From positions 2,107 to 66,106 of the forward strand of contig JAQBTN010000003.1 of the NCBI GenBank assembly GCA_027728805.1: DNA of 64,000 nucleotides. Reading direction: 5' to 3'. Positions 1 to 64,000 of this stretch are shown here, piece by piece. The translations under genes and the position numbers were made by a program. The notes beneath the pieces were generated by a model that was not told the origin of the DNA, did not search any database, and saw only the letters and a list, made by a program, of their open reading frames with translations. Source of the DNA: Actinomycetota bacterium (GTDB taxonomy: Bacteria; Actinomycetota; Actinomycetes; Mycobacteriales; Mycobacteriaceae). The number at the start of each line of letters is the position of its first letter. Within the stretch, counting starts at the first letter, position 1.

Positions 1-100
1 CTTCGACGACGACGGCGTCCACCCCGCGTGCGGCGATCACCGTGCCGAGCAGCCGGCGGGCCGCCGTCACCGGATCGACGGCCAGGCACTCCGAGTTCAC
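1..100 (-). CDS. mpg: DNA-3-methyladenine glycosylase (Mpg/AAG family), 5' part only, runs off the window
   Basis: Manual translation from GTG at 100: VNSECLAVDPVTAARRLLGTVIAARGVDAVVVE, resembling the N-terminus of mycobacterial Mpg (Rv1688-like); synteny fits. Confidence 0.75.
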   Translation of the reverse strand, partial: MNSECLAVDPVTAARRLLGTVIAARGVDAVVVE

Positions 101-114
101 GCGCAGGGGTACAC

Positions 115-318
115 CTATTCGGTGCCGGAAAGCGCCATCAACCGGTCGTGTTCTTCGGGCTCGACGTCGACGGCCTCATCGGTCAGCAGCACCGGAATAT
201 CGTCGTCGATGCGGTAGGCCTTGCGCAGCCGGGGGTTGTACAGGACGCCCCCGAGCATCAGTAGCGGTCCCCGATCAGCCGGGCACACCAGGATGTCGAG
301 AAGTTTCGCGTCGAGCAC
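115..318 (-). CDS. Trm112-family small protein (Rv1684-like)
   Basis: LLDILVCPADRGPL...YRIDDDIPVLL family signature. Confidence 0.9.
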   Translation of the reverse strand: MLDAKLLDILVCPADRGPLLMLGGVLYNPRLRKAYRIDDDIPVLLTDEAVDVEPEEHDRLMALSGTE

Positions 319-323
319 GGCGG

Positions 324-896
324 CTACGGAGTTGCCGGTGCCGGTGCCGGTGCCGGTGCGGCCGGCGCACCGGGATTGCTGTCACCGGGCATCTGGCCGG
401 CACCCATGACGGCGCTGTTGGCGCCCTGCTGGGACTGCGCCTGCTGCAGTACCTGGGTTTGAGCCCGGATCTTCTGCTGGTAGGCGATGGTGTTCTTGAG
501 AGCCGAGATCAGCGGGCCCTGGTTGGGCCGGTATTTCATCGCCGTGGAGATCTCTTCGAGATACGGCTTGGACGGCTTGAAGCCCATCGCGCGAAGTTTC
601 AGCGACATCCTGAGCAGGTTCGACAACTGACCGCCACCGGCCCCGACCGCGTACTCCTCAGCGAGTTGGTCGAGGACATCGCCACCCGTTGCGGCGGTCG
701 CCGTCGCGGTGGCGCTCGCACCTCCTGCTGCGGCACCGCCTTCGAGGGCGACGGTGGGCTTGGGGACCGGAGTGGGAACCAGGGAGGGATCCGCCACGGC
801 GACGCCGGACACACCGACGCCGAGGCCGACAGTGAGCACGAGACCGGCTATGCAGTGGGCCGCCCCGCGGCGCAATCCGCCGAGTTTCCCCGCCAT
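324..896 (-). CDS. Secreted/membrane-anchored hypothetical protein, 190 aa, with Ala/Pro-rich linkers
   Basis: GGAGG RBS before ATG at 896; hydrophobic N-terminal segment ending VAVA-D; C-terminal PAPAPA tail. Confidence 0.7.
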   Translation of the reverse strand: MAGKLGGLRRGAAHCIAGLVLTVGLGVGVSGVAVADPSLVPTPVPKPTVALEGGAAAGGASATATATAATGGDVLDQLAEEYAVGAGGGQLSNLLRMSLKLRAMGFKPSKPYLEEISTAMKYRPNQGPLISALKNTIAYQQKIRAQTQVLQQAQSQQGANSAVMGAGQMPGDSNPGAPAAPAPAPAPATP

Positions 897-943
897 GGCA
901 TTCCTCCAGACCTGCGTCAGACTCTCCGAGCCTACCGCGCCGA

Positions 944-3922
944 TCAGCCGACACCCTTGGTGAACGCCGACCGGGCCGCAGCCGAGAGCCTCCTGTACTT
1001 GCCCGTATCGGCATCCAGGTACCAACTGTTACGTCCGGCCTTGGGCACCCCGGCCGCGCGCAGTGCCGAGACCACCGGGCGGTAGGACGCGCTGACCGCG
1101 AGGTCCGCCACCACGTGCACGACGTCCGGCGGCAGCCCGACGGGCATGTTCGCCACCGCCTCGCCGATGTCGGCGGGGGTGACGCTCATCCCCGGCCGCA
1201 CCGTGAGCGCGGTGACGGCCAGGGTCCCGCCCGGCGTCTCCACCCCGTACGTCACCGCCAGGTCGACCGCTCCGATCCTGCCGACCGCATCGGTGATCGG
1301 CGCCGGGAACACCACGCCGCGTGCGGTGCGCAGCAGGCCCGAGCGGTTGCCCAGCAGCCAGTAGTCACCGTCGGCGTCGCGCCAGAACACATACTCGGTG
1401 GAGATCCAGATGTCGCCGGCGGCGAACACCCCGCGCTTCACCGAGGCGGTCGGGTCGATCGGCCCCCACGGTTTGGCCAGCAGGATGCCGGTTTCCTCGC
1501 GACCCGCGAGCCTGACGAACCCGCGATTGTCCTCCAGGATCAGGTCTTCCTCCGGGTCATAGGCGCCCAGTTCGACCTCGCCGCCGCCGGGCAGCGGCCG
1601 GCCCTCGCTGCCCACCTTGAGCCCGGCGACGTTGGCCAGCACCGCCTGACCGTCGGAGGTGGCGAAGAACTCCACGATCTTGGCCGGCGCGAACACCTTG
1701 AGGATTCGCTCCCATAGTCCGGTCGGCATGCCCGAACCCATGAACAACCGGATCGGATTGTTGCCCGACAGGGTGAAATTGGGGTCGTCGATGACCTCCC
1801 GCAGCATCGACCAGGTGTAGGTGACCACCGAGACGCCGTACTGGCGAACCTCGTCGAGGAAGCGCTCCGGGCACAGTCCCCGGGACAACGCGATCCGCGA
1901 ACCGGCCACCACCGAGCCACCGAGGCTGACCAGCAGGCCGGACTGGTGGTGAAGGGGCGTCAGGCAGTAGACGGTGTCGTTGCGGCTCAGCGCGGCCGCG
2001 GATGCGGTGCCGAAGGCCGACAACGCCCAGCGGTAGTTGGTGATCTGCTTGGGCACCAGTTCCCCGCCGCCCACGGCGTTGAACACCACGAACGCCACGT
2101 CGCGGGCGTAGGCCGGGTTGGGGCGGTACCACCCCGGCAACTCGACGGCGTCGGGGTCGATCTGTTCCATATCGATGACGGCGCTGCCCGGCGGAACGTC
2201 GAGATGCCGATTCTCGCCGCCGCCCAGTACCAGCGTCTGGACCGGCAGTCTGCCGGCCGCCGGGAGATTGGCCGGGTCGGTGATGATCTCGGTGACCCCG
2301 CTGAGCCGGGTCGCCTGCTCGAGGTCGGCGTCCGGCGGCATCAGGACCGCGACCGCACCCAGTCGGGACAGCGCCGCGATGGCGACCAGGGCACTCGGGC
2401 GGGTGTCCATCAGCACCCCCACCCGGCTGCCCTGGCGAACCCCGACCTCGATCAGTCCTCGCACCACGTTGTCGATGCGCCGGTCGACCGCCCGATAGGT
2501 GTGCACCCGCCCGTCGAACAACAGGAACTCACCGTCGGGCGCCGCTTCGGCCTGCTCGGAGATGATCCGGCCCAGCGAGATTCGGGTGTGGTCGTTGATC
2601 TGGCCGAGGCGCACCAGACGGGGCAGCGTGCGCGCTGTTTCGATCGCCAGTGTCCGCACCGAGAGGTTAGCCGCGACAACGGCGTCCGCCGCGCCCCTGG
2701 CCAGCGAGGTCGCCAACTCCGCGGCGTCGGCGACGCCGAGCATCAGCCGGGTGTTCAGCGGTACGCCGCCCGATTCGGCGTCATCGGGTGCCATCTCCTT
2801 CATCAGCGCGATATTCGCCGGGCGAGGCTCCCGGCCGGCCACCCACAGCACCCAGTCGGCCACCGTGGGCCAGGTATTGGTGGCGGCTTTCGATCCCACG
2901 ACCAGGCCGAAGTGGCCCGCCCTGATCATCACCTCGTAGACATCCGCGTTGGGCGCGGCCCGTTTGATGCCGCGCACCGCAGGCGGCTGCCCGATATCGT
3001 CGACCTCGCCGACGAAGGCCAGCACCGGGCAGGTGATATCGGTCAACGTCACCAGCTGTCCCTGGACGGCGAAGCCGCCGGTCATCATCCGGTTGTGGGT
3101 GACGAACTGCTTGAGCAGTTCGGCGACCGCCGGGCCGGACCAGGCGATCCAACCTTCTCGGTCGAGAAAGCGCCGCTGCTGCTCCCGCGGCAACAGCGCC
3201 TCACGGTCATGAAGTTGGAACAGGAACTCAACGCGAGACTTCGCGGTCTTGAGCGGGTCCAGCATCTGGAAGCCGGCGCGGGCCAGCCAACCCGGGATGT
3301 CGATGTGGTTGAAGACGTGATCGGCCAGGAAATCGGCCAGTCCCACAGCCATGTTGGTGGGCAGGCCACCGGGCAGACCGGCCAGGGTGTCGACCGGCGA
3401 GCCGAATGTCACGATGCTGGCGACGTCCTTGGAACGGCGGTAGGCCACGGTCTGGTAGCAGAACATCCCGCCCTGGGAGTAGCCGGCGACGTGAACGCTC
3501 TGCCCGGTGAGGTCCTTGATGGTGTCGATGGCCTGGCTCAGGGCGACAATATGGTCGGTCAGGGTGCGCTCCATGCCGCCCTCGACCTCATCGGGCGAGC
3601 CGTAGTCGATCACCCAGGTGTCCAGGCCGGCGGCATGCAGGATGCCGACGGCACCGTCTTCCCTGGTGACATCCCACATGTTGGCCGACATCATCATCGG
3701 GTGCACCATCAGGACCGGCGGGCCGGCTTTGGCCTTGCCGGGCCGGTTGTCCGGCGGGAAGTACCGCCGGAGTTTGTACATCGGGGTGCTCTCGACGATC
3801 TGGAACGGCGAGGGCACCGCACCGGTGTCCAGTCCGCCGAAACGCGCGACCTCGTACCCGTTCTGGGCGGTCGCCACAAGGCGCTCCAGCGGTTTGGTGA
3901 GTGCCGAAAAACCTAGATCCAC
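944..3922 (-). CDS. Bifunctional alpha/beta-hydrolase + long-chain acyl-CoA synthetase (Rv1683-like)
   Basis: GYSQGG nucleophile elbow, GHFG His motif, C-terminal AMP-binding-like region; start set to GTG 3922 (VDLGFS) after GGAG. Confidence 0.9.
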   Translation of the reverse strand: MDLGFSALTKPLERLVATAQNGYEVARFGGLDTGAVPSPFQIVESTPMYKLRRYFPPDNRPGKAKAGPPVLMVHPMMMSANMWDVTREDGAVGILHAAGLDTWVIDYGSPDEVEGGMERTLTDHIVALSQAIDTIKDLTGQSVHVAGYSQGGMFCYQTVAYRRSKDVASIVTFGSPVDTLAGLPGGLPTNMAVGLADFLADHVFNHIDIPGWLARAGFQMLDPLKTAKSRVEFLFQLHDREALLPREQQRRFLDREGWIAWSGPAVAELLKQFVTHNRMMTGGFAVQGQLVTLTDITCPVLAFVGEVDDIGQPPAVRGIKRAAPNADVYEVMIRAGHFGLVVGSKAATNTWPTVADWVLWVAGREPRPANIALMKEMAPDDAESGGVPLNTRLMLGVADAAELATSLARGAADAVVAANLSVRTLAIETARTLPRLVRLGQINDHTRISLGRIISEQAEAAPDGEFLLFDGRVHTYRAVDRRIDNVVRGLIEVGVRQGSRVGVLMDTRPSALVAIAALSRLGAVAVLMPPDADLEQATRLSGVTEIITDPANLPAAGRLPVQTLVLGGGENRHLDVPPGSAVIDMEQIDPDAVELPGWYRPNPAYARDVAFVVFNAVGGGELVPKQITNYRWALSAFGTASAAALSRNDTVYCLTPLHHQSGLLVSLGGSVVAGSRIALSRGLCPERFLDEVRQYGVSVVTYTWSMLREVIDDPNFTLSGNNPIRLFMGSGMPTGLWERILKVFAPAKIVEFFATSDGQAVLANVAGLKVGSEGRPLPGGGEVELGAYDPEEDLILEDNRGFVRLAGREETGILLAKPWGPIDPTASVKRGVFAAGDIWISTEYVFWRDADGDYWLLGNRSGLLRTARGVVFPAPITDAVGRIGAVDLAVTYGVETPGGTLAVTALTVRPGMSVTPADIGEAVANMPVGLPPDVVHVVADLAVSASYRPVVSALRAAGVPKAGRNSWYLDADTGKYRRLSAAARSAFTKGVG

Positions 3923-4067
3923 CGTTGCTCCCTGCCGATATCTGCGCTGCTGAAACCTCCAGGACCAGCCTCCCTGCGGCCCGCCCATCATGGCATACCG
4001 CTGAGTTGCCACCGAAAGCTCCGATGCCCGCAGCCAGGCGCTTTGACCGCTCAGTAAGGTCGGCGCA

Positions 4068-5888
4068 GTGGCACACCTGCTGGGCGCCGAGGCGCTGCAC
4101 CTCCAGTATCCGACGCAGGTTGTCTTCGATTGCGTCACCGTCGGTGTCAACGACGGCGACCGAATCGGCATCGTCGGCCGCAACGGCGACGGGAAGTCCA
4201 GCCTGATGGGGATGCTCACCGGCCGGATCCGGCCCGATTCCGGCCGGGTCACCCGCCGCGGCGGCCTGCGGGTCGTCGCCCTGGAGCAGGCCGACACGCT
4301 CGATTCCTCCGTCACCGTCGGCACCGCACTGGTCGGTGACCGGCCCGAGCACGAATGGGCCGGCGATCCCCGGGTTCGCGACGTGGTCGCCGGCCTGGTC
4401 GCCGACCTCGACTGGAACGCGCCGGCCGGCACCCTGTCCGGTGGCCAGCGGCGCCGGGTGCAGTTGGCCGCACTGCTGATCGACGAATGGGACGTGATCG
4501 CCCTCGACGAGCCCACCAACCACCTCGACATCGAGGGCATCACCTGGCTGGCCGGCCATCTGCGCCAGCGCTGGTCGCGCAACTCCGGCGGGCTGCTCCT
4601 GGTGACCCACGACCGTTGGTTCCTCGACGAGGTCGCGACCACGACCTGGGAGGTGCACGAGGGTCCCGACGGCGGCGTCGTCGAGCCGTTCGACGGCGGC
4701 TACGCGGCCTATGTGCTGCAGCGGGTCGAGCGCGACCGGATCGCGGCGGCCACCGAGGCGAAACGGCAGAACCTGATGCGCAAGGAACTGGCCTGGCTGC
4801 GTCGTGGCGCCCCGGCCCGCACATCCAAACCCAAGTTCCGCATCGACGCGGCCAACCAGTTGATCGCCGACGTGCCGCCGATACGCAATACCGTCGAACT
4901 GGCGAAAGTGGCGACGACCCGACTGGGCAAGGACGTCATCGATCTGCTGGATGTCTCGGTGTCCTTCGGCGGCAAAACGGTGCTGCGCGATGTCCAGTGG
5001 CAGATCGCCCCGGGCGAGCGGACCGGGATCGTGGGCGCCAACGGTGCGGGAAAGTCCACCCTGCTGGGCCTGATCGCGGGCACGGTCACCCCTGACAGCG
5101 GCCGGGTCAAGCGCGGTAAGACGGTGCGACTGGCGATGCTCGACCAACAGTCCGGCCGATTGACGGAACTCGCCGAGGATCTGGTGCGCGATGTGGTGGG
5201 CCGGCTGCAGGCCAGCTATGTGGTTGACGGGAAGGAGCTCACCCCGACGCAGTTGTTGGAGCGCTTGGGATTTCGTCGCGAGCAATTGTCGGCGCGGGTC
5301 GGCGAGCTCTCCGGCGGCCAACGCCGGCGGCTGCAGTTGATGCTGACCCTGCTCGACGAGCCGAACGTGCTCGTGCTCGACGAGCCCACCAATGACGTGG
5401 ATATCGACATGCTTTCGGCCACCGAGGATCTGCTGGATTCCTGGCCGGGCACTCTGATCGTCGTCTCCCACGACCGCTACCTGTTGGAGCGGGTCACTGA
5501 TCAGCAATACGCGATTCTCAATGGTCATCTGCGCCACCTCCCCGGCGGCATCGACGAGTACCTGCGAATCGCCGCGCACCGGGAGGCCGGCCCGGTCGGC
5601 GCACCACGACGGTCCACCGACCCGGTCAAATCCGGGGTACCGGCCGCGTCCAGCCTCTCCGGGGCGGAATTGCGCACCGTTCACAAGGAGATCTCCGCGC
5701 TGGAACGCGCGCTGTCCAAGATCTCCGATCGGATCAACGCCAAACACGTCGAACTTGCCGAACACGACCAGTCCGACCACGTCGGCATCACCCAGCTCAG
5801 CGGCGAGCTACGGGAACTGGAGGCTGAACTGGCCGGCACCGAAACCAGGTGGCTGGAACTGTCCGAGCTGGTCGAGTCAGACGGCTGA
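4068..5888 (+). CDS. ABC-F family ATP-binding protein (Uup-like; Rv1667c/1668c-like)
   Basis: Two Walker A motifs (GRNGDGKS, GANGAGKS), two LSGGQ signatures, two DEPTN motifs, no TM segments, C-terminal coiled coil. Confidence 0.93.
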   Translation: MAHLLGAEALHLQYPTQVVFDCVTVGVNDGDRIGIVGRNGDGKSSLMGMLTGRIRPDSGRVTRRGGLRVVALEQADTLDSSVTVGTALVGDRPEHEWAGDPRVRDVVAGLVADLDWNAPAGTLSGGQRRRVQLAALLIDEWDVIALDEPTNHLDIEGITWLAGHLRQRWSRNSGGLLLVTHDRWFLDEVATTTWEVHEGPDGGVVEPFDGGYAAYVLQRVERDRIAAATEAKRQNLMRKELAWLRRGAPARTSKPKFRIDAANQLIADVPPIRNTVELAKVATTRLGKDVIDLLDVSVSFGGKTVLRDVQWQIAPGERTGIVGANGAGKSTLLGLIAGTVTPDSGRVKRGKTVRLAMLDQQSGRLTELAEDLVRDVVGRLQASYVVDGKELTPTQLLERLGFRREQLSARVGELSGGQRRRLQLMLTLLDEPNVLVLDEPTNDVDIDMLSATEDLLDSWPGTLIVVSHDRYLLERVTDQQYAILNGHLRHLPGGIDEYLRIAAHREAGPVGAPRRSTDPVKSGVPAASSLSGAELRTVHKEISALERALSKISDRINAKHVELAEHDQSDHVGITQLSGELRELEAELAGTETRWLELSELVESDG

Positions 5889-5896
5889 GACACGCA

Positions 5897-8514
<2,618 letters not shown>

Positions 8515-8585
8515 GAATGTCTCCTTATTGACGGGGTGCGACTTGGGGGTGATCGGCGTGCTGACGGGCAGGGTGTGCTGACAGG

Positions 8586-11186
<2,601 letters not shown>

Positions 11187-11190
<4 letters not shown>

Positions 11191-12019
11191 GCGCCGACCA
11201 CCTTCGTCCCGGCACCTTCGTCGGTGAGGAGTTCTGCAAGCACGCAGTGCTCGACCCGGCCGTCGATGACATGGGCGCTGGGCACGCCGGAGGTGACCGC
11301 GCGCAGGCACGCCTCGATCTTGGGCACCATGCCCTCCTGGAGGGTCGGCAGCAACTGCGCAAGCGTGGAGGTGTCGATTTCACTGACCAGGGAACTACGG
11401 TCCGGCCATCGGGTGTAGAGACCCTCGACGTCGGTGAGCATGAGCAACGCCTCGGCCCCGACCGCTTCGGCGACTGCGGCCGCAGCGGTGTCGGCGTTGA
11501 TGTTATGCACCACGCCATCGGCGTCCGGGGCGATGGTCGAGATCACCGGAATCCGGCCGGCGGCGACGAGGTCATGGACGATATCGGCGTTGACGCTGTC
11601 GACGTCGCCGACAAGTCCGATGTCGGTGTCGACACCGTCGACGACCACCTTGCGCCGCACCGCGGTCAACAGCCGGGCGTCCTCGCCGGTGAGGCCCATC
11701 GCGAACGGCCCGTGGACGTTGATCAGGTTCACCAGGTCGCGGCCGACGGAGCCGAACAGCACCATCCGCGCGACCTCGAGAACATCCGGGGTTGTGACCC
11801 GGAAGCCGCCCTTGAATTCGCCCGGAATTCCCAACCTCTTGAGCATGGCACTGATCTGCGGACCACCGCCGTGCACTACTACGGGGTGGATGCCGGCGGT
11901 GAGCAGCGACACCATGTCCTCGGCGAAGGCGGTCTTGAGCCGGTCGTCGGTCATCGCGTTCCCGCCGTACTTCACCACGACGATCTTGCCGCGCAGTGCC
12001 TCGGCCCTCTCGATGGCTG

Positions 12020-12023
<4 letters not shown>
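11187..12023 (-). CDS. argB: Acetylglutamate kinase with shortened N-terminus
   Basis: [26 protein letters not shown]; ATG overlaps argJ stop. Confidence 0.95.
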
Positions 12024-14314
<2,291 letters not shown>

Positions 14315-14415
14315 ACTTCATTCCCGCATCTATCTGCCGAGCAGACACAAAATCGCACTGAAACGGCCCGTTTCATGCGAGTTTGCGTCTGCTCGCGGAG
14401 GGGACGGGGGCGGGG

Positions 14416-16919
14416 TCAGCCGCGCAGAACCGCGCCGAGGCGTTCGCCGGCGGCCGCCAGTGCGGCGTCGCGTGCCGCGCTAGCCTCGTCCTCGGTGAGG
14501 GTGCGGTCGGCGGCACGGAACCGCAGCGCCAGGGTCAGCGACTTGCGGCCCTCCCCGATCTGCGGCCCGGTGTAGACGTCGAACAACGCGACGTCCTCCA
14601 GCAGGTCACCGGCCCCGGTTCGGACTGCGTCAATGACGTCCTGGGCCGCCACGCCGGCCTCGACCACCAGGCTGAGGTCCTGGAACACCGCCGGGAACGG
14701 TGAGATCCGCGGGGCGGGCAGGTTCTCGACGATGGGTATCGAGTCGAGGGTCATTTCAATCGCACAGCTGCCCTTGGGAAGTCCGGACCGCTCGACGGCG
14801 CTCGGGTGCAGTTGGCCGGCGTGCCCGACGACCCGGCCCTCGACCACGATCTCGGCGCACCGGCCGGGATGCCAGGGCAGATGCTGGGCCGGACGCAGTT
14901 CGACCTGCACCCCGCAGGCCCGGGCGATCACCCGCGCGGCCTCGAAGGCGTCGGGCGCCTGCACCGGTCGCCCCGGCCCCCACGGGCCGCGCGGTTCGCG
15001 TAGTCCGGCCAGCACTGCCCCGACATGGACCGGCTGGTGCGGCAAGGATGCGTCGAGCAGCGCGATCTCCTCGTCGGTCGGCCGCCGGTGGGTGGGGATC
15101 AGATCGACGGCGCGGGTGTTCTCGGTCGGACGCACCACCTGAGCGATGGAGAACAGCGCGACATCCCCGAACCCGCGGGAGACGTTGCGGGACAACGCCT
15201 CAAGCAGTGCGGGCAGAAGGGTGGTGGCGAGTTCGGGCCGGTCGGCCTCCAGCGGATTGAGCACCGCGGTCGTGCGGCGACGAGAGTCGTCAGCGGGGAG
15301 ACCCCACTGGTCGAAAACTCCGGCCGGCAGGAACGGGGTGGGCAGTACCTCCACGAACCCGGACAGGGCCAGTGCCTTGCCGATGGCGCGGCGGCGCTTC
15401 TGGCCGGACGTGAGGCCGCGGCCGGCTGGGGCCGCAGGCAGCACCGACGGGATGGCATCGAGACCCTCGAGTCGAAGCACCTCCTCGACCAGATCCGCGG
15501 GCTGGACCAGATCCGGCCGCCAGCTCGGCGGTGTCACGGTGATAACCGGGCTGTCCGGCTCCATGCGGACCCGGGCACCGATCTGGGTGAGCCGGCGCAC
15601 GGCGGCGCCGGCCGGGTAGGTCACCCCGGCGGTCCGGTCGGGCAGATCGACCGGCATCCGCACCGGCGGGGGCGAGAAATCGTCCCGCGGCGGGTCACCG
15701 CGCCAGTCAGTGAGCCGGGGCTGCACGGTGCCGCCGGCGATCTCGGCCAGCAACGACGAACAGCGATCGACCGCGGCTACCGAGATGCCCGGGTCGACGG
15801 AGCGCTCGTAGCGGCGGCCGGCCTCGCTGACCAGTCGCAGCCGACGGATGGTGCGCGATACCGCGGCGGGGTCCCACACCGCGGCCTCCAGGAGCACGTC
15901 GGCGGTGGTGGCGTCGATCTCGGTGGTTCCGGCGCCCATCACTCCGCCGATGGCGGCGACGGCGACGTCATCGGCGATCAGAACATCGCCGGGGTCGAGG
16001 CGGCGGTCCACCCCGTCGAGCGTGACGACGGTCTCACCCGGACGGGCGAACCGGACCACGAAGTCGCCGCGGATCCGACTGCTGTCGTGGGCGTGCATCG
16101 GGTGGCCGAGCTCGAGCATGACGTAGTTGGTGACGTCGACTGCCGGCGATATCGGCCTGATCCCGGACAGCATCAGCCGGCGGCGCAGCCACCACGGCGA
16201 CTCGGCAGCCGGGTCGATACCGGTGACCGGCCGCAGCGCGAAGCGGCTGACCCCGGTTCCCGGTTCGATACTGACCGCCAGGGCCGGGCCCTCGACGGGC
16301 AGTGCCGGGGCCAGGCCCGGATTGCTGGCGGGGTCGACGAAGTCCAGGTCGTAGGCGCAGGCGATCTCGCGGGCGATACCGCGAACCGACATGCCGTAGC
16401 CCCGGTCGGGTGTGACGGCGAGGTCGAACACCACGTCATCGAGACCGAGAACCGCGATCGCATCGGCACCGGGATCCGCGGTGCCGACAGGGAGCACAAG
16501 AATGCCGGAATGATCTGCCCCCAAACCGAGTTCAGCCGCCGAGCAGATCATCCCGTCGGAGGTACGGCCGTAGGTCTTGCGGGCGGCGATCCGGAAATCA
16601 CCGGGCAGCACCGCTCCCGGCAGTGCGACCACCACCAGATCGCCGATGGAGAAATTCGTTGCCCCGCAGACGATATCGCGGTCGTGGCCCTCCCCCACGT
16701 CGACCGTGCATGCCCGGATCGGCTTCTTGAACTCGGTGAGCTCCTCAATGGAGCTGACGCGCCCGACGGTCAGGGGCCCGCTCACCGATCCGAGCGCGAT
16801 GACATCCTCGACCTCATGGCCGATCCGGATGAGCGCATGTTCGAGATCCTGCGGGTCGACGTCCCATCCGGGTGCGCCGGCCTGCACCATCTCGCGCAAC
16901 CAGCTGTAGGGAAGCCGCA

Positions 16920-16920
<1 letters not shown>
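14416..16920 (-). CDS. pheT: Phenylalanine-tRNA ligase beta subunit
   Basis: [20 protein letters not shown]-terminal FDX-ACB (DLSLVV...FDVYTG). Confidence 0.97.
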
Positions 16921-17981
<1,061 letters not shown>

Positions 17982-18130
17982 TTAGCTGGCCAGGGATTTC
18001 CGGGCGGCACGGGTGTGGCTCAAGTGCCGGTCTGGAGATCATAGGGGATGCCAGAATGACGCCTCGCGGGCAATTCCGTCCGGTGGGCAGCGCCACGCGT
18101 TGCCGTCTCGTCGAGGGCAGAGGGTGGAAG

Positions 18131-19711
18131 ATGCTCAGAGCAGTCATCGTGGCGGCGGTATGGGCCGAGGCGGTCGTTGCGGCCCTGCTGGCGGTACGGC
18201 ACGGCATCTGGTGGCTGCTGCTTGCGGCGGTATTGGCGGGCCTTGCTGCCCTGGGCACCTGGGACCTGATCCAGACCAAGCACTCGATCCTGCGCGCGTA
18301 TCCGATCCTCGGCCACGCGCGTTTCCTCGCCGAATTGATTCGGCCCGAGATCTACCAGTATTTCGTCGAGTCCAACACCGACGGAGCGCCGTTCAACCGC
18401 GAGAGCCGTGACGCGGTGTACCGGAGGGCCAAGGGGATCAAGGGCGACGAACCGTTTGGCACCGAGCACAATCTCAACGCCATCGGCCATGAGTTCCTCC
18501 GGCACTCATTGCGCGCCAGGATTGCTGCCGACGTGGCACCTCGGGTCCGCCTCGGCGGTCCGGACTGCACGCAGCCGTACGACATCGCGCTGCTCAACGT
18601 GTCGGCGATGAGCTTCGGTTCGCTGTCTGGCAACGCGATCGAAGCGCTCAACGGCGGCGCCGCGAAGGGCGGGTTCGCCCATGACACCGGCGAGGGGGCG
18701 ATAAGCCCCTACCACCTCAAGCACGGCGGCGACCTGATCTGGGAGATCGGCTCGGGTTACTTCGGCTGCCGGACCCCCGACGGCCATTTCGATGCCGAGA
18801 AGTTCAGCGCGAAGGCGACATTGCCCTCGGTGAAGGCCATCTCGATCAAACTCTCGCAGGGAGCCAAACCCGGATTGGGCGGCGTGCTGCCCGGTGCCAA
18901 GGTGACCGAGGAGATCGCCGCCACCCGCGGTGTGCCGGTCGGGCAGACCGTCATCTCCCCGCCGGCACACACCGCGTTCGCCACCCCGCTGGAACTGGTC
19001 CATTTCATCGCCACGCTGCGCAGTCTGTCTGGGGGTAAGCCGATCGGTTTCAAGCTCTGCATCGGCGCCCGCACGGAGTTCCTGTCGATTTGCAAGGCGA
19101 TGGCCCAGACCGGTATCACCGCCGACTTCATCATCGTCGACGGATCCGAGGGCGGAACCGGCGCCGCGCCGCAGGAGTTCGAGGATCACATCGGCATGCC
19201 GCTGACCGAGGGCCTGATGCTGGCACACAACTGCCTGGTCGGCACCGGGCTGCGCGAGCACATCAAGATCGGCGCATCAGGCAAGGTCTCCAGTGGCTTC
19301 GATATCGTCAGCCGAATCATCCAGGGTGCGGACTTCACCCTCGCTGCCAGAGCCATGATGTTCGCGGTCGGCTGCATCCAGGCGATGAAGTGCCACACCA
19401 ACAGTTGTCCCACCGGGGTGGCCACCCAGGACCCCGGATTGGCACGGGCGCTGTATGTGCCGGACAAGATCGAGCGGGTGGCGAACTTTCAACGGGCAAC
19501 GGTGGCCAGCGCCGCGCAGATGGTCGCCTCGATGGGGCTGGAAAGCTTCGACGAACTCCAACCGTCGATGCTCAACCGGCGCGTGGACTATGCCCGCACC
19601 CGGACATACGCCGAGATCTACGAGTGGCTCATGCCCGGCGAACTGCTGGAATGCCCGCCGGAGGCTTGGCTCTCGGACTGGATCGAGGCCAGCGCCGAGG
19701 AGTTCGTCTGA
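18131..19711 (+). CDS. FMN-binding glutamate synthase family protein with N-terminal membrane anchor
   Basis: SAMSFGSLS, TGEG, IKLSQGAKPG, DGSEGGTGAAP, GCIQAMKCHTNSCPTGVATQD Cys cluster. Confidence 0.9.
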   Translation: MLRAVIVAAVWAEAVVAALLAVRHGIWWLLLAAVLAGLAALGTWDLIQTKHSILRAYPILGHARFLAELIRPEIYQYFVESNTDGAPFNRESRDAVYRRAKGIKGDEPFGTEHNLNAIGHEFLRHSLRARIAADVAPRVRLGGPDCTQPYDIALLNVSAMSFGSLSGNAIEALNGGAAKGGFAHDTGEGAISPYHLKHGGDLIWEIGSGYFGCRTPDGHFDAEKFSAKATLPSVKAISIKLSQGAKPGLGGVLPGAKVTEEIAATRGVPVGQTVISPPAHTAFATPLELVHFIATLRSLSGGKPIGFKLCIGARTEFLSICKAMAQTGITADFIIVDGSEGGTGAAPQEFEDHIGMPLTEGLMLAHNCLVGTGLREHIKIGASGKVSSGFDIVSRIIQGADFTLAARAMMFAVGCIQAMKCHTNSCPTGVATQDPGLARALYVPDKIERVANFQRATVASAAQMVASMGLESFDELQPSMLNRRVDYARTRTYAEIYEWLMPGELLECPPEAWLSDWIEASAEEFV

Positions 19712-19712
19712 C

Positions 19713-20624
19713 TCAAGTTTGCGCATCTTCGTCGTCGTCATCGTCCTCAACCGACTGCTGACCGGGCCCGCCAGGACGCGGCGTGATCCGGTACATCGCC
19801 AGGTCGGCGGGCACACCCTGCTGGCGCGGCGCGAACACCTGGCGGCGGACCCGCTTGGCCGTCACCCCGAGCGAGTCCCACTCGTCGGGGGAAATCCTCT
19901 CCAGCGTCGCCCCCGAGATGATCAGGCCACCGCGGGTCGCCCGTTCCATCACCCGGGCCGCGATGTTGACGTCCACACCCAGCCAGTCCCCCCCGATGCG
20001 CTGCGGGCGACCGGTGTGGATACCCGCCCGCATACGTGGCGTATAGCCTTCCACGTCAACGGTTTTCACGGCAGCCTGAGCCGTCAGCGTGGCGCGCACC
20101 GCAATCGCCGGATCGCGGAATGTGGCCATCATCCCGTCGCCCATCCGCTTGACGATGCGCCCGCCGGCGTCGAGCAGTGGGGGCTCTGTCACCTGGGCGA
20201 CCTGGCGCAGCAGTCGCAGGGTCGCCCCGTCACCGGCTCCCAGCGACCAGTCCGAGAACCCGACCAGGTCGGTGAAGACGACGGTCACCTCGGCGTTGAC
20301 CGGACGGCCGGAGATGCGTTCGGTGAGCGCCTGCCAGACCTGCAGAGTCGCCAGGCCGACCTCCCGGCTCGCCGCGTCGCGATCGCGAATCAACCGGTCG
20401 GCGGCCCGCGCCGCGGCTTGCGCGCCACTGTCCCCCGCCGTGGAGAGCGGGTCGCCGAAGTCGGGGTCACCGGGCAGCGCCTGCCGGGCGCGGCGGATCG
20501 CCGCGATGACGTTCGGATGGTGGTTGGTATTGCGCAGCCAGGCGACCGGTCCGCGGGCCGGGATACTGGGTTGCTCGAGGACTTCACCGGGATCGGCCGC
20601 CTCGCCGTTCACCTCGAGGTCCAC
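19713..20624 (-). CDS. Class III adenylate cyclase (Rv1647-like)
   Basis: FTDLVGFS, KRMGDG, GIHTG, VNIAAR; TAGGCT -10 six nt before GTG. Confidence 0.9.
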   Translation of the reverse strand: MDLEVNGEAADPGEVLEQPSIPARGPVAWLRNTNHHPNVIAAIRRARQALPGDPDFGDPLSTAGDSGAQAAARAADRLIRDRDAASREVGLATLQVWQALTERISGRPVNAEVTVVFTDLVGFSDWSLGAGDGATLRLLRQVAQVTEPPLLDAGGRIVKRMGDGMMATFRDPAIAVRATLTAQAAVKTVDVEGYTPRMRAGIHTGRPQRIGGDWLGVDVNIAARVMERATRGGLIISGATLERISPDEWDSLGVTAKRVRRQVFAPRQQGVPADLAMYRITPRPGGPGQQSVEDDDDDEDAQT

Positions 20625-20644
20625 CCGGCCAGCCTAGGCCAGTC

Positions 20645-21427
20645 CTACCGGCCGCGCAGTGCGCGGGCGCTCTGATAGAGGCAGATCGCCGCGGCGGCAG
20701 CAACATTGAGACTGTCGACGGCGCCCGACATGGGGATGACGATCCGGCGGTCGGCGCGCCCGGCGACCTGCTCGGGCAGGCCGCGTGACTCGGGGCCGAA
20801 CAGCCACGCCGTGCGGGCGGCAAGGATCGGCTGCGCATCATCCAGGCTGAGTTCGCCGGTCAGGGTTGTGGCGAGGATCTGCAGGCCGGCCGTCCGCAGT
20901 CGGTCCATCAGTGCAGCGGTGTCCGGTTCGGTGCAGACCGGCACCGCGACGATGCTGCCCGCCGAGGAGCGCACGCATTTACCGTTGTACGGGTCCACCG
21001 CATCACCGGCGAAGACCACCGCGCCGGCACCCAGGGCGTCGGCCAACCGGATCAGCGTCCCGGCATTACCCGGGTCGGAGATGTCGACCGCGACCACGAT
21101 CAGGGCGGGGTTGTCCGCCAGGATGTCATCGAGGCTCTCGCCCGGCAGCCTGCACACCGCCACCAGGCCGGCCGGTGTGACGGTCTCGGACAGCGCCCTC
21201 ATGGCACGGTCGGTGACCGGGCGGACCGGCAGATCGATCAGCAGCGAAAGGTAACGTTCGCCCGCCGCCTCGGTGACGAACACCACGTCTACCAGCCCGC
21301 GCCGAGCGGCCGCCTCAACCAGATTCGGCCCTTCGGCCAGGAACCTGCCGGCGGCGATCCGCTCAGTGCGGCGCTGCAGTTTGACCGCGTCAACGACGCG
21401 GGACGACCGCTCGGTAAGCGGTCTCAC
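20645..21427 (-). CDS. TrmH/SpoU family RNA methyltransferase (Rv1644/TsnR-like)
   Basis: [30 protein letters not shown]. Confidence 0.92.
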
Positions 21428-21813
21428 GCAACCTCACCGGAGGGGGCGTTCACATCCTCCGGTAGTGCGGCACGGGCAATATCGACCAGAGCGGTGAACG
21501 CGGCCGGATCGCTCACGGCGATCTCGGCGAGGTTCTTGCGGTCAACCTCGACGCCGGCGGCCTTGAGGCCCTGGATCAGTCGGTTGTAGGTCATATTGTT
21601 GGCGCGGGCGGCGGCATTGATGCGCGAGATCCACAGCTTGCGGAAATCACCCTTGCGGGCGCGCCGGTCGCGGTAGGCGTAGTTCAACGAATGCAGCTGC
21701 TGCTCTTTGGCTTTGCGGTACAGCCGGGAGCGCTGACCGCGGTAGCCCTTGGACGCCTTGAGAATCGTCCGCCGCTTCTTCTGGGCATTGACAGCGCGTT
21801 TCACGCGGGCCAT
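21424..21813 (-). CDS. rplT: 50S ribosomal protein L20
   Basis: [26 protein letters not shown]. Confidence 0.98.
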
Positions 21814-21868
21814 GGGGGTGTTCCTCTTCTTATTCGGATCGGCAAAGGGTCAGAGATGCTGCGGGTAC

Positions 21869-22063
21869 TCAGCCGTTCAGCATCTTGTTGACACGCTTGG
21901 TGTCATTGGCGGCCACTTCGGTGCGCCCGTCGAGGCGACGGGTCCGCTTGGAGGCCTTGTGCTCGAGCAGGTGGCGACGTCCTGCCTTCTGCCGCACGAT
22001 CTTGCCGGTGCCGGTCTTGCGGAAGCGTTTGCTTGCCCCGCTGTGGGTTTTGGCCTTGGGCAT
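21869..22063 (-). CDS. rpmI: 50S ribosomal protein L35
   Basis: [14 protein letters not shown]. Confidence 0.97.
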
Positions 22064-22085
22064 AAGTCCTCGGGCTCCTTTTTTC

Positions 22086-22688
22086 TCAGGTCTGTTCGGT
22101 GGTGGTCTCGGGTTCGGCGGCAGGAGGTGCCGCCGGCGCTCCGCTTGCCTGCTCTGCCGCCTTGGCACGAGTCTTCGCGCCGCGGTGCGGTGCGAGCACC
22201 ATCGTCATGTTGCGGCCATCCTGCTTGGCTGACGTCTCGACGAAGCCGTGGTCGGCCACATCGGCGGCGAGTCGCTGGAGCAACCGGTACCCGAGTTCGG
22301 GCCGGGACTGCTCGCGCCCGCGGAACATAATCGTCACCTTCACCTTCGACCCCGCCTCGAGGAAGCGGACGACGTGACCCTTCTTGGTCGCATAGTCGTG
22401 CGGGTCGATCTTGGGGCGAAGCTTCTGCTCCTTGACGACGGTCTGCTGCTGGTTCTTGCGAGACTCGCGCTCCTTGAGTGCCGTCTCGTATTTGAACTTG
22501 CCGTAATCCATGATCTTGCAGACCGGCGGTCTGGCATCCGGGGCTACTTCGACGAGGTCGAGATCGGCATCCGCGGCGACGCGGAGTGCATCTTCGATGC
22601 GCACAATGCCTACCTGCTCACCACCTGGTCCGATCAGGCGGACTTCCGGTACGCGGATGCGCTCGTTGACACGGGTCTCAGTGCTGAT
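22086..22688 (-). CDS. infC: Translation initiation factor IF-3, non-canonical ATC start
   Basis: GGAGG-CCCC-ATC AGC ACT GAG ACC CGT GTC AAC GAG CGC ATC ([11 protein letters not shown]); [20 protein letters not shown]. Confidence 0.95.
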
Positions 22689-22964
22689 GGGGCCTCCCTG
22701 GTTCGGTTTTCATATCCGACCGCCCGGGCATACCGGAGACCACATCGGGAGAAACCACGCCATCAGCAAGAAGGCCCTGCATATCGCAGGGCCCGATGCC
22801 GACCGATCACGGCTTGCGCCGCCTGCGAAACACGCAGATCGAATACCGTCGGGTATCCGTGACCGGACCGCGCAACCCGTGAATCACATCTCATGGCCGG
22901 CGGTGGGAGCGGGACTCCACTTGCTGTCCTGGCGTGAGCCGGGACGGTCGTTCGTGAAAGTCTA
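22689..22964 (-). promoter_or_regulatory. Long structured 5' leader of infC-rpmI-rplT
   Basis: TAGACT -10 at 22959-22964; 8-bp perfect hairpin 22773-22793; AGCAAG/CTTGCT long-range pair (22920-22925 with 22765-22770); further small stems. Confidence 0.55.
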
Positions 22965-22970
22965 GCAGCC

Positions 22971-23336
22971 ATGACGCGCAAGCCTGACACCGATGAACCC
23001 GGAATCCGCGATCCCGGGGTGCGCCAGCTCGCCGACGTCCCGGCCATCGAGGTGATCAGCCGGGCCGCGGTCATGTTGATGAGCGCGGCGGCCGAGAAGA
23101 TTGGGCTGGCCTCACCCGATCCGGATGTCAGCGAGCATCGCGATCTCGACGAGGCGCGCCGGTTGATCAATGCGTTCGCCGGCCTGCTCGACGGATCGAG
23201 GGAGTTCCTGGGACCGCACGCCGCGCCGATGCGGGACGGCCTGCGAAGCCTGCAGCTGGCCTTCCGGGAGGCCAGCGCCGTGCCGGACGAGCCCGGCCAC
23301 GGTCCCGGCGAACGGCACACCGGCCCGGTGAAATAG
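22971..23336 (+). CDS. DUF1844 domain-containing protein
   Basis: RQLADVPAIEVI...RDLDEARRLI...LQLAFREAS; conserved position divergent from infC. Confidence 0.85.
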   Translation: MTRKPDTDEPGIRDPGVRQLADVPAIEVISRAAVMLMSAAAEKIGLASPDPDVSEHRDLDEARRLINAFAGLLDGSREFLGPHAAPMRDGLRSLQLAFREASAVPDEPGHGPGERHTGPVK

Positions 23337-23395
23337 GCCGGTGAAATAGGCCGCTGTGTACGCGGAGCGGTGTCGGCCGCATATCCTCACCGGCT

Positions 23396-26695
<3,300 letters not shown>

Positions 26696-26704
26696 CGTGA
26701 CGGA

Positions 26705-26830
26705 GTGTTTCGGGACCACGTTTCGCTGATGCACGGCTGGGTCCCGGTCACCGCCCAGATCCTTGGCGCCGTTCTGCTGATGGCCGGACCGTCGGCGGCA
26801 CCGGGTCCTCGGCCCTCGGGAGTACGGTGA
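26705..26830 (+). pseudogene. N-terminal remnant of an Rv1639c-like membrane esterase gene
   Basis: VFRDHVSLMHGWVPVTAQILGAVLLMA then 14 unrelated codons and a stop; lies at the syntenic Rv1639c position. Confidence 0.6.
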
Positions 26831-26835
26831 GATTC

Positions 26836-27195
26836 ATGGCCGACGAACCATCCGTGCCGGAGTCCGTCACCGCATCCGGGGATGCGACGACATCCGCCGA
26901 ACCCGATCGGAACGCTGTGCCGGCGCCTGCCGAGACGTCGCCCGTAGCGTCGACGCCGGATCTGCCCCCGGCGGCCCCGGCCGTCCCGGACACCGGCTAC
27001 ACGTTGTCGGGAGTTCCGACCCTCGAGGGTGTGCGGGACAAGATCGAGACTCGGCTGGGCAACGCCATGGGCGCCACCGAACTGGCGCAGGAAACCCCGG
27101 AAGTTCGGAATGCCACCGAGCGGTACGAGGCCCGACAACAGGCCGCCGCCGAGAAACTCGAGCAGATTCGCGCCTCGATGCACGAGCCGGACTGA
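26836..27195 (+). CDS. Rv1638A-like small protein (PspA-like helical C-terminus)
   Basis: GYTLSGVPTLEGVRDKIETR...LEQIRASM. Confidence 0.85.
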   Translation: MADEPSVPESVTASGDATTSAEPDRNAVPAPAETSPVASTPDLPPAAPAVPDTGYTLSGVPTLEGVRDKIETRLGNAMGATELAQETPEVRNATERYEARQQAAAEKLEQIRASMHEPD

Positions 27196-27261
27196 TCCCA
27201 GCGCGCTGACGGCCGCTTCAATCAACTGCCGACCGCGGTGCTCACCGGATTGCAGGTGCCC

Positions 27262-30162
<2,901 letters not shown>

Positions 30163-30168
30163 CCGCCC

Positions 30169-30191
30169 ATGCTATGCGCCCGCCCCGACAG
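30169..30191 (-). promoter_or_regulatory. RecA-NDp (PafBC-type) DNA-damage promoter of uvrA, leaderless
   Basis: CTGTCGGGG-N8-TAGCAT, 6 nt before GTG; fits tTGTCRgtg-N8-TAnnnT. Confidence 0.7.
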
Positions 30192-30207
30192 CAGTAACGT
30201 GGCGTTC

Positions 30208-30885
30208 ATGACAGTCGTCGACGACACTTACACCGGTCATGTGGAGTCCCAGACCGCAGCGCGGCGCACCCTGCCGGGGGTGAGCATCATCAAGATGTCG
30301 GTGGGCCCGATGGATAACAACGCCTACCTGCTGACCTGTGCGAAGACCGGCGAGTCACTTCTGATCGACGCCGCCAACGACCCCGCGCTGCTGGTGGATC
30401 TGGTGGCCGAACAGGCGCCGAAACTGGAGTTGATCGTGACCACCCACCAACATATGGATCACTGGCTGGCGCTGGAGGCGGTCGCGGAATCGACCGGTGC
30501 CCCCACCGCTGCCCACCCACTCGACGCCGACGCGCTGCCGGTCAAGCCTGCCCGGTTGCTGGCCGGCGGCGAGGTGCTCGAGGTCGGGGATCTCACCTTC
30601 GACGTCATCCACCTGCGTGGGCACACCCCCGGTTCGGTGGCGCTGGCATTGCGGCCCGCCGGCGAGCGGACCGCGGTGCAGTTGTTCACCGGGGACTGCC
30701 TGTTCCCCGGCGGTCCGGGGCGGACGACAACGCCGGAGGAGTTCGATTCACTGATGACCGGCCTGGAGACCTGGGTGTTCGACGTGTACGGGGATGACAC
30801 TGTCGTCTATCCGGGACACGGCGATGACACCACCCTCGGCGAGGAGCGGCCCCGACTGGCTGAGTGGCGCGAGCGAGGTTGGTAA
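30208..30885 (+). CDS. MBL-fold metallo-hydrolase, glyoxalase II-like (Rv1637c-like)
   Basis: THQHMDH, GHTPGS, TGDCLFPGG, YPGHG metal motifs; TAACGT -10 seven nt before ATG. Confidence 0.93.
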   Translation: MTVVDDTYTGHVESQTAARRTLPGVSIIKMSVGPMDNNAYLLTCAKTGESLLIDAANDPALLVDLVAEQAPKLELIVTTHQHMDHWLALEAVAESTGAPTAAHPLDADALPVKPARLLAGGEVLEVGDLTFDVIHLRGHTPGSVALALRPAGERTAVQLFTGDCLFPGGPGRTTTPEEFDSLMTGLETWVFDVYGDDTVVYPGHGDDTTLGEERPRLAEWRERGW

Positions 30886-30934
30886 CCGCGCTCAATACAG
30901 CTCCCTGGTCGGCTTCGCTGCCTAGGATTCGGGC

Positions 30935-31975
30935 GTGATCAAGGAATCTCGGGCCGTTGGTATCCACGAGCACGGCGATGCCGACGCCCTCGTGAACGGC
31001 ACGGTCGAGGTGGGAGCGCCGGGCCAGAGCGAGGTGGTGGTACGAACCAGTGCTCTCGGGGTCAATCCGGCGGACATCTACTTCCGGTCAACCCCGTGGG
31101 AGGAAATCGCGCAGTCGTTGCCTAAGCAGATTCCTTCTTCGGGATCGCTGCGAGTCGTGGGGGCCGACTTCGCCGGGGCCATCGAATCCGTCGGCACCGA
31201 AGTCCGTGGCTGGTCGGTCGGCGATGAGGTTTTCGGCTCGGCCTCGGCGATGGCCGCGACTGGGGCATCGAGCGAGTACATCGTCGTCGATGCCCGACTC
31301 CTCGCCCCTCTCCCGAAGGCCCTAAGCCCAGACCGGGCGGTGGCCTGGCCGATGGTTGGAATCACCGCGTGGGAGTCGCTGTTCGATGTCCTAAGGATCA
31401 GAACGGACGGAGCCGACAGCGGGGCTTCCTTGTTGGTCATCGGTGCTACCGGCGGAACCGGTTCGGCGGCAGTCCAACTGGGCAAGACACTGGCTGGCGT
31501 TTCTGTGACCGCAACGGCAGGTTCGGAGTCCGGCAGATCGTGGTGCTTAAGTCTCGGTGCCGACGCAGTCGTGGATCACCGCAGGCCGCTGACAGACCAA
31601 TTGCCGGACAGCACCTTCGACTTCATCGTGTGCTGTTCGTCGGCAGCGACTTACCTTGACACCATGTCGCAACTGATCGCGCCGTTCGGTCACATTTGTG
31701 CGGTCATGGCCGATCTCGATCCGGTGCCTTTCGGCGGTCTGCGCCTGCGCTCGGCCAGCTTCGGGATGGAGTTCATGGGCCTGCGTTCGATGGGGCCGCA
31801 GATAGAGAAGCACGGCGCGATCCTCACCCAGATTTCGCATCTCATCGACGAGGGTCGGCTCGCCGACCTCTCTGCCCAGCGGCTCAGCCCCATCAATGCC
31901 GACACCCTGCGTCGCGCCCACAGACTGGTCGAACAGGGCGGCCAAGGCAAAGTGACGATCTCGCAATGGCTGTAG
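30935..31975 (+). CDS. MDR-family NADPH:quinone oxidoreductase / zinc-type alcohol dehydrogenase-like protein
   Basis: GVNPAD, GADFAG, ITAWESLFD, IGATGGTGS; no Zn-binding Cys/His set; TAGGAT -10 six nt before GTG. Confidence 0.88.
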   Translation: MIKESRAVGIHEHGDADALVNGTVEVGAPGQSEVVVRTSALGVNPADIYFRSTPWEEIAQSLPKQIPSSGSLRVVGADFAGAIESVGTEVRGWSVGDEVFGSASAMAATGASSEYIVVDARLLAPLPKALSPDRAVAWPMVGITAWESLFDVLRIRTDGADSGASLLVIGATGGTGSAAVQLGKTLAGVSVTATAGSESGRSWCLSLGADAVVDHRRPLTDQLPDSTFDFIVCCSSAATYLDTMSQLIAPFGHICAVMADLDPVPFGGLRLRSASFGMEFMGLRSMGPQIEKHGAILTQISHLIDEGRLADLSAQRLSPINADTLRRAHRLVEQGGQGKVTISQWL

Positions 31976-32000
31976 GAACACCGGTCACCAGCGACCCCCG

Positions 32001-32184
32001 GTTCCCGGGCGGCCCTGGGCGGACAACAAATCCGGCGGAGTTCGACTCACTCATGACCGGCTTGGAGACCGAGGTGTTCGGGGTCTACGGCGACGACACC
32101 GTCGCCTACCCGGGTCATGGCGACGACACCACGTTGGGCGAAGAGCGGCCTCGGCTCGCGGAGTGGCGCGAGCGCGGCTGGTGA
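32001..32184 (+). repeat. MBL 3'-end copy 1 (type A, intact frame, 60 codons)
   Basis: FPGGPGRTTNPAEFDSLMTGLETEVFGVYGDDTVAYPGHGDDTTLGEERPRLAEWRERGW, 55/60 aa identical to the active C-terminus. Confidence 0.97.
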
Positions 32185-32939
32185 TCGCCCGACGGGTGTT
32201 CGACGCGCACCTGCACATCATCGACCCCCAGTTCCCGTTACAGGAGAACAACGGCTACCTGCCGCCGAAGTTCACCGTCGATGACTACCTCAACTGCATC
32301 GCGCACCTCGGCATCAAGGGCGGTGCTGTCGTCTCCGGCTCGTTCCAGGGCTTCGACCAAACCTACCTCCAAGCGGCACTGGCTGCGCTGGGGCCGACGT
32401 TCGTCGGAGTCACTCAAATTCCCCACGAGACAGCCGACGCCGAGATTCAACGCCTGGACTCAGTCGGCGTGCGTGCAGTCCGATTCAACGTCCGCCGGGG
32501 CGGCTCCGCCGACCTGGGCCACCTTGATCGCCTCGCCCGCCGTGTCCACGAGATTGCAGGCTGGCACGTCGAGCTTTACATCGACTCCCGCCAACTGCCC
32601 GATCTGCACGCAACCTTGTCGAAGCTACCTGCGGTGGCCATCGACCACCTGGGCTTGAGTTCTGAGGGACTCCCGCACCTCCTTCGCCTCGTCGAGGTAG
32701 GCGCGAGGGTGAAAGCCACCGGGTTCGGACGGATTGACCTAGACCCCGCCGACGCGATGCGTCGCATCCTCGACATCAACCGCCATGCCCTCGTCGTGGG
32801 CACCGATCTTCCTTCAACCCGCGCGCCACGACCGTTCAGCGACGACGACCTCACCTCGCTCGCCGACTTCCTTGACCCTCGGGAATTGGAGGACACACTC
32901 TGGAACAACGCAGCCACGCTCTACCGGCTGGATCAGTGA
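32181..32939 (+). CDS. Amidohydrolase family protein (Amidohydro_2, 2-pyrone-4,6-dicarboxylate lactonase-like)
   Basis: FDAHLH, AVRFN, IDHLG, GTDLPSTRA; GTG overlaps the TGA of copy 1. Confidence 0.88.
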   Translation: MIARRVFDAHLHIIDPQFPLQENNGYLPPKFTVDDYLNCIAHLGIKGGAVVSGSFQGFDQTYLQAALAALGPTFVGVTQIPHETADAEIQRLDSVGVRAVRFNVRRGGSADLGHLDRLARRVHEIAGWHVELYIDSRQLPDLHATLSKLPAVAIDHLGLSSEGLPHLLRLVEVGARVKATGFGRIDLDPADAMRRILDINRHALVVGTDLPSTRAPRPFSDDDLTSLADFLDPRELEDTLWNNAATLYRLDQ

Positions 32940-32952
32940 CTAGCGATTCCCG

Positions 32953-33136
32953 GTTCCCCGGCGGCGTCGGAAAGACCTGGGAGGAAGGCGGTTTCGAGCA
33001 ACTGCTGGGCGACGTGTCCAGCCGGCTGTTCGATGCCTACGGTGATGACACCGTCGTCTACCCGGGCCACGGCGACGACACCACCCTGGGCGCGGAGCGT
33101 CCACACCTGGCGCAGTGGCGCGAGCGCGGCTGGTAG
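32953..33136 (+). repeat. MBL 3'-end copy 2 (type B, intact frame; ORF 32936-33136)
   Basis: FPGGVGKTWEEGGFEQLLGDVSSRLFDAYGDDTVVYPGHGDDTTLGAERPHLAQWRERGW. Confidence 0.97.
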
Positions 33137-33217
33137 CAACCCGTCAGCGGCGCGAGCTTGCGGCGGTCTGAGCCAGCCCCTCGACGAATAAAGAGAGACT
33201 CACCGGCGTCAGTCCGA

Positions 33218-33505
33218 TCACCCGATAGGTGGTCCCGCGGGAATAACCAGACCGCCCCCCGCCGTGACTACGGGGCCACCGTCGAGCGCCGGAGCGACGG
33301 CAATTTGGGGTGGCCCGCCGTCGGCTGGCACTACGACGTCACCGGGCTGGTAGCCGCCGTCACCAGAGTTCATCATGCAATCAAGAGAGGTCGGGTCAAA
33401 CATGCAGTCGTCGGCAAGGCTGGTCGGTGCTAGTGCAACTCCGACCAATGGCAGTGCGGCAAGCGTGAGACCGGCGGCCACACGGCGGTAACGGGAGGTA
33501 TTCAT
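33218..33505 (-). CDS. Small secreted hypothetical protein, 95 aa
   Basis: Signal peptide ending SLA-DD, two Cys, Gly/Pro-rich; TATCAT -10 six nt before ATG. Confidence 0.75.
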   Translation of the reverse strand: MNTSRYRRVAAGLTLAALPLVGVALAPTSLADDCMFDPTSLDCMMNSGDGGYQPGDVVVPADGGPPQIAVAPALDGGPVVTAGGGLVIPAGPPIG

Positions 33506-33620
33506 ATTCAGATGATAGGGGCTGTGACCTGCTCGGGAGCGGGGTTCGCAGATGACGCAACATGGTCGAGTCGAAGTCGTCGGCCGTGAAACACGCTGTG
33601 GTGGAGGTGGTGCCGCTGGC

Positions 33621-35051
33621 CTAAACGATCAGTTCGAAGTCAGGCAGGCTGAAGGTCTTGTCGAAGAACGGTTGCAAAGGCGCATAGAGGCGGAAGTAGA
33701 CGAACCAGCCGTCATCGCCGGTGGTTTTCATGTAGTTCTTCTCGAAACCCTCAGGCGCCTTGGCGCCGACATAGAGATCGACGCTGCCGTCGGGGTTCTT
33801 GACGAGATCCGGTAGGCGGCTGTCCAGGTTTGCGCTGCGGATGTCGGTGCCGCCGTTGTCGTAGGGGCGGCGGGTGTTCTCGCTGTAGAGGGTCAGCGCC
33901 CAGAACTGGCCCACCGGAACGTCTTTGGGGACCTGGAGCCGGTAGGTCTTGTCGGCACGCAGCAGATTGCCCTTGTTGTCGCGTTTGGTGGTCATGTACA
34001 CCTGTCCCGCGCCGACCGTCGGGTTGACCATGCCTGTGCTGGAGCCCACCGCCTCGTAGAACCAGGTGACCCGCTCGTCGAGTTCGAGGCGGGTGTCGGT
34101 CTCCTGCTCGAGGGAGAAATCGAAGCTCTTGTACCAGGACGTGCCGGGCCAGTACGGCTCGGCGAATCGGGGATTGACCTGGAGGTTGCGCGCCATCAAC
34201 TCGCCCATCGCCGCTCCCTTGAGCAGGATGCTTCGTTGGCGCGCGTCGGGGTCGAATGTCTTGCCCTTGTCGATACCCAGCGGCAGCAGCATCGCCATCC
34301 AGGTCTTGTCCACCGGCCGAACCGGCTCGGTATTTACGACAGCGGCCAGCGTGCGCCAGTAGTCAAGGCCGCGCGGTGCGGTTGCGCTCCACTCGACGTC
34401 TTTGTCCTCGATGAACCGCGAGGTCGCCAGCGGCTGGCCGACCCGGCCCATTTTCATCGTCAACTTGAACGAGTCGTAGTAGGACGGGTCCTTGTCGAGG
34501 ATGCGCAGCAGCACGCCGATGTTGTTCGTCGCGCTCTGGCGCACGTAGTAACCGGGCCGATCGAAGGTCGCGGGGTTCTCCTCGGGGCCGACGATGATGT
34601 ACTTGCCGCCCTTGCCCTGATCTGGACCGGTCAGACCGAGATCGGCGACCGGACGTTGCCAGAAGTCCATGACACCGCCAGCGGTCTGCCCGGCTGGGTA
34701 CTCGATCTCCAGTGGCCCGTTCTTGAGGCTGATGAAGTTGAAGATGTAGGGCGTGGTGAGGTTGGCCGTGACGATCCCGCGCTTCTCCTTCAAGGAGCGC
34801 AGCACGACGAAATCGGTCTCCCCGGTGACGCCGTAGGCCTCGGCCTGCCGGTCGCGCCAGGTGGTCACGCTGACCAGCGGAGTGCTCCACAAGTAGCACT
34901 GAGCGGCCCGTTGGTAGTCCATCTCGTCGTAAAGCCGCTTGGCGGCATCGTCGTCGAAATAATTGTCGACCAGCGTGATATCACCGACCGGGGTCGAGAT
35001 GACTTCCTTCCCGTGCAGTGTGGCCTTCTCAAGCGGTATCCCCTGCGTCAT
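33621..35051 (-). CDS. DUF1254/DUF1214 domain-containing protein
   Basis: TANLTTPY, DFWQRP..DLG..GPD.G.GG, FWALTLY, NPDGSVDLY, YFRLYAP; start uncertain (35051 or 35096). Confidence 0.85.
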   Translation of the reverse strand: MTQGIPLEKATLHGKEVISTPVGDITLVDNYFDDDAAKRLYDEMDYQRAAQCYLWSTPLVSVTTWRDRQAEAYGVTGETDFVVLRSLKEKRGIVTANLTTPYIFNFISLKNGPLEIEYPAGQTAGGVMDFWQRPVADLGLTGPDQGKGGKYIIVGPEENPATFDRPGYYVRQSATNNIGVLLRILDKDPSYYDSFKLTMKMGRVGQPLATSRFIEDKDVEWSATAPRGLDYWRTLAAVVNTEPVRPVDKTWMAMLLPLGIDKGKTFDPDARQRSILLKGAAMGELMARNLQVNPRFAEPYWPGTSWYKSFDFSLEQETDTRLELDERVTWFYEAVGSSTGMVNPTVGAGQVYMTTKRDNKGNLLRADKTYRLQVPKDVPVGQFWALTLYSENTRRPYDNGGTDIRSANLDSRLPDLVKNPDGSVDLYVGAKAPEGFEKNYMKTTGDDGWFVYFRLYAPLQPFFDKTFSLPDFELIV

Positions 35052-35161
35052 CGCCACCCTACTTCGGATTGTCTGCTGTTTGCTGGTCGCGTTCATTTCT
35101 ACCGCATTGCCCTGCTTCGGATCGAAGGGAATCCATTTCCCAGGTTGCGAGCTGACTTCGG

Positions 35162-35246
35162 GTTCCCCGGCGTGACTGGGCGGAGAACAACGCCCGATGA
35201 GTTCGATTCGTTGATGACCGGACTGGAGAGTCGGGTGTTCGGGGTC
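35162..35246 (+). repeat. MBL 3'-end copy 3 (type A, truncated after about 28 codons)
   Basis: FPGVTGRRTTPDEFDSLMTGLESRVFGV, then similarity is lost. Confidence 0.9.
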
Positions 35247-35447
35247 TCGGGAGCCTTTGAGGACGACGCTCACTGATCACCCTGGCAGTCGACTGATCAC
35301 CGGGGATCCGGTTCCAGCCTCGCTCCGGTGGTCCATGGACGCAGCCACCAACTCAAGGAAACATGGCTTGTGTCTATTCGGCATTTCAGCGCCGCCCAGA
35401 CTCTGCGTCGACCCAGACACGGAAACTGCGAGTCTTGGGAGAAAACA

Positions 35448-35696
35448 ATGGTCGACCATCGGGAGCGTCTAGGGACTCGCCGTCTGGGCCTGATCGGGCA
35501 GTCGCGCTCCGCAGTCATCGCGATTTCGCTCCGACTGTGGCTCTGGGAACGTGAAACTCGCGCGCTAGCAAAGGGTCTCGCCCTAGCATTCGTCCTGTTG
35601 CTCACCGGAGTGGTGGGGTTCCAGCTTTTGAACATGGTCTACTACGCACCCGGATCAGCCAATTTGACCCCCGACTCGGGATATTCTCCGTTGTAA
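35448..35696 (+). CDS. Small single-TM hypothetical protein, 82 aa
   Basis: GGGAG RBS before ATG; hydrophobic LALAFVLLLTGVVGFQLL segment. Confidence 0.5.
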   Translation: MVDHRERLGTRRLGLIGQSRSAVIAISLRLWLWERETRALAKGLALAFVLLLTGVVGFQLLNMVYYAPGSANLTPDSGYSPL

Positions 35697-35807
35697 GTCT
35701 CTCGAAATTCGCGGCAAAAGGGCCACGCTGTATTTCGCTTCTTTAGCTGATCGCCGGGGCCTCTGAACGGACCATAGTTAGAGAACACTCCCCATCCGGA
35801 ACATCCA

Positions 35808-35885
35808 GTGCCGGGGGCATCGGAAAGACCTGAGAGCCAGTGGGTTTCGAGCAGCTGCTCGGCGGTTTATCCAGCCGGCTGTTCG
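35808..35885 (+). repeat. MBL 3'-end copy 4 (type B, truncated, in-frame TGA replacing TGG)
   Basis: GIGKT*EPVGFEQLLGGLSSRLF vs copy 2 GVGKTWEEGGFEQLLGDVSSRLF. Confidence 0.88.
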
Positions 35886-36011
35886 CATCTGCGGAAGTGG
35901 CGCCGGTGCGGCTGGTGGACCTCGGTGGCACCCCCTATCGGGGTGAGGGACTGTGCCCTGCTTGATGGCGCATTTGAGTCGGCGGCGGACCGTTCGCTGT
36001 TAACGTAAGTG

Positions 36012-36482
36012 ATGCCCATCTCACGGCGGCATGCGCCGATAGTGTTCAGTGCTTTGATCGCCCTCGTCGTCCTGTCAGGTTGTGGCGCGCAGGATGCCAA
36101 ACCAGGGCAGGTATCTTCGCCACAGTCCGCCTCAGCAGCGAGTACGTCAGCCCCCGCGGGGAGTCCGGAGGGGGTCAAGGTTTCCGCTGCCGACCTGCCG
36201 GCAATCGTTGCGAACCGAACTTACCGCGGCAGTTCGGACGGGATGCCGTACTCCGAGTACTACGCGGCTGATGGCTCGTTGCGGGGAATCAGCGATGGGG
36301 AGGCTTATTCCGGCAGTTGGAAAGTTGTCGAGGACAAGCTTTGCTTCACTTACCCCACGGCCGACGCCAGCGAAATCGAGTGCTACGCCGTGTTTAAAAA
36401 GGGCGACTCCCTGACCTGGATCGATTCCAACGGGCGGGTAGTCCAGACCAGTTACGTCGAGGGTAACCCCGACGGCCTCTAG
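36012..36482 (+). CDS. Lipoprotein with DUF995-like C-terminal domain
   Basis: Lipobox LSG-C; YSEYYAADG...YSGSWKVVEDKLCFTY; TAACGT -10 just upstream. Confidence 0.8.
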   Translation: MPISRRHAPIVFSALIALVVLSGCGAQDAKPGQVSSPQSASAASTSAPAGSPEGVKVSAADLPAIVANRTYRGSSDGMPYSEYYAADGSLRGISDGEAYSGSWKVVEDKLCFTYPTADASEIECYAVFKKGDSLTWIDSNGRVVQTSYVEGNPDGL

Positions 36483-36553
36483 GTTTCCGACTCCTGGTCG
36501 CGGCGCAAACGAACAGATTCAGAACATCACGGCGACGGAAGGAAACGGCAGTC

Positions 36554-36973
36554 ATGGCCCAACGTCCCTACACCTCATGGAACGACGCGATCATCGCCGA
36601 GTTCCGGGCAAATGAAGGCAAGGTAGGCGGGCCGTTCGAGGGTGCGACCCTGCTGCTGCTGCACACCACCGGAGCCAAATCGGGTCAGCAGCGGATCAGT
36701 CCGGTGATGGCCTTCGAGTTCGATGACAAGCTGATCGTCGTGGGCTCCTATGCCGGTGCTGACGTTCATCCCGCCTGGCTGCACAACCTTCGCGCGAACC
36801 CGCATGCCCACATCGAGATCGGCGCCGACGCCTACGACGTGCAGGCCCGGGAGATGGAGTCCGACGAACGCGACGCCACCTTCGCCCGCATCGTGGCGCA
36901 GGCACCCGGATTCGCCGGTTACCAGTTGGCCACCGAACGGGTGATCCCCGTCGTCGAACTGCGGCGCCTCTGA
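36554..36973 (+). CDS. Deazaflavin (F420)-dependent nitroreductase family protein (Ddn-like)
   Basis: IIAEFRANEGKVGG, LLHTTGAKSGQQR, HPAWLHNLRANP, RVIPVV. Confidence 0.92.
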   Translation: MAQRPYTSWNDAIIAEFRANEGKVGGPFEGATLLLLHTTGAKSGQQRISPVMAFEFDDKLIVVGSYAGADVHPAWLHNLRANPHAHIEIGADAYDVQAREMESDERDATFARIVAQAPGFAGYQLATERVIPVVELRRL

Positions 36974-36974
36974 G

Positions 36975-37226
36975 TTGCGGTACCCCGGGGAAGGACCGAG
37001 AAGCCAGTCGGCTGCCGTCGCGGCCAAGCCTGTCGAGCAACTGCCCCGGGGGCCTTACCCGGCGTCGGCGGCAACGATCTGGGCGATCGCCGTATTGACC
37101 TTGCTGATCGGGCTGACGCTCGCAGTGCTCGTCCCCGCCGCCCTCTCGTCCGGCGATGCCCCGCGCGAAACTCCCGGCGTGCAAAGCAGTCTCGGCACTG
37201 ACGGCCCCGACGGCGGGAACCGATGA
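36975..37226 (+). CDS. Small membrane protein whose N-terminus overlaps a decayed MBL copy
   Basis: TTG start; one TM helix; TGA overlaps the ATG of the PrsW gene. Confidence 0.45.
   Translation: MRYPGEGPRSQSAAVAAKPVEQLPRGPYPASAATIWAIAVLTLLIGLTLAVLVPAALSSGDAPRETPGVQSSLGTDGPDGGNR
36978..37044 (+). repeat. MBL 3'-end copy 5 (type B, heavily decayed)
   Basis: CGGTACCCCGG core; GGAAGGACCGAGAAGCCAGTCGG vs copy 4 GGAAAGACCTGAGAGCCAGTGGG; TCGAGCAACTGC identical to copy 2. Confidence 0.6.
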
Positions 37227-38257
37227 GCGATCCGGCGCAGTCTCCGTCCTTCACGATTCCGCCTCGGGCCCCGGACCAGTCGGCCACGCCGCGATGGCCG
37301 CTATGGAGTCTGTACGTCGCCGCTGTCCTGAGCGGGTCGGCGATCTTCGTCGCGCGGTTGGCGCCGGCCGTCGCCCAGACCCCGACGGTGACCGCAGTCG
37401 GCGTGCTGGCCTTCGGAGTCTTCGGCGCACTCGTCGCCTGGTTGCTCAGCAGGATCAACTACTTCCGCACCCCGGCGCCGAGGACGGCGGCATTGGCCGC
37501 CCTGTGGGGCGGCGGCGCGGCGATCGGACACGCGTTGCTGGCCAACACTGCGATTCACGATCATTTTGCCGCACAGGGCCGTGTCGGGTCTTGGCCATTG
37601 TTCGCGCCCCTCACTGAGGACCCGGCCAAGGACATCGGCATTGTCATCGTTCTGCTGCTGGCGGGGACCCGACCCCGCAGCGCGCTGGACGGGCTCGTGG
37701 CAGGATCCTTCGTCGGTCTCGGCTTCGAAGTCGTCGAAAGCCTCACCCGGGCGATCAACAACGCGATCTCGCTCCATCCCGAGGGCCAGCGCGACAATCT
37801 CGGGTCACTGGCCACCGATGTGATTCACGAAGTCGTGCGCAACAGCTGGACCGGCCACATCGTGCTGACCGGTATCGCCGGCTTCGGCATCGGATATCTG
37901 CTGACGGCCCGGGATCGCTCGGTAGCGCGTCGCTTAGTGGCGGCCATCGCGTTGATACTCCTGGCCGGCGCCGGGCATCTGCTGTGGAACTCGCATCGCT
38001 TTGGACTTCTCTACGTGCTCGGGCAGTTCGGATTGCTGGCGTTATTACTGTGGTTGATCAGAGTCGGCCGCAGGCTGGAGGCGGCCGTCTATCTGCCCTA
38101 TCTGGCTTACGCACCGCTACCGGCGGATTCAGCGCTGGCGACGTCACGCACCGCAGTGAGGCGACGACGCCGGGCGACAGCGGCCCTGGCGTCGGCGATC
38201 GCCAACGGCGATGCACAGCGTGCACATGAGGCCGCCGACCGTCTGGCTCCGGCCTAG
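37223..38257 (+). CDS. PrsW-family intramembrane protease (variant EDxxK motif)
   Basis: APLTEDPAK, GFEVVES, GHIVLTG, GHLLWN; multi-TM. Confidence 0.85.
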   Translation: MSDPAQSPSFTIPPRAPDQSATPRWPLWSLYVAAVLSGSAIFVARLAPAVAQTPTVTAVGVLAFGVFGALVAWLLSRINYFRTPAPRTAALAALWGGGAAIGHALLANTAIHDHFAAQGRVGSWPLFAPLTEDPAKDIGIVIVLLLAGTRPRSALDGLVAGSFVGLGFEVVESLTRAINNAISLHPEGQRDNLGSLATDVIHEVVRNSWTGHIVLTGIAGFGIGYLLTARDRSVARRLVAAIALILLAGAGHLLWNSHRFGLLYVLGQFGLLALLLWLIRVGRRLEAAVYLPYLAYAPLPADSALATSRTAVRRRRRATAALASAIANGDAQRAHEAADRLAPA

Positions 38258-38271
38258 ACCACCTGAGCTAT

Positions 38272-38293
38272 TATCTGCGTATGAACGCAGATA
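38272..38293. promoter_or_regulatory. Inverted-repeat operator over the kmtR start codon
   Basis: Perfect 9-4-9 repeat TATCTGCGT-ATGA-ACGCAGATA; TATTAT -10 at 38269-38274. Confidence 0.75.
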
Positions 38294-38673
38294 CAGGAGG
38301 ATGCGCCCGCCGGCTGCCGGACGACCAGGTGGACCTGGTGGTCGAGGTGTTCCGAATGCTGGCAGACCCCACCCGCGTCCAGATCCTGTGGGCACTGGTG
38401 CGCCGGGAGATGTCGGTGGGCGACCTGGCCGACCACGTCGGCAAACCCGCCCCCAGCGTGTCCCAGCACCTGGCGAAGCTCCGGATGGCGCGACTGGTCC
38501 GCACCCGCCGCGAGGGCACCACCATCTACTACAGCCTGGACAACGACCACGTCCGACAACTCGTCACCGACGCGGTGTTCAACGCCGAACACGCCGGGCC
38601 CGGAGTGCCGGGCCATCACCGCAATGCCGACGACCTCAGGGTCCTGCATGCCGACACGGCGGCGCCGGCATGA
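38281..38673 (+). CDS. kmtR: ArsR/SmtB metal-sensing repressor, KmtR (Rv0827c)-like
   Basis: LPDDQVDLVVEVFRMLAD, SQHLAKLRMARLV, DAVFNAEHAGPGVPGHH. Confidence 0.88.
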   Translation: MNADTGGCARRLPDDQVDLVVEVFRMLADPTRVQILWALVRREMSVGDLADHVGKPAPSVSQHLAKLRMARLVRTRREGTTIYYSLDNDHVRQLVTDAVFNAEHAGPGVPGHHRNADDLRVLHADTAAPA

Positions 38674-39707
38674 CGCACCAGCCCCACGGCGGCCATACCC
38701 ACGGCCATACCCATGACGCGGGCCATACGCACGACGACGGCCATACGCACGACGACACCGGGCGGTTCGGCCGTTTCGGCGCGGCAATCCGCGAGGTGTT
38801 CGCACCGCACAGCCACGATGCCGCCGACAGCATCGACGGCGCGCTGGAGTCCAGTGCCGCCGGCATCCGTGCGGTGAAGCTGAGTCTGCTGGCATTGCTC
38901 GCCACGGCGGTCGCGCAGCTGGTGATCGTGGCGATCTCCGGCTCGGTGGCACTGCTGGCCGACACCATCCACAACGTCGCCGATGCGCTGACGGCGATTC
39001 CGCTGTGGGTGGCGTTCGCGTTGGGGACCAGACCCGCCACCCGCCGCTACACCTACGGCTTCGGTCGGGCCGAGGACGTTGCCGGACTTTTCGTCGTCGC
39101 GATGATCGCGCTGTCCGCGATCGTCGCCGGGGTGGAGTCGATCCGCAGGTTGGCAAACCCGGTGCCGATCAACCACGTCGGCTGGGTCGCCGCCGCCGGC
39201 CTCGTCGGATTCATCGGAAATGAGCTCGTCGCCGTATACCGCATCCGGGTCGGCCGCCGGATCGGCTCGGCAGCGCTGGTGGCCGACGGAATGCACGCGC
39301 GCACAGACGGATTCACCTCGTTGGCCGTGCTCTTCGGCGCCGGCGGAGTCGCGCTCGGCTTTCCGCTTGCCGACCCGATCATCGGCTTGGTCATCACCGT
39401 CGCGATCCTTGCCGTGCTCCGTTCCGCCGCCCGCGACGTGTTCCGCCGCCTGATGGACGGCGTGGACCCGGCACTGCTGGACAGCGCCGAGGCGGCACTG
39501 GCCGCCGAACCCGGGGTGACCGGGGTCCGCAGCGTCAAAATGCGCTGGATCGGCCACCGTCTGCACGCCGAGGCCGAACTCGACATCGACCCCACCGTCA
39601 CCCTCGTCGATGCACACCGGATCGCCCATGAGGCCGAACACACCCTCACCCACGCGGTGCCGAAACTCTCCACCGCATTGGTGCACGCCTACCCGGCCTC
39701 GCACTGA
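38670..39707 (+). CDS. Cation diffusion facilitator (Rv2025c-like) with His-rich N-terminus
   Basis: GHTHD repeats, ALLADTIHNVAD, ADGMHARTD, VHAYP; ATG overlaps kmtR stop. Confidence 0.92.
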   Translation: MTHQPHGGHTHGHTHDAGHTHDDGHTHDDTGRFGRFGAAIREVFAPHSHDAADSIDGALESSAAGIRAVKLSLLALLATAVAQLVIVAISGSVALLADTIHNVADALTAIPLWVAFALGTRPATRRYTYGFGRAEDVAGLFVVAMIALSAIVAGVESIRRLANPVPINHVGWVAAAGLVGFIGNELVAVYRIRVGRRIGSAALVADGMHARTDGFTSLAVLFGAGGVALGFPLADPIIGLVITVAILAVLRSAARDVFRRLMDGVDPALLDSAEAALAAEPGVTGVRSVKMRWIGHRLHAEAELDIDPTVTLVDAHRIAHEAEHTLTHAVPKLSTALVHAYPASH

Positions 39708-39759
39708 GCAGCCGGGTCTACTGTCGAACATGAGATCCGGGACAAATGAGGAGGTTCAG

Positions 39760-39984
39760 ATGGGTTTCGATCCGAAGAACGCAATGAACGCGGCCAAGGA
39801 CATCGCCACCCACGCCGTGGAAAAGGCCAGCGACATCGTTGAGGACGCCGGTCAGATCATCAAGGGCGATATCGCCGGTGGCGTGGGCGCCATCGTCGAG
39901 GACGCCACCGACATCGCCACCCACGCCGTGGGCAAGGCCAAAGAGGCGTTCACCGGCAAGGACGAGGGCGACCGGGAGGTCTGA
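39760..39984 (+). CDS. Rv1893-family small protein
   Basis: MGFDPKNA...AVEKASDIVE...DIATHAV; GAGGAGG RBS; internal DIATHAV repeat. Confidence 0.8.
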   Translation: MGFDPKNAMNAAKDIATHAVEKASDIVEDAGQIIKGDIAGGVGAIVEDATDIATHAVGKAKEAFTGKDEGDREV

Positions 39985-42050
39985 TGGAGCGGCGCACCGC
40001 GAGCCTGCGCGGCGCCGCTGTCGCGCTGGGGTTCGCAGTGTCGTTGGCCACCGCGGGATCGGCGCTGGCAACGACCGGCGAGGAATCCCCGGGGCCCACC
40101 ACAGCGACTCCCCCGGCCGCGGCTGTGCGCGGCCCGCATGCCGCGAACGGCCCCCAGCGGGCCGCGCGCGTACAGCGGCAGTCCCCCGCCCCCGCGCTGC
40201 GGGCCGGCACCGAGAACCGTTCCGCGGCAGCGCGGGTCGCCGGGGACCGCTCCCGCGGTCCGGCCAGCCGGGCCGTCCGCGGAGGAGATGCCGCGGGTCT
40301 CACCGTCCCGGCGGCAGCGACTGCGCTGTCCGGTGCCACGGTCACCCCGGCGAGCAAAGCGCAGACCGTCGACCCCATCACCGCGCTGCTCAACAACACC
40401 TCACCCGAGGTGCGGCCGACCCAGGGCGGACAGACTCCCGGCGGGGTCGTTACCGGAACCCTCGGGGTGACCGACCCGGACAGCGTTCCCGTTGGCGTCG
40501 CCGTCGCCCGCGGCCCCGCGTATGGCACGGTCACCGTCGCCGCCGGCCGGTACACCTACACCGCAGATCCGGCTCATCCGCAGGCACACAGTGGCTTCAT
40601 CGACTCCTTCGCGGTGACCGTCAGCGACGCCGACAGCGGATTCCACATCCACGGACTGAGCGGTCTGCTCAACATGCTGACCTTCGGACTGCTGGGCGAA
40701 AGCGGCCATCGCAGCACCGCGAACATCACGGTGAACGTCGCCGCGTTCAACAACGCGCCGACCGGCACCGTGCGCACGGACCCGGCCATCCCGCTCACCG
40801 GGGTGGTCACCGGTCAGGTCCTGGGCCGCGACCCCAACGGCGACACGTTGTCCTACAGCGGATCGGCGATCACCCCCAGGGGTTCGGTGATCGTCGGCCC
40901 CACCGGCGACTTCACCTACACACCTACCGCCGAGGCGCTGACCGCCGCCGCCGCACCGACCGCCACAGCCGCGGACCGCCGGGACGAGTTCACCGTCACA
41001 CTGGCCGACGGATACGGCGCCGTGGTTGCCGTAGCCGTAGCGGTTTCGCTCGGTCAGGCCGCCGCGGCGCCGCAGCTGTCCACCTTCTGCGGCTGCACCC
41101 TGATGCCGGCCGACACCGTCTTCCACGCCGACGTCAGCGCCCTGCCGATTCTGGAGAAGTCCGCCACCTGGACGAGCCTGCTGGGCGGCACCCTGCACAC
41201 CAGCTGGGGCCGCACGCCCTGGCAGGGCAGCTCCGGCGGGATGCCGGTCAACGTGGTCGGCCCGGACCACCCCACCGAGACGGTGATCTTCAACCGCGGT
41301 TACACCACCAGCGGGCCGAGCATCGACGCCCGGCCCTACGCCATCCCGGACCGGCCGCTGGTCGAGGGCATGCCCGACGTCCCGGCCTGGGACCGCCACC
41401 TGTTGGTATTCCAGGAGGGCACCTGCATCTCCCAGGAGCTCTACAACGTGGCCAACGGAGTAGAGCTGCCGGCGGCCGGCATCCAGGATGCGCTGGGCAA
41501 CGCCGCCTACGCCGCACTCTGGGGTTCCTCCTGGATCGCCGAGGCTGGTGTACACGTCGACATGAACTCCGGGCTGTACCCGGAACAGGGCTGGGCCAAC
41601 GCATCCCGGCTGCCATACCTGCCGCTGATCCTGCGGCCGGACGACCTCGAGCGCGGCGCGATCGACCACATGCTGGGAATGTCGATCGCCAAAGACCGCG
41701 GCACCGGCTACACCTGGCCGGCCCGGTTCGGCGACGGCACCGGCACCAACCCCGACGGCGTCCCGATGGGCACGGTTCTGCGGCTGAACGCCGACTTCGA
41801 TCTCACCGGCTACCAGCCAGGTACCCAGGTGGTGCTGCGGGCCCTGCAGCAGCACGGCGCGGTGGTCTACGACTCGTTCGCCGCCGGCCGCGACGGTGCC
41901 GGATTGCTGGTGATGAGCAACGGCTGGAACGGCACTGCGCACTTCGCCGTCCAGGACGAACTGAACACCATCCCGCTCAGTGCCTTCGAGGCCGTCGACG
42001 TCCTGAGCCTGGCCGCCGATCCAACGCTCGGCTGGATGATCCGAACCTGA
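39984..42050 (+). CDS. Secreted protein with two Ig-like (Big/VCBS-type) repeats and an uncharacterised C-terminal domain
   Basis: Signal peptide; two repeats of GTVTV..GxYTYT / DxFxVT.xDG; C-terminal WDRHLLV...ELYN...PMG...L domain. Confidence 0.8.
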   Translation: MERRTASLRGAAVALGFAVSLATAGSALATTGEESPGPTTATPPAAAVRGPHAANGPQRAARVQRQSPAPALRAGTENRSAAARVAGDRSRGPASRAVRGGDAAGLTVPAAATALSGATVTPASKAQTVDPITALLNNTSPEVRPTQGGQTPGGVVTGTLGVTDPDSVPVGVAVARGPAYGTVTVAAGRYTYTADPAHPQAHSGFIDSFAVTVSDADSGFHIHGLSGLLNMLTFGLLGESGHRSTANITVNVAAFNNAPTGTVRTDPAIPLTGVVTGQVLGRDPNGDTLSYSGSAITPRGSVIVGPTGDFTYTPTAEALTAAAAPTATAADRRDEFTVTLADGYGAVVAVAVAVSLGQAAAAPQLSTFCGCTLMPADTVFHADVSALPILEKSATWTSLLGGTLHTSWGRTPWQGSSGGMPVNVVGPDHPTETVIFNRGYTTSGPSIDARPYAIPDRPLVEGMPDVPAWDRHLLVFQEGTCISQELYNVANGVELPAAGIQDALGNAAYAALWGSSWIAEAGVHVDMNSGLYPEQGWANASRLPYLPLILRPDDLERGAIDHMLGMSIAKDRGTGYTWPARFGDGTGTNPDGVPMGTVLRLNADFDLTGYQPGTQVVLRALQQHGAVVYDSFAAGRDGAGLLVMSNGWNGTAHFAVQDELNTIPLSAFEAVDVLSLAADPTLGWMIRT

Positions 42051-42051
42051 C

Positions 42052-43089
42052 TCAGATCCAGTTGCGCTTCTTGAACCCGATGTACAACGCCACCGCGGCG
42101 AGCACCGAAGCGACCGCGCTGGTCCACACGCCCCAGTCGTTGCCGTATCCGGGGTAGGGGACGTTCTGCCCGTACCAGCCGGTGACCAGGGTGGGCACGG
42201 CGATGATGGCCGCCCAGCCGGTCAGCTTCTTCATGATGGTGTTCAGTCGGGCGTCCTGAAGCGAGAGGTTGGTCTCGAACACCGTGGTGACCATGTCCCG
42301 CAACGACTCCGTCCATTCGGCGGCGCGGATGACATGGTCGTACAGATCCGAATACCAGCCTTCCAATTCGGCGGAATCGCCGCCGAGAGCGCTGCGCCGC
42401 ATGATGGTGTTCACCACCTCGCGCATCGGTAGCACGATGCGGCGCAGTTCGACGAGTTCCTTGCGCAGCCGGTAGGTGTCGCGTTGCAGTTGCCTGGTCT
42501 GCGACCGGTCGTCGAACAATCCGTCCTCCAACGACTCGATGGCGTCATCGAGTTGCTGGATGGTGTCGAACTGGCCGTCCACCACCACATCGAGAATCCC
42601 GTGCAGCAGCGCTGGGCTACCTTTGCGCAGCAGATCGGTGTTGTCGTCCCAACGCCGGACCACATCGTCGATATCGAAAACCGGACGCGCCGGGTCACTT
42701 TCGTGCCGCACGGTCACCACAGCCGCGGGCAGCACGAAGATCGACACCCGGGCGGTCAGCAGCCGTGACTCGATCGCGCCGGGAATCTGCACCCCCAGTG
42801 CGGTCGCATAGACGGTGAGAAAGGTGTGGGTGGCGTAGCGGGTGGCCTTCGTACGCTCGGTGTGCTCGACGACGTCCTCAACAGCGCGGGGATCGAGGCC
42901 GAGTTCGTCGGCCAACTCGCCGAGAAGTCCGTGATCGGGGTTGCACAGATCCACCCACACCAGCGCGCCGTCCTGGTGGATATGTTCGGAGAGTTCTTCG
43001 AGCGCAAAGTTCTCGCTCTTCAAAACACCGTCAACCCACTGCCGGGTACGGACGGCCGTGCCGTCCGATCGGGGACCGTTGGTCGTCAC
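42052..43089 (-). CDS. CorA-family divalent cation transporter
   Basis: WVDL, LYDHVIR, LNTIMKKLT, PTLVTGWYGQN. Confidence 0.9.
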   Translation of the reverse strand: MTTNGPRSDGTAVRTRQWVDGVLKSENFALEELSEHIHQDGALVWVDLCNPDHGLLGELADELGLDPRAVEDVVEHTERTKATRYATHTFLTVYATALGVQIPGAIESRLLTARVSIFVLPAAVVTVRHESDPARPVFDIDDVVRRWDDNTDLLRKGSPALLHGILDVVVDGQFDTIQQLDDAIESLEDGLFDDRSQTRQLQRDTYRLRKELVELRRIVLPMREVVNTIMRRSALGGDSAELEGWYSDLYDHVIRAAEWTESLRDMVTTVFETNLSLQDARLNTIMKKLTGWAAIIAVPTLVTGWYGQNVPYPGYGNDWGVWTSAVASVLAAVALYIGFKKRNWI

Positions 43090-43109
43090 TTCGGCGCGAC
43101 CGAGGTGCC

Positions 43110-43556
43110 CTAGTTCGTGGTGTGGACGATCAGCACGTCGGTCTTGGACTTGCGCGCCACGTTCGCGGGCACCGACCCGAGGAGGCGGCCGGCGATCGTG
43201 TTGAGCCCGACATTGCCAACCACCAGCAGATCGGCGCCGACCTCGTTGGCCAGGTCGACCAGCGCCTCGACGGGCGCTCCCTCGATGGCGCGCTCCTCGA
43301 CGTTGGCGGCCCCGGCGGCCTTTGCACGCTCCCCTGCATCGCGCAGGATCTCGTAGATCGGCGCGTTGCCGGTCACCTTGTATCCCTCGTCTTTGAGCAT
43401 GTCCGCGGCGCGGGTGTCCTCCGCGCCGGGCAGGAAGGCGGTCGCCACGATGACCTTCGCATCGGGTCCGGATGCCAGTTCGCCGGCCCGGACCACCGCG
43501 CGAAGCGAGGATTCCGAGCCGTCCGTACCGACGACCACGGTCTTGTAACCGCTCAT
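43110..43556 (-). CDS. Universal stress protein (TB15.3/Rv1636-like)
   Basis: VVGTDGSESS, VVGNVG...LLGSV. Confidence 0.95.
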   Translation of the reverse strand: MSGYKTVVVGTDGSESSLRAVVRAGELASGPDAKVIVATAFLPGAEDTRAADMLKDEGYKVTGNAPIYEILRDAGERAKAAGAANVEERAIEGAPVEALVDLANEVGADLLVVGNVGLNTIAGRLLGSVPANVARKSKTDVLIVHTTN

Positions 43557-43760
43557 TCGTACCCTCCAGTCAGAGTTCCAACGCCAGTTTCAACGCCAAC
43601 GGGAACAGTAACGCCTCAACACCGCGACAGGGTGCGAATTAGGACACGCGCCGTCCGCAGCGTTGCGCAAGACCGGCCCCGATGAGGGCAAACACCGGGG
43701 CGTGACGTTCACTACAACCGCCCCCCGCCATCCCGCGATACTGCCGCTACGGTTCTTCAC

Positions 43761-45302
43761 GTGAGCATCTCGGTGGTACGGCAGCGGCCGATGGCCGTCA
43801 CCGCCGCGCGGTCCCGCCCGGGGGTCCGGCGGTGGGACGTCGTCGCGGTGGCGGTGCTCACGGCCACCCTCAGCGCCGCGGGCGCGGCCCGGCCCTCGCT
43901 GTGGTTCGACGAGGCCGCGACGCTGTCGGCGGCTACCCGATCGGTACCGCAGCTGTGGCGGATGGTGGGCAATATCGATGCGGTCCACGGTCTGTACTAC
44001 CTGCTCATGCACGGCTGGTACGCGGTGTTCCCGACCACCGAGTTCGCATCTCGACTGTCCAGCGCACTGGCTGCCGGACTGGCCGGCGCGGGCGTCGTGG
44101 TTCTCGGCAACCAGTTGTCCACCCGTACGGTTGCCGTCACCGCAGGCGTCGTGTTCGCGATCCTGCCCCGGGTGACCTGGGCCGGTATGGAGACCCGTTC
44201 GTATGCACTGTCGATGGCCGTGGCGGTGTGGTTGACGGTGTTCTGTGTCCGGGCGGCCCGGCGCGGCCGGCCGTGGTGGTGGTCGGTCTACGCGGCGCTG
44301 TTGATGGGCGCGACGCTGCTCAACGTGTTCTTGGTGTTGATCGTGCCGGCGCACGCCGTGGTGGTGGCGATGTGCGCGCGTCGGCCGCGAACCATCCGCT
44401 ACTGGGCGGTGGCCGTCGCAGCGGCCGCCGCCGCGACGGTGCCCTTCCTGCTATTCGCCCAGTCACAGTTGTTCCAGGTGCAGTGGATATCGCCCTTGGG
44501 TTCCGACACCGTCGGCGAGATCCTGCAGGAGCAGTACTTCGACCTCTCGCTGCCGGCGGCGGTGGTGGGTGGACTCATCCTGGCCGCCGCTGTGGCTGCC
44601 GGGTTGCGGTTGGGTGCCGACCGTCCGGGTCCGGTCTTCGCCGTCACCCTCACCTGGATCGCCGCCCCGACTGCCGCATTGCTGGTGTATTCGGTGCTGC
44701 GCCATCCGATCTACTACCCGCGGTATCTGTCGTTCACGGTTCCGGCCTTCGCTCTCTTGCTGGGCCTCGCCGTCGTGACGGCCGGACGCTCGCGAGCCGG
44801 GATCGCCGTGATCCTGACCTGTTTGGCGACCGCGGCCGCCCCGAACTATCTGGCCCAGCGTGGTCCGTACGCGAAGGCCGGTATGGACTACAGCGCGGTG
44901 GCCGACGTCATCGGCCGGCACGCATCACCGGGTGATTGCCTGGTGCTGGACAACTCGACAACCTGGAAGCCCGGTCCCATCCGGCCGCTGACCGCGGCTC
45001 GCCCCGAGGTGTACCAGACCCTGCGGGACTACGGCCGCGGCCGCACCGCCTTGCAGCGGGAACGGCTCTGGGACAGCCATATCGCAGTATGGGCATGGGC
45101 GGACAAGATGCCCGACTGCGCGGCGCTGTGGACGGTTACCGAACGCGATCCGAGCCTGCCGGATCACCAGCGGGGATCGCAGTTGTCCCCCGGTCCCCGG
45201 CTCGGACGGTCGATGGCCTACCAGGTGCCCAGCCGGTTCGGGTTCGGTGTGGTGGAACGCTGGCAGTTCAGCTTCGCCCAGGTCACCAAGTCGATCCGTT
45301 GA
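43761..45302 (+). CDS. GT-C mannosyltransferase (Rv1635c-like, LAM capping)
   Basis: PSLWFDEAAT, DAVHGLYY, ETRSYA, YYPRY; multi-TM; synteny. Confidence 0.88.
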   Translation: MSISVVRQRPMAVTAARSRPGVRRWDVVAVAVLTATLSAAGAARPSLWFDEAATLSAATRSVPQLWRMVGNIDAVHGLYYLLMHGWYAVFPTTEFASRLSSALAAGLAGAGVVVLGNQLSTRTVAVTAGVVFAILPRVTWAGMETRSYALSMAVAVWLTVFCVRAARRGRPWWWSVYAALLMGATLLNVFLVLIVPAHAVVVAMCARRPRTIRYWAVAVAAAAAATVPFLLFAQSQLFQVQWISPLGSDTVGEILQEQYFDLSLPAAVVGGLILAAAVAAGLRLGADRPGPVFAVTLTWIAAPTAALLVYSVLRHPIYYPRYLSFTVPAFALLLGLAVVTAGRSRAGIAVILTCLATAAAPNYLAQRGPYAKAGMDYSAVADVIGRHASPGDCLVLDNSTTWKPGPIRPLTAARPEVYQTLRDYGRGRTALQRERLWDSHIAVWAWADKMPDCAALWTVTERDPSLPDHQRGSQLSPGPRLGRSMAYQVPSRFGFGVVERWQFSFAQVTKSIR

Positions 45303-45326
45303 CCGGCCTGGGTCGCCGGTTCCAGT

Positions 45327-46178
45327 TCAGTAGGCGAATCCCATCCTGGGCTCGGACGGAACTTCGAGGCTGTTCTCCCGCACGATGATCGGGTCGCCGA
45401 CGTTGACAGTGTTGAAGTACCACTCCGCGTCCTCGTTACTCAAGCTGACGCAGCCGTGACTGACATTCTCACTTCCCAGTGAGTTCACCGCCCAGGGCGC
45501 AGAGTGCACGAAGAGTCCGCGGCTGGTGAACCGGATGGCGTAATCCACCTCGAGGTGGTAGCCGTCCGGGCTGTTGACCGGAATGCCGACGGTGCTGGAA
45601 TCCATCACGATTCCGCGCTCCTTGGCGATCACCCGGTAGATACCTATCGGCGTTGGATACTTGGCCCGGCCCATCGATGCCGGGAACACTCCGGGCTGTC
45701 CCCAGCGCGGCCGGTGGTGCGGCGCCGGCAGCGGAGACGAGGGTCCCGACTCGACGCCGTCGATGGTCACGGTGAACGTGTGATCGGCGACGCTGGCAAC
45801 GCCGAGGACCTTCGGACCGGTTGGGAAGGTCCTTGGCCGACCGCCGACCGACAGCGCGACCGTGCTGTGAGCCGGCCAGAACCCGTCGGGTACCCACTGC
45901 ACCACGTCGCTGCCGAGCCATTCGAACCTGCCCGTCATCGCAGGCGCCGAGGTGATGTCGAGGGCACGCTCAGCTGCGGCCCGGTTCGTGATGGGTCCGG
46001 CGAACGTGACGATCACGGGGTGCGCGACCCCGACCGCTGGGCCGGATTCGGGCTGCACCGACACGATGTCGACGTGGTTGACCCGACTCACGGCCGCAAC
46101 GCTGTTGGCGACCGGCCCCGCGAACACGCTCACCGCGACCGCAATCACTGCCATGACGCTCCGAACAACCGCCCGCAT
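45327..46178 (-). CDS. L,D-transpeptidase (one Ig-like + YkuD domain)
   Basis: Signal peptide, PTPIGIY, FVHSAPW, SHGCV catalytic motif. Confidence 0.92.
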   Translation of the reverse strand: MRAVVRSVMAVIAVAVSVFAGPVANSVAAVSRVNHVDIVSVQPESGPAVGVAHPVIVTFAGPITNRAAAERALDITSAPAMTGRFEWLGSDVVQWVPDGFWPAHSTVALSVGGRPRTFPTGPKVLGVASVADHTFTVTIDGVESGPSSPLPAPHHRPRWGQPGVFPASMGRAKYPTPIGIYRVIAKERGIVMDSSTVGIPVNSPDGYHLEVDYAIRFTSRGLFVHSAPWAVNSLGSENVSHGCVSLSNEDAEWYFNTVNVGDPIIVRENSLEVPSEPRMGFAY

Positions 46179-46220
46179 CGCTCCTACTCCCTGAAAGGTC
46201 GAATGTCGTTCGCCCCGGCC

Positions 46221-46862
46221 TCAGCCGACGGCCGGGCCCGGGATGATCGGCTGACCTGCTATCGGGACGCCGGCCGCAGGGCCGCCCGTTGCCACACCCT
46301 TGCCCCCGGCCATGTCGAGGATCGGAGCACCCGGCAGCGGGGCAATCACCGGAGCACCCGCAGCACCTACCACCGGAGCGCCCGCAGCACCTACCACCGG
46401 AGCGCCTATCGGGACCACCGGCGCGACACCCGCCGGAATCGGGGGCACGACCGCCGGAATCGGGGGCACGACCGCGGGAATCGGGGGCACGACCGCGGGA
46501 ATCGGGGGCACGACCGCCGGAATCGGGGGCACGACCGCCGGAATCGGGGGCACGACCGCCGGAATCGGGGGCACGACCACGGGAACCGGGGGCACCGCCG
46601 CGGGGAGCGCGCCCAGCGCTGCGGCAGCCGCTGGGATCGGTCCGGGCAACGCCATCGGGATGCCGGCCATATCTGCCACAGGGGCTGCCGCGCAGGCCGC
46701 GCCGGCAGGGTCTACGGCGGAACCCGCCGCATCGGACACGCACTCGTAGCCGCCAGTCTTGAACGGCGCCGCGGTCGTAGCTGGGCTGAACGCCAACGCG
46801 GCCCCGAACAACGCTGCGCCGGCCGCGACTTCGATGGTGAACCGAGCGAAGGTCCTTGACAT
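46221..46862 (-). CDS. Secreted Pro/Ala/Val-rich repeat protein
   Basis: Signal peptide, two Cys, (VVPPIPA)x7, (VVGAAGAP)x2. Confidence 0.8.
   Translation of the reverse strand: MSRTFARFTIEVAAGAALFGAALAFSPATTAAPFKTGGYECVSDAAGSAVDPAGAACAAAPVADMAGIPMALPGPIPAAAAALGALPAAVPPVPVVVPPIPAVVPPIPAVVPPIPAVVPPIPAVVPPIPAVVPPIPAVVPPIPAGVAPVVPIGAPVVGAAGAPVVGAAGAPVIAPLPGAPILDMAGGKGVATGGPAAGVPIAGQPIIPGPAVG
46435..46581. repeat. 21-bp coding tandem repeat, 7 copies plus a degenerate eighth
   Basis: GGAATCGGGGGCACGACCGC(C/G) units at 46435, 46456, 46477, 46498, 46519, 46540, 46561. Confidence 0.97.
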
Positions 46863-47021
46863 GTTTTTCCCATTCCGTGTTGAGGTCTGAGGGGAAACTA
46901 CAGACCTGTAAGACACGGCGCGGGGAGGCGAATCGGGCGGTTATCGAACCGTGGCCGAGCGGAGGCATCACAGTTACTACCGGGTTGGCGAAGCCGTATT
47001 TCGAGCGTGGGGACGTGCGGA

Positions 47022-49184
47022 TCAGCTCAGGCCTGCGGCATCCATGCCGCGCAGTTCTTTCTTCAGATCGGCGATCTCGTCGCGCAACCGGGCGGCGAGT
47101 TCGAACTGCAGATCGCGGGCGGCCGCCATCATCTGGGCGGTGAGTTCCTTGATGAGGTCGGCAAGTTCCGCGCGGGGCATTGCCGCGACATCGCGGCCGT
47201 CGATGATGCCGGAACTCCCTGCCCGGCCCGGCTCGCCCTGGGCCCGCCTGCCCCGGGAGGCGTTACGGCCGGATCCTCCGACGTCGACGTTAACGTCGGT
47301 GTCGTCGGCTTCGCTGTAGACCTGGTCGAGGATGTCGGCGATCTTCTTGCGCAGTGGCTGCGGGTCTACCCCATGCGCCTCGTTATAGGCGATCTGTTTT
47401 GCCCGCCGACGATCGGTCTCGTCGATGGCCTGTTTCATCGAATCGGTGAGTTTGTCGGCATACATGTGGACTTCACCGGAGACGTTGCGCGCGGCCCGGC
47501 CGATGGTCTGGATCAGGCTGCGCGCCGAGCGCAGGAAGCCCTCCTTGTCGGCGTCGAGGATGGACACCAGCGACACCTCGGGAAGGTCAAGACCCTCGCG
47601 CAGCAGGTTGATACCGATCAGCACGTCGTAGTCGCCCAACCGCAACTGGCGAAGCAACTCCACCCGGCGCAGGGTGTCGACCTCGGAGTGCAGGTAGCGA
47701 ACCCGGATGCCCATCTCGAGCAGGTAGTCGGTGAGGTCCTCGGCCATCTTCTTGGTCAACGTGGTGACCAGCACCCGTTCATCACGCTCGGCCCGGACGC
47801 GGATCTCGCCGATGAGGTCGTCGATCTGCCCCTTGGTGGGCTTGACCACGACCTTCGGGTCCAACAAGCCGGTGGGCCGGATCACCTGTTCGACAAACTC
47901 GCCGCCGGTCTGGGCCAGCTCGTAGGGCCCGGGAGTGGCCGACAGGTACACCGTCTGGCCCACCCGCTGGCTGAACTCCTCCCAGGTCAGCGGCCGGTTG
48001 TCGACCGCCGAAGGAAGCCGGAACCCGAACTCGACCAGGTTGCGCTTGCGGGACATATCGCCCTCGTACATGCCGCCGATCTGCGGGACCGTGACATGGG
48101 ACTCATCGACGACCAGCAGGAAATCGTCCGGGAAGTAATCCAGCAGGGTGGCCGGCGCCGAACCGGCCGCCCGGCCGTCGATATGGCGCGAGTAGTTCTC
48201 GATGCCCGAGCAGAAGCCAACCTGTCGCATCATCTCGATGTCGTAGTTGGTCCGCATCCGCAACCGCTGAGCCTCCAGCAGCTTGCCCTGGCCCTCCAAG
48301 TCTGACAGCCGCTGGGCGAGTTCGGACTCGATGGTCGAGATCGCCTGCGCCATCCGCTCCGGGCCTGCGACGTAGTGGGTGGCCGGGAAGATCCGCAGCG
48401 AGTCCACCTTTCGGACGACGTCACCGGTCAGCGGGTGCAGGTAGTAGAGCGCCTCGATCTCGTCGCCGAAGTACTCGATGCGGACCGCAAGTTCCTCATA
48501 GGACGGGATGATCTCCACGGTGTCGCCGCGAACCCGGAACGTGCCCCGGGTGAAGGACATGTCGTTGCGGTCGTACTGGACATCAACGAGAAGTCTCAGC
48601 AGACCATCTCTGGGCACCTCGGTACCGACTTCCAACTCCACCGACCGGTCCAGGTAGGACTGCGGCGTGCCGAGACCGTAGATGCACGAGACCGAGGCGA
48701 CCACCACCACATCGCGCCGTGACAGCAGATTCGACGTCGCCGAGTGCCGCAACCGTTCGACATCGTCGTTGATCGAACTGTCCTTCTCGATGTAGGTGTC
48801 GGTCTGGGCGATATAGGCCTCGGGCTGGTAGTAGTCGTAGTAGGACACGAAATACTCGACGGCGTTGTGCGGCAACATTTCCCGCAGTTCGTTGGCCAAC
48901 TGGGCGGCCAGCGTCTTGTTGGGAGCCATCACCAGCGTGGGCCGCTGCAGCCGCTCGATCAGCCACGCGGTGGTGGCTGACTTGCCGGTGCCGGTGGCGC
49001 CGAGGAGCACCACCTCGCGCTCCCCGGCCCGGATCCGGCGTTCGAGTTCGTCGATCGCGGCGGGCTGGTCACCGGCCGGCTGGTAGGGACTGACCACTTC
49101 GAACTGGGCGCCGGTGCGCACCACGTCCTCGACCGCCCGGTACTCGGACTGGGCGATCACGGGACGTTCGGCGGCGAAAGCCAT
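47022..49184 (-). CDS. uvrB: Excinuclease ABC subunit B
   Basis: [33 protein letters not shown]-terminal UVR domain. Confidence 0.99.
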
Positions 49185-49190
49185 GGGTCC

Positions 49191-49213
49191 AGATTAAAGG
49201 TGGCGCCGGACAA
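49191..49213 (-). promoter_or_regulatory. RecA-NDp (PafBC-type) promoter of uvrB, leaderless
   Basis: TTGTCCGGC-N8-TAATCT, 6 nt before ATG. Confidence 0.72.
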
Positions 49214-49224
49214 CAACGCAGTGG

Positions 49225-49257
49225 CTGAACACAAGGTGAACAAAACCTGAACGGGAT
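49225..49257. promoter_or_regulatory. Three 11-bp direct-repeat units with TGAAC core (PHO-box-like)
   Basis: CTGAACACAAG / GTGAACAAAAC / CTGAACGGGAT. Confidence 0.5.
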
Positions 49258-49305
49258 ATGGCCGAACCAGGCACATTGCCGACTGGGGATTCATAGGCTC
49301 CCGGC

Positions 49306-51177
49306 GTGGAGGTACGCGCGCTGGTGGCCACACTGGCGGATTGGGCACGGGAGGACGTCCGGCTGTTCCCGACGTTACGGGGATACCGGAGGCGCTGGCT
49401 GGGCCGAGATCTGCTCGCGGGTCTGACGTTCGGCGCGGTGACGATGCCCGGCCAGCTCGCCACCGCCCATCTGGCCGGCATGCCGCCGATCACCGGCCTG
49501 TACGGATTCGTGGTGGCGACCATCGTTGCGGCGGCGCTATCCACCAACCGCCACCTGGCCATGGGCGTGGACAGCACGGTCGCGCCGATCCTGGCCGCAG
49601 GTCTGGCCGCGCTTGGTGCGGTGGCCGAGAGCCCGCAGTACATCGGCCTGGCCCTGATCACCACATTCATGGTCGGGGTCTTCACTCTGATCGTCGGCGC
49701 GGGCAGACTGGGCTGGGTCGGCGACTTTCTGTCTCGGCCGGTGATGATCGGATTCTTCGGCGGGATCGCGGTGATCATCGTCGTCAATCAACTCCCCGGA
49801 ATCTTGGGCGTCGCCGAGGGTCACGGCCGGACGCTGCAGAAAGTTGTCCATACGTTCGGACAGTTGCCGGAGGCCAATATCCCCACCGTGATCCTGGGAC
49901 TCAGCTCGCTGGCCCTGCTGCTGGGATTTGCGACACTCAACGAGCGAATCCCCGGTCGGCGAATCCCGGGGGCGCTGATCGTCCTTACGCTGGCCACCGC
50001 AGCGACGGTGATCCTCGGACTTGGGGAGCACGGCGTCGCCACGCTCGGCCCGCTCGACCAGGGGTTGCCGTCGCTCCGACTGCCTCCGTTCACCGTGCAT
50101 TCGGTGGAGATCGCGGCGACCACCGCATTGGTCATTGCGATCTTCTGCCTGGCCCAAACCGCGGCCACCACCCGCTCGGCGGCGAACCTGGGCGGGTACG
50201 ACACCGACGTCAACGCCGACTTCCGGGCACTGGGAGTGGCTAACATCGCCTCGAGCATGGTCGGGTCGTTCGCCATCAACGCCAGTCCCCCGTCGACGAC
50301 GATCATTTCCGAATCGCGCGGCAGAACCCAGTTGACGTCGCTGGTCGCCGGGGCAATCGCGGTGGTTGTGCTGTTCTTCAGCCAGATCATCGAGAACCTT
50401 CCCTCGGCGACATTGGCAGCAGTGCTGGTCTACATCGCGATCAAGATCTTTCGCGTCGACCAGATGCGGGCCACCAGGAAGTACACCTGGAAAGCCTTCA
50501 CGTTGATGCTGATCTCGCTGATCGGCACGGTGCTGCTGGGCATTGTCTACGGCGTCCTGTTCGCCGTCCTGGTCTCCTTCATCTACCAGGCATCGCGCAC
50601 CGCCCGTCCGGAGCTGCTCCGGCTCGGCCGCTCCCCCGAGGGAACCTGGCTACCACTGACCGACCGACGGGCCGCACCCGTTCCCGGTATCGCGGCATTC
50701 GCGCTCAACGGACCGCTGTGGTTCGGCAACGCCAACTGGTTCCGGATGCTTCTCATCGATGCCCTGCCGGAGACCGCCGAGGGCGATGACGGGGAGGAGG
50801 GCGACGACCGCGAGGAGGTCGATCTGCTGGTACTCGACGCGCGGCGCATCGACGACGTCGACTTCACCGGATTCGAGGCGCTGTGCTACGTGGCGGAGAT
50901 TGCCGCCCTGCGCGACGTCCCCTTTCTTGTGGTTGTCCAGCAGGGCAGAACCCAGAAGGCCTTCACCGGCGGCGGGTTCTCCGAGATACTCGGTCGGTCG
51001 CGGTTCTTCGACACCATTCCGCTGGCCATCGCCGCCTACCCGAACCTGCGCGCCAATCAGCCTCTGCGGCACTCCGTCGAGCGACAGGACCCCGAGGTCG
51101 CTCCCGAGGTCGTAGGCTTGGATCATCCACCCGCCCAAGCACGAAACCTTCGACCTCGTCGCCCGCACCAACACTGA
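49306..51177 (+). CDS. SulP/SLC26 anion transporter with STAS domain
   Basis: DLLAGLT, GLYG, VMIGFFGG, GSFAINAS..ST, STAS LWFGNA/DFTG; TAGGCT -10 six nt before GTG. Confidence 0.92.
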   Translation: MEVRALVATLADWAREDVRLFPTLRGYRRRWLGRDLLAGLTFGAVTMPGQLATAHLAGMPPITGLYGFVVATIVAAALSTNRHLAMGVDSTVAPILAAGLAALGAVAESPQYIGLALITTFMVGVFTLIVGAGRLGWVGDFLSRPVMIGFFGGIAVIIVVNQLPGILGVAEGHGRTLQKVVHTFGQLPEANIPTVILGLSSLALLLGFATLNERIPGRRIPGALIVLTLATAATVILGLGEHGVATLGPLDQGLPSLRLPPFTVHSVEIAATTALVIAIFCLAQTAATTRSAANLGGYDTDVNADFRALGVANIASSMVGSFAINASPPSTTIISESRGRTQLTSLVAGAIAVVVLFFSQIIENLPSATLAAVLVYIAIKIFRVDQMRATRKYTWKAFTLMLISLIGTVLLGIVYGVLFAVLVSFIYQASRTARPELLRLGRSPEGTWLPLTDRRAAPVPGIAAFALNGPLWFGNANWFRMLLIDALPETAEGDDGEEGDDREEVDLLVLDARRIDDVDFTGFEALCYVAEIAALRDVPFLVVVQQGRTQKAFTGGGFSEILGRSRFFDTIPLAIAAYPNLRANQPLRHSVERQDPEVAPEVVGLDHPPAQARNLRPRRPHQH

Positions 51178-51625
51178 TCCCAAGGGGATGGTGCGGGGCG
51201 TCGACGAGTACCGGCTGTTCCCATGGGGGCTCTACATGGCTCGCCCCACCCCCGGGCGGATCCAGTTCCATTACCTGGAGTCCTGGCTGCTTCCATCGTT
51301 GGGCCTGCGGGCCAACGTCTTCCACTTCAATCCGGGCCATCAGCGCGACCAGGACTATTACCTCGACGTCGGCCGCATCACCGTCGGGCCCGAACGCTGG
51401 GCCGCCGAGGACCATTACATCGACCTCGTGGTTCGCACCGGCCGCGGCACCGATCTGGTGGACCTCGATGAGCTACTGGAAGCGCACCGGATGGGCTTGC
51501 TGAGCACTGAGACCACAGAGGCCGCGCTGAAATGCGCGGTTGCCACCGTCGCCGGCCTGGCTGCCCACGGCCATGACCTGAACGCCTGGCTGGCCGGCAC
51601 CGGAATGGAGCTGAGCTGGCGATAG
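51125..51625 (+). CDS. DUF402 family protein (Rv1632c-like); start probably upstream of the ORF-track ATG 51188
   Basis: WGLYMARP, ESWLLPSLGLR, YYLDV, DHYIDL; in-frame IHPPKHETFDL...DPKG upstream of 51188. Confidence 0.85.
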   Translation: MHPPKHETFDLVARTNTDPKGMVRGVDEYRLFPWGLYMARPTPGRIQFHYLESWLLPSLGLRANVFHFNPGHQRDQDYYLDVGRITVGPERWAAEDHYIDLVVRTGRGTDLVDLDELLEAHRMGLLSTETTEAALKCAVATVAGLAAHGHDLNAWLAGTGMELSWR

Positions 51626-51651
51626 GCGTATTCTCGACTGCCGTGGGACGC

Positions 51652-52230
51652 ATGAGGCGATCGCTGACCGCAGGTGTCGCGGCGGCGCTGACAATGGCGG
51701 TCCCCCTGGCGCCGGGTGCGGCGGCAGCCGACGATGACGACCCTCAGCCTGACGATCTGCAGCACAACGTCACCTACCGCGCCCGGGTAGACGGGCTGGC
51801 CAGGGGTGCGCTGGTCAGCTACCGGATCAGCGACAGCCAGGTCAGCAGCGTCGACCCGACGATGCTGCCCGGTCGCACCTTCGAGGCCACCGCGGTGCTG
51901 TCCGATCCCGAAGAGGCCGGGATGCGGATCTCCATCCAGTGGCCCTACTCGGCCAACCTGCACTGCGAGATCCTGGTTGACGACCAGTTGTACGCCCAGG
52001 CGGATCAGTTCATCGGCCCCAAACTCACGCCGGCCCGCGACGACCCGGACTATGGCGCGATGAACTGCGGAGCCCCGTTGAGCAATGCGACGGGTCTGCC
52101 GGCCGACGTGCTCGATCCGCCGGCACCGTTGCCAGGCGACGGTGGCGATCCGCCGGTCCTCGACGTCCCGGCACTGGAGTCTCCCGCCCTGGAGATACCC
52201 GCGGCCGACCTCGGCGCCCCGGTCAGCTGA
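51652..52230 (+). CDS. Secreted hypothetical protein (MmpS-like beta domain possible)
   Basis: Signal peptide ending AAA-ADD; VTYRARVDG, LHCEILVDD, two Cys; Pro-rich tail. Confidence 0.72.
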   Translation: MRRSLTAGVAAALTMAVPLAPGAAAADDDDPQPDDLQHNVTYRARVDGLARGALVSYRISDSQVSSVDPTMLPGRTFEATAVLSDPEEAGMRISIQWPYSANLHCEILVDDQLYAQADQFIGPKLTPARDDPDYGAMNCGAPLSNATGLPADVLDPPAPLPGDGGDPPVLDVPALESPALEIPAADLGAPVS

Positions 52231-53374
52231 CCGACCCGGGACACCAGTCGGTGCCTTCCGCCCAGGATTGCGCCCGGCCGTACGCGTCCAGGATCCATGC
52301 CGCCGTGCCGTGATGGCGCTTGGCGTCGAGGTAGTCGGCCCGCACCCCTGGGTTGGCGTTGAGCCAGTCGACGAATAGCAGCGCGAACCTCTGGTTGGGA
52401 CTGCCGTCCACTCTGATATGCACATGGGTCGGCCGGCCCGGATCGGCTGAGGCGTGTAGCCGTTTGGGCCACAGTGTCGTTGACCCGTCGATGCTTCGGT
52501 CCGCGGTCACCGACTCCACTTGGGGATAGCCCGCCCGCACCAGATCATCGGTGAGTTCGTCGGCGAGTTCCGGTGCGGTGACGGTCACCTGGACGTCGAT
52601 GATGTCGCGGGCGTCCAGACCGGTGACCGCGGTGGACCCGATGTGGTCGATGCGCAGCGCACGATGCCCGCAGGCGGTGTTCAGCCGGGCCCGGATACGT
52701 TCGGCCTGCGGTGACCAGGACGGGTCCGCCGGCACCAGGTCATCCGGGTCCGGTGTCGGCCTACCGGTCGCGAGATTGTGCGCGAACGGAAGAATCCGCC
52801 GGTACCACAGCTCGCGGGCCCGTTCGACGAGGTGGCCCGCGGTGCCGGAGTTGTCCAGCCAGACATCTGCGACCCGGCGGCGCTGCTCCTCGGTCGCCTG
52901 AGCGGCGATGCGGGCCCGGGCGTCGGCCTCACTGAAGCCGCGGTGGTCGATGAGCCGCTGGACACGGACCTCAGGATCGGCGTCGACGATCACCACCAAC
53001 GGGAACATCGGCGCCATCTGGGACTCCACCAGCAGGGGAATGTCTTCGACGATCACGGCATCCTCGGCGGCCGCCGCGATCAACTCGGAGCGGCGGTGCG
53101 CCACCAGTGGGTGGACGATCCCGTTGAGGGTCTGGCGCTTGTTCTCGTCACTGAACGCGATCGCGGCCAGCGCCGGTCGGTCCAGCGCCCCGTCGGGCCG
53201 CAGGATCTGCCGACCGAATGATTCGACGAGCTTGGTCAGCCCGGTTGTCCCCGGTTCGACGACCTCGCGGGCGATGACGTCCCCGTCGACAACGATGCCG
53301 CCACATTCTGAGAATGTGGCGGACACCGTTGACTTGCCGGCCCCGATCCCCCCGGTCAGGCCGATGCGCAGCAT
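52223..53374 (-). CDS. coaE: Dephospho-CoA kinase with C-terminal GrpB/UPF0157 domain
   Basis: GLTGGIGAGKS, DIPLLVE, HIGSTAV...DIIDVQV. Confidence 0.95.
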   Translation of the reverse strand: MLRIGLTGGIGAGKSTVSATFSECGGIVVDGDVIAREVVEPGTTGLTKLVESFGRQILRPDGALDRPALAAIAFSDENKRQTLNGIVHPLVAHRRSELIAAAAEDAVIVEDIPLLVESQMAPMFPLVVIVDADPEVRVQRLIDHRGFSEADARARIAAQATEEQRRRVADVWLDNSGTAGHLVERARELWYRRILPFAHNLATGRPTPDPDDLVPADPSWSPQAERIRARLNTACGHRALRIDHIGSTAVTGLDARDIIDVQVTVTAPELADELTDDLVRAGYPQVESVTADRSIDGSTTLWPKRLHASADPGRPTHVHIRVDGSPNQRFALLFVDWLNANPGVRADYLDAKRHHGTAAWILDAYGRAQSWAEGTDWCPGSVS

Positions 53375-53380
53375 CGCGGG

Positions 53381-54826
53381 TTAGGCGTTACCGGCGAGCT
53401 TCTCGCGCAGTGCCGCCAACTGGGCGTCACTGGCCAGCGAACCGCCGGCCTCCTCGCCGGAACTCGAACTCGTCGACGAGCTCGTCGGGCGCTCCTTAGC
53501 GGCAGCGGCATCGGCAGCAGCGAACTTCTCCATCTGCGTGGTGTGCATCTTGTGCCGGCGCTCGGCCTCGGCGTAGCGGGCCTCCCATTCGGTGCGCTGC
53601 TTGTCGAAGCCCTCGAGCCACTCGTTGGTCTCGGCGTCGAAGCCCTCCGGGAAGATGTAGTTGCCCGCTTCGTCGTAGCTGTCGGCCATACCGTACTTCG
53701 AGGGGTCGAACTCCTCGGTGTAGTCCTCGTTGGCCTGCTTGAGGCTCAGCGAGATACGGCGGCGTTCCAGGTCGATGTCGATGACCTTGACCATCGCGTC
53801 GTCGCCGACGGCGACAACCTGGTCGGGCACCTCGACGTGGCGCTCGGACAGCTCGGAGATGTGCACCAGACCCTCGATGCCCTCCTCGACGCGGACGAAC
53901 GCGCCGAACGGCACCAGCTTGGTGACCTTGCCGGGCACGATCTGGCCGATGGCATGGGTGCGGGCGAAGTGCCGCCACGGGTCTTCCTGAGTGGCCTTGA
54001 GCGACAGGGAAACCCGCTCGCGATCCATATCGACGTCGAGCACCTCCACGGTGACCTCGTCGCCCACCTGAACGACCTCGGACGGGTGGTCGATGTGCTT
54101 CCAGGACAGTTCAGAGACGTGCACCAGGCCGTCGACTCCGCCGAGGTCGACGAAGGCTCCGAAGTTGACGATCGAGGAGACGACACCCTTGCGGACGGCG
54201 CCCTTGACCAGTTGGTTCAGGAACTCGCTGCGGACCTCGGACTGGGTCTGCTCGAGCCACGCCCGCCGCGAGAGCACCACGTTGTTGCGGTTTTTGTCCA
54301 ACTCGATGATCTTGGCTTCGATCTCCTTGCCGATATACGGCTGCAGGTCACGGACCCGACGCATCTCGACCAGGGATGCGGGCAGGAAGCCACGCAGGCC
54401 GATGTCGAGGATCAGGCCGCCCTTGACGACCTCGATGACGGTGCCCTTGACGGCCTCGTCCTTCTCCTTGAGCGCCTCGATGGTGCCCCAGGCGCGCTCG
54501 TACTGAGCGCGCTTCTTGGACAGGATCAGCCGGCCTTCCTTGTCCTCCTTGGTGAGGACGAGGGCTTCGATCTCGTCGCCGACGGACACCACTTCATTGG
54601 GGTCGACGTCGTGCTTGATCGAGAGTTCGCGGGAAGGGATGACCCCTTCGGTCTTGTAGCCGATATCGAGCAGGACCTCGTCCCGGTCCACCTTGACGAT
54701 GGTCCCCTCGACGATGTCGCCATCGTTGAAGTACTTGATGGTCTTGTCGATGGCGGCGAGGAAGTCCTCAGCCGAGCCGATGTCATTGATGGCTACTTGC
54801 GGCGAGGTGACGGTGGGACTGGGCAT
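53381..54826 (-). CDS. rpsA: 30S ribosomal protein S1
   Basis: Four S1 repeats (FGAFV, GLVHVSELSW). Confidence 0.99.
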   Translation of the reverse strand: MPSPTVTSPQVAINDIGSAEDFLAAIDKTIKYFNDGDIVEGTIVKVDRDEVLLDIGYKTEGVIPSRELSIKHDVDPNEVVSVGDEIEALVLTKEDKEGRLILSKKRAQYERAWGTIEALKEKDEAVKGTVIEVVKGGLILDIGLRGFLPASLVEMRRVRDLQPYIGKEIEAKIIELDKNRNNVVLSRRAWLEQTQSEVRSEFLNQLVKGAVRKGVVSSIVNFGAFVDLGGVDGLVHVSELSWKHIDHPSEVVQVGDEVTVEVLDVDMDRERVSLSLKATQEDPWRHFARTHAIGQIVPGKVTKLVPFGAFVRVEEGIEGLVHISELSERHVEVPDQVVAVGDDAMVKVIDIDLERRRISLSLKQANEDYTEEFDPSKYGMADSYDEAGNYIFPEGFDAETNEWLEGFDKQRTEWEARYAEAERRHKMHTTQMEKFAAADAAAAKERPTSSSTSSSSGEEAGGSLASDAQLAALREKLAGNA

Positions 54827-54973
54827 ATTGTTGGGTTGCTCCGGACACAGTTAATCGTAGGGACAGGTTTCTTGGTGTTTGGCCCGCAGAACAGCGCGCG
54901 GAGCCTCGGGTGAGCCTACGCGACCGGTGACAGCCAGGACAAACCCGGGTCCGGCCCCGGCTACTCTCCTGGG

Positions 54974-56131
54974 GTGTCCCACGCCACAGCGTTCAGCAGT
55001 CTCGGGCCGCCGTTGCCCGCCCCGGTCCGCAAAGTCGGTGCCCCGCTCGCGGCCATCATCGGGCTGGGCACCCTGGTCGGGCTGATCCTCAGCCTGCTGA
55101 CGGCGGTCGACCCGGGTGGCACCGTGCTGGGGTTCGCGCTGTCCAGCCTGGCGATGACCTGCGTTCTGCTGTGTTATCTGTGGCTGGACCGCTGGGAGCC
55201 GGAGCCGCCGCGGCTGCTGGTCCTGGCGTTCCTGTGGGGCGCCTCGGTCGCTGTGGTGCTGTCGGTGGCCTTCGAGCACGTCATCGAGCAGAGCTTCGGC
55301 CTGGGCGGGGAGAAACCCAGTTTCGTCACGGTGGCCATCGGCGCTCCGGTGATCGAAGAGGCTGCCAAGGGAGCGTTCCTGCTGCTGATGATGACCGGTC
55401 GACGCCGCGCCGAACTCAACACGATGACCGACTGTCTGATCTACGCCGGTTTCACCGCGGTGGGATTTTCCTGGCTGGAGAACATCTTCTACATCGCCAG
55501 CGGGGAGACGGTCGCCGGCTCTTTGGCCATCGCCGGGATGCGCCTGGTGCTGGGGCCGTTCGCCCATCCGCTGTTCACCACCATGATCGGTATCGGCGTG
55601 TACTTCGCCCTGCAGCAACGGTCCCTGCTCGCCAAGGCGGGATTCCTGCTGCTCGGCTATCTGGCTGCGGTGGTCATGCACGGGCTGTGGAACGGCTCGG
55701 CGTTACTGGGTGCCAGCACCTACCTCGGCGTCTACGTGCTGTGGATGATGCCGATCTTCGGCCTGGCGATCACCCTCGCGGTGGTCAGCCGACGCCGGGA
55801 GCGCCACATCATCGCCTCGAAACTGCCCGGATTGGTGGCGCACGGCCTGGTGACGCCTCCGGAGGCCACCTGGCTGGGTTCGCTGCAGTCCCGCAAGACA
55901 GCGGTGTCTAACGCCCGCCGCTTCGGCGGGCGGCGCGCGGCCTGGTCGGTCAAGCGGTTCACGATGGCGGTGGTCGAACTGGCCTATGTGCGCGACCGGA
56001 TCGACCGCGGTTTCGGCGATGATCGGGTGTTCGCCCTCCAGAACGAGGAGGCCCACCGACTGGTGGCCGCCCGGGCGGACGCCGGGCCCGCGCTGCACCT
56101 TCTCAACGGCTACCGGTTTCCGGTGCGCTAG
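54974..56131 (+). CDS. PrsW-family intramembrane protease (canonical)
   Basis: APVIEEAAKG, GFSWLEN, FAHPLFT, MHGLWN; TACTCT -10 six nt before GTG. Confidence 0.92.
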   Translation: MSHATAFSSLGPPLPAPVRKVGAPLAAIIGLGTLVGLILSLLTAVDPGGTVLGFALSSLAMTCVLLCYLWLDRWEPEPPRLLVLAFLWGASVAVVLSVAFEHVIEQSFGLGGEKPSFVTVAIGAPVIEEAAKGAFLLLMMTGRRRAELNTMTDCLIYAGFTAVGFSWLENIFYIASGETVAGSLAIAGMRLVLGPFAHPLFTTMIGIGVYFALQQRSLLAKAGFLLLGYLAAVVMHGLWNGSALLGASTYLGVYVLWMMPIFGLAITLAVVSRRRERHIIASKLPGLVAHGLVTPPEATWLGSLQSRKTAVSNARRFGGRRAAWSVKRFTMAVVELAYVRDRIDRGFGDDRVFALQNEEAHRLVAARADAGPALHLLNGYRFPVR

Positions 56132-56136
56132 CCGCC

Positions 56137-58821
56137 CTAATGCGCCGCCGCGTCCCAGGTTGGGCCGCAGCCCACCGAGACCTCCAGCGGCACGTCCAAC
56201 GGGTAGGCGCCCCCCATTCGTTCACGGACCAATCCCTCGACGGCCTCCCGCTCCCCCGGCGCCACCTCGAGCAGAAGCTCGTCGTGCACCTGTAGCAGCA
56301 GGCGCGAGGACAGCCCGGCCTCACGGAGCGCCCGGTCCACCCCGACCATCGCGACCTTGATGATGTCCGCGGCGCTGCCCTGGATGGGCGCGTTGAGCGC
56401 GGCCCGTTCGGCGGCCTCCCGGAGTTGGCGGTTGCTGCTGTCCAACTCCGGCAGATAGCGCCGCCTGCCCAGCACCGTGGAGGTGTAGCCGTCCTTGCGG
56501 GCCTGCTCAACGACGGCGTGCAGATAGTCACGGACCCCGCCGAACCTGGCGAAGTAGGAGTCCATCTGCTCCTTGGCCTCTTCGGTGGAGATCTTCAGCT
56601 GGGCGGACAGCCCGTAGGCGCTCAATCCGTAGGCCAGCCCGTAGGACATCGCTTTGACCCGGCGGCGCAACTCGGTGGTGACCTCGTCGATCGGTACGCC
56701 GAAGGCCCGCGACCCGACGAACGAGTGCAGGTCCTCCCCGGTCCGGAACGCCTCGATCAGACCCTCATCGCGCGACAGGTGCGCCATGATGCGCATCTCG
56801 ATCTGGCTGTAGTCGGCCGTCATCAGCTCGCTGTAGCCCTGGCCGACGATGAAGGCGTCGCGGATGCGGCGGCCGGCCTCGGTGCGGATCGGGATGTTCT
56901 GCAGATTGGGCTCGGTGGAGGACAACCGACCGGTGGCGGCGATCGTCTGGTTGAAGGTGGTGTGGATGCGGCCGTCGTCGGCAGTCGACTTCAGGAGGCC
57001 GTCGACGGTGACCTTCAACCGGGTGGCGTCACGGTGAGCCAGCAGATGTTCCAGAAACGGATGGCCGGTCTTGTCGAAGAGCGATTGCAGGGCCTCGGCG
57101 TCGGTGGTGTAACCGGTCTTGGTCTTCTTGGTCTTGGGCATGCCCAACTCATCGAACAGCACCACCTGCAACTGTTTGGGTGAGCCGAGGTTGATCTGCT
57201 TGCCGATCACCGAGTAGGCCGCCTCGGCGGCATCGCGGATCTGCCCACCGAACTCACGTTGCAGGGTGTCGAGCTTGTCCTGATCCACGGCGATGCCGAT
57301 GGCCTCCATCGCAGCCAGAGTCGACTGGACCGGCAGTTCCATTTCGGTGAGCAGGGATGCGGACTCTATCCGGTCCAGCTCCTCGTCGAGGGCGTCGGCC
57401 AGGTCGGCGACAGCCCGGGCCCGCAGCAGCAGCGTCTGCACGGCCTGGTCGTCGACTCCCTCGGTGTCATCCAGCAGCGAGAGTTGTTGCTGTTCCTGGG
57501 TTTCGGCGCGAAGCTCGCGCCGCAGGTACCGCAGCGAGAGGTCGTCGAGGGCGAAGCTGCGCTGCCCGGGCCGCACCAGGTAGGCGGCCAGCGCGGTGTC
57601 GGAGGTGACGCCGGCCAGCGTCCAGCCACGGCCGGCCAGGTCGTGCATGGCGATCTTGGCCTCGTGCAGCGCCTTCGGGGCACCCCCATCGGCCAGCCAG
57701 TCGCCGAGCGCGGCCTCATCCTCCGCGGTCAGGGTGGTGGTGTCGATATAGGCGCCCTCACCGCCGGCGGTGGCGATGGCAACCGCCGTGGCATCGCCGT
57801 CGTACACCGTGTGGGTGCCCACCACCGCCATCCCGCAGCGACGTCCGTCGCGGGCGTGTGCGGCCAGCCAGGCCCCCACCGCACCGGGCTCCAGTGCCCC
57901 GCCGCGCACCTCGAAGCCTTCGTCGACCTCGGGTTCGACGGCGGCCAGGGTGTCGAACAGCCGGTCGCGCAGCACCCGGAACTCGAGGTCGTCGAACAGC
58001 CGGTGGATCTGGTCACGGTCCCACGGCAGTAGCCGCAGGGTGTCCGGGGTCTGGGCCAGCGGCACGTCACGCACCAGATGGGTGAGCTCCCGGTTGAGCA
58101 CCACGGTGGAAAGGTTGGCGCGCAACGACTCTCCGACCTTGCCCCGCACACCTTCGACGTTGTCGACCAGATTCTCCAGCGAGCCGTACTCGACGATCCA
58201 CTTGGCGGCGGTCTTCTCCCCCACCCCGGGGATGCCCGGCAGGTTGTCGCTGGGGTCGCCGCGCAGCGCCGCGAAGTCCGGGTACTGCTCCGGTGTGAGC
58301 CCGTACTTCTCGACCACCGCCTCGGGGGTGAATCGGGTCAACACGCTGACGCCCTTGATCGGGTAGAGCACGGTGACGTCGTTGTTCACGAGCTGCAGCG
58401 AGTCGCGGTCACCAGTGACGACCAGGACCCGGTACCCGGCCTCGTCGGCCTGGGTCGCGAGGGTGGCGATGATGTCGTCGGCCTCGAACCCCGGCTCGGC
58501 GAGGACGGTGATACCCAGAGCGTTGAGAACTTCCTTGGTGATGTCGATCTGGCCGCGGAACTCATCCGGGGTGGCGCTACGGGTGGCCTTGTACTCGGGG
58601 AACCGCTCGGCGCGGAAGGTCTGCCGTGAGACGTCGAAGGCGGCGGCGATGTGGGTGGGAGCCTCGTCACGGAGCAGGTTGATCAGCATTGCGGTGAACC
58701 CGTAGACGGCGTTTGTGGTCAGGCCGTTCTTGGTCCGGAAGTTCTCCGCCGGCAGCGCGTAGAAGGCCCGGAAGGCCAGCGAATTGCCGTCCAGCAACAT
58801 CAATGTCGGCTTCTCGCTCAC
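56137..58821 (-). CDS. polA: DNA polymerase I
   Basis: LLDGNSLAFRAF, SSTEPNLQNIP, ADYSQIE, LQVHDEL; start set to GTG 58821, six nt after TAGAGT. Confidence 0.98.
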   Translation of the reverse strand: MSEKPTLMLLDGNSLAFRAFYALPAENFRTKNGLTTNAVYGFTAMLINLLRDEAPTHIAAAFDVSRQTFRAERFPEYKATRSATPDEFRGQIDITKEVLNALGITVLAEPGFEADDIIATLATQADEAGYRVLVVTGDRDSLQLVNNDVTVLYPIKGVSVLTRFTPEAVVEKYGLTPEQYPDFAALRGDPSDNLPGIPGVGEKTAAKWIVEYGSLENLVDNVEGVRGKVGESLRANLSTVVLNRELTHLVRDVPLAQTPDTLRLLPWDRDQIHRLFDDLEFRVLRDRLFDTLAAVEPEVDEGFEVRGGALEPGAVGAWLAAHARDGRRCGMAVVGTHTVYDGDATAVAIATAGGEGAYIDTTTLTAEDEAALGDWLADGGAPKALHEAKIAMHDLAGRGWTLAGVTSDTALAAYLVRPGQRSFALDDLSLRYLRRELRAETQEQQQLSLLDDTEGVDDQAVQTLLLRARAVADLADALDEELDRIESASLLTEMELPVQSTLAAMEAIGIAVDQDKLDTLQREFGGQIRDAAEAAYSVIGKQINLGSPKQLQVVLFDELGMPKTKKTKTGYTTDAEALQSLFDKTGHPFLEHLLAHRDATRLKVTVDGLLKSTADDGRIHTTFNQTIAATGRLSSTEPNLQNIPIRTEAGRRIRDAFIVGQGYSELMTADYSQIEMRIMAHLSRDEGLIEAFRTGEDLHSFVGSRAFGVPIDEVTTELRRRVKAMSYGLAYGLSAYGLSAQLKISTEEAKEQMDSYFARFGGVRDYLHAVVEQARKDGYTSTVLGRRRYLPELDSSNRQLREAAERAALNAPIQGSAADIIKVAMVGVDRALREAGLSSRLLLQVHDELLLEVAPGEREAVEGLVRERMGGAYPLDVPLEVSVGCGPTWDAAAH

Positions 58822-58906
58822 GCCCATACTCTAGGCATGGCACCCGACGCCTTCGGAACTGAAACACGTTTCAGTTCGGCTGCCGTGATCGCGTAGGCTC
58901 ATCTTC

Positions 58907-59371
58907 GTGCCAGCTGCTCCGGACGCCGCCGCCGAACTACCCGCTGTCGACGGCTGGTGGACCGTTGACGACTCAGGGGTGCCGCATCTGATCGGCGCCA
59001 AATGCCCGCAGTGCGCCACCTATGTTTTCCCGCCGCGGGAGAACAACTGTCCCAATCCGGCCTGCGCGGCCGACGAAATGGATGCAGTCGCGTTGTCGCG
59101 GCGCGGGACGTTGTGGAGCTACACCGAGAACCGCTACGCCCCGCCGCCCCCCTACCCGGCCACCGATCCGTTCGAGCCGTTCGCGGTCGCCGCGGTGCAG
59201 TTGGCCGATGAGGGACTGATCGTGCTGGGCAAAGTCGTCACCGACACCCTGGCCGCCGACCTGAAGGTGGGGATGACCATGGAGCTGACCACGATGCCGT
59301 TGTACGTCGATGACGCCGGGTTCCCGCGCACCGTGTACGCATGGCAGATCGCAGAGGCAGATCGCTCATGA
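58907..59371 (+). CDS. Zn-ribbon/OB-fold protein (Rv1628c-like, ChsH2-type)
   Basis: CPQC...CPNPAC, GTLWSYT. Confidence 0.92.
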   Translation: MPAAPDAAAELPAVDGWWTVDDSGVPHLIGAKCPQCATYVFPPRENNCPNPACAADEMDAVALSRRGTLWSYTENRYAPPPPYPATDPFEPFAVAAVQLADEGLIVLGKVVTDTLAADLKVGMTMELTTMPLYVDDAGFPRTVYAWQIAEADRS

Positions 59372-60600
59372 CTGAACTCGTCCGCGACTCGCTTCGCTCC
59401 TGCCCGCCGGACCCGGTCTACATCCTGGGCGCGGGAATGCACCCGTGGGGCAAGTGGGGTCGGGATTTCACCGAGTACGGCGTGGTCGCCGCCCGCGCCG
59501 CATTGCGCGACGCCGGACTGGACTGGCGTCAGATCCAGTTCGTCGCCGGCGCGGACACCATCCGCAACGGATACCCGGGCTTCGTCGCCGGTGCCACCTT
59601 CGCCCAGAAGCTGGGCTGGACCGGTGTCCCGGTCTCCTCCAGTTATGCGGCCTGCGCCTCGGGGTCGCAGGCGCTGCAGTCGGCGCGGGCCCAGATCCTG
59701 GCCGGGCTGTGCGACGTCGCCCTGGTCATCGGCGCCGACACCACCCCGAAGGGGTTTTTCGCCCCGGTCGGAGGGGAACGCCGCAACGACCCGGACTGGC
59801 AGCGCTTTCACCTCATCGGGGCCACCAACACGGTGTACTTCGCCCTGCTGGCCCGACGCCGGATGGACCTCTACGGCGCCACGTTGGAGGACTTCGCCGA
59901 AGTCAAGGTGAAGAACTCCCGGCACGGCCTGAACAACCCGAACGCGCGCTACCGGAAACAGAACTCGGTGGAGGATGTGTTGGCCAGTCCGGTGGTGTCC
60001 GACCCGCTGCGACTCCTGGACATCTGCGCCACCTCCGACGGCGCCGCCGCGGTCATCGTGGCCAGCAAGGCCTTCGCCGAGAAGCACCTGGGTTCGGTGG
60101 CCGGGGTGCCCTCGGTGCGGGCGGTGTCCACGGTGACACCCAACTATCCGCAGCACCTGCCGGAACTGCCCGATATCGCGACCGATTCGACCGCCGTCGT
60201 TCCCGCCCCGGAGCGGGTGTTCAAGGATCACATTCTCGATGCGGCCTACGCCGAGGCCGGCATCGGACCCGACGACCTGAGTCTCGCCGAGGTCTACGAC
60301 CTGTCCACCGCGCTGGAACTGGATTGGTACGAGCACCTGAGCCTGTGCCCCAAGGGCGAGGCGGAACAACTGCTGCGCTCCGGTGCCACCACGATCGGCG
60401 GCCGCATCCCGGTCAATCCCTCCGGCGGGCTGGCGTGTTTCGGCGAGGCCATCCCGGCCCAGGCCATCGCCCAGGTCTGCGAGTTGACCTGGCAGCTTCG
60501 GGGTCAGGCCACCGGCCGCCAGGTGGAGGGTGCCACCGTCGGTATCACCGCCAACCAGGGACTGTTCGGCCACGGATCCTCGGTGATCGTCGCGCGGTAG
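59368..60600 (+). CDS. Thiolase-like lipid-transfer protein (Rv1627c-like)
   Basis: GAGMHPWGKWG, ACASGS, SDGAAA, NPSGG, ANQGLFGHG. Confidence 0.92.
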   Translation: MTELVRDSLRSCPPDPVYILGAGMHPWGKWGRDFTEYGVVAARAALRDAGLDWRQIQFVAGADTIRNGYPGFVAGATFAQKLGWTGVPVSSSYAACASGSQALQSARAQILAGLCDVALVIGADTTPKGFFAPVGGERRNDPDWQRFHLIGATNTVYFALLARRRMDLYGATLEDFAEVKVKNSRHGLNNPNARYRKQNSVEDVLASPVVSDPLRLLDICATSDGAAAVIVASKAFAEKHLGSVAGVPSVRAVSTVTPNYPQHLPELPDIATDSTAVVPAPERVFKDHILDAAYAEAGIGPDDLSLAEVYDLSTALELDWYEHLSLCPKGEAEQLLRSGATTIGGRIPVNPSGGLACFGEAIPAQAIAQVCELTWQLRGQATGRQVEGATVGITANQGLFGHGSSVIVAR

Positions 60601-60828
60601 ATGTCCGAGACAGTCGTGGTCACCGTGAAGCCCGGCAGCCGAAAGGGTCCGCTGGTCACGGTAGGCGACGATGGTGCGCTGACCGTTTACGTTCGCGAGC
60701 GTGCCGTCGAGGGCAAGGCCACCGAGGCGGTCACCAAGGTACTGGCCAGTTATCTGGGAATACCTAAACGCCGACTGGAACTGGTGTCAGGGGCGACCGC
60801 GCGGGTGAAGCGCTTCCGGGTCAGCTAG
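60601..60828 (+). CDS. DUF167 (YggU-like) protein
   Basis: VKPGSRK, AVEGKA, GATARVK. Confidence 0.88.
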   Translation: MSETVVVTVKPGSRKGPLVTVGDDGALTVYVRERAVEGKATEAVTKVLASYLGIPKRRLELVSGATARVKRFRVS

Positions 60829-60852
60829 CCCGCGCGATCGATTGCGGGGCCG

Positions 60853-61596
60853 CTACGCAACACCCAGATAGGCCGCGCGAACGCTGTCATCGGCCAGCAA
60901 TTCCCGGGCCGGGCCTTCGCGGGTGACGGTGCCGGTCTCCAGGATGTAGGCCCGGTCGGACCGGCTCAGTGCCTGCTGGGCGTTCTGTTCCACCAGCAGC
61001 ACGGTGGTCCCCTGGGCGTTGATCTCGGCGATGATGCCGAAGATCTGGGAGATCACCATCGGCGCCAAACCCATTGACGGTTCATCGAGGAGCAGGACCC
61101 GGGGCCGGGCCATCAACGCCCGACCGATGGCCAGCATCTGCTGCTCGCCGCCGGATAGTGTTCCACCGACCTGCTTACGCCGTTCAGCCAGCCGGGGGAA
61201 GGTCTCGAACACCCAGTTCAACTGCTCGTCGTGCGCGGATTTGGACTCGAATTTTCTGCCGTAGCAACCCATCTCGAGGTTGTCGGCCACGGTCATGCCC
61301 GGAAAGACGCCGCGGCCCTCCGGAGCCTGGATGAGACCGTCGATGACCCGCCGATGCGCCTTGACCCGGGTGATGTCGTGCCCGTCGAACCAGATCGAAC
61401 CGCCCGCCAGCGGGCGCAGTCCGGAGACGGCCCGCATCAGGGTGGTTTTGCCGGCCCCGTTGGCGCCCAGCAGGGTCACCAACTCCCCCTGGTTCACGAC
61501 CAGCGAAACCCCGTGCAGCGCTTCGATTCTCCCGTATCGGACAACCACGTCGCGGACCTCGAGCAGGGGTGCGGCGGTGATTTCAGAGTTGGTCAT
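60853..61596 (-). CDS. livF: Branched-chain amino acid ABC transporter ATP-binding protein
   Basis: GANGAGKT, LSGGEQQML, LDEPSMGLAP. Confidence 0.92.
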   Translation of the reverse strand: MTNSEITAAPLLEVRDVVVRYGRIEALHGVSLVVNQGELVTLLGANGAGKTTLMRAVSGLRPLAGGSIWFDGHDITRVKAHRRVIDGLIQAPEGRGVFPGMTVADNLEMGCYGRKFESKSAHDEQLNWVFETFPRLAERRKQVGGTLSGGEQQMLAIGRALMARPRVLLLDEPSMGLAPMVISQIFGIIAEINAQGTTVLLVEQNAQQALSRSDRAYILETGTVTREGPARELLADDSVRAAYLGVA

Positions 61597-62419
61597 CGGG
61601 AACCCCCAGGTAGGCGGCGATCACCGCGGGATCCTCGCGGATCTCGGCGGGCAGACCGTCGGCGATCTTACGGCCGAACTCCAGCACCACGATCCGGTCG
61701 GTGACGCCCATGACCAGGCGCATATCGTGCTCGATCAACAGCACCGTGTAGCCGTCGTCGCGGATGGCGCGGATCAGGTCGATCAGTGCCGCCTTCTCAC
61801 TGGGGTTGAATCCGGCGGCAGGTTCGTCGAGGCAGAGCAGTTTCGGCTCGGTGGCCAGCGCCCGGGCGATCTCCAGGCGCCGCTGATCCCCGTATGGCAG
61901 GTTCTTGGCCTTCTCCCCGCCGCGGTGGGCGATGCCAACGAAATCGAGCAGGGCGGCGGCCTTCTCGATGGCGTTGTGCTCCTCGCGGCGGTGTCGGGCC
62001 GAACGCACCAGTGCCCCCGGCACCGAGGTCCGGTGCCGGGCGTCGGTGCCGACGACGACGTTCTCCAGTGCGGTCATCTCGCCCCACAGCCGGATGTTCT
62101 GGAAGGTGCGCGCGATGCCCAGGCGGGTGATCTGGTGGCGTTTGAGCCGGCCCAGGGGTTCGCCGTCGAACATCACCGAGCCCGAGGTGGGCCGGTAGAC
62201 CCCGGTGATGACGTTGAAGCAGGTCGTCTTGCCGGCGCCGTTGGGACCGATGAGTCCGAGGATCTCGCCCCGCCTGATCGCGAAGTTCACCGAGTCCAGC
62301 GCCGTCAGGCCGCCGAACTTCAGGGTCAGATCCGTTGTCTGCAGCAGTGTCTCGCCCTGGGCCGCGTGCATCTCGCGATGCAGTACCGCCATCTGTTCGT
62401 CGATCACCGGTTCGCTCAT
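61583..62419 (-). CDS. livG: Branched-chain amino acid ABC transporter ATP-binding protein
   Basis: GPNGAGKTT, RTFQN, LPYGDQRRLE, LDEPAAG. Confidence 0.92.
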   Translation of the reverse strand: MSEPVIDEQMAVLHREMHAAQGETLLQTTDLTLKFGGLTALDSVNFAIRRGEILGLIGPNGAGKTTCFNVITGVYRPTSGSVMFDGEPLGRLKRHQITRLGIARTFQNIRLWGEMTALENVVVGTDARHRTSVPGALVRSARHRREEHNAIEKAAALLDFVGIAHRGGEKAKNLPYGDQRRLEIARALATEPKLLCLDEPAAGFNPSEKAALIDLIRAIRDDGYTVLLIEHDMRLVMGVTDRIVVLEFGRKIADGLPAEIREDPAVIAAYLGVPDDQL

Positions 62420-63579
62420 CGGTCCGCCTTGTTCTCGTCGGCGCTGGCCAGCAGCCTGCGCGCCGAACTCCCGTAAGCCAGCAACTGCTGCCGGACCGGG
62501 AACAGGCCCTGCGGCCGGAAGATCATCAGCACCACCAGGGCCAGGCCGAAGAACAGGTATTTGAGGTCGCCGAGGTTGATCCCCATCACCTCCACACCGA
62601 GCAACCGGTTGGGCAGGTAGACGATGATGAAAGCCCCGAAGATCACGCCCAACTTGTTGCCCTGCCCGCCGAGCACCACTGCGCACAGGAACAGCATCGA
62701 GTTGATGATGTTGAACGTCGGCGGCGCGACGTACTGCACCTGCCCGGCGTACAGCGCGCCGGACAACCCGCCGATGGCCGCACCGATCACGAACGCCCAC
62801 AGTTTGAACCGGAAGGTGTTGACGCCCATGTTCTCTGCGGCGTCCTCGTCCTCCCGGATGGCCACCCAGGCCCGGCCTACCCGGCTGCGCTCCAGGTTTC
62901 CGACCAGCAGCAGCAGTGCCACGATCAGGATCAGGCCGAGCCAGAACCACCACGTTCCGTAGTTCGCGTCACCGGAGGAGTTTCCGCTGGAGAACACCCC
63001 GTGGGGCAGCTTCTCGCTCGCCCCGATATGCGGGTATGCCACCTCGTTGAGACCGCGCGGTCCGTTGGTCACGCCGGCCAGGTTGTCGGCGAGCAGCCGG
63101 ATGATCTCGCCGAATCCCAGGGTCACGATGGCCAGATAGTCCCCGCGCAGCCGCAGGGTCGGGAAGCCGAGGATCAACCCGGTCAGTGCGGTGACAGCCA
63201 TGGCAATCGGTACGCAGGCCAGCCAGGCCCAATTCTCGTGCACCCAGCCGTCCGGTCCCACCCTGTTCCACGGGCTGTCCGGGCTGGTGAGCAGCGCAAC
63301 GGTGTAGGCGCCGACCGCGTAGAAGCCGACATAACCGAGGTCGAGCAGACCGGCCTGGCCCACAACCACATTCAGTCCGATGGCGATGATCGCCAGGATG
63401 GCGAATTGGGCCATGGTGCCGCCGAAGCTGATACCCGGGGTGTCAACGAACGACGGCGTGTACAGCGGCAGCAGCGCCAGTGCGCCGAAGCCGATGACAC
63501 CGAACCCCCATTTCTGCACCCGGGTCAGGCCTGACCACCACTGCCGCAGCGCGTCTCCCGGAGCCAGTAGTGCGCTCAT
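62416..63579 (-). CDS. livM: Branched-chain amino acid ABC transporter permease
   Basis: GLNVVVGQAGLLDLG, LRLRGDYLAIVTLGFGEI, AIREDE. Confidence 0.92.
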   Translation of the reverse strand: MSALLAPGDALRQWWSGLTRVQKWGFGVIGFGALALLPLYTPSFVDTPGISFGGTMAQFAILAIIAIGLNVVVGQAGLLDLGYVGFYAVGAYTVALLTSPDSPWNRVGPDGWVHENWAWLACVPIAMAVTALTGLILGFPTLRLRGDYLAIVTLGFGEIIRLLADNLAGVTNGPRGLNEVAYPHIGASEKLPHGVFSSGNSSGDANYGTWWFWLGLILIVALLLLVGNLERSRVGRAWVAIREDEDAAENMGVNTFRFKLWAFVIGAAIGGLSGALYAGQVQYVAPPTFNIINSMLFLCAVVLGGQGNKLGVIFGAFIIVYLPNRLLGVEVMGINLGDLKYLFFGLALVVLMIFRPQGLFPVRQQLLAYGSSARRLLASADENKADR

Positions 63580-64000
63580 ACCCGGGTCTTCCCCAGGCTC
63601 TCACCGAGGATCCCGGTGGGCTTGATCAACAGGACCAGCACCAGCAGGACGAAGGCGACGACATCGCGCCACTGGGTGCCGAACAGCGCCTGGCCGTAGT
63701 TCTCCATCACGCCCAGTAGCAGTCCACCGATCAGGGCTCCGCGCAGATTGCCGATCCCGCCGAGCACGGCGGCCGAGAACGCCTTGATACCCAGCAGGAA
63801 TCCGCCGGAGTAGATGATGCCCTGTGGAACACGCAGCGTGTAGAGCAGCGCCGCTGCCCCGGCAAGCATGCCGCCGATCAGGAAGGTCGTCACGATGATG
63901 CGTTCCCGCGAGACTCCCATCAGGGTGGCCGTAGTTGGGTCCTGGGCCACCGCGCGGATCCCGCGGCCGAACTTGGTGCGGTGGACGAACAGGTAGGTCA
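63576..64000 (-). CDS. livH: Branched-chain amino acid ABC transporter permease, 3' part only
   Basis: GIRAVAQD...LMGV, KAFSAAVLGGIGN, KPTGILG. Confidence 0.9.
   Translation of the reverse strand, partial: TYLFVHRTKFGRGIRAVAQDPTTATLMGVSRERIIVTTFLIGGMLAGAAALLYTLRVPQGIIYSGGFLLGIKAFSAAVLGGIGNLRGALIGGLLLGVMENYGQALFGTQWRDVVAFVLLVLVLLIKPTGILGESLGKTRV

Follow-up and report, generated by a model that had tools for sequence, protein, structure and literature searches.

In staphylococci, SCCmec, pseudo-SCC and composite SCC elements insert at the 3′ end of rlmH (orfX) by means of the large serine recombinases CcrAB or CcrC, and members that have no recombinase of their own can use one in trans. Phage 21 and e14 insert in icd of E. 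coli with a replacement 3′ end. The tycheposons of Prochlorococcus are reportedly islands in which cargo segments are split by partial copies of the target gene.

Here we describe an array of small gene units behind an MBL-fold hydrolase gene in a 64,000-nucleotide stretch of mycobacterial DNA (hereafter, the window). Like SCC, this locus combines insertion at the 3′ end of a housekeeping gene that is kept intact, tandem arrays with direct repeats of the gene end at their boundaries, some units without a recombinase, and occupied sites that take new inserts; unlike SCC, the repeated gene end measures ~200 nt (vs. ~15-20 nt), the units are roughly ten times smaller, and the known integrases for the MBL site are phage-borne. 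The likeness is one of working only, with mobilisation in trans presumed for the present locus. As with phage 21 and e14, a metabolic gene receives its 3′ end from the element and its own former end persists as a displaced copy, but phage 21 and e14 encode tyrosine integrases in cis and make single insertions rather than arrays of small units. Tycheposons share the cargo lying between partial target-gene copies and segments without an integrase of their own, and differ in their tRNA gene targets, tyrosine-type recombinases, larger units and host lineage. Integrons and CALINs likewise form arrays of compact units of ~1 kb with one or few complete genes, highly variable cargo and no recombinase within the units; here, however, it is the coding end of a gene that is repeated, and there is no IntI, hairpin attC, shared orientation or platform promoter. 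The term integron-like, applied to the array in a preliminary description, thus fails on IntI, on a hairpin-forming site and on a common cargo orientation: attC-like single-strand hairpins were absent (DNA folding z-scores −1.2 to +1.6), and as for an IntI tyrosine recombinase with attI, all PF00589 matches lie elsewhere in the genome, with none in 80 loci.

The closest comparison is with the Kratiovirus mycobacteriophages (K5: Larva, Kratio, Collard, Edugator, AlleyCat and others), which encode the serine integrase gp39 and gene 38. They carry the same gene tail, with the same start nucleotide, next to phage integration machinery, integration of their relatives leaves behind a displaced host tail of the kind seen here, and the tail in use in the window is of the phage type. 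The window units differ in having no integrase or phage genes, in their size (0.6-2.2 kb vs. ~62 kb) and in left arms unlike the Larva arm. In the K5 genome announcement (PMC5679794), gene 38 appears only as a 43-residue protein with similarity to the C-termini of hydrolases, and an attB is not named. A literature search returned no description of an attB at the MBL gene.

The tail array in the window

The MBL gene has an orthologue in 41 of 41 relatives. Its last 60 codons, which open at the residues FPGG and include the conserved YPGHG motif, recur downstream as four displaced copies (Table 1), of which two are intact, one is truncated and one is decayed; all have the same orientation, and a tblastn search of the whole 4.03-Mb genome placed extra tail copies in this array only. 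Between the copies lie complete accessory genes, and Pfam matches bear out the cargo named in the preliminary description (ADH/zinc oxidoreductase, Amidohydro_2, DUF1254 with DUF1214, and F420H2 quinone reductase).

Five downstream recurrences had originally been proposed; the four at c1 to c4 stand, and the one at about 36980 does not. At this position (36975..37030, + strand) the local alignment score of 24-26 was matched by 6-11 of 300 shuffles and was also attained by unrelated segments of the window, which is no better than chance. There are therefore four displaced copies in all, and the lipoprotein/F420 pair has no recognisable bounding tail.

Table 1. Coordinates of the features of the locus, numbered from the first nucleotide of the window
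Feature	Coordinates	Strand	Evidence and remarks
uvrA	27262..30162	-	ORF, 966 aa; conserved left flank, divergent from MBL gene
MBL-fold hydrolase gene	30205..30885	+	Pfam Lactamase_B, E 4e-14; Rv1637c-type neighbour of uvrA
Attachment region in MBL gene	30686..30713	+	TCACCGGGGAC-TGCCTG-TTCCCCGGCGG; junction alignments
Tail c0, in use	30703..30885	+	Type A (phage-like PGRTT...SLM...LE); TTC at 30703
Cassette 1 cargo, zinc-type oxidoreductase (30935-31975)	30886..31984	+	Pfam ADH_N/ADH_zinc_N
Displaced tail c1 with left arm TCACCAGCGACCCCCGG	31985..32184	+	Type A, intact; TTC at 32002; tail 32002-32184, 88% aa, E 3e-33 (tblastn)
Cassette 2 cargo, Amidohydro_2 amidohydrolase	32196..32939	+	Pfam match residues 14-256 of 258
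Displaced tail c2 with left arm TGACTAGCGATTCCCGG	32937..33136	+	Type B (host-like), intact; TTC at 32954; tail 32954-33136, 63% aa, E 2e-21 (tblastn)
Cassette 3a, small secreted protein (33218-33505)	33202..33555	-	nt identity 95% to L026, 93% to L074
Cassette 3b, DUF1254/DUF1214 protein	33618..35145	-	Pfam
Displaced tail c3	35145..35250	+	Type A; first ~30 codons only; tail 35163-35250, E 1e-6 (tblastn)
Cassette 4, possible small membrane protein	35328..35696	+	ORF; no family match; gene status uncertain
Displaced tail c4	35808..35916	+	Type B, c2-like; repeat families D3 and D4; in-frame stop and internal deletion; E 5e-5 to c2
Lipoprotein (36009-36482) and F420H2-dependent quinone reductase (36554-36973)	36009..36973	+	Beyond last recognisable tail
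PrsW-type protease, ArsR regulator, CDF transporter	37223..39707	+	Right flank

The attachment site and its phages

In junction alignments, phage-type and host-type tails part directly 3′ of the attachment region; the true 5′ edge of the repeat lies ~17 nt upstream of FPGG (TCACC...), identity to the relative L060 rises abruptly at 30701, exactly at the tail start, and the start TTCCCSGGCGG is common to all intact copies and all phage tails. The coding tail itself had been put forward as the recombination site, which these data do not support: the recombining stretch is short and lies at the tail's 5′ edge, and the tail is a passenger, required for a whole MBL gene. The stretch is GC-rich, with an 11-6-11 layout, and is presumably unlike dif, the 28-bp site at which host XerCD acts on integrating modules of the IMEX and pdif kind.

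Among phages, 12 K5 records carry a 60-aa tail that opens exactly at FPGG, ~20 nt from the start of gp39, and three further viral contigs have the same arrangement, with integrases 38-53% identical to that of Larva; all of the phage tails are type A. Against the proposal as first stated, the site is not integrase-free in nature, since phage large serine integrases have a tail of identical start beside the integrase gene. A Larva-like integrase is encoded in 9 of 401 species representatives, and where the junction was inspected (five of the nine carriers) it adjoins a B tail in 5/5. The order in M. moriokaense is MBL gene, A tail, 10.5-kb element, Larva-like integrase, arm CCTACGGTA and displaced B tail. 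In M. agri, a RES-Xre unit is proximal to a decayed prophage, which indicates that occupied sites take new inserts. In identity, the site in the MBL gene is that of the phage attP, and codon F194 of the gene is best read as the attB of a large serine integrase family of Kratiovirus/K5 mycobacteriophages and their relatives.

The left arms of the window units (GTCACCAGCGACCCCCGG and similar) are unlike those of Larva, L106, L108, L109 and L123, and the window-type arm GTCACCRGCGAYYCCCGG was absent from the viral contigs and from the nine Larva-like elements of the genus. Larva-type arms are present in L043, L071 and M. agri.

Variation among related loci

We identified displaced tails (one to four, nearly all co-oriented) at 26 of 81 related loci. 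An A tail in use goes with the presence of an array (15/20 vs. 11/61; Fisher p = 6 × 10−6), and the most distal tail is usually type B, as in the window, where c0 is type A and c4 type B. The 40 inter-tail units measure 308-4177 nt (median ~1.1 kb) and hold complete P450, hydrolase, arginase, RES-Xre and other genes. Seven unit families were found in two to four genomes each, at differing positions in the array. In seven of seven comparisons with the window, unit identity exceeded the identity of the MBL body, for example 95% vs. 80% (uvrA, 87%); likewise, the cargo of cassette 1 has 90-91% nucleotide identity in L036 and L049 vs. 71-84% for the MBL body, and it is a pseudogene in L060. Exchange of the units between species thus outpaces divergence of the core genome.

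The closest relative, L023 (uvrA nucleotide identity 95%), has no array and lacks the lipoprotein and F420H2-dependent quinone reductase genes. Rather than one identical arrangement in close relatives, we found that arrangements vary between relatives and that the same units recur elsewhere; units are shared horizontally, and no integrase lies in cis. The data support the earlier proposal of repeated insertion at one codon boundary, with a replacement tail each time, by small units that have no integrase in cis.

Recombinases

The array was correctly called integrase-less, as Pfam detects no recombinase domain within it. The nearest tyrosine recombinase is ~31 kb from the array, past the end of the window, and the sole large serine recombinase of the genome (33% identical) is on another contig, C30. 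A large serine integrase adjoining the left arm of a displaced tail was found neither in the array nor within 10 kb in 79 of 80 loci; across the 80 loci, the one recombinase gene within 10 kb of the MBL gene encodes a phage-type integrase. No large serine recombinase of any kind was present in 14 of 22 array-bearing genomes, which are mostly incomplete MAGs. Searches with six integrase lineages as queries detected an integrase remnant in one of the 40 inter-tail units (L026).

Explanations of the array

We consider that the array probably arose by repeated insertion at a phage-type attB, with replacement tails, by mini-elements that use an integrase in trans, some units being fossils. Insertion at F194 would remove the last 60 codons of the MBL gene together with the YPGHG motif, and successful elements would therefore bring a spare tail, joined in frame, while each new insert would push the older tail downstream. 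Read in this way, the window would record at least four insertions, as an in-use phage-type tail and four displaced tails, the more decayed the farther they lie from the gene. The inserted units are not prophages; each has a short left arm and one or two complete accessory genes but lacks a recombinase. The majority would most likely be mini-elements (att half-site, tail and cargo) for which a phage or larger element provides the integrase in trans, comparable to ccr-less SCC elements moved by CcrAB; some would be deletion remnants of integrase-bearing elements, and recombination between tails may then reshuffle, fuse and delete within arrays. Both the movement by an integrase in trans and the assignment of an integrase to the cassette ends of the window are inferences. 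In textbook accounts, attP-attL recombination is not a reaction of large serine integrases, so that proximal insertion into an occupied site would require a presumed tolerance. Further points against this reading are complete genes that come within 0-30 nt of the left arm, the failure to find an integrase with an attP that carries the left arm of the window, the lack of any large serine recombinase in the 14 array-bearing genomes counted above, and a window genome in which the only one is 33% identical; the true fossils and the homologous exchange between tails described below also weigh on this side.

It is a more tentative suggestion, which we hold to be possible but rather doubtful, that integrase-less mini-cassettes of 0.3-4 kb (att arm, tail and one to three genes) parasitise phage serine integrases or a host recombinase and form integron-like arrays. 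If so, they would be an undescribed class in environmental mycobacteria, a gene-capture platform distinct from integrons and with rapid turnover. Mobilisation in trans would give actinobacteria a serine-integrase counterpart of gene capture by integrons or SCC, which would supply environmental mycobacteria with accessory metabolism and might serve mycobacterial genetics as a natural multi-landing-pad system. Insertion with a replacement 3′ end is already known as a principle, and the enzyme family for the site is present in sequenced phages. The attB in the MBL gene appears to be undescribed, as does, with more weight, a one-codon hot spot with arrays of tiny integrase-less single-gene units.

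Alternatively, the arrays might be pure fossils, each interval being the deletion leftover of a separate large prophage or island that bore an integrase, with no small unit having moved alone. L026 and M. agri show that true deletion fossils exist: the L026 unit that matches cassette 3a still has a methylase fragment and 28 codons of an integrase, and in M. agri a 58-codon integrase stub stands beside a displaced tail. The reduced element of M. moriokaense, the ~9 displaced tails that are 5′-truncated, as expected of random deletions, and the fusion of cassettes 3a and 3b of the window, with the tail between them lost, also fit. However, integrase or phage remnants are absent from 39/40 units, unit size never exceeds 4.2 kb, the cargo genes are whole, with 0-45 nt between their ends and the junction (e.g., the stop codon of the amidohydrolase overlaps the c2 left arm, its domain ending 2 aa before the stop), and the same small units, with the same ends, occur in different species and array positions, which makes it unlikely that fossils account for the whole.

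Homologous recombination has some part, since cargo 1 lies between A/A tails in the window and L060 and between B/B tails in L036, and such different tail types on both sides imply that homologous exchange between tails also acts. That it is the sole process, the ~200-nt tails serving as portable homology by which circles or fragments enter through a RecA-type crossover, seems very unlikely to us. Homology with L049 does begin directly after the stop codon, and L023 has an A tail but lacks displaced copies, but units of unrelated cargo share one sharp left edge of the repeat, several junctions bear phage attP arms (CGGTA) without homology to the MBL gene, the tails are only 70-88% identical, and crossovers of this kind account for reshuffling and not for the first duplication.

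We give still less credence to a dedicated host recombinase acting on an integron-like platform, for which the gene-like left arm together with the core (11-6-11 nt) would give both partners a simple site. The left arms of 24 independent unit ends resemble the arm of the gene at −17 to −1 (46-71% vs. a background of ~25-30%), units of this arm type all lack an integrase in cis, and many array-bearing genomes have no large serine recombinase. Against this, the phage-type integrase mentioned above is the only recombinase gene near the MBL gene in 80 loci, single-strand folding of the site is unremarkable, cargo lies on both strands, and bona fide phage attP arms are also partly gene-like (L109, L123). 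Programmed switching of the enzyme C-terminus among alleles kept in store, in the manner of shufflons or silent-cassette systems, would agree with the presence downstream of two intact alternative tails, one of type A and one of type B, but is scarcely credible, given direct repeats only, no invertase, decayed distal copies, tails that are conserved or decaying and not diversified, and unrelated DNA between the tails that differs between genomes.

Start codon and right flank

An alternative start of the MBL gene is possible at GTG 30124. The gene of cassette 3b begins directly after the MBL stop codon in L045. On the right flank, ArsR and CDF are common to many relatives, and in L024 arsR directly follows the MBL gene.

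The tail array in the window

The stretch that closes the MBL-fold gene, a gene kept in 41 of the 41 related genomes searched, recurs downstream: a repeat finder and alignments show that its final ~200 nt are repeated there in the same orientation. The preliminary description had claimed five further copies of the tail, of which four (c1 to c4) were found, whereas the one at about 36980 was rejected because 6-11 of 300 shuffled sequences, and unrelated parts of the window too, reach its local alignment score of 24-26. In a tblastn search of the whole 4.03-Mb assembly with the tail, the extra copies were confined to the array locus. Pfam searches returned the cargo identities as they had been listed. 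Displaced tails c1 and c2 are still open reading frames (31966-32184 and 32936-33136) that extend across stop or start codons of the adjoining cargo genes, and recent arrival is enough to explain their open state.

Positions of the MBL gene, tail copies, cargo and other features (L, fetched loci; C, contigs of the window's genome)
Feature	Sequence	Position	Strand	Remarks
MBL-fold hydrolase ORF	window	30124/30205-30885	+	Pfam Lactamase_B
uvrA	window	27262-30162	-	divergent from MBL gene
Tail copy c1	window	32002-32184	+	intact; 88% aa, E = 3e-33
Tail copy c2	window	32954-33136	+	intact; 63% aa, E = 2e-21
Tail copy c3	window	35163-35250	+	only first ~30 codons; E = 1e-6
Tail copy c4	window	35808-35916	+	c2-like, with stop and internal deletion; E = 5e-5 to c2
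Cargo: zinc-type oxidoreductase	window			
Cargo: Amidohydro_2 enzyme	window			
Cargo: small secreted protein and DUF1254/DUF1214 protein	window		-	
Cargo: small ORF	window			doubtful
Cargo: lipoprotein and F420H2 quinone reductase	window			
ACT-domain gene	L023	10679-11058		
ACT-domain gene	L025	10715-11089		
ACT-domain gene	L027	15616-15992		
ACT-domain gene	L046, L051			
Displaced B-type tail (G011)	L014	5990-6121		decayed
Displaced B-type tail (G011)	L014	7380-7521		decayed
RES-Xre cassette (M. agri)	L071	10784-11835		
Larva gene 38	L021	4001-4183		
Large serine recombinase	C30	5517-7090		525 aa
Tyrosine recombinase fragment	C259	70345-70746		at contig end

Arrays at related loci

We surveyed 80 loci at the closest MBL orthologues, with 10-kb flanks, which together with the window gave a set of 81. 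Between one and four displaced tails, nearly all co-oriented, lie downstream of the MBL gene in 26 of these 81 loci. Most single-tail bacterial genomes carry a tail with GKTW..FEQLL (type B), and all phage tails carry PGRTT..SLM..LE (type A). Arrays accompany an A-type in-use tail in 15 of 20 loci vs. 11 of 61 for a B-type tail (Fisher p = 6 × 10−6), and the farthest tail of an array is usually B, as is predicted by insertion next to the gene. The 40 inter-tail intervals range from 308 to 4177 nt (median about 1.1 kb) and contain complete accessory genes on either strand, which encode a P450, alpha/beta hydrolases, amidohydrolases, an enoyl-CoA hydratase, a solute-binding protein, PepSY_TM, a PAS-SpoIIE phosphatase, arginase, GT2 with MFS, MerR with PNPOx, an ACT protein and a RES-Xre toxin pair.

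Seven families of units (the DNA between tails) recur, each in two to four genomes and at differing array positions. In L036 and L049 the oxidoreductase unit of the window recurs at 90-91% identity, and L060 has it as a pseudogene, whereas the MBL body of these three loci is only 71-84% identical to that of the window; unit 3a, which encodes the small secreted protein, is 95% identical between the window and L026 (MBL body 80%, uvrA 87%). Unit identity exceeded MBL-body identity in 7 of 7 comparisons with the window, and in the comparison with L060 identity rises from 52-75% to 82-90% exactly at the start of the tail, position 30701. No array is present in the closest relative (L023, uvrA 95% identical), where the MBL gene ends in an A tail that is followed directly by the ACT-domain gene, PrsW and ArsR; in L024 arsR lies directly 3' of the MBL gene. 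Because the arrangements differ among relatives and the tail starts are not scattered, the proposal of repeated insertion at one site stands; the tail arrays are real, and more general than first described.

Another species of the genus (G011) carries two displaced tails, inspected by eye, that flank a gene for a 454-aa lipoprotein-like protein upstream of mmpL/mmpS, so that arrays are not confined to the clade of the window. The RES-Xre toxin-antitoxin pair forms one cassette in M. agri and M. rhodesiae DSM 44223 (L072), 92% identical at the nucleotide level. Directly 3' of the MBL stop codon, some genomes have the ACT-domain gene, which lies between two tails in L025 and past the entire array in L027; given this shifting position, the 'native' downstream neighbour may itself have arrived long ago as a cassette, its tail since decayed.

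When cargo cassettes were compared with a phage collection, tails alone matched, and in a plasmid collection the matches were limited to distant amidohydrolases and MBL genes of full length. A metagenome scan with the amidohydrolase of cassette 2 returned 80 loci, the best just 75% identical and 0 flanked by tails.

The end of the MBL gene as a phage attachment site

In a tblastn search of the phage collection, the tail matches 12 records of subcluster K5 (Kratiovirus) mycobacteriophages. In Larva and Kratio the match corresponds to gene 38, annotated "hydrolase", and begins exactly at FPGG, the start of the tail; on the opposite strand, about 20 nt away, is the start codon of the serine integrase gp39. 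Three more viral contigs, with integrases 53, 45 and 38% identical to that of Larva, have the same layout, each with its own left arm (the short stretch directly 5' of the tail core); a second viral scan, with a tail profile, recovered the same seven contigs as the first.

A Larva-like integrase (77-82% identical) is encoded in 9 of 401 species representatives of the genus and, in 5 of the 5 junctions read among these nine genomes, abuts a B-type tail with an identical arm. In M. moriokaense DSM 44221 the MBL gene ends in an A tail; a 10.5-kb element with DUF5131 and unknown genes follows, then a Larva-like integrase, the arm CCTACGGTA and a displaced B tail. These integrated elements confirm the geometry of insertion at the MBL site. 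The site is of a known kind, integrase-mediated insertion with replacement of a gene end; our literature search found no description of an MBL-gene attB or of tail arrays.

GenBank labels gene 38 of Larva and its counterparts in the 12 phage records as a 43-aa 'hydrolase' or as hypothetical, and all that the K5 genome announcement (PMC5679794) says of gene 38 is that its 43-residue product is related to hydrolase C-termini. Homology extends over 60 codons from the attP core onward, so that the annotated 43-aa ORF is artefactual, a gene fragment to which start-codon calling was applied. Four integrases of the genus, 47-54% identical to that of Larva, proved to target another site; those in L213, L214 and L216 (genomes G355, G215 and G197) adjoin a different conserved sequence, TGCCTGGGCTGYGCSGACCTGCACCGC, so this sister lineage targets another gene.

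Anatomy of the junctions

All intact copies have TTCCCSGGCGG in common, and types A and B part directly after it, which places the exchange in or just before that core. At 24 unit ends with unrelated cargo, positions -40 to -19 are unconserved and positions -17 to -1 show moderate likeness to the gene's own sequence, with the consensus TCACCGGCGAC-nnCCnG. Several junctions have the Larva-type arm (CGGTA) instead, including the arginase unit of strain ENV421, where the arm is still like the integrase-start region, and the end of the RES-Xre cassette of M. agri and M. rhodesiae. In two bona fide elements that carry an integrase (L109 and L123) the arms themselves are partly gene-like, so that a gene-like arm is compatible with the K5-type integrase family. 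An integrase with the exact left arm of the window (GTCACCGGCGACCCCCGG) was found neither in viral contigs, where a search for this arm type with the core gave 0 matches, nor in the Larva-like elements of the genus.

The core and the start or end of the cargo genes are 0-45 nt apart; in the amidohydrolase, the whole domain is in place 2 residues ahead of the stop codon, which overlaps the arm. A genome-wide scan for the 11-6-11 attachment stretch with at most 2 mismatches matched the array sites alone, and a looser fuzzy scan was too permissive to be informative. In L037 and L038, about 24 nt separate the start codon of a minus-strand PepSY_TM gene from the core of the second or third displaced tail, so that the promoter of this gene would have to sit inside that tail; to judge from this spacing, reverse-oriented cargo may be transcribed from promoters within displaced tails.

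Recombinases and the possible mobility of the units

The preliminary description had called the cassette array integrase-less. Within the array there is indeed no recombinase domain, but the site itself is an attachment site of phage serine integrases, as the K5 tails show. The tyrosine recombinases of the window's genome lie on other contigs or about 31 kb off, past the window end; for the latter, a fragment on C259 about 4.2 kb beyond the window and downstream of the array, no connection to the array was found. The sole large serine recombinase of this genome, on C30, is 33% identical to Larva Int, and no MBL tail adjoins it. Six integrase lineages, together with six recombinases from the window's own genome, served as tblastn queries against the 80 loci and gave nothing beyond two matches, the M. 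moriokaense integrase and an integrase stub in L026. The stub, confirmed by tblastn without sum statistics, was also the sole real match of the units to phage DNA (tblastx), the rest being mostly GC-rich noise.

We conclude with high confidence that the array arose as DNA inserted repeatedly and site-specifically at a phage-type attB, each insert having to bring a replacement tail. We give about an even chance to the further reading that most of the small units can move, or once could, as such through an integrase acting in trans. In its favour are their uniform small size, their complete and tight-ended genes, the absence of integrase remnants from 39 of 40 units and the way that they recur in different contexts. 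Against it, no cognate integrase was found for the arm type of the window, attL is not a target of standard large serine integrases, and 14 of 22 genomes with arrays (for the most part incomplete MAGs) lack a large serine recombinase. The comparison with an integron-like platform fails, since the array differs from integrons in the absence of IntI, in attC structure and in cargo orientation; an attC-like hairpin at the site was rejected, as single-strand folding is not unusual there. We take the functional analogue of the array to be the SCC/pseudo-SCC system at rlmH.

Remnants and losses were also read at several loci. M. agri has, on another contig, a 58-codon integrase stub with a Larva arm beside a displaced B tail, and its RES-Xre unit lies proximal to the A tail of this remnant, which shows that an occupied site accepted a further insert. 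A methylase fragment and 28 codons of an integrase survive in unit 3a of L026. Units 3a and 3b (DUF1254/DUF1214) of the window are fused, and the tail between them is lost; in L045, 3b begins directly 3' of the MBL stop codon. About nine of the displaced tails have lost their 5' end. The oxidoreductase cargo is flanked by A/A tails in the window vs. B/B tails in L036, so that homologous exchange between tails also acts.

Follow-up and report, generated by a model that had tools for sequence, protein, structure and literature searches.

The 60 codons at 32002-32181 of the window, the 64,000-nt stretch of Actinomycetota DNA analysed here, are supported as a C-terminus that once worked in the MBL-fold hydrolase encoded next to uvrA. 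This displaced tail (A1) lies in a tandem of at least four units behind the hydrolase gene (the current tail A0 with an oxidoreductase gene, A1 with an amidohydrolase gene, tail B2, and two decayed remnants). The newest unit adjoins the hydrolase gene, and the array runs newest-first. We consider it probable that the site as a whole works as an attachment site, at which tail-bearing mobile DNA inserts at an 11-bp core and displaces the old hydrolase tails.

Tail copies and cargo genes in the window

The hydrolase gene, its left neighbour and the array behind it comprise the following features:

27262..30162, minus strand: uvrA, a 966-aa open reading frame (ORF); conserved gene on the left, transcribed away from the hydrolase gene
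30208..30885, plus strand: active MBL-fold hydrolase gene, 225 aa, consisting of the 5' part and the current tail A0
30685..30713, plus strand: attachment region in the active gene, with host left arm TTCACCGGGGACTGCCTG (30685-30702) and core TTCCCCGGCGG (30703-30713)
30703..30885, plus strand: tail A0, type A, the working C-terminus (codon comparison, tail tree)
30935..31975, plus strand: cargo 1, zinc-type alcohol dehydrogenase / quinone oxidoreductase (Pfam ADH_N, ADH_zinc_N)
31984..32184, plus strand: displaced site 1, with host-like left arm GTCACCAGCGACCCCCGG, core, and intact type-A tail A1 with its stop
32181..32939, plus strand: cargo 2, Amidohydro_2 family hydrolase (Pfam PF04909, E 2e-22)
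32936..33136, plus strand: displaced site 2, with left arm GTGACTAGCGATTCCCGG, core, and intact type-B tail B2
33218-33505, minus strand: small open reading frame
33621 to about 35100 (ORF open to 35273), minus strand: DUF1254/DUF1214 protein gene (Pfam PF06863, PF06742)
35154..35252, plus strand: partial tail A3, type A, the first ~30 codons, with core TTCCCCGGCGT (tblastn E 3e-10, match 35163-35252)
35811..35916, plus strand: decayed tail B4, type B, with TGG changed to TGA and a deletion of ~66 nt
36009..36973, plus strand: lipoprotein-like ORF and F420H2-dependent quinone reductase (Pfam PF04075, E 9e-36)

Repeat searches and tblastn found five tail copies in the window, all on the plus strand. 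The active copy matched at 30691-30882 and the two complete displaced copies at 31993-32181 (E 1e-34) and 32945-33133 (E 2e-23), a repetition far above chance level. No further tail copies were found elsewhere in the 4.03-Mb genome, where the remaining matches are two distant paralogues. A3 is 81% identical to A0 across 88 nt, and B4 is 83% identical to B2 across 75 nt and has in addition a 36-nt match to the tail end. The lipoprotein-like ORF and the quinone reductase are positioned between B4 and a candidate fifth tail remnant at 36989-37044; this candidate consists of two weak collinear matches that are not significant (E 0.04-0.3), and it was rejected. Units in the window measure 0.95-1.3 kb.

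The hydrolase has a whole-domain match to the Pfam profile Lactamase_B (PF00753; residues 33-204 of 225, E 3e-14), scoring 53.9 bits against a curated cut-off of 22.7 bits, which places it among the MBL-fold proteins. Its orthologue is present in 382 of the 401 genomes of the genus, and the uvrA-MBL synteny is retained across related loci and metagenome contigs. All units are joined by the 11-bp core TTCCCSGGCGG, which encodes the residues FPGG and in the hydrolase gene is preceded by the host arm TTCACCGGNGACTGCCTG. The core is invariant at 81 active sites and at 25 of 25 displaced sites selected by regular expression, the latter figure being partly circular because the core pattern was the selection criterion. 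A Xer/dif-like 11-6-11 site was also considered and rejected: its arms are symmetric at 7 of 11 positions, but its "spacer" is no more variable than the arms.

Several parts of the array recur at other loci. The oxidoreductase cargo is found, at ~91% amino acid identity, in the L036 and L049 arrays, and L060 has it in pseudogene form; A0 shares its last bases (GGTTGGTAA) and the next 50-nt spacer with L060, where they also stand upstream of the oxidoreductase cargo. Positions 33202-33555 are 95% identical to a stretch within the L027 array. B2 is probably the native tail of the window's lineage: in the tail tree it clusters with the displaced tails at the ends of the L038 and L032 arrays, and in the single-tail relative L047 a type B tail is followed directly by the DUF1254/DUF1214 gene seen in the window. 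Displaced type A tails are internal, and displaced type B tails are mostly terminal.

Codon constraint and descent of the displaced tails

The sequence-only reading had counted 24 synonymous and 5 non-synonymous codon differences between A0 (30703-30882) and A1 (32002-32181) over 60 codons; a script reproduced these counts exactly and confirmed that neither an indel nor a stop separates the two tails. They differ at 33 nucleotides (81.7% identity). The Nei-Gojobori method counts 25.0 differences at 45.2 synonymous sites and 8.0 at 134.8 non-synonymous sites, giving dS 1.005, dN 0.062 and omega 0.062 (Fisher p = 5.5e-12 and binomial p = 1.5e-9 for the bias). This value is far from 1 and bears out the purifying selection proposed from the manual count. 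Active-versus-active tail pairs across genomes have a similar omega of 0.03-0.05, and young within-array pairs have values of 0.95 (L052), 0.30 (L028), 0.26 (L036) and 0.19 (L037). Since A0 and A1 resemble active pairs and not recent within-array duplicates, most of their divergence arose under constraint. For B2, omega against its relatives is relaxed (0.14-0.23).

In a maximum-likelihood tree of 102 tails, type A tails form a single clade (support 98/86). The sister of A0 is the active tail of L024, the closest genome (100/98). A1 clusters with the active tails of L032 and L028 (100/80) and is 90% identical in nucleotides to that of L032, so that the copies do not group together as local paralogues and A1 is nearest to foreign active tails. 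A single clade of the three complete window copies was rejected (AU p 0.003); a sister pairing of A0 and A1 alone was not rejected over the 180 columns available (AU p 0.16, delta lnL 28). Comparison of tails with 5' parts over 80 related loci, a check proposed along with the codon count, revealed strong discordance: on a tree built from the 5' 483 nt the type A loci lie scattered, a minimum of 8 changes being required by the starred branches, and tail type differs within four well-supported sister pairs.

Omega, the tail tree and the discordance thus support the view that the tails diverged while functional in different lineages and were later joined by insertion. Insertion of tail-carrying mobile DNA is directly visible at the same site in other species. 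The idea of one tail from one lineage is too simple, because recombination has occurred within tails and the last bases of A0 match the L060 tail.

An alternative is that the tails are paralogues of this genome, made by local duplication, still translated as small peptides and under continuing selection. Such translation would fit an in-frame ATG at 31967 and a GTG at 32936, which open 72- and 66-codon ORFs overlapping the preceding stops, and an open frame is kept in 17 of 22 near-complete displaced tails. The position of A1 in the tree and the rejected three-copy clade speak against this alternative, as do the drift of young within-array pairs (omega 0.19-0.95) and the decay of older copies, with a stop and deletions, and a frameshift in M. 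szulgai. We regard it as very improbable; it appears largely refuted by the tree and the decay series.

Phages and arrays at the hydrolase core

The core TTCCCSGGCGG is the attachment site of serine-integrase phages of subcluster K5 (Larva, Kratio, Collard). In these phages a 60-codon type-A tail begins at the core, 19 nt from the serine integrase, and the phage tails nest inside the type-A clade that contains A0 and A1. M. moriokaense has canonical attL/attR at the hydrolase core, in the order attL, 10.6 kb, an integrase 80% identical, phage arm and native type B tail, so that here the integrase lies beside the displaced fragment as in a K5-type element. Two accreted units are present in M. 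agri, and IMG/VR holds further integrase phages at the same core; the arm of one of them, L126, is partly host-like. The core is common to attP, attL/attR and all sites of the window, consistent with crossover at the core by elements that bear their own tail.

No recombinase was found by Pfam among the ORFs of the window's array, and the genome contains no K5-family integrase, the best relative being 33% identical and located on contig C30. Genome scans with PF00589 and PF00239 showed no integrase beside the array; PF00589 matched two Xer-like genes, one of them on C171, and also a fragment beyond the window, ~36 kb downstream of the array. The same held for tblastn searches of all loci with Larva gp39 and the six recombinases of the genome, which gave no array-side integrase, for ~35 cargo proteins and 120 downstream ORFs of 27 array loci, which gave no recombinase by Pfam, and for 12 array-bearing genomes, in which no K5 integrase was found. 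Each phage record carried one tail, and none had captured a unit.

It is possible that each unit is a plain scar, left by a K5-type prophage that entered by attP x attB integration and was later stripped of its integrase and nearly all its genes by deletion. Scars of this kind would agree with the phage arm ...CCTACGGTA that precedes displaced tails in M. moriokaense, M. agri and ENV421, with the intact or truncated integrase in M. moriokaense and M. agri, and with the placement of the window's type A tails in the clade of the phage tails. In the window, however, the left arms of displaced sites 1 and 2 (W_1, W_2) agree with the host arm at 13 and 11 of 18 positions and with the phage arm at 2/18 (null mean 5, 99.9th percentile 12), the phage left arm (...GAGAGCCTACGGTA) is absent before the displaced fragments, and upstream of A1 or B2 there are neither phage arms nor integrase fragments. 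Moreover, the cargo is metabolic, lies 0-25 nt from the junction and is apparently translationally coupled to the tail, and more than 20 independent deletions would have to end just beyond an 18-nt arm. We therefore consider scarring an improbable origin for these units.

Arrays are present at 26 of the 80 closest Mycobacterium loci, and at least two strong tail matches were obtained in about 31 of 400 genomes of the genus. The carriers include the isolates M. szulgai, Mycobacterium sp. ENV421 and M. agri, as well as two complete genomes. In M. szulgai DSM 44166 the array reads A tail, SnoaL, junction, B tail. A metagenome junction scan yielded four more arrays, each in uvrA-MBL context and none on a plasmid or phage contig; a plasmid search with the tail recovered full-length MBL genes alone. 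The strict junction pattern GTCACCGGCGACCCCCGGTTCCC had 3 true matches among the 400 genomes (G000, G279, G079), and the junction family that it defines is, as far as these sequences indicate, restricted to the window's clade. Of 28 displaced left arms, 19 resemble the host arm, and homology begins at -17/-18. One locus, L052, was considered as an independent same-boundary duplication; gene conversion explains it equally well, and it was not counted.

The cargo includes P450s, amidohydrolases, oxidoreductases, regulators and transporters, begins 0-25 nt from the junction, and is on the opposite strand in a quarter to a third of cases. In the window, the GTG start of cargo 2 overlaps the TGA stop of tail A1 as GTGA, and such start/stop overlaps suggest that cargo may be expressed by read-through from the hydrolase gene. 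Literature searches found no paper that describes the site or mycobacterial arrays of this kind.

The units are delimited by the core, where shared cassettes both start and finish. A PepSY_TM unit shared by L037 and L039 is 95% identical from -4 to +10 of two cores, and the oxidoreductase unit shared by the window and L049 stops at +10, to be followed by a type A tail in the window and L060 and by a type B tail in L049 and L036. Likewise, an ACT gene stands behind a type B tail in L046 and L051 and behind type A in L024, L026 and G279. Some tails are chimeric, with breaks near +66 in L034_0 and L027_0 and at the 3' end in A0. As tail and cargo are unlinked in places and some tails are chimeric, homologous recombination also shapes the arrays. 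Nine arrays have type B tails exclusively.

Homologous recombination might even account for the arrays by itself, and it is the main rival to cis-mobilisation, which we favour. The 215-bp tail module would then be a portable stretch of homology: RecA would loop out units between modules, entry would follow conjugal transfer, transduction or uptake, through a single crossover in the tail or a double-crossover segment swap, and the fixed left boundary at -18 would stem from one founder duplication kept uniform by gene conversion. Consistent with this, there are breakpoints within the chimeric tails and the end of A0 equals that of L060_0, ACT occurs behind both tail types, no recombinase is near any array, and same-array tails are often mutual closest relatives (L052, L075, L036, L037, L028), as gene conversion predicts. 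The junction arms also have derived states in common (G at -18, CCCCGG at -6..-1), which suggests a shared origin. In two different units, however, the left arm stays with the upstream cargo while the right tail switches between A and B; with the arm constant left of the core and the tail switching right of it, the A/B break is confined within ~11 bp. The longest A-B homology sits in the C-terminal half, away from the core, several distinct junction families begin where the host half-site has its outer edge, at -16 to -18, and the core is a proven integrase crossover point. These points leave recombination alone a rather unlikely explanation, more credible nonetheless than phage scars.

Candidate mechanism and comparison with known systems

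In the attachment-site model, mobile DNA would recombine into the host arm and 11-bp core within the hydrolase gene, each incoming unit bringing its own copy of the last 60 codons immediately after the core. The hydrolase would remain intact because the incoming unit supplies a replacement tail, and the previous tail, with whatever came after it, would be shifted downstream at each insertion. The units lack an integrase and have boundary sites containing the core that autonomous integrase phages share, and they may be cis-mobilisable passengers of K5-type phages, a proposal to which we give somewhat under even chances. Each unit junction would combine a host-type left arm with a type-A tail, and so be attL-like; because of this, a phage integrated at one site could excise via another, carrying the unit to a new host; there the phage could leave through the inner site, depositing a unit that has neither integrase nor phage arm. 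This attL-like logic does not account for the nine arrays with B tails only.

More tentatively, the arrays could represent an integron-like cassette system built on a phage attachment site in environmental mycobacteria, although we think this rather doubtful. Each single-gene unit would bear a host-type arm, the core and a phage-type replacement tail, and would be expressed via read-through or translational coupling from the housekeeping hydrolase gene. Serine-integrase phages would shuttle the units between species, excising through alternative attL-like sites, and the type-A tail would be doubly shaped, by enzyme function and by its role as the phage-side recombination arm.

Taken with the phylogeny, dN/dS shows the C-terminus of a housekeeping enzyme to be an exchangeable module that moves between mycobacterial species, and displaced gene ends can be dated and traced to their source like fossils. 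The unexplained small "hydrolase" ORF of K5 mycobacteriophages is linked to a function, that of supplying the new end for the gene in which the phage integrates. The hotspot, present in a third of the closest relatives, accumulates single accessory genes with no recombinase of its own. If the units are mobile in trans, they would form a cassette system in a phylum that reportedly lacks classical integrons, and would provide naturally occurring attL-like sites on which the directionality of serine integrases, which are genome-engineering tools, could be studied.

Tail swapping at a phage site is a known kind of event; its compact, integrase-less form is unusual. The K5 phages (Kratiovirus: Larva, Kratio, Collard, Edugator, AlleyCat) use the same target gene and 11-bp core as the window and carry an integrase-adjacent type-A tail, whereas the window has neither integrase nor phage arm, and has metabolic cargo and units of 0.95-1.3 kb. 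Integron cassettes likewise form arrays of mostly single, promoterless-looking genes beside a fixed site, newest first, with diverse accessory cargo. Unlike integrons, the window lacks IntI, its repeated site is a coding gene end, and a quarter to a third of cargo is on the opposite strand; the PF00589 scan of the genome gave no IntI tyrosine integrase with adjacent attI and Pc.

Islands at tRNA and tmRNA genes (Islander, PMC4383910) likewise regenerate their target, their ends are marked by the displaced 3' fragment, and repeated use of a single site likewise yields tandem arrays. Here, in contrast, the target is a protein gene whose restored 180 nt are under protein-level selection, the recombinase family at the site is a serine and not a tyrosine integrase, and the units are integrase-less. 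Cis-mobilisable elements and ICEs or IMEs that move by accretion-mobilisation (reviewed in PMC5704250) likewise involve integrase-less, att-bounded units accreting in tandem at the site of an autonomous element, with excision through the outer site proposed for mobilisation. Those systems are tyrosine-integrase ICEs of streptococci, whereas the window's units are single-gene and have hybrid sites of host arm and phage tail, through which they may be mobilised. SCC and ccr-less pseudo-SCC elements at the 3' end of rlmH in staphylococci (PMC13739063) share a large-serine-recombinase site, an intact target gene, and tandem units, many of them recombinase-less, between direct repeats with the integration sequence; they differ in their unrelated recombinase lineage and host, in a repeat of ~15-20 bp against a 215-bp coding module, and in much larger units.

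Displacement of rhs and polymorphic toxin C-termini (PMC2935791) resembles the hydrolase arrays in that a new end with a downstream gene displaces the old one, and orphan ends remain with short upstream homology. The ends displaced there are toxins of differing function, accompanied by immunity genes and subject to diversifying selection, whereas the hydrolase ends are equivalent and conserved (omega 0.03-0.06), with two types in all; the tails are homologous, and the cargo behind them is metabolic or regulatory.

Tandem gene ends behind the hydrolase gene

The MBL-fold hydrolase gene adjoining uvrA is followed in the window by an array of small integrase-less units, each composed of a copy of the last 60 codons of the gene (the tail) and its cargo. 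The array holds five gene-end copies (A0, A1, B2, A3 and B4), all on the same strand, with A0 forming the active end of the gene. The tails are of two types, A (FPGGPGRTT...FDSLMTGLE) and B (FPGGVGKTWE...FEQLLGDV), and every copy opens with the 11-bp core TTCCCSGGCGG (codons FPGG). The ~18 nt preceding displaced copies, GTCACCAGCGACCCCCGG and GTGACTAGCGATTCCCGG, resemble the gene's own upstream TTCACCGGGGACTGCCTG, denoted here the host arm. In the rest of the genome (4.03 Mb, 273 contigs) we found two distant paralogues only, and no further tail copy.

Features of the array and its surroundings, by window position
27262-30162, minus strand: uvrA
30208-30885, plus strand: MBL-fold hydrolase, whose C-terminus is tail A0
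30935-31975, plus strand: zinc-type oxidoreductase
31993-32184, plus strand: displaced tail A1 (repeat/tblastn copy)
32181-32939, plus strand: Amidohydro_2 gene, its GTG overlapping the TGA of A1
32945-33136, plus strand: displaced tail B2 (repeat/tblastn copy)
33218-35273, minus strand: small ORF and DUF1254/DUF1214 gene
35154-35252, plus strand: partial tail A3
between A3 and B4: about 560 nt with no recognisable feature
35811-35916, plus strand: tail B4, decayed (TGA, ~66-nt deletion)
36009-36973, plus strand: lipoprotein-like ORF and F420H2-dependent quinone reductase
37223 onward: PrsW and cation-efflux gene

In-frame starts (ATG 31967; GTG 32936) overlapping the preceding cargo stops open the intact displaced tails A1 and B2 into ORFs of 72 codons (31967-32184) and 66 codons (32936-33136); these overlaps may be chance in a G+C-rich genome. 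A tyrosine-recombinase fragment (C259:70345-70746, a 183-aa open frame at the contig end) lies ~36 kb downstream of the array, about 4 kb past the window end, with no visible link to the array.

The source organism belongs to Mycobacterium sensu lato, and its named relatives are Mycobacterium/Mycolicibacterium MAGs and isolates. Among the 80 closest loci, 26 have 2-5 tail copies downstream of the gene, almost always in its own orientation. Arrays are present in isolates (M. szulgai DSM 44166, Mycobacterium sp. ENV421, M. agri) and in complete genomes (G279, G011); about 31 genomes of a 400-genome genus sample have at least two strong tail matches, and metagenome contigs yielded four more arrays, with uvrA adjoining in every case. 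Between tails lie one or two accessory genes as cargo, including ACT-domain, SnoaL-like, second MBL, ArsR + CDF, PNPOx-like, amidohydrolase, MarR + alpha/beta hydrolase, P450, SRPBCC, solute-binding protein, PepSY_TM, enoyl-CoA hydratase, HxlR, arginase family, GT2, MFS, PAS-SpoIIE, linalool-dehydratase-like, DUF347 and choloylglycine hydrolase genes; no recombinase was found among the cargo. Several cargo genes have starts overlapping tail stops, as GTGA (amidohydrolase in the window, SnoaL in M. szulgai) or TGATG (ACT in genomes G063 and G279).

One cargo gene, at L040:10687-11379 (minus strand; the same as L023 of G377), encodes another MBL-fold hydrolase, unrelated to the target and directly behind the target's tail. 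At L018:3090-4300 (G236) the tail is followed by an ACT gene broken after its first ~25 codons, the order being ACT start, a minus-strand choloylglycine-hydrolase gene, and a 3' half-tail fused to mid-ACT, which is a compound rearrangement. In the complete genome G011, whose array is all type B including the active tail, a minus-strand gene for a secreted beta-propeller-like protein of 454 aa lies between two decayed type B remnants (L013:4990-6520).

Integrated islands are classically recognised by a target that has been restored and a fragment of it that has been displaced (PMC4383910). The arrays resemble ccr-less SCC at rlmH (PMC13739063) in having tandem integrase-less units at a site for a serine recombinase within the end of a gene, and rhs (PMC2935791) in the displacement of gene ends. 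We found no paper on this attachment site.

Divergence and phylogeny of the tails

A0 (30703-30882) and A1 (32002-32181) align codon for codon with 33 nucleotide differences (81.7% identity). The sequence-only reading had counted 24 synonymous versus 5 non-synonymous codon differences, with no indel or stop, and had deduced purifying selection; we reproduced the counts, and the formal test that it had proposed bears the deduction out (Nei-Gojobori dS 1.005, dN 0.062, omega 0.062; Fisher p 5.5e-12). This omega is at the level of active tails compared across genomes (0.036 between A0 and its counterpart in L024, the closest genome; 0.030 between those of loci L032 and L028), as is that of displaced A1 against the active tail of L032 (0.050). 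Recent within-array duplicates drift instead, with omega of 0.95 in L052, 0.30 between the first two displaced tails of L028, 0.26 in L036 and 0.19 in L037.

The tail tree places A1 with the active tails of L032 and L028 (support 100/80), A0 with that of L024 (100/98), and B2 with the displaced tails that end the arrays of L038 and L032. The expectation that the copies are not one local clade held for all three together (AU p 0.003 against a single A0+A1+B2 clade), but not for A0 and A1 alone, whose sister grouping was not rejected (AU p 0.16, delta lnL 28) because only 180 columns are available. Type A is one clade (98/86), and mapping it on the tree of the gene's 5' part (the first 483 nt) requires 15 changes, of which starred branches force 8 or more; 5' sisters with unlike tail types are L037/L039, L028/L046, L025/L054, and L042 versus L071 and L073. 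Omega, tree placement and this discordance together show that tails are exchangeable modules. They also support the earlier proposal that the tails diverged while functional in different lineages and were then joined, and the conclusion that A1 was once a working C-terminus.

Serine-integrase phages at the same core

Searching phage genomes with the tail (tblastn) matched subcluster K5 mycobacteriophages. In Larva, Kratio and Collard a 60-codon type A tail begins at TTCCCGGGCGG, an opposite-strand serine integrase starts 19 nt away, and the phage-side arm is GGTATTCACRGCTGAGAGCCTACGGTA. The annotated 43-residue 'hydrolase' of these phages (Larva gp38, L104:3501-3689) is the downstream part of the 60-codon frame from the core; the gp38 ORF is a replacement end for the host MBL gene, not a phage enzyme. 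The integrated form is seen in M. moriokaense DSM 44221, where a type A tail completes the gene. Behind it lie 10.6 kb with one phage-type gene and then, in this order, an integrase sharing 80% identity with Larva gp39 (Resolvase and Recombinase domains), the phage arm, the core and the native type B tail. In M. agri two units have accreted, and they end in a truncated integrase, the phage arm and a type B tail. IMG/VR contains more phages with a type A tail at the same core beside distant serine integrases (45% and 38% identity), as well as prophage contigs starting inside the hydrolase gene. The phage tails nest in the type A clade, sister to a 20-row clade containing A0 and A1. Type A is thus the tail lineage of mobile elements, with type B the one usual on chromosomes.

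Among the 28 displaced left arms, those of M. moriokaense and ENV421 and two from M. agri, four in all, match the phage arm. The host arm is matched by 19, the window's two included, at 10-16 of 18 positions (null mean 5, 99.9th percentile 12), and the resemblance of these 19 to the phage arm is no better than chance. TTCAC lies at -18..-14 in the host arm and host-type junctions and at -23..-19 in the K5 phage arm, where two other phages have TTCAG and TTAGC. In serine-integrase sites, a 5-bp outward shift distinguishes attP from attB half-sites. Read by this general architecture, a junction with a type A tail would be attL-like and one with a type B tail attB-like. Within arrays, type A tails that have been displaced occupy internal positions, and type B tails are terminal in 10 of 13 cases. 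A K5-type integrase was found neither in the window's genome nor in 12 array-bearing genomes; together with the host-type arms, this absence does not fit a plain phage scar.

One phage-like contig (L126:4380-4640, IMGVR_UViG_3300014325_000011) encodes a serine integrase 38% identical to Larva gp39, and the arm to the left of its core, GGACACTGCCTG, differs little from the host arm (codons GHCL versus GDCL). Element-borne sites with host-like arms therefore exist.

Movement of units and history of the window's array

Homology of displaced sites to the gene starts at -17/-18. A PepSY_TM unit common to L037 and L039 is 95% identical from -4 of one core to +10 of the next, past which the tail is type A in L037 and type B in L039. 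The window's oxidoreductase unit recurs in L049, L036 and L060 (about 91% amino acid identity) and its junction arm moves along; the tail after its core is type A in the window and L060, type B in L049 and L036. Other units recur at different array positions (L028/L037, L028/L060, L032/L035, L038/L041), with identity continuous from core through tail to cargo.

We tentatively propose, as a possibility somewhat short of even, that serine-integrase phages move these units by accretion-mobilisation, as described for cis-mobilisable elements (PMC5704250). A phage would integrate at one site of an array, excise through another attL-like site carrying the intervening unit along, and integrate via attP in the next host; later excision through the inner site would leave tail, cargo and a host-type junction before the resident tail. 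Such a route would explain the absent integrase and phage arm, the joints at the core, the type A tails on units, the half-site-length arms and the newest-first polarity. The main rival, homologous recombination between 215-bp modules, certainly occurs at arrays, and we consider it unlikely as the explanation of unit movement. Its marks are chimeric tails (the active tails of L034 and L027 break near +66; A0 is mostly like that of L024, with its last bases and 50-nt spacer being those accompanying the oxidoreductase in L060), the frequent homogenisation of tails within one array, and ACT cargo behind either tail type. Phage logic likewise fails to account for nine arrays with type B tails only.

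B2 is probably the window's native tail, since the single-tail relative L047 has that same DUF1254/DUF1214 gene right after a type B tail; the constraint on B2 is also relaxed (omega 0.14-0.23). Ahead of it stand A1 with the amidohydrolase and A0 with the oxidoreductase. A3 and B4 are older debris, and a further remnant near 37000 is doubtful. L024, at a 5' dS of 0.22 to the window, has A0 in common but not the cargo, its tail being followed by ACT and then straight by PrsW, which indicates that turnover is fast relative to species divergence.

What the first reader, a model, noticed from the sequence alone, without database searches (positions are those of the whole stretch)
30691..33136. Two interchangeable C-terminal alleles could switch the enzyme's substrate pocket
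Seen: type A (GGPGRTTTPEEFDSLMTGLETWVF; active copy, copies 1 and 3) and type B (GGVGKTWEEGGFEQLLGDVSSRLF; copies 2, 4 and 5) differ strongly between FPGG and the shared YPGHG...WRERGW end. Known: in glyoxalase-II-like MBLs the bridging Asp (TGD) precedes this segment, the segment shapes the substrate site, and the last metal His is in PGHG. From memory, type B resembles the usual mycobacterial tail. Deletion between core 0 and core 2 would give an in-frame type B enzyme and remove two cargo genes, which would be a deletion-based domain shuffler.
Basis: partly seen in the sequence, partly recalled or inferred. Interest (0 to 1): 0.66.

Follow-up and report, generated by a model that had tools for sequence, protein, structure and literature searches.

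The report
Phage-borne replacement ends of a hydrolase gene
The repeated "alternative ends" of this metallo-hydrolase gene are footprints of mobile DNA that inserted into the gene several times and each time brought its own replacement end, a known trick of integrating phages rather than a built-in enzyme switch.

Summary
The last about 61 codons of the uvrA-adjacent MBL-fold gene recur downstream as two intact copies (A1, B2) and two fragments (A3', B4'). They fall into two types that differ mainly in the 22 codons after FPGG. "Copy 5" is not above background.

The switch interpretation is not supported. Type B is the native tail of the genus. A close relative (L079) carries the B2 ortholog directly on the gene, with no cargo. 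Type A is a surrogate 3' end carried by integrating DNA. Mycobacteriophage Larva and its relatives hold a type-A tail next to their serine integrase and attP. In seven genomes, about 10-kb inserts encoding a Larva-like integrase lie between an active A tail and a displaced B tail. All junctions share the core TTCCCSGGCGG.

At least 25 of 400 other genus genomes have displaced tails. Tail type is scattered across the gene-body tree.

In this genome the inserts are single genes (ADH, amidohydrolase) with no recombinase. Their left arm is distinct but related to the phage arm, so how they moved is unresolved. Sister lineages have decayed or deleted displaced tails. A homologous-recombination breakpoint lies inside the active tail.

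This is a new member of a known kind (compare icd with e14/phage 21).

The parts
27262..30162 (-). uvrA, divergent upstream neighbour of the MBL gene
   Evidence: 966-aa ORF. UvrA Pfam families are recorded on the orthologous genes.
30208..30885 (+). Active MBL-fold hydrolase gene (225 aa from ATG 30208; gene callers also use 30169). YcbL/glyoxalase-II-like, carrying the type-A tail A0.
   Evidence: Pfam Lactamase_B E 4e-14. PDB 2XF4 E 1e-17. AF2 pLDDT 92, Foldseek top hit 2XF4.
30694..30696 (+). Codon of the metal-bridging Asp (TGD, D163), just upstream of the recombination core
   Evidence: Invariant G162 D163 in 119 homologs. Aligned to SGD of 2XF4.
30703..30713 (+). Core 0, TTCCCCGGCGG (codons FPGG): the point where all tail copies begin and where phage attP and host attB share sequence
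   Evidence: Junction alignments. Phage Larva attP.
30703..30885 (+). Tail A0 (type A, active). It is a mosaic with a homologous-recombination breakpoint between 30772 and 30801.
   Evidence: Identity to the L089 population is 99.5% up to 30772, then 14 mismatches fall in 30801-30879. The last 90 nt best match the L061 A tail at 88%.
30935..31975 (+). Cargo 1: zinc-type alcohol dehydrogenase / quinone oxidoreductase family gene
   Evidence: Pfam ADH_N, ADH_zinc_N. No homolog at E<1e-60 in 400 genus genomes. Homologs at 68-97% occur only in uncultured relatives, and the next best is 39%.
31983..32012 (+). Junction 1: insert-derived left arm GTCACCAGCGACCCCCGGT plus core TTCCCGGGCGG
   Evidence: The same arm follows the ADH gene in L056 and L061, where a type-B tail comes after it instead.
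32002..32184 (+). Tail A1 (type A, displaced, intact frame)
   Evidence: 88% aa identity to A0; 25 synonymous against 5 non-synonymous codon differences.
32181..32939 (+). Cargo 2: Amidohydro_2 family gene (the ORF is open from GTG 32163, overlapping the end of A1)
   Evidence: Pfam Amidohydro_2 E 2e-22. Gene call in L094.
32935..32964 (+). Junction 2: left arm GTGACTAGCGATTCCCGGT plus core TTCCCCGGCGG
   Evidence: It shares the AGCGA..CCCGGT changes with junction 1 and differs from the native L079 sequence at 6 of 19 positions.
32954..33136 (+). Tail B2 (type B, displaced, intact): the native tail of this lineage
   Evidence: 91.3% nt identical to the active tail of close relative L079, the same as the flanking divergence of 91-92%.
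33621..35051 (-). DUF1254/DUF1214 gene inside a 3.4-kb segment (33137-36530) that is absent from L079
   Evidence: Pfam. Gene call in L094. L079 comparison.
35154..35252 (+). Tail fragment A3' (type A, first half only)
   Evidence: blastn E 2e-18, tblastn 70% over 33 aa.
35811..35916 (+). Tail fragment B4' (type B, in-frame stop and internal deletion)
   Evidence: blastn E 8e-17; translation GGIGKT*EPVGFEQLLGGLSSRLF.
36554..36973 (+). F420H2-dependent quinone reductase gene. In L079 it lies 34 nt after the MBL stop codon, so it marks the far edge of the inserted region.
   Evidence: Pfam. L079 synteny at 90.4%.

Best explanation
The MBL-fold gene next to uvrA contains, just after the codon of its metal-bridging Asp, an 11-bp core (TTCCCSGGCGG, codons FPGG). 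This core is the chromosomal attachment site for integrating mobile DNA in this genus.

An incoming element carries the same core followed by its own copy of the last about 61 codons. After recombination the gene is completed by the element's tail, and the resident tail is pushed downstream as a dead copy.

Type B is the native tail of the genus. Type A is the tail carried by the mobile DNA.

In this genome, at least two insertions upstream of the native tail B2 built the structure body-A0-ADH-A1-amidohydrolase-B2. Older or imported fragments (A3', B4') lie further downstream.

Later, homologous recombination with a near-identical population overwrote everything up to the middle of A0.

The tails are therefore att-site footprints. 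Swapping of the enzyme's active-site loop and helix is a by-product of integration, not a regulated switch.

Shown: the copies, the common core, the phage-borne tail, the integrase-bearing inserts in relatives, the empty site, and the recombination breakpoint.

Inferred: that the small inserts here entered by site-specific recombination catalysed in trans by a recombinase encoded elsewhere or since lost, and that both tail types give a working enzyme.
For: 1. In at least 25 of 400 other genus genomes the active tail is followed 0.4-18 kb downstream by a displaced tail. In 21 of these the active tail is type A or a third type C and the displaced tail is type B.

2. Phages Larva, Kratio, Collard, Edugator and others carry a 62-codon type-A tail (gp38, annotated 'hydrolase') directly beside serine integrase gp39. 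The attP reads GGTATTCACAGCTGAGAGCCTACGGTAT|TCCCGGGCGGT|CCTGGCCGGACAACA.

3. Seven genomes have about 10-kb inserts in which a serine integrase 77-81% identical to Larva's, plus that same left arm, abuts the displaced B tail.

4. An empty-site relative exists. L079 (about 91-92% nt identical on both flanks) has the B2 ortholog on the gene body, followed 34 nt later by the gene found at 36554 here.

5. The same ADH insert with the same left arm is followed by an A tail here but by B tails in L061 and L056. The switch falls at the core, as expected for site-specific rather than homologous joining.

6. Tail type is uncorrelated with the body phylogeny: 23 changes against 24.8 for shuffled labels.

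7. Displaced tails decay. B4' and A3' are fragments here, B' in L056 is degenerate, and about 190 nt of tail is deleted in L060 and in L089.

8. A0 versus A1 shows 25 synonymous against 5 non-synonymous codon changes, so each tail evolved as a working end.
Against: - No recombinase gene lies in or near the array. The genome holds only distant candidates elsewhere: a serine recombinase on C30 at 33% identity, and weak tyrosine recombinases.
- The left arms here (GTCACCAGCGACCCCCGGT) differ from the Larva arm. No insert with this arm was found together with an integrase.
- The inserts are single genes flush with the junctions, which is not what random decay of a 10-kb or 60-kb element predicts.
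- The presence of A3' and B4' downstream of the native tail B2, in a 3.4-kb segment absent from L079, is not explained by simple serial entry at the gene.
- No integration or excision was observed directly.
Confidence: 0.75

Rival explanations
1. Integron-like capture platform. Promoterless single-gene modules of the form [surrogate tail + ORF + left arm] are a true cassette family. An integrase acting in trans inserts and excises them at the MBL core, and they are expressed by read-through from the MBL gene. Each capture swaps the enzyme tail.
For: - Two adjacent modules with different cargo share the same derived left-arm changes (AGCGA..CCCGGT).
- The cargo is co-directional and tightly packed: 50 nt and overlapping spacings.
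- G000 and L061 differ by exactly one module bounded by arm+core repeats.
- Other single-gene inserts between tails exist: G057 alpha/beta-hydrolase-like ORF, and ACT_3 in G271, G055 and L089.
- All crossovers map to the core.
Against: - No integrase is linked to any module of this arm type.
- Only a handful of modules are known. Pattern scans of 400 genus genomes and of the metagenome collection found no further arms.
- Some inserts are antisense (G059, the DUF1254 gene).
- Tails between modules are deleted in relatives.
- No circular forms were seen.
Confidence: 0.17
2. A and B tails are kept as alternative alleles, and deletion between cores, by homologous or site-specific recombination, is used to switch the enzyme's substrate pocket.
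For: - A1 and B2 are intact and in frame.
- The segment includes the active-site loop and the Lys143-equivalent residue.
- A homologous crossover inside a tail has occurred.
- Both A and B tails occur on near-identical gene bodies in nature.
Against: - A deletion is irreversible.
- Displaced tails are decayed or lost in sister lineages.
- The longest exact A0/B2 match is 13 nt.
- There is no local recombinase.
- The exact chimeric proteins are absent from a collection of 15 billion proteins (a low-sensitivity test).
- Type A equals the ordinary tail of neighbouring genera.
Confidence: 0.05
3. Local tandem duplications of the gene's 3' end with its downstream gene, followed by divergence, with no mobile DNA involved; or an assembly artefact.
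For: The left arms resemble the native sequence upstream of the core. The genome is a 273-contig metagenome bin.
Against: - The copies are only 80% identical and of two deep types.
- The same boundary recurs in many genomes with unrelated cargo.
- Phage-borne tails exist.
- Three other assemblies reproduce the array.
- The copies share no exact stretch longer than 21 nt that could mislead an assembler.
Confidence: 0.03

Closest known systems
Integration of phage 21 and the e14 element into the 3' end of E. coli icd, with the prophage supplying an alternative 3' end (recalled from established literature, not re-read here)
   Same: A temperate element recombines inside the 3' part of a housekeeping enzyme gene. 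It carries a diverged copy of the remaining codons, so the gene stays intact and the native end is displaced downstream.
   Different: Here the recombinase in the documented cases is a large serine integrase. The replaced piece covers an active-site loop and differs at 77% of residues in a 22-residue stretch. Several tails have accumulated in series, and the local inserts lack any integrase.
Tandem accretion of genomic islands at tRNA/tmRNA att sites
   Same: Each insertion enters at the gene and pushes older att copies outward, so that more distal copies are more decayed.
   Different: The target is a protein-coding gene and the duplicated segment is 183 nt of coding sequence. The native tail B2 is not the most distal copy.
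Mycobacteriophage serine-integrase integration into a host gene (Bxb1 into groEL1; from established knowledge)
   Same: A large serine integrase of a mycobacteriophage uses an attB inside a conserved protein gene.
   Different: Bxb1 disrupts groEL1. The Larva-type phages carry a surrogate end that restores the MBL gene. I found no description of this attB in the searchable library.
Mobile integrons (gene cassettes with attC, IntI, attI)
   Same: Serial single-gene, mostly co-directional inserts, each bounded by a conserved recombination sequence, entering at one site.
   Different: There is no IntI-type tyrosine integrase and no attC-type element was identified (attC structure was not searched for). 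The recombination sequence is the coding 3' end of a host gene. Very few modules are known.
YcbL-type short glyoxalase II (PDB 2XF4)
   Same: Same fold and metal motifs. The GG(V/P)GR loop follows the bridging Asp, and the protein is short, without the C-terminal helical glutathione-binding domain.
   Different: Only 28% identity. It falls below the NCBIfam GloB cut-off. The substrate in a mycothiol-using organism is unknown.

Membership tests
Glyoxalase-II-like MBL-fold hydrolase (YcbL type) | HxHxDH metal motif, bridging Asp and last His | tested here: met
   THQHMDH; invariant D163 (TGD) and H204 (PGHG) in 119 homologs. Aligned to 2XF4. Ligand list of GLO2 taken from PMC9686547.
Glyoxalase-II-like MBL-fold hydrolase (YcbL type) | MBL alpha-beta/beta-alpha fold closest to short glyoxalase II structures | tested here: met
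   AF2 pLDDT 92.1. Foldseek rank 1 is 2XF4 with E 7e-15, TM 0.74/0.80, rmsd 2.4.
GloB hydroxyacylglutathione hydrolase (NCBIfam TIGR03413 equivalog) | Score above the curated cut-off | tested here: not met
   64.5 bits against a cut-off of 200.8.
GloB hydroxyacylglutathione hydrolase (NCBIfam TIGR03413 equivalog) | C-terminal helical domain carrying Arg249/Lys252 for glutathione binding | tested here: not met
   The protein ends 21 residues after His204, with a single helix at 210-223. Residues as listed in PMC9686547.
Glyoxalase-II-like MBL-fold hydrolase (YcbL type) | Thioesterase activity | not testable with these tools
   Needs an enzyme assay.
Integrative element / prophage in the 3' end of a protein gene with a surrogate end (icd-e14 type) | Diverged duplicate of the gene's 3' end on both sides of inserted DNA, with a shared core at the boundary | tested here: met
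Integrative element / prophage in the 3' end of a protein gene with a surrogate end (icd-e14 type) | Empty site in a close relative | tested here: met
   L079: gene body plus B2 ortholog, with the next gene 34 nt downstream.
Integrative element / prophage in the 3' end of a protein gene with a surrogate end (icd-e14 type) | Site-specific recombinase encoded by the insert, next to the att site | tested here: not met
   Met in relatives and in phage Larva. No recombinase lies within 30886-37000 of this window.
Integrative element / prophage in the 3' end of a protein gene with a surrogate end (icd-e14 type) | Excision or circular forms | not testable with these tools
Mobile integron | IntI tyrosine integrase with attI next to the array | tested here: not met
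   Upstream is uvrA. No Phage_integrase hit near the array.
Mobile integron | attC imperfect palindromes after each cassette | not tested
   The repeated unit is coding sequence. No attC search was run.
Programmed DNA rearrangement switch (shufflon or phase-variation type) | Dedicated recombinase plus mixed junctions within one population | tested here: inconclusive
   No local recombinase. The exact chimeric proteins are not in the collection. Reads were unavailable.

The most novel reading that the evidence does not exclude
The uvrA-adjacent MBL gene of environmental mycobacteria serves as an integron-like landing pad. Integrase-less single-gene modules, each made of [surrogate tail + ORF + phage-like left arm], are moved in and out at the FPGG core by a serine integrase supplied in trans, for example by a Larva-type phage or a 10-kb element. 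Every capture or loss rewrites the host enzyme's active-site loop.
Probability: 0.17. Interest if true: 0.75.

Novelty: new member of a known kind. Interest (0 to 1): 0.4.

Why it matters
It explains a puzzling set of "alternative ends" as att-site footprints.

It identifies, by inference, the chromosomal target of the serine integrases of Larva/Kratio-type mycobacteriophages. That could be useful for integration vectors.

It shows that lysogeny or island capture here replaces about a quarter of a conserved enzyme, including its substrate loop, with a phage-encoded version. This happens repeatedly across the genus.

It also marks this locus as a fast-evolving hot spot. At least four arrangements were found among close relatives (92% or more nt identity upstream of the gene).

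The integrase-less single-gene modules are the one part that could turn out to be more than ordinary.

Tried and rejected
- An exact look-up of in-silico chimeras (body+A1, body+B2, two start choices) in the 15-billion-protein collection found none. This is a low-sensitivity test.
- A pattern scan for the local left arm plus core in 400 genus genomes found only G000, G271 and one doubtful hit in G411.
- A search for the ADH cargo in 400 genus genomes found nothing at E<1e-60.
- Literature searches for this attB found no description.
- The 18-kb insert of G125 was inspected for a recombinase. Only a small resolvase-like ORF was seen by eye, with no family search, and the result was not informative.
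- 'Copy 5' was rejected as background.
- The assembly-artefact and tandem-duplication readings were rejected.
- A second structure prediction (type B) was not run, because the tool returns no coordinates for comparing pockets.
Full report
**What is in the window**

Next to uvrA (27262..30162, minus strand) lies an MBL-fold hydrolase gene (30208..30885). It matches Pfam Lactamase_B. Its closest solved relative is the short glyoxalase II YcbL, PDB 2XF4.

The last 183 nt of the gene, starting at the Phe codon of FPGG (30703), recur four more times downstream:
- A1 at 32002-32184, intact, 88% aa identical to the active tail.
- B2 at 32954-33136, intact.
- A3' at 35154-35252, first half only.
- B4' at 35811-35916, with a stop codon and an internal deletion.

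A fifth copy claimed near 37031-37214 scores no better than ordinary windows of the same sequence.

Between the copies lie single genes. A zinc-type dehydrogenase sits at 30935..31975, an Amidohydro_2 gene at 32181..32939, and a DUF1254/DUF1214 gene on the other strand at 33621..35051.

Types A and B are 23% identical in the 22 codons after FPGG and 82-88% identical in the rest. Three other assemblies are 99.97-100% identical over the array.

**Which tail is native**

Among 20 same-genus orthologs chosen by kinship rather than by tail, 17 carry type B. Neighbouring families of the order mostly carry a type-A-like tail, GGPGRTT...SLM..LE.

The metagenome contig L079 is 91-92% nt identical to the window on both flanks. 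It has the gene body (95% aa identical) joined to a B tail that is 91.3% nt identical to B2. Thirty-four nt later comes the F420H2 quinone reductase gene, which here lies at 36554.

B2 is therefore the native end of this lineage, and L079 shows the empty site for the two upstream inserts.

**Where type A comes from**

A tail query across 400 genomes of the genus showed that type-A (or a third type C, GGLGRTTK...) active tails are regularly followed by a displaced type-B tail 0.4-18 kb downstream. I confirmed 25 genomes with displaced tails, after inspecting only about half of the candidates.

In G166, G252, G214, G266, G097, G146 and G210 the intervening DNA is about 10 kb. It encodes a large serine recombinase on the minus strand that ends right at the displaced B tail. 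Some of these inserts also encode a tyrosine integrase next to the A tail.

A tblastn of the tail against 50,697 phage records hit twelve mycobacteriophage records: Larva, Kratio, Collard, Edugator, AlleyCat, Psycho, Dadosky, Agent47 and InvictusManeo. In Larva the match is gp38 ('hydrolase'), a 62-codon type-A tail immediately beside serine integrase gp39.

The Larva sequence reads GGTATTCACAGCTGAGAGCCTACGGTAT|TCCCGGGCGGT|CCTGGCCGGACAACA. The same left arm, (G)TATTCAC....AGAGCCTACGGT(A/G)T, precedes the core at the displaced tails of the seven genomes above and of G141. The integrases of the five genomes compared with the phage protein are 77-81% identical to Larva's.

The inference is strong, though not experimentally shown. 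The core TTCCCSGGCGG in the MBL gene is the attB of this integrase family, and the phage-borne type-A tail completes the gene after integration. Two IMG/VR provirus calls of about 10.9 kb start in the same gene, one of them from another genus.

**Tail type against gene history**

On a maximum-likelihood tree of the 150 residues upstream of the swapped part (64 taxa), the three tail types need at least 23 changes. Shuffled labels need 24.8 on average. Well-supported branches alone force at least 6 changes for A and at least 8 for B. My sample is enriched for A-tailed genomes, but the scatter is clear. Tails have been replaced many times.

**What is special here**

The junctions in this window do not carry the Larva arm. 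Copy 1 is preceded by GTCACCAGCGACCCCCGGT and copy 2 by GTGACTAGCGATTCCCGGT.

These 19 nt resemble the native sequence TTCACCGGGGACTGCCTGT. However, they share derived changes (GGC to AGC, CTG to CGG) that would destroy the invariant G162, C164 and L165. In copy 2 they differ from L079 at 6 of 19 positions, while the rest of B2 is 91% identical to L079. They therefore belong to the inserted DNA, not to the host gene.

The same ADH gene with the same arm is followed by a type-B tail in L061 (intact) and in L056 (degenerate), but by the type-A tail A1 here. Similarity switches at the core in each case. That pattern fits site-specific joining, not homologous crossing-over.

G000 and L061 differ by exactly one unit, [A1 tail, amidohydrolase, arm]. 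L060 has the ADH and amidohydrolase genes adjacent, with about 190 nt of tail deleted between arm and stop codon.

No recombinase is present in the array. Elsewhere the genome holds only a 33%-identical serine recombinase on C30 and weak tyrosine recombinase matches. No insert with this arm type was found together with a recombinase. How these small units moved is therefore unresolved. A recombinase acting in trans is the simplest idea.

**Later history**

The widespread L089 population (MBL with an A tail, then an ACT_3 gene, then the PrsW gene) is 99.5% identical to the window from 21169 to 30772. It then shows 14 mismatches in 30801-30879, and downstream it is only 80-85% identical. The last 90 nt of A0 best match the A tail of the ADH-bearing relative L061, at 88%. 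A homologous crossover has thus occurred inside the active tail.

Four arrangements were found in all. Among gene bodies that are 98% or more aa identical there are three: A-PrsW (P0215, listed in 98 blocks of the collection), A-ACT_3-PrsW (P0216) and this array. L079 has B-F420H2 on a 95%-identical body.

A 3.4-kb segment (33137 to about 36530) holding the DUF1254 gene, A3', B4' and a small ORF is absent from L079. Its presence beyond the native tail does not fit simple serial entry. It may have been imported by homologous exchange or deleted in L079. I could not decide between these.

The structural statements hold. The swapped part begins three codons after D163, the equivalent of the bridging Asp134 of human GLO2. 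It contains H204, the equivalent of His173.

It also contains residue 172, nine positions after the Asp like Lys143 of GLO2, a glutathione-binding residue whose replacement in Leishmania GLO2 accompanies a change of thiol specificity (PMC9686547). Residue 172 is Arg in type A and Lys in type B. Two positions later, type A has Thr and type B has Trp.

In the AlphaFold model (pLDDT 92.1) the variable segment forms the loop 161-175 and the helix 176-191.

Type A, however, is the ordinary tail of sister genera. A0 and A1 differ mostly synonymously, 25 codons against 5, so both types look like working ends of the same enzyme.

Part of the A/B difference directly after the core probably reflects the need for the phage's attP half-site to differ from attB. 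This is inference.

Nothing indicates a maintained switch. Displaced tails decay or are deleted in relatives. A deletion would be irreversible. The exact identity available for homologous deletion between core 0 and core 2 is 13 nt. The exact chimeric proteins are not in the protein collection. Read data could not be consulted.

**Comparison with known systems**

The closest known design is integration into the 3' end of a housekeeping gene with a prophage-supplied replacement end, as in icd with e14 or phage 21 (from established knowledge). This is combined with accretion of att copies, as seen at tRNA sites.

The protein is a YcbL-like short MBL hydrolase by motifs and fold. It does not reach the GloB equivalog cut-off and lacks the C-terminal glutathione-binding domain. 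The array is not an integron: there is no IntI and no attI (an attC search was not run).

I found no description of this attB in the searchable literature. That does not show it is unknown.

**Verdict**

The 'switch' interpretation is replaced by att-site footprints of phage or element integration with surrogate gene ends. I rate this a new member of a known kind, of moderate interest. The open question is the integrase-less single-gene modules.

Noticed in passing
window 30772-30801 (and 21169-46346 overall): There is a sharp homologous-recombination breakpoint inside the active tail. Upstream the window is 99.5% identical to a widespread metagenome population (L089 type). Downstream of the gene it is only 80-85% identical to that population, but 91% identical to L079. 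The genome is mosaic at this locus.
   Followed up: yes
L053 (G166) 1002-11716; also L046, L065-L069: A family of about 10-kb inserts carries both a tyrosine integrase next to the A tail and a Larva-like large serine integrase next to the displaced B tail. At 10 kb they are far smaller than the 62-kb phage, so they may be satellites or integrative mobilisable elements. Two IMG/VR proviruses of about 10.9 kb look alike.
   Followed up: partly
L037 (G272), L071 (G200), L072 (G125), L073 (G175), L074 (G124): A third tail type (GGLGRTTKPAEFDSLFKDVK...) is also followed by displaced B tails. The sequence left of the core is native-like for about 20 nt, which suggests a second element family with a crossover further upstream.
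   Followed up: partly
cluster of P0093/P0213/P0215/P0216/P0218: Proteins whose first 176 residues are identical differ at 2-4 of the 62 tail residues (W/E/R at GLET_VF, D/G, T/A, E/D). Diversity is concentrated in the tail, as expected if tails recombine or are converted. The Trp in this genome's GLETWVF is rare, shared only with P0218 among the tails examined.
   Followed up: no
L060 2185-2225; L056 9860-9955; L089 10090-10130: Displaced tails have been removed by deletions of about 190 nt that leave the left arm and the last few tail bases. This has happened independently in several lineages.
   Followed up: partly
L089 9714-9720; L036 (G271) 964: An ACT_3-domain gene starts on the stop codon of the A tail (ATGA overlap). 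It recurs directly after tails in G271, G055, L056 and L063, making it a common first insert or an old neighbour.
   Followed up: no
window 30935-31975: The dehydrogenase cargo has homologs at 68-97% identity only in a few uncultured mycobacterial contigs. The next best hit in 5.8 billion proteins is 39% (Bowmanella), so it is a narrowly distributed gene of unclear origin.
   Followed up: partly
window 33137-36530: A 3.4-kb segment (DUF1254/DUF1214 gene, tail fragments A3' and B4', small ORF 36009-36482) is inserted exactly after the stop codon of the native tail, relative to L079. Its origin is unexplained.
   Followed up: partly

Follow-up and report, generated by a model that had tools for sequence, protein, structure and literature searches.

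The closest described relatives of the locus reported here are the phages of subcluster K5 (Larva, Kratio, Collard, AlleyCat and Edugator) and the small, phiRv1-like prophage-like elements, which share with it the target gene and the core sequence. In both, a spare gene tail keeps the target gene intact and displaces the old tail. Three further systems are of interest for comparison. In staphylococci, the SCCmec composite islands and the ccr-less pseudo-SCC elements form recombinase-less tandem modules at the 3' end of rlmH (orfX). The SCC modules are bounded by direct repeats that copy the gene-side attachment sequence and are moved in trans by a large serine recombinase. Integrons recombine attI with attC by the tyrosine recombinase IntI. 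In the tandem islands at tRNA and tmRNA genes, for example at ssrA of Dehalococcoides with its serine recombinase, successive integrations leave displaced 3' copies of the target gene. For the large serine integrases, attP half-sites have their distal motif about 5 nt more distant from the centre than attB half-sites do. The phage-type enzymes of this family recombine only attP with attB, and are not known to recombine attB- or attL-like sites with attB.

The locus was found in a stretch of 64,000 nucleotides (the window), and the genome searched was a Mycobacterium metagenome-assembled genome of 4.03 Mb in 273 contigs. An MBL-fold (glyoxalase-II-like) hydrolase is encoded on the plus strand at 30124 to 30885 (Pfam Lactamase_B, 4e-14), divergent from uvrA on the minus strand (27262-30162, UvrA domains in Pfam). 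In the sister assemblies L071 and L072, the gene callers put the start of the MBL gene near 30169. The recombination site of the active gene (30685 to 30713, plus strand) consists of the host arm TTCACCGGGGACTGCCTG at 30685-30702, which corresponds to the MBL codons 188-193, and of the core TTCCCCGGCGG at 30703-30713, which encodes Phe194-Pro-Gly-Gly. The active tail (30703 to 30885, plus strand) is of type A1 and belongs in the tail tree to the clade associated with mobile elements. The last approximately 60 codons of the MBL gene recur downstream as copies 1 to 4.

The active tail is followed on the plus strand by a module at 30888 to 32012 that is conserved as one block across sister genomes and contains a spacer, a zinc-dependent quinone oxidoreductase (QOR; 30935-31975, Pfam ADH_N/ADH_zinc_N), arm 1 and a core. 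Arm 1, GTCACCAGCGACCCCCGG, is carried by the QOR unit at 31984 to 32001 and is a degenerate copy of the gene's attB left half-site. The core of the displaced copy 1, TTCCCGGGCGG, is located at 32002 to 32012 and is the crossover region, with the tail type switching from 32013 on. Copy 1 itself (32002 to 32184) is a displaced tail of type A1'. The cargo of unit 2 is an amidohydrolase (32181 to 32939, plus strand; Pfam Amidohydrolase_2, 2e-22). Its GTG start overlaps the stop codon of copy 1 (32181-32184) and its TGA the first bases of arm 2 (32936-32939). Arm 2, GTGACTAGCGATTCCCGG, is located with a core TTCCCCGGCGG at 32936 to 32964, and leads into the displaced copy 2 (32954 to 33136), which is of type B, the native type of the clade, and groups with the active tail of L075. 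The cargo of unit 3 is on the minus strand (33218 to 35051) and comprises a 95-aa ORF (33218-33505) and a DUF1254/DUF1214 protein (33621 to about 35051). On the plus strand, arm 3 TTGCGAGCTGACTTCGGG, the core TTCCCCGGCGT and the truncated type A copy 3 of about 30 codons occupy 35145 to 35252, the tail copy itself being 35163-35252. Copy 4 (35811 to 35916, plus strand) is a type B tail with an internal deletion and an in-frame stop; it is real, with the arm and most of the core lost. Further cargo of the array encodes a putative lipoprotein and then an F420H2-dependent reductase. Repeats of arm and core start at 30685, 31984, 32936 and 35145. When the whole genome was searched for the site with up to 6 mismatches, only the gene and copy 1 were found.

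In comparison with the K5 phages and the phiRv1-like elements, the active tail and copy 1 of the window fall into the same tail clade, but the window has neither an integrase nor phage genes, its arms are gene-like and of the attB type instead of the P arm AGAGCCTACGGTA, and five units with one or two metabolic genes each are stacked. As with the SCC elements, tandem modules are found at the 3' end of a housekeeping gene and each is bounded by a repeat of the gene-side attachment sequence. However, the SCC repeat comprises only the last 15-18 nt or so of the gene, whereas each unit of the window replaces about 60 codons. Also, no Ccr-like enzyme was found, and a mobilisation of the window units in trans is a proposal of our analysis. 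Like an integron, the window contains a polar array of mostly single-gene, tightly packed cassettes with a site at each 3' end, a fixed crossover that splits the site between neighbours, and older cassettes further away from the entry. Unlike an integron, it has no IntI-type tyrosine recombinase and no conserved attC hairpin, the only repeat being that of copy 1; the docking site is inside a coding sequence and every cassette brings a replacement for the gene tail. The row of displaced 3' gene copies resembles the tRNA and tmRNA islands, but here the target is an active-site motif of a protein-coding gene, the units have no recombinase and two junction classes occur.

The segment 31987-32018 of the window was proposed from the sequence to look like a hybrid att site, and the original prediction quoted the codons around it. 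They are exact for the gene (ACC GGG GAC TGC CTG TTC CCC GGC, 30688-30711), for copy 1 (ACC AGC GAC CCC CGG TTC CCG GGC, 31987-32010) and for copy 2 (ACT AGC GAT TCC CGG TTC CCC GGC, 32939-32962). The segment 31984-32012 consists of an 18-nt arm, followed by the 11-nt core TTCCCSGGCGG (Phe194-Pro-Gly-Gly). In the 18 nt before the TTC, copies 1 and 2 agree at 14 positions, and with the gene copy 1 agrees at 12 and copy 2 at 10. The cores of arms 1 and 2 agree at 10 of 11 positions. Relative to the genus consensus TTCACCGGCGACTGCCTG, which arms 1, 2 and 3 match at 13/18, 11/18 and 9/18, the first two copies have 4 derived bases in common, for which our own hypergeometric estimate gives a chance probability near 6e-4. 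The displaced copies therefore do have a common left arm, as had been predicted. It is not lacking from the gene, as had also been claimed, since the arms have diverged from the same 18 nt of the gene itself. This shows that the arm is a degenerate copy of TTCACCGGCGACTGCCTG.

The CGG or CGGG reported before the core in copies 3 and 5 was found in copy 3, where CGGG precedes TTCCCCGGC (35159-35171), and could not be upheld for a copy 5. Near 36978, where this copy had been placed, the best blastn match was 12 nt long (E=0.05) and the local alignment was weak, so that it has no statistical support. The inverted repeat of copy 1 was counted correctly with 11/14 matches over 31988-32018. A special status was not confirmed: repeats of 11/14 with a 3-nt spacer occur at 16 positions of the window, and at 137 positions of the 64 kb with spacers of 0-8. 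No inverted repeat of 10/14 or better was found in copies 2 and 3. The repeat of copy 1 does not exceed the chance expectation and is evidence for nothing. An attC-like hairpin was rejected as a reading of this repeat, since copies 2 and 3 do not have it and G+C-rich DNA such as this contains many repeats of the kind. As a check, it had further been suggested to look for elements elsewhere with the same arm next to a tyrosine or serine recombinase. The exact arm AGCGANNCCCGGTTYCCSGGNGG gave 16 matches among 185,579 species genomes, all in unrelated phyla and by chance, which argues that the exact arm is no conserved end of an element elsewhere. Elements with a recombinase at this site do exist, as described below, and have a different arm.

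Related genomes were reached by the homologues of the QOR gene. In L078 (QOR 97% identical), the MBL gene with an A tail is followed by QOR, arm 1, the core and a B tail, and then by entirely different genes. L081 (90%) has the MBL gene with a B tail, QOR, arm 1, the core and a B tail. In L075 (92%), the MBL gene has a B tail and is followed by GT2, MFS, a scar, QOR, arm 1, the core, the remnant of a B tail, ArsR and CDF. In L077 (82%), QOR and arm 1 are directly followed by the amidohydrolase, the tail being deleted. The window segment 30888-32012 aligned with 7955-9078 of L075 as one blastn block of 90% identity, which starts 3 nt past the active stop codon and ends at the last core base, 32012. 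To the right of the core the window has copy 1 of type A (A1'), whereas L075, L078 and L081 have B-type tails; that of L075 is homologous to copy 2 of the window. Since the homology ends at 32012 and different tail types follow, arm and core move together with the QOR on their left and the tail is exchangeable. This is in agreement with the proposal that the left arm belongs to the incoming unit. Unit 2 (the copy 1 tail, the amidohydrolase and arm 2, 32013-32949) is a present/absent polymorphism that ends at two cores, and the content of modules varies among the sister genomes. Two assemblies of the same strain, L071 and L072, are 99.985% identical and showed no structural polymorphism.

The position of the crossover was also seen in the arms of the active genes. 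The window and L075 have the clade-specific GGGGAC in this arm despite their different tail types, whereas the displaced arms have AGC or GGC in its place, indicating that the crossover is to the right of the arm. A crossover at -18 with a host-derived arm was considered and is disfavoured by the GGGGAC of the active arms and by the co-linearity of arm 1 with QOR, a comparison that involves few bases; several arguments made here draw on stretches of only 18-29 nt. Together with the switch of the tail type right after the core, the clade-specific active arms bear out the predicted crossover at or near G|TTC. Our comparison shows that the crossover is located between the last base of the arm and the end of TTCCCSGGCGG. 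Arm 1 is similar to arm 2, and the tails at the other end of the respective cargo, namely the active tail and copy 1, are likewise similar and both A1, which fits a unit that consists of tail, cargo and arm. Taken together, these results show that a unit is composed of a tail, the cargo, an 18-nt arm and an 11-nt core, whereas the tail that follows on the right is part of the next unit, which is older.

Homologues of QOR (68-97% identical) were observed only in a small clade of environmental mycobacterial assemblies and always within this variable region; among 400 species of the genus no match was found at E<=1e-70. Homologues of the amidohydrolase (up to 72% identical) are present in 20 species at other loci, with no flanking tails.

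For a survey of the genus, 400 Mycobacterium species were searched with the tail, using one genome per species, and 41 loci were fetched. Displaced tails that start at the core were found just downstream of the MBL gene in about 33 of the 400 species, which makes this core a hot spot of insertion throughout the genus. For the 27 displaced copies that keep the core, the homology to the gene ends at position 0, which is the T of Phe194, or at about -18, and nowhere else. Arms of the position-0 group match the gene at 2-6 of 18 positions and those of the -18 group at 9-18. From -61 to -22 the identity is at background (6-19 of 40) in all 27 copies, and there is no homology upstream of about -21. 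The scattered junctions expected of a homology-facilitated (RecA) insertion were not seen, since there are two discrete left boundaries. Widely varying junctions, which would have spoken against the original prediction, were thus not observed in these copies. At -21 to -19, several arms beside unrelated cargo have a common CCG in place of the CTG of the genes, and the displaced arms therefore have a consensus of their own. In the tail tree, the A-type tails form one clade, which includes the phage and satellite tails (A2), the active tail and copy 1 of the window (A1) and a third group, A3.

The loci fall into two classes. Class I, found in 9 of these species, has an approximately 10-kb phiRv1-like element between the active and the displaced tail. 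Its last gene encodes a large serine recombinase of 482 aa (Resolvase 2e-25, Recombinase 7e-11), the start codon of which is 18 nt from the core, next to the conserved class I arm GTATTCACnnnTnAGAGCCTACGGTA. A terminase large subunit, a WhiB-like regulator and a replication-initiator-like protein are also encoded. This gene content matches that of the phiRv1-like, PICI-like elements that are common in mycobacteria (PMC10654092). Remnants with the same arm and no recombinase were found in L016, L017 and L019. The AGAGCCTACGGTA arm is kept in L017, L019 and L043, where only 0.4-1.3 kb is left or the locus is on a contig fragment. Class II comprises copies 1-3 of the window and loci in about a dozen other species. 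It has the gene-like arm, no recombinase and a cargo of 0.4-3 kb of ordinary genes. In the larger islands with a gene-like arm (L018, L025, L028, L034, L035 and L038), tblastn with serine and tyrosine recombinase queries detected no recombinase, and in the L016 island it gave only a short partial tyrosine recombinase match. The ORF products of these larger islands resemble, by eye, ordinary metabolic and membrane proteins.

With the serine integrase of the K5 phages (gp39 of Larva), the class I recombinase shares 80% identity. The attP of Larva reads GAGAGCCTACGGTA, followed by TTCCCGGGCGG and TCCTGG. Upstream of int, Larva has AGGTATTCACAGCTGAGAGCCTACGGTA, then TTCCCGGGCGG and TCCTGGCCGGACAACAC, continuing as a complete A-type tail that is annotated as gp38 "hydrolase". 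Gene 38, at 2200-2510 on the reverse strand of NC_023724.1 (L082), is a complete spare tail of the host MBL gene that abuts attP, and the same was observed in 11 other K5 records. In the K5 genome paper, a 43-residue gene for the "C terminus of hydrolases" was noted without explanation and no attB was named (PMC5679794). By this comparison, K5 phages and satellites integrate at the core, where they bring in an A-type tail and move the native B-type one out of place. Site-specific recombination accordingly acts at this exact core, which both the elements with a large serine recombinase and the K5 phages use. Among known phages none was found with A1 or A3 tails or with the gene-like arm; the 12 K5 records with the tail all have the phage arm.

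A second lineage of large serine recombinases, 50% identical to the K5 type, was observed in IMG/VR (L086, IMGVR_UViG_3300031473_000041, 1480-3180). Its gene is located beside the same core, a related phage-type arm (ATTCACgtcTGAGAtCCTACcGTG) and a tail that represents a further type (FPGGPGKTGSP...). Some of the elements with a serine recombinase contain a tyrosine recombinase directly downstream of the spare tail (L013 at 1814-2896, L014 and L032). Since it is absent from other class I elements, this enzyme is not the integrase for the site. The left end, the first 110 nt or so past the stop codon of the spare tail, is conserved in L012, L013, L016, L032 and L033 and contains 3-4 CGACATATG-like motifs. 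A regulator or an excision factor could bind to this array of repeats.

No gene for a recombinase with Resolvase and Recombinase domains is present in the array, in the window or in the sister loci. The only large serine recombinase of the genome is encoded on another contig (C30) and is 33% identical; Xer-like tyrosine recombinases are also present. On contig C259, the segment 70336-70575 has a weak, partial match to the C-terminus of a tyrosine recombinase (36% over 84 aa), about 4 kb beyond the end of the window and about 36 kb downstream of the array; it is the nearest match of this kind, and the others are on other contigs.

The geometry of the half-sites was compared with that of an attR. 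The gene and copies 1-3 have a short core in common, TTCCCSGGCGG, directly after which the tail type switches. The left arm, however, is not of the P type: the arms of the window resemble the B-type arm of the gene and not GTATTCACnnnTnAGAGCCTACGGTA. With the TT as the centre, the distal TTC/TTG motif of the two attP half-sites is about 5 nt more distant from this centre than that of the two attB half-sites, at a low overall dyad symmetry (9-10/28). This centre places the end of the attB left half-site at about -18, where the arms have their boundary, which is weak evidence. Judged from the sequence, the window arms would correspond in extent to the gene-side (attB) left half-site, and not to the phage arm. 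As the cassette sites look like attB or attL and not like attP, an enzyme of the K5 type may be unable to move the cassettes.

Taken together, our results show that the segment 31984-32012 is an attR-like recombination joint in a stack of recombinase-less cassettes at one fixed point of the MBL gene. That the cassettes of this joint are also moved by site-specific recombination in trans is the explanation we favour, with some reservation. The central dinucleotide would then be the TT of the Phe194 codon, and the arm would represent the attB left half-site of the K5/phiRv1-type recombinase family. The cassettes would be inserted, excised and reshuffled by a site-specific recombinase acting in trans, which might be supplied by a visiting phage or satellite or be an enzyme of the host, in a way similar to the mobilisation of the ccr-less pseudo-SCC elements. 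RecA recombination between the tail repeats of about 200 bp may add to the shuffling and delete displaced tails.

A lesser but still appreciable probability is given to homologous recombination as the only process. In this case, one old founder event would have created a displaced repeat of arm, core and tail, and RecA would since have acted between the repeats of about 215 bp, either by Campbell insertion of circles or by double crossovers after conjugal DNA transfer. The arm and core together, 29 nt, are the longest block conserved between the A and B tails and would also be favoured by RecA, so that the apparent crossover at the core could reflect this block of identity. Exchange between tails does occur in the clade. 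The active tail of L078 (881-1060) is chimeric: it resembles copy 1 in the 5' part (92%) and the active tail of the window in the 3' part (88%), where a run of 29 nt is identical. In L081, the active and the displaced tails (750-929 and 2045-2223) are 93.5% identical. Both observations point to homologous exchange or gene conversion between tail copies. The lack of a recombinase and the free decay of the displaced sites would also be explained. Arms, cores and tails of displaced copies are decayed or deleted in L077, in L080 and at the scar of L075, and the deletion of the tails to short scars in these three argues against a retained function and against sites that are maintained in a working state. 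The claim that the recombination is site-specific and not driven by homology therefore applies to the core as such, and is only a proposal for the window's own cassettes, since homologous exchange between tails is found in the clade.

Several observations are not easily reconciled with homologous recombination only. In many species, the arm has a sharp left edge (-18 to -21) beside unrelated cargo, an edge with the appearance of a recombination boundary, and no two units share sequence further to the left of the arm, with the exception of L022 and L024. The A and B tails share identical runs of 14-29 nt in their 3' parts, yet copy 1 is of type A and copy 2 of type B throughout. In addition, new cargo without a tail could not be recruited by this route, and QOR has no close homologue in the 400 genomes of the genus at E<=1e-70.

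A more far-reaching version of movement in trans is an integron-like platform for gene capture in mycobacteria, for which a phage attachment site within a coding sequence would be the basis and a recombinase would act in trans. We regard it as a tentative idea, less probable than the general proposal of movement in trans. Here, one or two cargo genes would be combined with a spare gene tail and a spare attB half-site in a cassette that has no recombinase, and such cassettes would enter, leave and be rearranged at the Phe-Pro-Gly-Gly codons of the MBL gene. The recombinase might be a serine integrase of the K5/phiRv1 type that works outside the attP x attB rule, or a host enzyme. The A-type tails would make the site of the gene attL-like and closed to phages, with a harmless decoy attB further downstream.

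It is improbable that copies 1-3 are plain scars of phages or satellites, that is, the attR of K5- or phiRv1-type elements with deleted interiors and a decayed P arm. Such remnants with the AGAGCCTACGGTA arm exist in L017, L019 and L043, and the A-type tails are monophyletic with those of the phages. The arms of the three copies, however, match TTCACCGGCGACTGCCTG at 13, 11 and 9 of 18 positions and not the P arm, whereas class I arms match the gene at 2-6 of 18. The cargo is metabolic, tightly packed and free of phage genes, and no homology to class I elements was found. Least probable is a target-site duplication, with the target cut about 29 nt apart, arm and core duplicated at each insertion and arms 1 and 2 as sister copies, for although these two arms (14/18, core 10/11) are closer to each other than to the gene and have diverged to a degree in keeping with the age of unit 2, a unit also present in L077 (QOR 82% identical), no known mechanism makes 29-bp duplications with a fragment that always begins with the gene tail, the displaced arms are without the host-specific GGGGAC, and the arms of unrelated units share the CCG at -21 to -19 that is absent from the genes.

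The MBL gene is a docking point that collects foreign genes. From sequence alone, the codons 188-200 of this mycobacterial MBL-fold hydrolase beside uvrA are the likely attB of the K5 serine integrase; we found no paper that names the chromosomal attachment site of the K5 phages. The 43-residue "hydrolase" gene of these phages would be explained as the spare gene tail. The same site also collects metabolic cassettes without a recombinase, which differ between closely related environmental mycobacteria. Should a recombinase acting in trans move the cassettes, the locus would represent a type of gene capture that has not been described in Actinobacteria, and the C-terminus of a housekeeping enzyme would routinely be swapped for one borne by phages. 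If only homologous recombination is at work, the locus would be a clear example of phage scars that were turned into portable homology anchors for the gain of genes.

Further downstream in the window, a 498-aa ORF was called at 38211-39707. It spans two genes of L075 (9447-10813), which encode an ArsR-type regulator and a cation-efflux protein, and the call is probably an artefact of the G+C-rich sequence.

Follow-up and report, generated by a model that had tools for sequence, protein, structure and literature searches.

At icd in Escherichia coli, phage 21 and e14 insert within the coding sequence, toward its 3' side, and supply a substitute 3' end; icd stays intact, and the old end persists at the far junction in the form of a pseudogene. 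A single element is involved there, with a tyrosine integrase, and we know of no array of recombinase-less units at icd. In staphylococci, the conserved gene rlmH (orfX) is the target of large serine recombinases, which act at its 3' end, where SCCmec, composite SCC, and pseudo-SCC elements are found; SCC islands form tandem arrays, bounded by target repeats, that include units without a recombinase of their own. In Streptococcus thermophilus, ICEs and cis-mobilisable elements (CIMEs) accrete at the fda 3' end by serial site-specific integration, and the CIMEs, which are recombinase-less and att bounded, can be moved by the integrase of a relative. phiRv1 of Mycobacterium tuberculosis, approximately 10 kb in size, encodes a large serine integrase as well as capsid and terminase proteins, and its target is the REP13E12 repeat.

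The locus considered here lies in a window of 64,000 nucleotides (the whole stretch of DNA that was analysed) from a Mycobacteriaceae assembly, in which a gene for an MBL-fold hydrolase is followed by further copies of its own 3' end, here called tails, with accessory genes between them. We consider it probable that these tails are attachment-site scars of integrating elements at the end of the MBL gene, piled up as a row of recombinase-less cassettes. Gene-end replacement and a displaced old end are common to the MBL tails and the icd system. Serial integration at one gene end is likewise shared with fda, but accretion at fda differs in its tyrosine integrase, its short repeats, and its larger elements. 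SCC islands repeat approximately 15 to 18 bp of the gene, whereas approximately 185 bp is repeated in the MBL array; moreover, SCC units are many kilobases long, with ccr genes in the island, whereas the MBL units are small and no ccr-like large serine recombinase was found in the array. phiRv1 resembles the resident elements described below (L141 to L148) in size and gene content but is directed at REP13E12 instead of the MBL gene and brings along no replacement gene end. The likeness to integron cassettes extends further, as both kinds of unit are small, mostly of one gene, and recombinase-less, with a shared site at the cargo end and a fixed platform. The first cassette could also be read from the platform transcript (through GTGA overlaps), and cassettes have been gained or lost singly, as seen for two units among the window and loci L027 and L229. 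Unlike an integron, however, the MBL array has no IntI gene, the neighbours of its insertion site are uvrA and the MBL gene, its presumed site of recombination derives from a host gene end where an integron would have an attC hairpin, and its cargo lies on both strands.

Tails and cargo downstream of the MBL-fold gene

On its left, the locus is flanked by the conserved uvrA open reading frame (27262 to 30162, minus strand), with 84 to 98% amino acid identity to the MBL-adjoining uvrA in all related loci. The target gene (30124 to 30885, plus strand; Pfam Lactamase_B, E value = 4e-14) adjoined uvrA in 41 of 41 relatives and, judged by its position, is presumably a homologue of Rv1637c; its translation probably begins with the ATG at 30202, the alignment of the relatives beginning at residue 13 to 36. 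The ancestral right flank (39760 to 43556) comprised an Rv1893-like small gene and a Big_9 protein gene on the plus strand and corA and a universal stress protein gene on the minus strand. These genes were also found in relatives without extra tails (L013 and L029) or 3' of a single degenerate tail (L023).

Tails were located as plus-strand matches to an nhmmer profile built from tails 0 to 2, and a second, richer profile was also run. The repeat is a fragment of a coding gene of approximately 200 nt; its copies are direct repeats in a single orientation, each of which starts, in all genomes, with the core TTCCCSGGCGG (codons FPGG) and ends at the stop codon. Tail 0 (30703 to 30885, plus strand; translation GGPGRTTTPEEFDSLM; nhmmer match 30679 to 30888, E value = 5e-65) is the working 3' end of the MBL gene and is of the element type (type A), the type found on phages and resident elements. 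The gene-proximal junction (30685 to 30713, plus strand), the presumed entry site, consists of the gene-side arm TTCACCGGGGACTGCCTG (30685 to 30702) and the core TTCCCCGGCGG (30703 to 30713); to the left of the core, a match to the gene-side arm was seen at this junction only. Junction 1 and tail 1 (31983 to 32184, plus strand; left arm GGTCACCAGCGACCCCCGG; core 32002 to 32012; match 31977 to 32187, E value = 6e-63) are of type A, and tail 1 serves as the working gene end in L229. Junction 2 and tail 2 (32936 to 33136, plus strand; left arm GTGACTAGCGATTCCCGG; core 32954 to 32964; match 32929 to 33139, E value = 7e-61) are of the native type (type B), and tail 2 shared 87% identity with the native tail of L013 (genome G002), a locus lacking any extra tail. 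Both tails were complete and open, in agreement with the first-pass annotation of this DNA, which had described them as full length.

Its description of the more distal copies also held for the most part. Tail 3 (35163 to 35250, plus strand; type A; match 35154 to 35250, E value = 2e-14) is truncated at its 3' side, with approximately 30 codons (28 had been estimated) followed by unrelated sequence. Tail 4 (35808 to 35919, plus strand; type B; match 35799 to 35885, E value = 2e-9) showed the expected 25 or so codons and a TGA (35831 to 35833) where other tails read TGG. In addition, the richer profile picked up its last 12 codons at 35884 to 35919, and the tail has therefore undergone an internal deletion that joined approximately codon 25 to those 12. 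The fifth copy, described as patchy with an insertion of approximately 20 bp, is less firm. This candidate (36985 to 37071, plus strand; type-B-like, with an insertion of approximately 19 nt) was missed by both nhmmer profiles and reached a P value of approximately 0.03 in ordinary local alignment, but when a 19- to 20-nt insertion was permitted by cheap long gaps, it beat 3,000 of 3,000 and 2,999 of 3,000 random genome windows; on these alignments it is probably real, though weak. The order of tail types in the window was thus A, A, B, A, B, and, with doubt, B, and nhmmer found no further copy in the rest of the 4.03-Mb assembly.

The window held five or six units in series, each with a core, a tail, one or two accessory genes, and a conserved left arm of approximately 19 nt. 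Cargo 1, a zinc-type alcohol dehydrogenase/quinone oxidoreductase gene (ADH; 30935 to 31975, plus strand; Pfam ADH_N and ADH_zinc_N), lay in a block collinear with L027 at 91% nucleotide identity, which equals the uvrA background. Cargo 2, encoding an Amidohydro_2 family hydrolase (32181 to 32939, plus strand; Pfam E value = 2e-22), has a GTG start that overlaps the stop of tail 1 (GTGA). Two minus-strand genes followed: an open reading frame for a 95-amino-acid secreted protein, sec95 (33218 to 33505), and a gene for a DUF1254/DUF1214 protein (33621 to 35095; Pfam). The sec95 module (33202 to 33555) was 95 to 96% identical to sequences in L025, L152, and L157; in L025 and L152 it adjoins a serine integrase remnant, which is wholly lost in L157. 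Homologues of the DUF1254/DUF1214 gene, oppositely oriented, follow tail 0 in L150 and precede a tail in L177. A possible fourth cargo is an 82-amino-acid membrane open reading frame (35448 to 35696, plus strand), an uncertain gene with no Pfam match. The fifth comprised an open reading frame for a 157-amino-acid lipoprotein-like product (36009 to 36482, plus strand), for which no family was found, and a gene for an F420H2-dependent quinone reductase family protein (36554 to 36973, plus strand; Pfam F420H2_quin_red, E value = 9e-36). In three of the units, the cargo genes stopped 7 to 30 nt from the core.

Farther out, a PrsW-family protease gene (37223 to 38257, plus strand; Pfam) has a homologue (60%) in L158 that sits between the small gene and corA, and genes for an ArsR-family regulator and a cation diffusion facilitator exporter follow (38281 to 39707, plus strand; Pfam). 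In the first-pass annotation, accessory genes out to approximately 42 kb (PrsW, the ArsR-exporter pair, and the Ig-like protein) had been proposed as possible former units whose tails had eroded. The ArsR-exporter pair lies directly 3' of a tail in L026, L149, and L158 and of a tail fragment in L229; judged from these neighbours, it is a former unit whose tail has been lost in the window. The proposal failed for the Big_9 gene, which, like the Rv1893-like gene and corA, belongs to the ancestral context. A search of 37 to 43 kb with both nhmmer profiles gave no credible tail, the best match (E value = 0.005) lying on the minus strand inside corA.

Phages, resident elements, and recombinases

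In the cluster K5 mycobacteriophages (Larva, Kratio, Collard, and others), a tail of 62 codons constitutes gp38, the "hydrolase" gene, 12 nt from the start of the serine integrase gene gp39. On viral contigs L107, L109, and L110, a tail adjoins a large serine integrase as in K5, and these integrases are 38 to 53% identical to gp39. An integrase also adjoined a displaced tail in 9 of 301 Mycobacterium species, and in eight of those nine the element measured 9.4 to 11.7 kb; head protein, large terminase, and HNH genes were present in the resident elements examined. In all eight resident elements, tail 0 was of type A and the displaced tail on the integrase side was of type B, the majority type across the genus. 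An element-type end was found on the MBL gene in approximately one-fifth of the Mycobacterium species sampled. L025 represents a decayed intermediate, in which tail A, sec95, the integrase remnant, and tail B follow one another; an apparent HsdM motif there overlapped the remnant on the opposite strand and was treated as spurious. Type A working tails without a downstream scar occurred in, for example, L040 and L101. When the whole island was compared with 50,697 phage records, the tails were the sole match, and plasmid matches to the tail were full-length MBL genes and uninformative. No description of a mycobacterial integration site in the uvrA-adjoining MBL gene was found in the literature searched.

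No recombinase was detected in any unit of the window: five integrase queries gave no match between 30 and 44 kb (E < 0.1), Pfam revealed no integrase family among the open reading frames of the window, and there was no Phage_integrase match in the region. Nor was a cognate recombinase found in the assembly, which is 96% complete; its sole large serine recombinase (contig C30) was rejected as cognate, being 33% identical to gp39 and, by eye, located in a REP13E12-like gene. The left arm GGTCACCGGCGACCCCCGG was common to unrelated cassettes and has four fixed differences from the gene-side arm, whereas the K5 phages and the 10-kb integrase-bearing elements carry AGAGCCTACGGTA. The left arm of the window had no match among the viral contigs of IMG/VR; it was present in 2 of 401 genomes of the genus, with no integrase-bearing donor. 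Since the arms of the window differ from those of the integrase-bearing elements, the enzyme of this cassette family need not be a serine recombinase.

Order, decay, and exchange of the units

The first-pass annotation had proposed that tails decay monotonically with distance because new units enter beside the gene and push older ones outward. Such a gradient was indeed present in the window, where a monotonic order would arise by chance with a probability of 1/60 (five copies, one tie) or 1/12 (the four firm copies). However, among the other arrays scored, all with two or more displaced tails, the distal copies were more complete in four of five (L014, L024, L028, and L077), and only L162 had the same polarity as the window; the multitail loci L229/L231 and L233 lay outside the scored set. 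Since other arrays run the opposite way, decay provides no monotonic clock. Steady drift of the tails was not borne out either: erosion proceeded by internal or 5' deletions tied to element loss, and displaced tails were cut from the 5' side in L024, L033, L036, and L215. Dating of units by their identity to relatives was discarded because such identity reflects when the copies last shared an ancestor and not when the unit was inserted.

The proposed direction of growth fared better. Entry beside the gene agrees with the retention of the gene-side arm at that junction only and with the working A and displaced B tails of the eight resident-element genomes. Such entry is also supported by the outermost classifiable tail, which was of type B in 4 of 5 multitail and 12 of 14 two-tail arrays, and by the deeper position of the same units where arrays are longer: the amidohydrolase unit ranks first in L229 but second in the window, the sec95 unit occupies first place in L025 and third place in the window, and a SnoaL-like unit comes first in L026/L153 but third in L028. 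The internal type B tails of the window (tails 2 and 4) are not what simple accretion predicts, and of the suggested likeness to CRISPR arrays and integrons, the machinery of neither is present. The expectation that distal cargo would be shared among relatives and proximal cargo strain specific gave a mixed result; the outermost genes were the most widely shared, but the innermost cargo (ADH) also occurs in L027, and the middle cargo was mostly unique.

The amidohydrolase unit (32002 to 32953) was 94.0% identical to its counterpart in L229, compared to 85.5% (uvrA) and 78.6% (the N-terminal part of the MBL gene) in the flanks. The alignment ran from the core to the next junction, and identity switched near the core. 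The window has both the ADH and amidohydrolase units, L027 has only the former, and L229 has only the latter. The analysis yielded 28 arrays with 38 units and a median gap of 883 bp. These comparisons between genomes showed that units have been gained, lost, and swapped between lineages as discrete blocks with ends at the tail junctions.

Explanations for the array and their implications

If the tails are attachment-site scars, site-specific integrating elements would target the final 61 codons of the MBL gene, with crossover at or near the core. Each element would come with a copy of the gene's 3' end beside its attachment site, and integration would therefore leave the gene whole and shove the former end downstream. 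New units would enter at the gene-proximal core, the sole junction with the gene-side arm, and older units would shift outward. Displaced tails would erode by deletions that spare their last bases, in which the next cargo gene has its start region, and recombination between tails may delete or reshuffle units; the putative recombinase would act in trans. The free phages and resident elements in which an integrase abuts a tail argue for this reading, as do the single tail boundary in all genomes, the A/B pattern of the resident elements, the decayed intermediate in L025, the movement of units as blocks, and the left arm common to unrelated cassettes. Against it stand the lack of a recombinase in the array and of a cognate one in the assembly, left arms unlike those of the integrase-bearing elements, a cargo of ordinary metabolism genes instead of phage genes, and the misfit of tails 2 and 4; in addition, a hybrid attL is not normally reused as a target by serine integrases, and homologous recombination between tails could mimic precise cassette loss. 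Whether the array is a working gene-capture platform is a further and more doubtful proposition, which we put forward tentatively. Cassettes of one or two genes, each ending in the 19-nt arm and core, would be excised as circles and reinserted beside the MBL gene by a trans-acting recombinase supplied by, e.g., a passing phage or satellite, and the MBL transcript, with the stop/start overlaps, would express the first cassette.

Each unit might instead be the independent deletion remnant of a full phage or 10-kb element, with no movement of its own and a strong deletion bias. Complete elements do use the same site, the integrase remnant is retained in L025 and L152 and gone from L157, and the many displaced tails cut at the 5' side are what deletions running out of an element would leave. 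However, the scanned arrays held a single integrase remnant, phage-like genes occurred at one locus only (L063, a resident element), and no cargo open reading frame looked phage-like. Random deletions would rarely halt 7 to 30 nt from the core in three units, and neither retention of both boundaries by the same unit in different contexts, nor a cassette 94% identical between flanks of 79 to 86%, nor one left arm on unrelated cargo fits such remnants; we regard this origin as unlikely. The gene end might also have been duplicated locally in tandem and then have drifted, with neighbouring genes trapped between the copies, which would account for direct repeats in one orientation. The two old allelic tail types match phage-borne and native versions rather than each other, boundaries are identical in unrelated genomes, and, with tails 1 and 2 still open, the copies differ as once-functional alleles would; together with the phage-borne tails, the tail typing, and the A/B pattern of the resident elements, this makes duplication highly improbable.

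A further possibility is that a few founding integrations were followed by homologous recombination only, arrays being built and trimmed through imported DNA with left homology in uvrA or the 5' part of the MBL gene and right homology in any tail, so that unit order would say little about age. The 3' half of the tail is 80 to 90% identical between types A and B, the MBL gene diverges more in its N-terminal part than uvrA does, and recombination tail by tail would explain scarless type A working tails such as those of L040 and L101; the internal type B tails of the window also speak for this process. Types nevertheless switch at the core and not at varied points within the tails, the left arm common to unrelated cassettes points to a single recombination site, and homologous recombination cannot generate the first duplication; as the sole process after the founding events, we find it possible but rather doubtful.

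On the reading of the tails as attachment-site scars, the MBL-fold gene adjoining uvrA would be a mycobacterial integration site shared by phages (K5 and others) and small capsid-bearing elements, and the K5 "hydrolase" gene would be reinterpreted as a host gene fragment travelling with attP. Element-type MBL ends would then constitute a fossil record of past integrations, and in one clade of environmental mycobacteria, the site would have been turned into a row of small, recombinase-less accessory-gene cassettes that are swapped between lineages. If the cassettes move in trans, this would be an actinobacterial route of gene capture invisible to standard mobile-element finders, and if the array is indeed a gene-capture platform, it would be a functional analogue of the integron, built on a phage attachment system.

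Tail copies and their decay in the window

The window comes from a 4.03-Mb Mycobacterium assembly of 273 contigs, in which the gene for an MBL-fold hydrolase (Pfam Lactamase_B; 30124-30885) has uvrA (27262-30162, minus strand) as its left neighbor. In most mycobacteria the MBL gene has a universal stress protein gene downstream, either adjoining it or past a variable gap of a few kilobases; in the window the two are ~12 kb apart. A profile of the last 200 nt of the MBL gene was run over the genome and recovered, besides the gene's own end (tail 0), four same-strand copies and none elsewhere in the genome. Copies 1 (31977-32187) and 2 (32929-33139) are full-length and open, copy 3 (35154-35250) keeps ~30 codons, and copy 4 (35799-35885) keeps 25 codons with TGA replacing TGG at 35831-35833, as the first-pass annotation had described; a richer profile also recovered the last 12 codons of copy 4 at 35884-35919, and this copy therefore has an internal deletion. 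The fifth copy listed there (~36985-37071) was described accurately, with its 19-nt insertion, but it is a weak candidate that nhmmer did not detect. Ordinary local alignment gave it a marginal score, equaled by 3% of random windows, and an alignment tolerating the insertion placed it above 3000 of 3000 and 2999 of 3000 random windows. The tail profile also gave a weak nhmmer hit within corA (42136-42207, minus strand; E of 0.005 in a 14-kb search), which is probably due to chance.

Every tail in every genome has the same start point, the core TTCCCSGGCGG (encoding FPGG, ~61 codons before the end), and ends at the stop codon. Two types were distinguished: B (GGVGKTW...F..LL), the working end in about four-fifths of the Mycobacterium species sampled, and A (GGPGRTT.P.EF.SLM), which is sporadic among them. 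Tails 0, 1, and 3 are type A, tails 2 and 4 are type B, and the candidate tail 5 is B-like. Outward from the gene, the cargo behind them is an alcohol dehydrogenase (tail 0), an amidohydrolase (tail 1), a small secreted protein with a DUF1254/1214 protein (tail 2), a small ORF of doubtful status (tail 3), a lipoprotein-like ORF with an F420H2-dependent reductase-family protein (tail 4), and PrsW with ArsR-CDF (candidate tail 5), beyond which lies the ancestral flank.

The order of decay in the window is monotonic (chance, 1/60, or 1/12 leaving out copy 5), which had been read as decay growing with distance from the gene. The same locus was gathered from 80 genome contigs, 80 metagenome contigs, and whole-genome searches, and extra tails were found in 28 of 167 scanned loci, with 38 inter-tail units. 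Among the multi-tail arrays checked, with L229/L231 and L233 left out of the scoring, this polarity was seen only in the window and L162; in four other arrays with at least two displaced tails (L014, L024, L028, and L077), the distal copies were the more complete. As a rule, therefore, decay does not follow distance, and the age gradient is a local observation rather than a law. Tails erode mostly by deletion: they are truncated on the 5' side in L024, L033, L036, and L215, and in window tail 4, L229, and L236 internal deletions have spared the left arm (the sequence left of the core) and a few terminal bases.

Phages and resident elements at the same site

When 50,697 phage genomes were searched in translation, the tail matched twelve cluster K5 (Kratiovirus) mycobacteriophage records at 71 to 74% identity. 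In Mycobacterium phage Larva (L103; NC_023724.1), the match at 3989-4189 is gp38, annotated "hydrolase"; 12 nt separate its start from the gp39 start codon. On the opposite strand, gp39 encodes a large serine integrase (Resolvase and Recombinase domains). Across the K5 phages, gene 38 is annotated as a hydrolase or as hypothetical; it is a 3'-end fragment of the host MBL gene beside attP and the serine integrase gene and not an independent enzyme gene. Three more viral contigs have the same arrangement, with integrases 38 to 53% identical to gp39.

An integrase adjoins a displaced tail in 9 of 301 Mycobacterium species sampled, and in eight of the nine the gene and displaced tail are 9.4 to 11.7 kb apart; these elements resemble phiRv1. 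The eight (L141-L148; genomes G283, G097, G166, G214, G146, G266, G252, and G210) form a family integrated in the MBL gene and may be phage satellites. The resident elements have little DNA in common apart from the integrase; those examined carry major head, large terminase, HNH, and WhiB-like genes, and some also a tyrosine recombinase or TIR-domain gene. In three of L141-L148 the tyrosine recombinase comes right after the tail, and one has a CAP12/Pycsar-type TIR-domain gene. All eight have a type-A tail at the gene and a type-B tail past the integrase; type A is thus the substitute end brought by the element, and type B is native. The tail copies are attachment-site scars. In one relative (L016, G021:C1:3147928-3148646), a frameshift close to residue 169 breaks the MBL gene in two.

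No phage-like cargo was found among the window units, whose matches to known phages are limited to the tails, and no integrase or integrase remnant was found in the array. The assembly's sole large serine recombinase (Resolvase, Recombinase, and Zn_ribbon_recom domains) lies on another contig (C30, 5508-6998) and is 33% identical to gp39. Upstream of it, a look-alike of a REP13E12-type gene was seen by eye; REP13E12 is the target of phiRv1. Displaced tails behind unrelated cargo have the left-arm consensus GGTCACCGGCGACCCCCGG, which differs at four fixed positions from the MBL gene's own arm, GTTCACCGGCGACTGCCTG, and is also unlike the arm of the K5 phages and 10-kb elements. Because the GGTCACCGGCGACCCCCGG arm is absent from IMG/VR and present in only 2 of 401 genus genomes, the cassette family is restricted to a small, mostly uncultured clade.

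Units as discrete blocks

The window amidohydrolase has its closest homologue (94% amino acid identity) in contigs L229-L232, where it stands directly after the MBL gene, stop and start again overlapping in GTGA. The window and L229 are 85.5% identical in uvrA, 78.6% in the N-terminal part of the MBL gene, and 94.0% over the 952 nt of core, tail, and amidohydrolase up to the next junction. On the left side of the core, the L229 sequence agrees with the gene in the window and not with window junction 1; what is tail 1 in the window therefore serves L229 as its working gene end, and in the window the dehydrogenase unit stands ahead of that tail. In L027 the dehydrogenase unit is 91% identical to that of the window, the same as the uvrA background, and past the common left arm and core there is a type-B tail resembling window tail 2, the amidohydrolase unit being absent. 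A third assembly (L236) has the dehydrogenase, the left arm, the last 7 nt of a tail, and the amidohydrolase, the intervening tail having been deleted. L236 (JAHBAP020000276.1) and L024 (JAHBAP020000086.1) are contigs of one assembly. The MBL gene in L024 has four extra tails, the gene pair in L236 lies 3.4 kb upstream of the Rv1893-like gene, and L236 possibly represents the distal portion of the L024 island.

L025, with the order tail A, secreted-protein module, integrase remnant, and tail B, shows a decay path of an element; its module is 95% identical to that of the window (uvrA, 86 to 90%), and in L157 the module is present and the integrase remnant gone. In the window, the tail before the amidohydrolase ends in a stop codon that overlaps the GTG start of that gene (GTGA, 32181-32184), and the amidohydrolase stop in turn overlaps a GTG at the beginning of the tail that follows (32936-32939). 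Conservation of the GTGA overlap at L229 3111-3114, where the tail serves as the gene's working end, suggests that the first cargo is translationally coupled to the MBL gene. The DUF1254 cargo gene (33621-35095) is inverted relative to its homologues in the metagenome arrays L150 (1250-1981) and L177 (1-142), and homology to both breaks off at window position 34527.

The proposal that the outer genes are former units holds for ArsR-CDF, which a tail directly precedes in L026, L149, and L158 and a tail fragment in L229, but not for Big_9. The latter, the Rv1893-like small gene, and corA are present in relatives without extra tails (L013 and L029) and in L023 lie downstream of a single degenerate tail; these three are ancestral context. 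In L149, beyond a truncated tail after ArsR-CDF (9700-9905), part of the CDF C terminus (amino acids 320 to 345) occurs a second time, which suggests two successive ArsR-CDF units fused by deletion.

Entry point of new units and mechanism

The evidence favors the entry of new material beside the gene, as had been proposed: the gene-side arm is kept only at the gene-proximal junction, displaced type-A tails must be former working ends, the outermost classifiable tail is of the native type (B) in 4 of 5 multi-tail and 12 of 14 two-tail arrays, and units that several arrays share lie deeper in the longer ones. However, the window tail order (A, A, B, A, B, B?) places native-type tails in internal positions, which speaks against a simple picture of entry beside the gene, and the three-way dehydrogenase/amidohydrolase pattern needs either independent insertions of one unit or precise internal loss. 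Tail-tail recombination can remove units and give scarless type-A ends (L040 and L101).

The array probably arose by serial site-specific integration, with each event replacing the 3' end of the MBL gene. The finding is real, and the mechanism is of an already known kind, with integration that replaces a gene's 3' end as at icd of Escherichia coli and accretion as in SCC and CIME arrays. The novelty lies in the integration site and in the row of small cassettes, lacking a recombinase, that are swapped as blocks.
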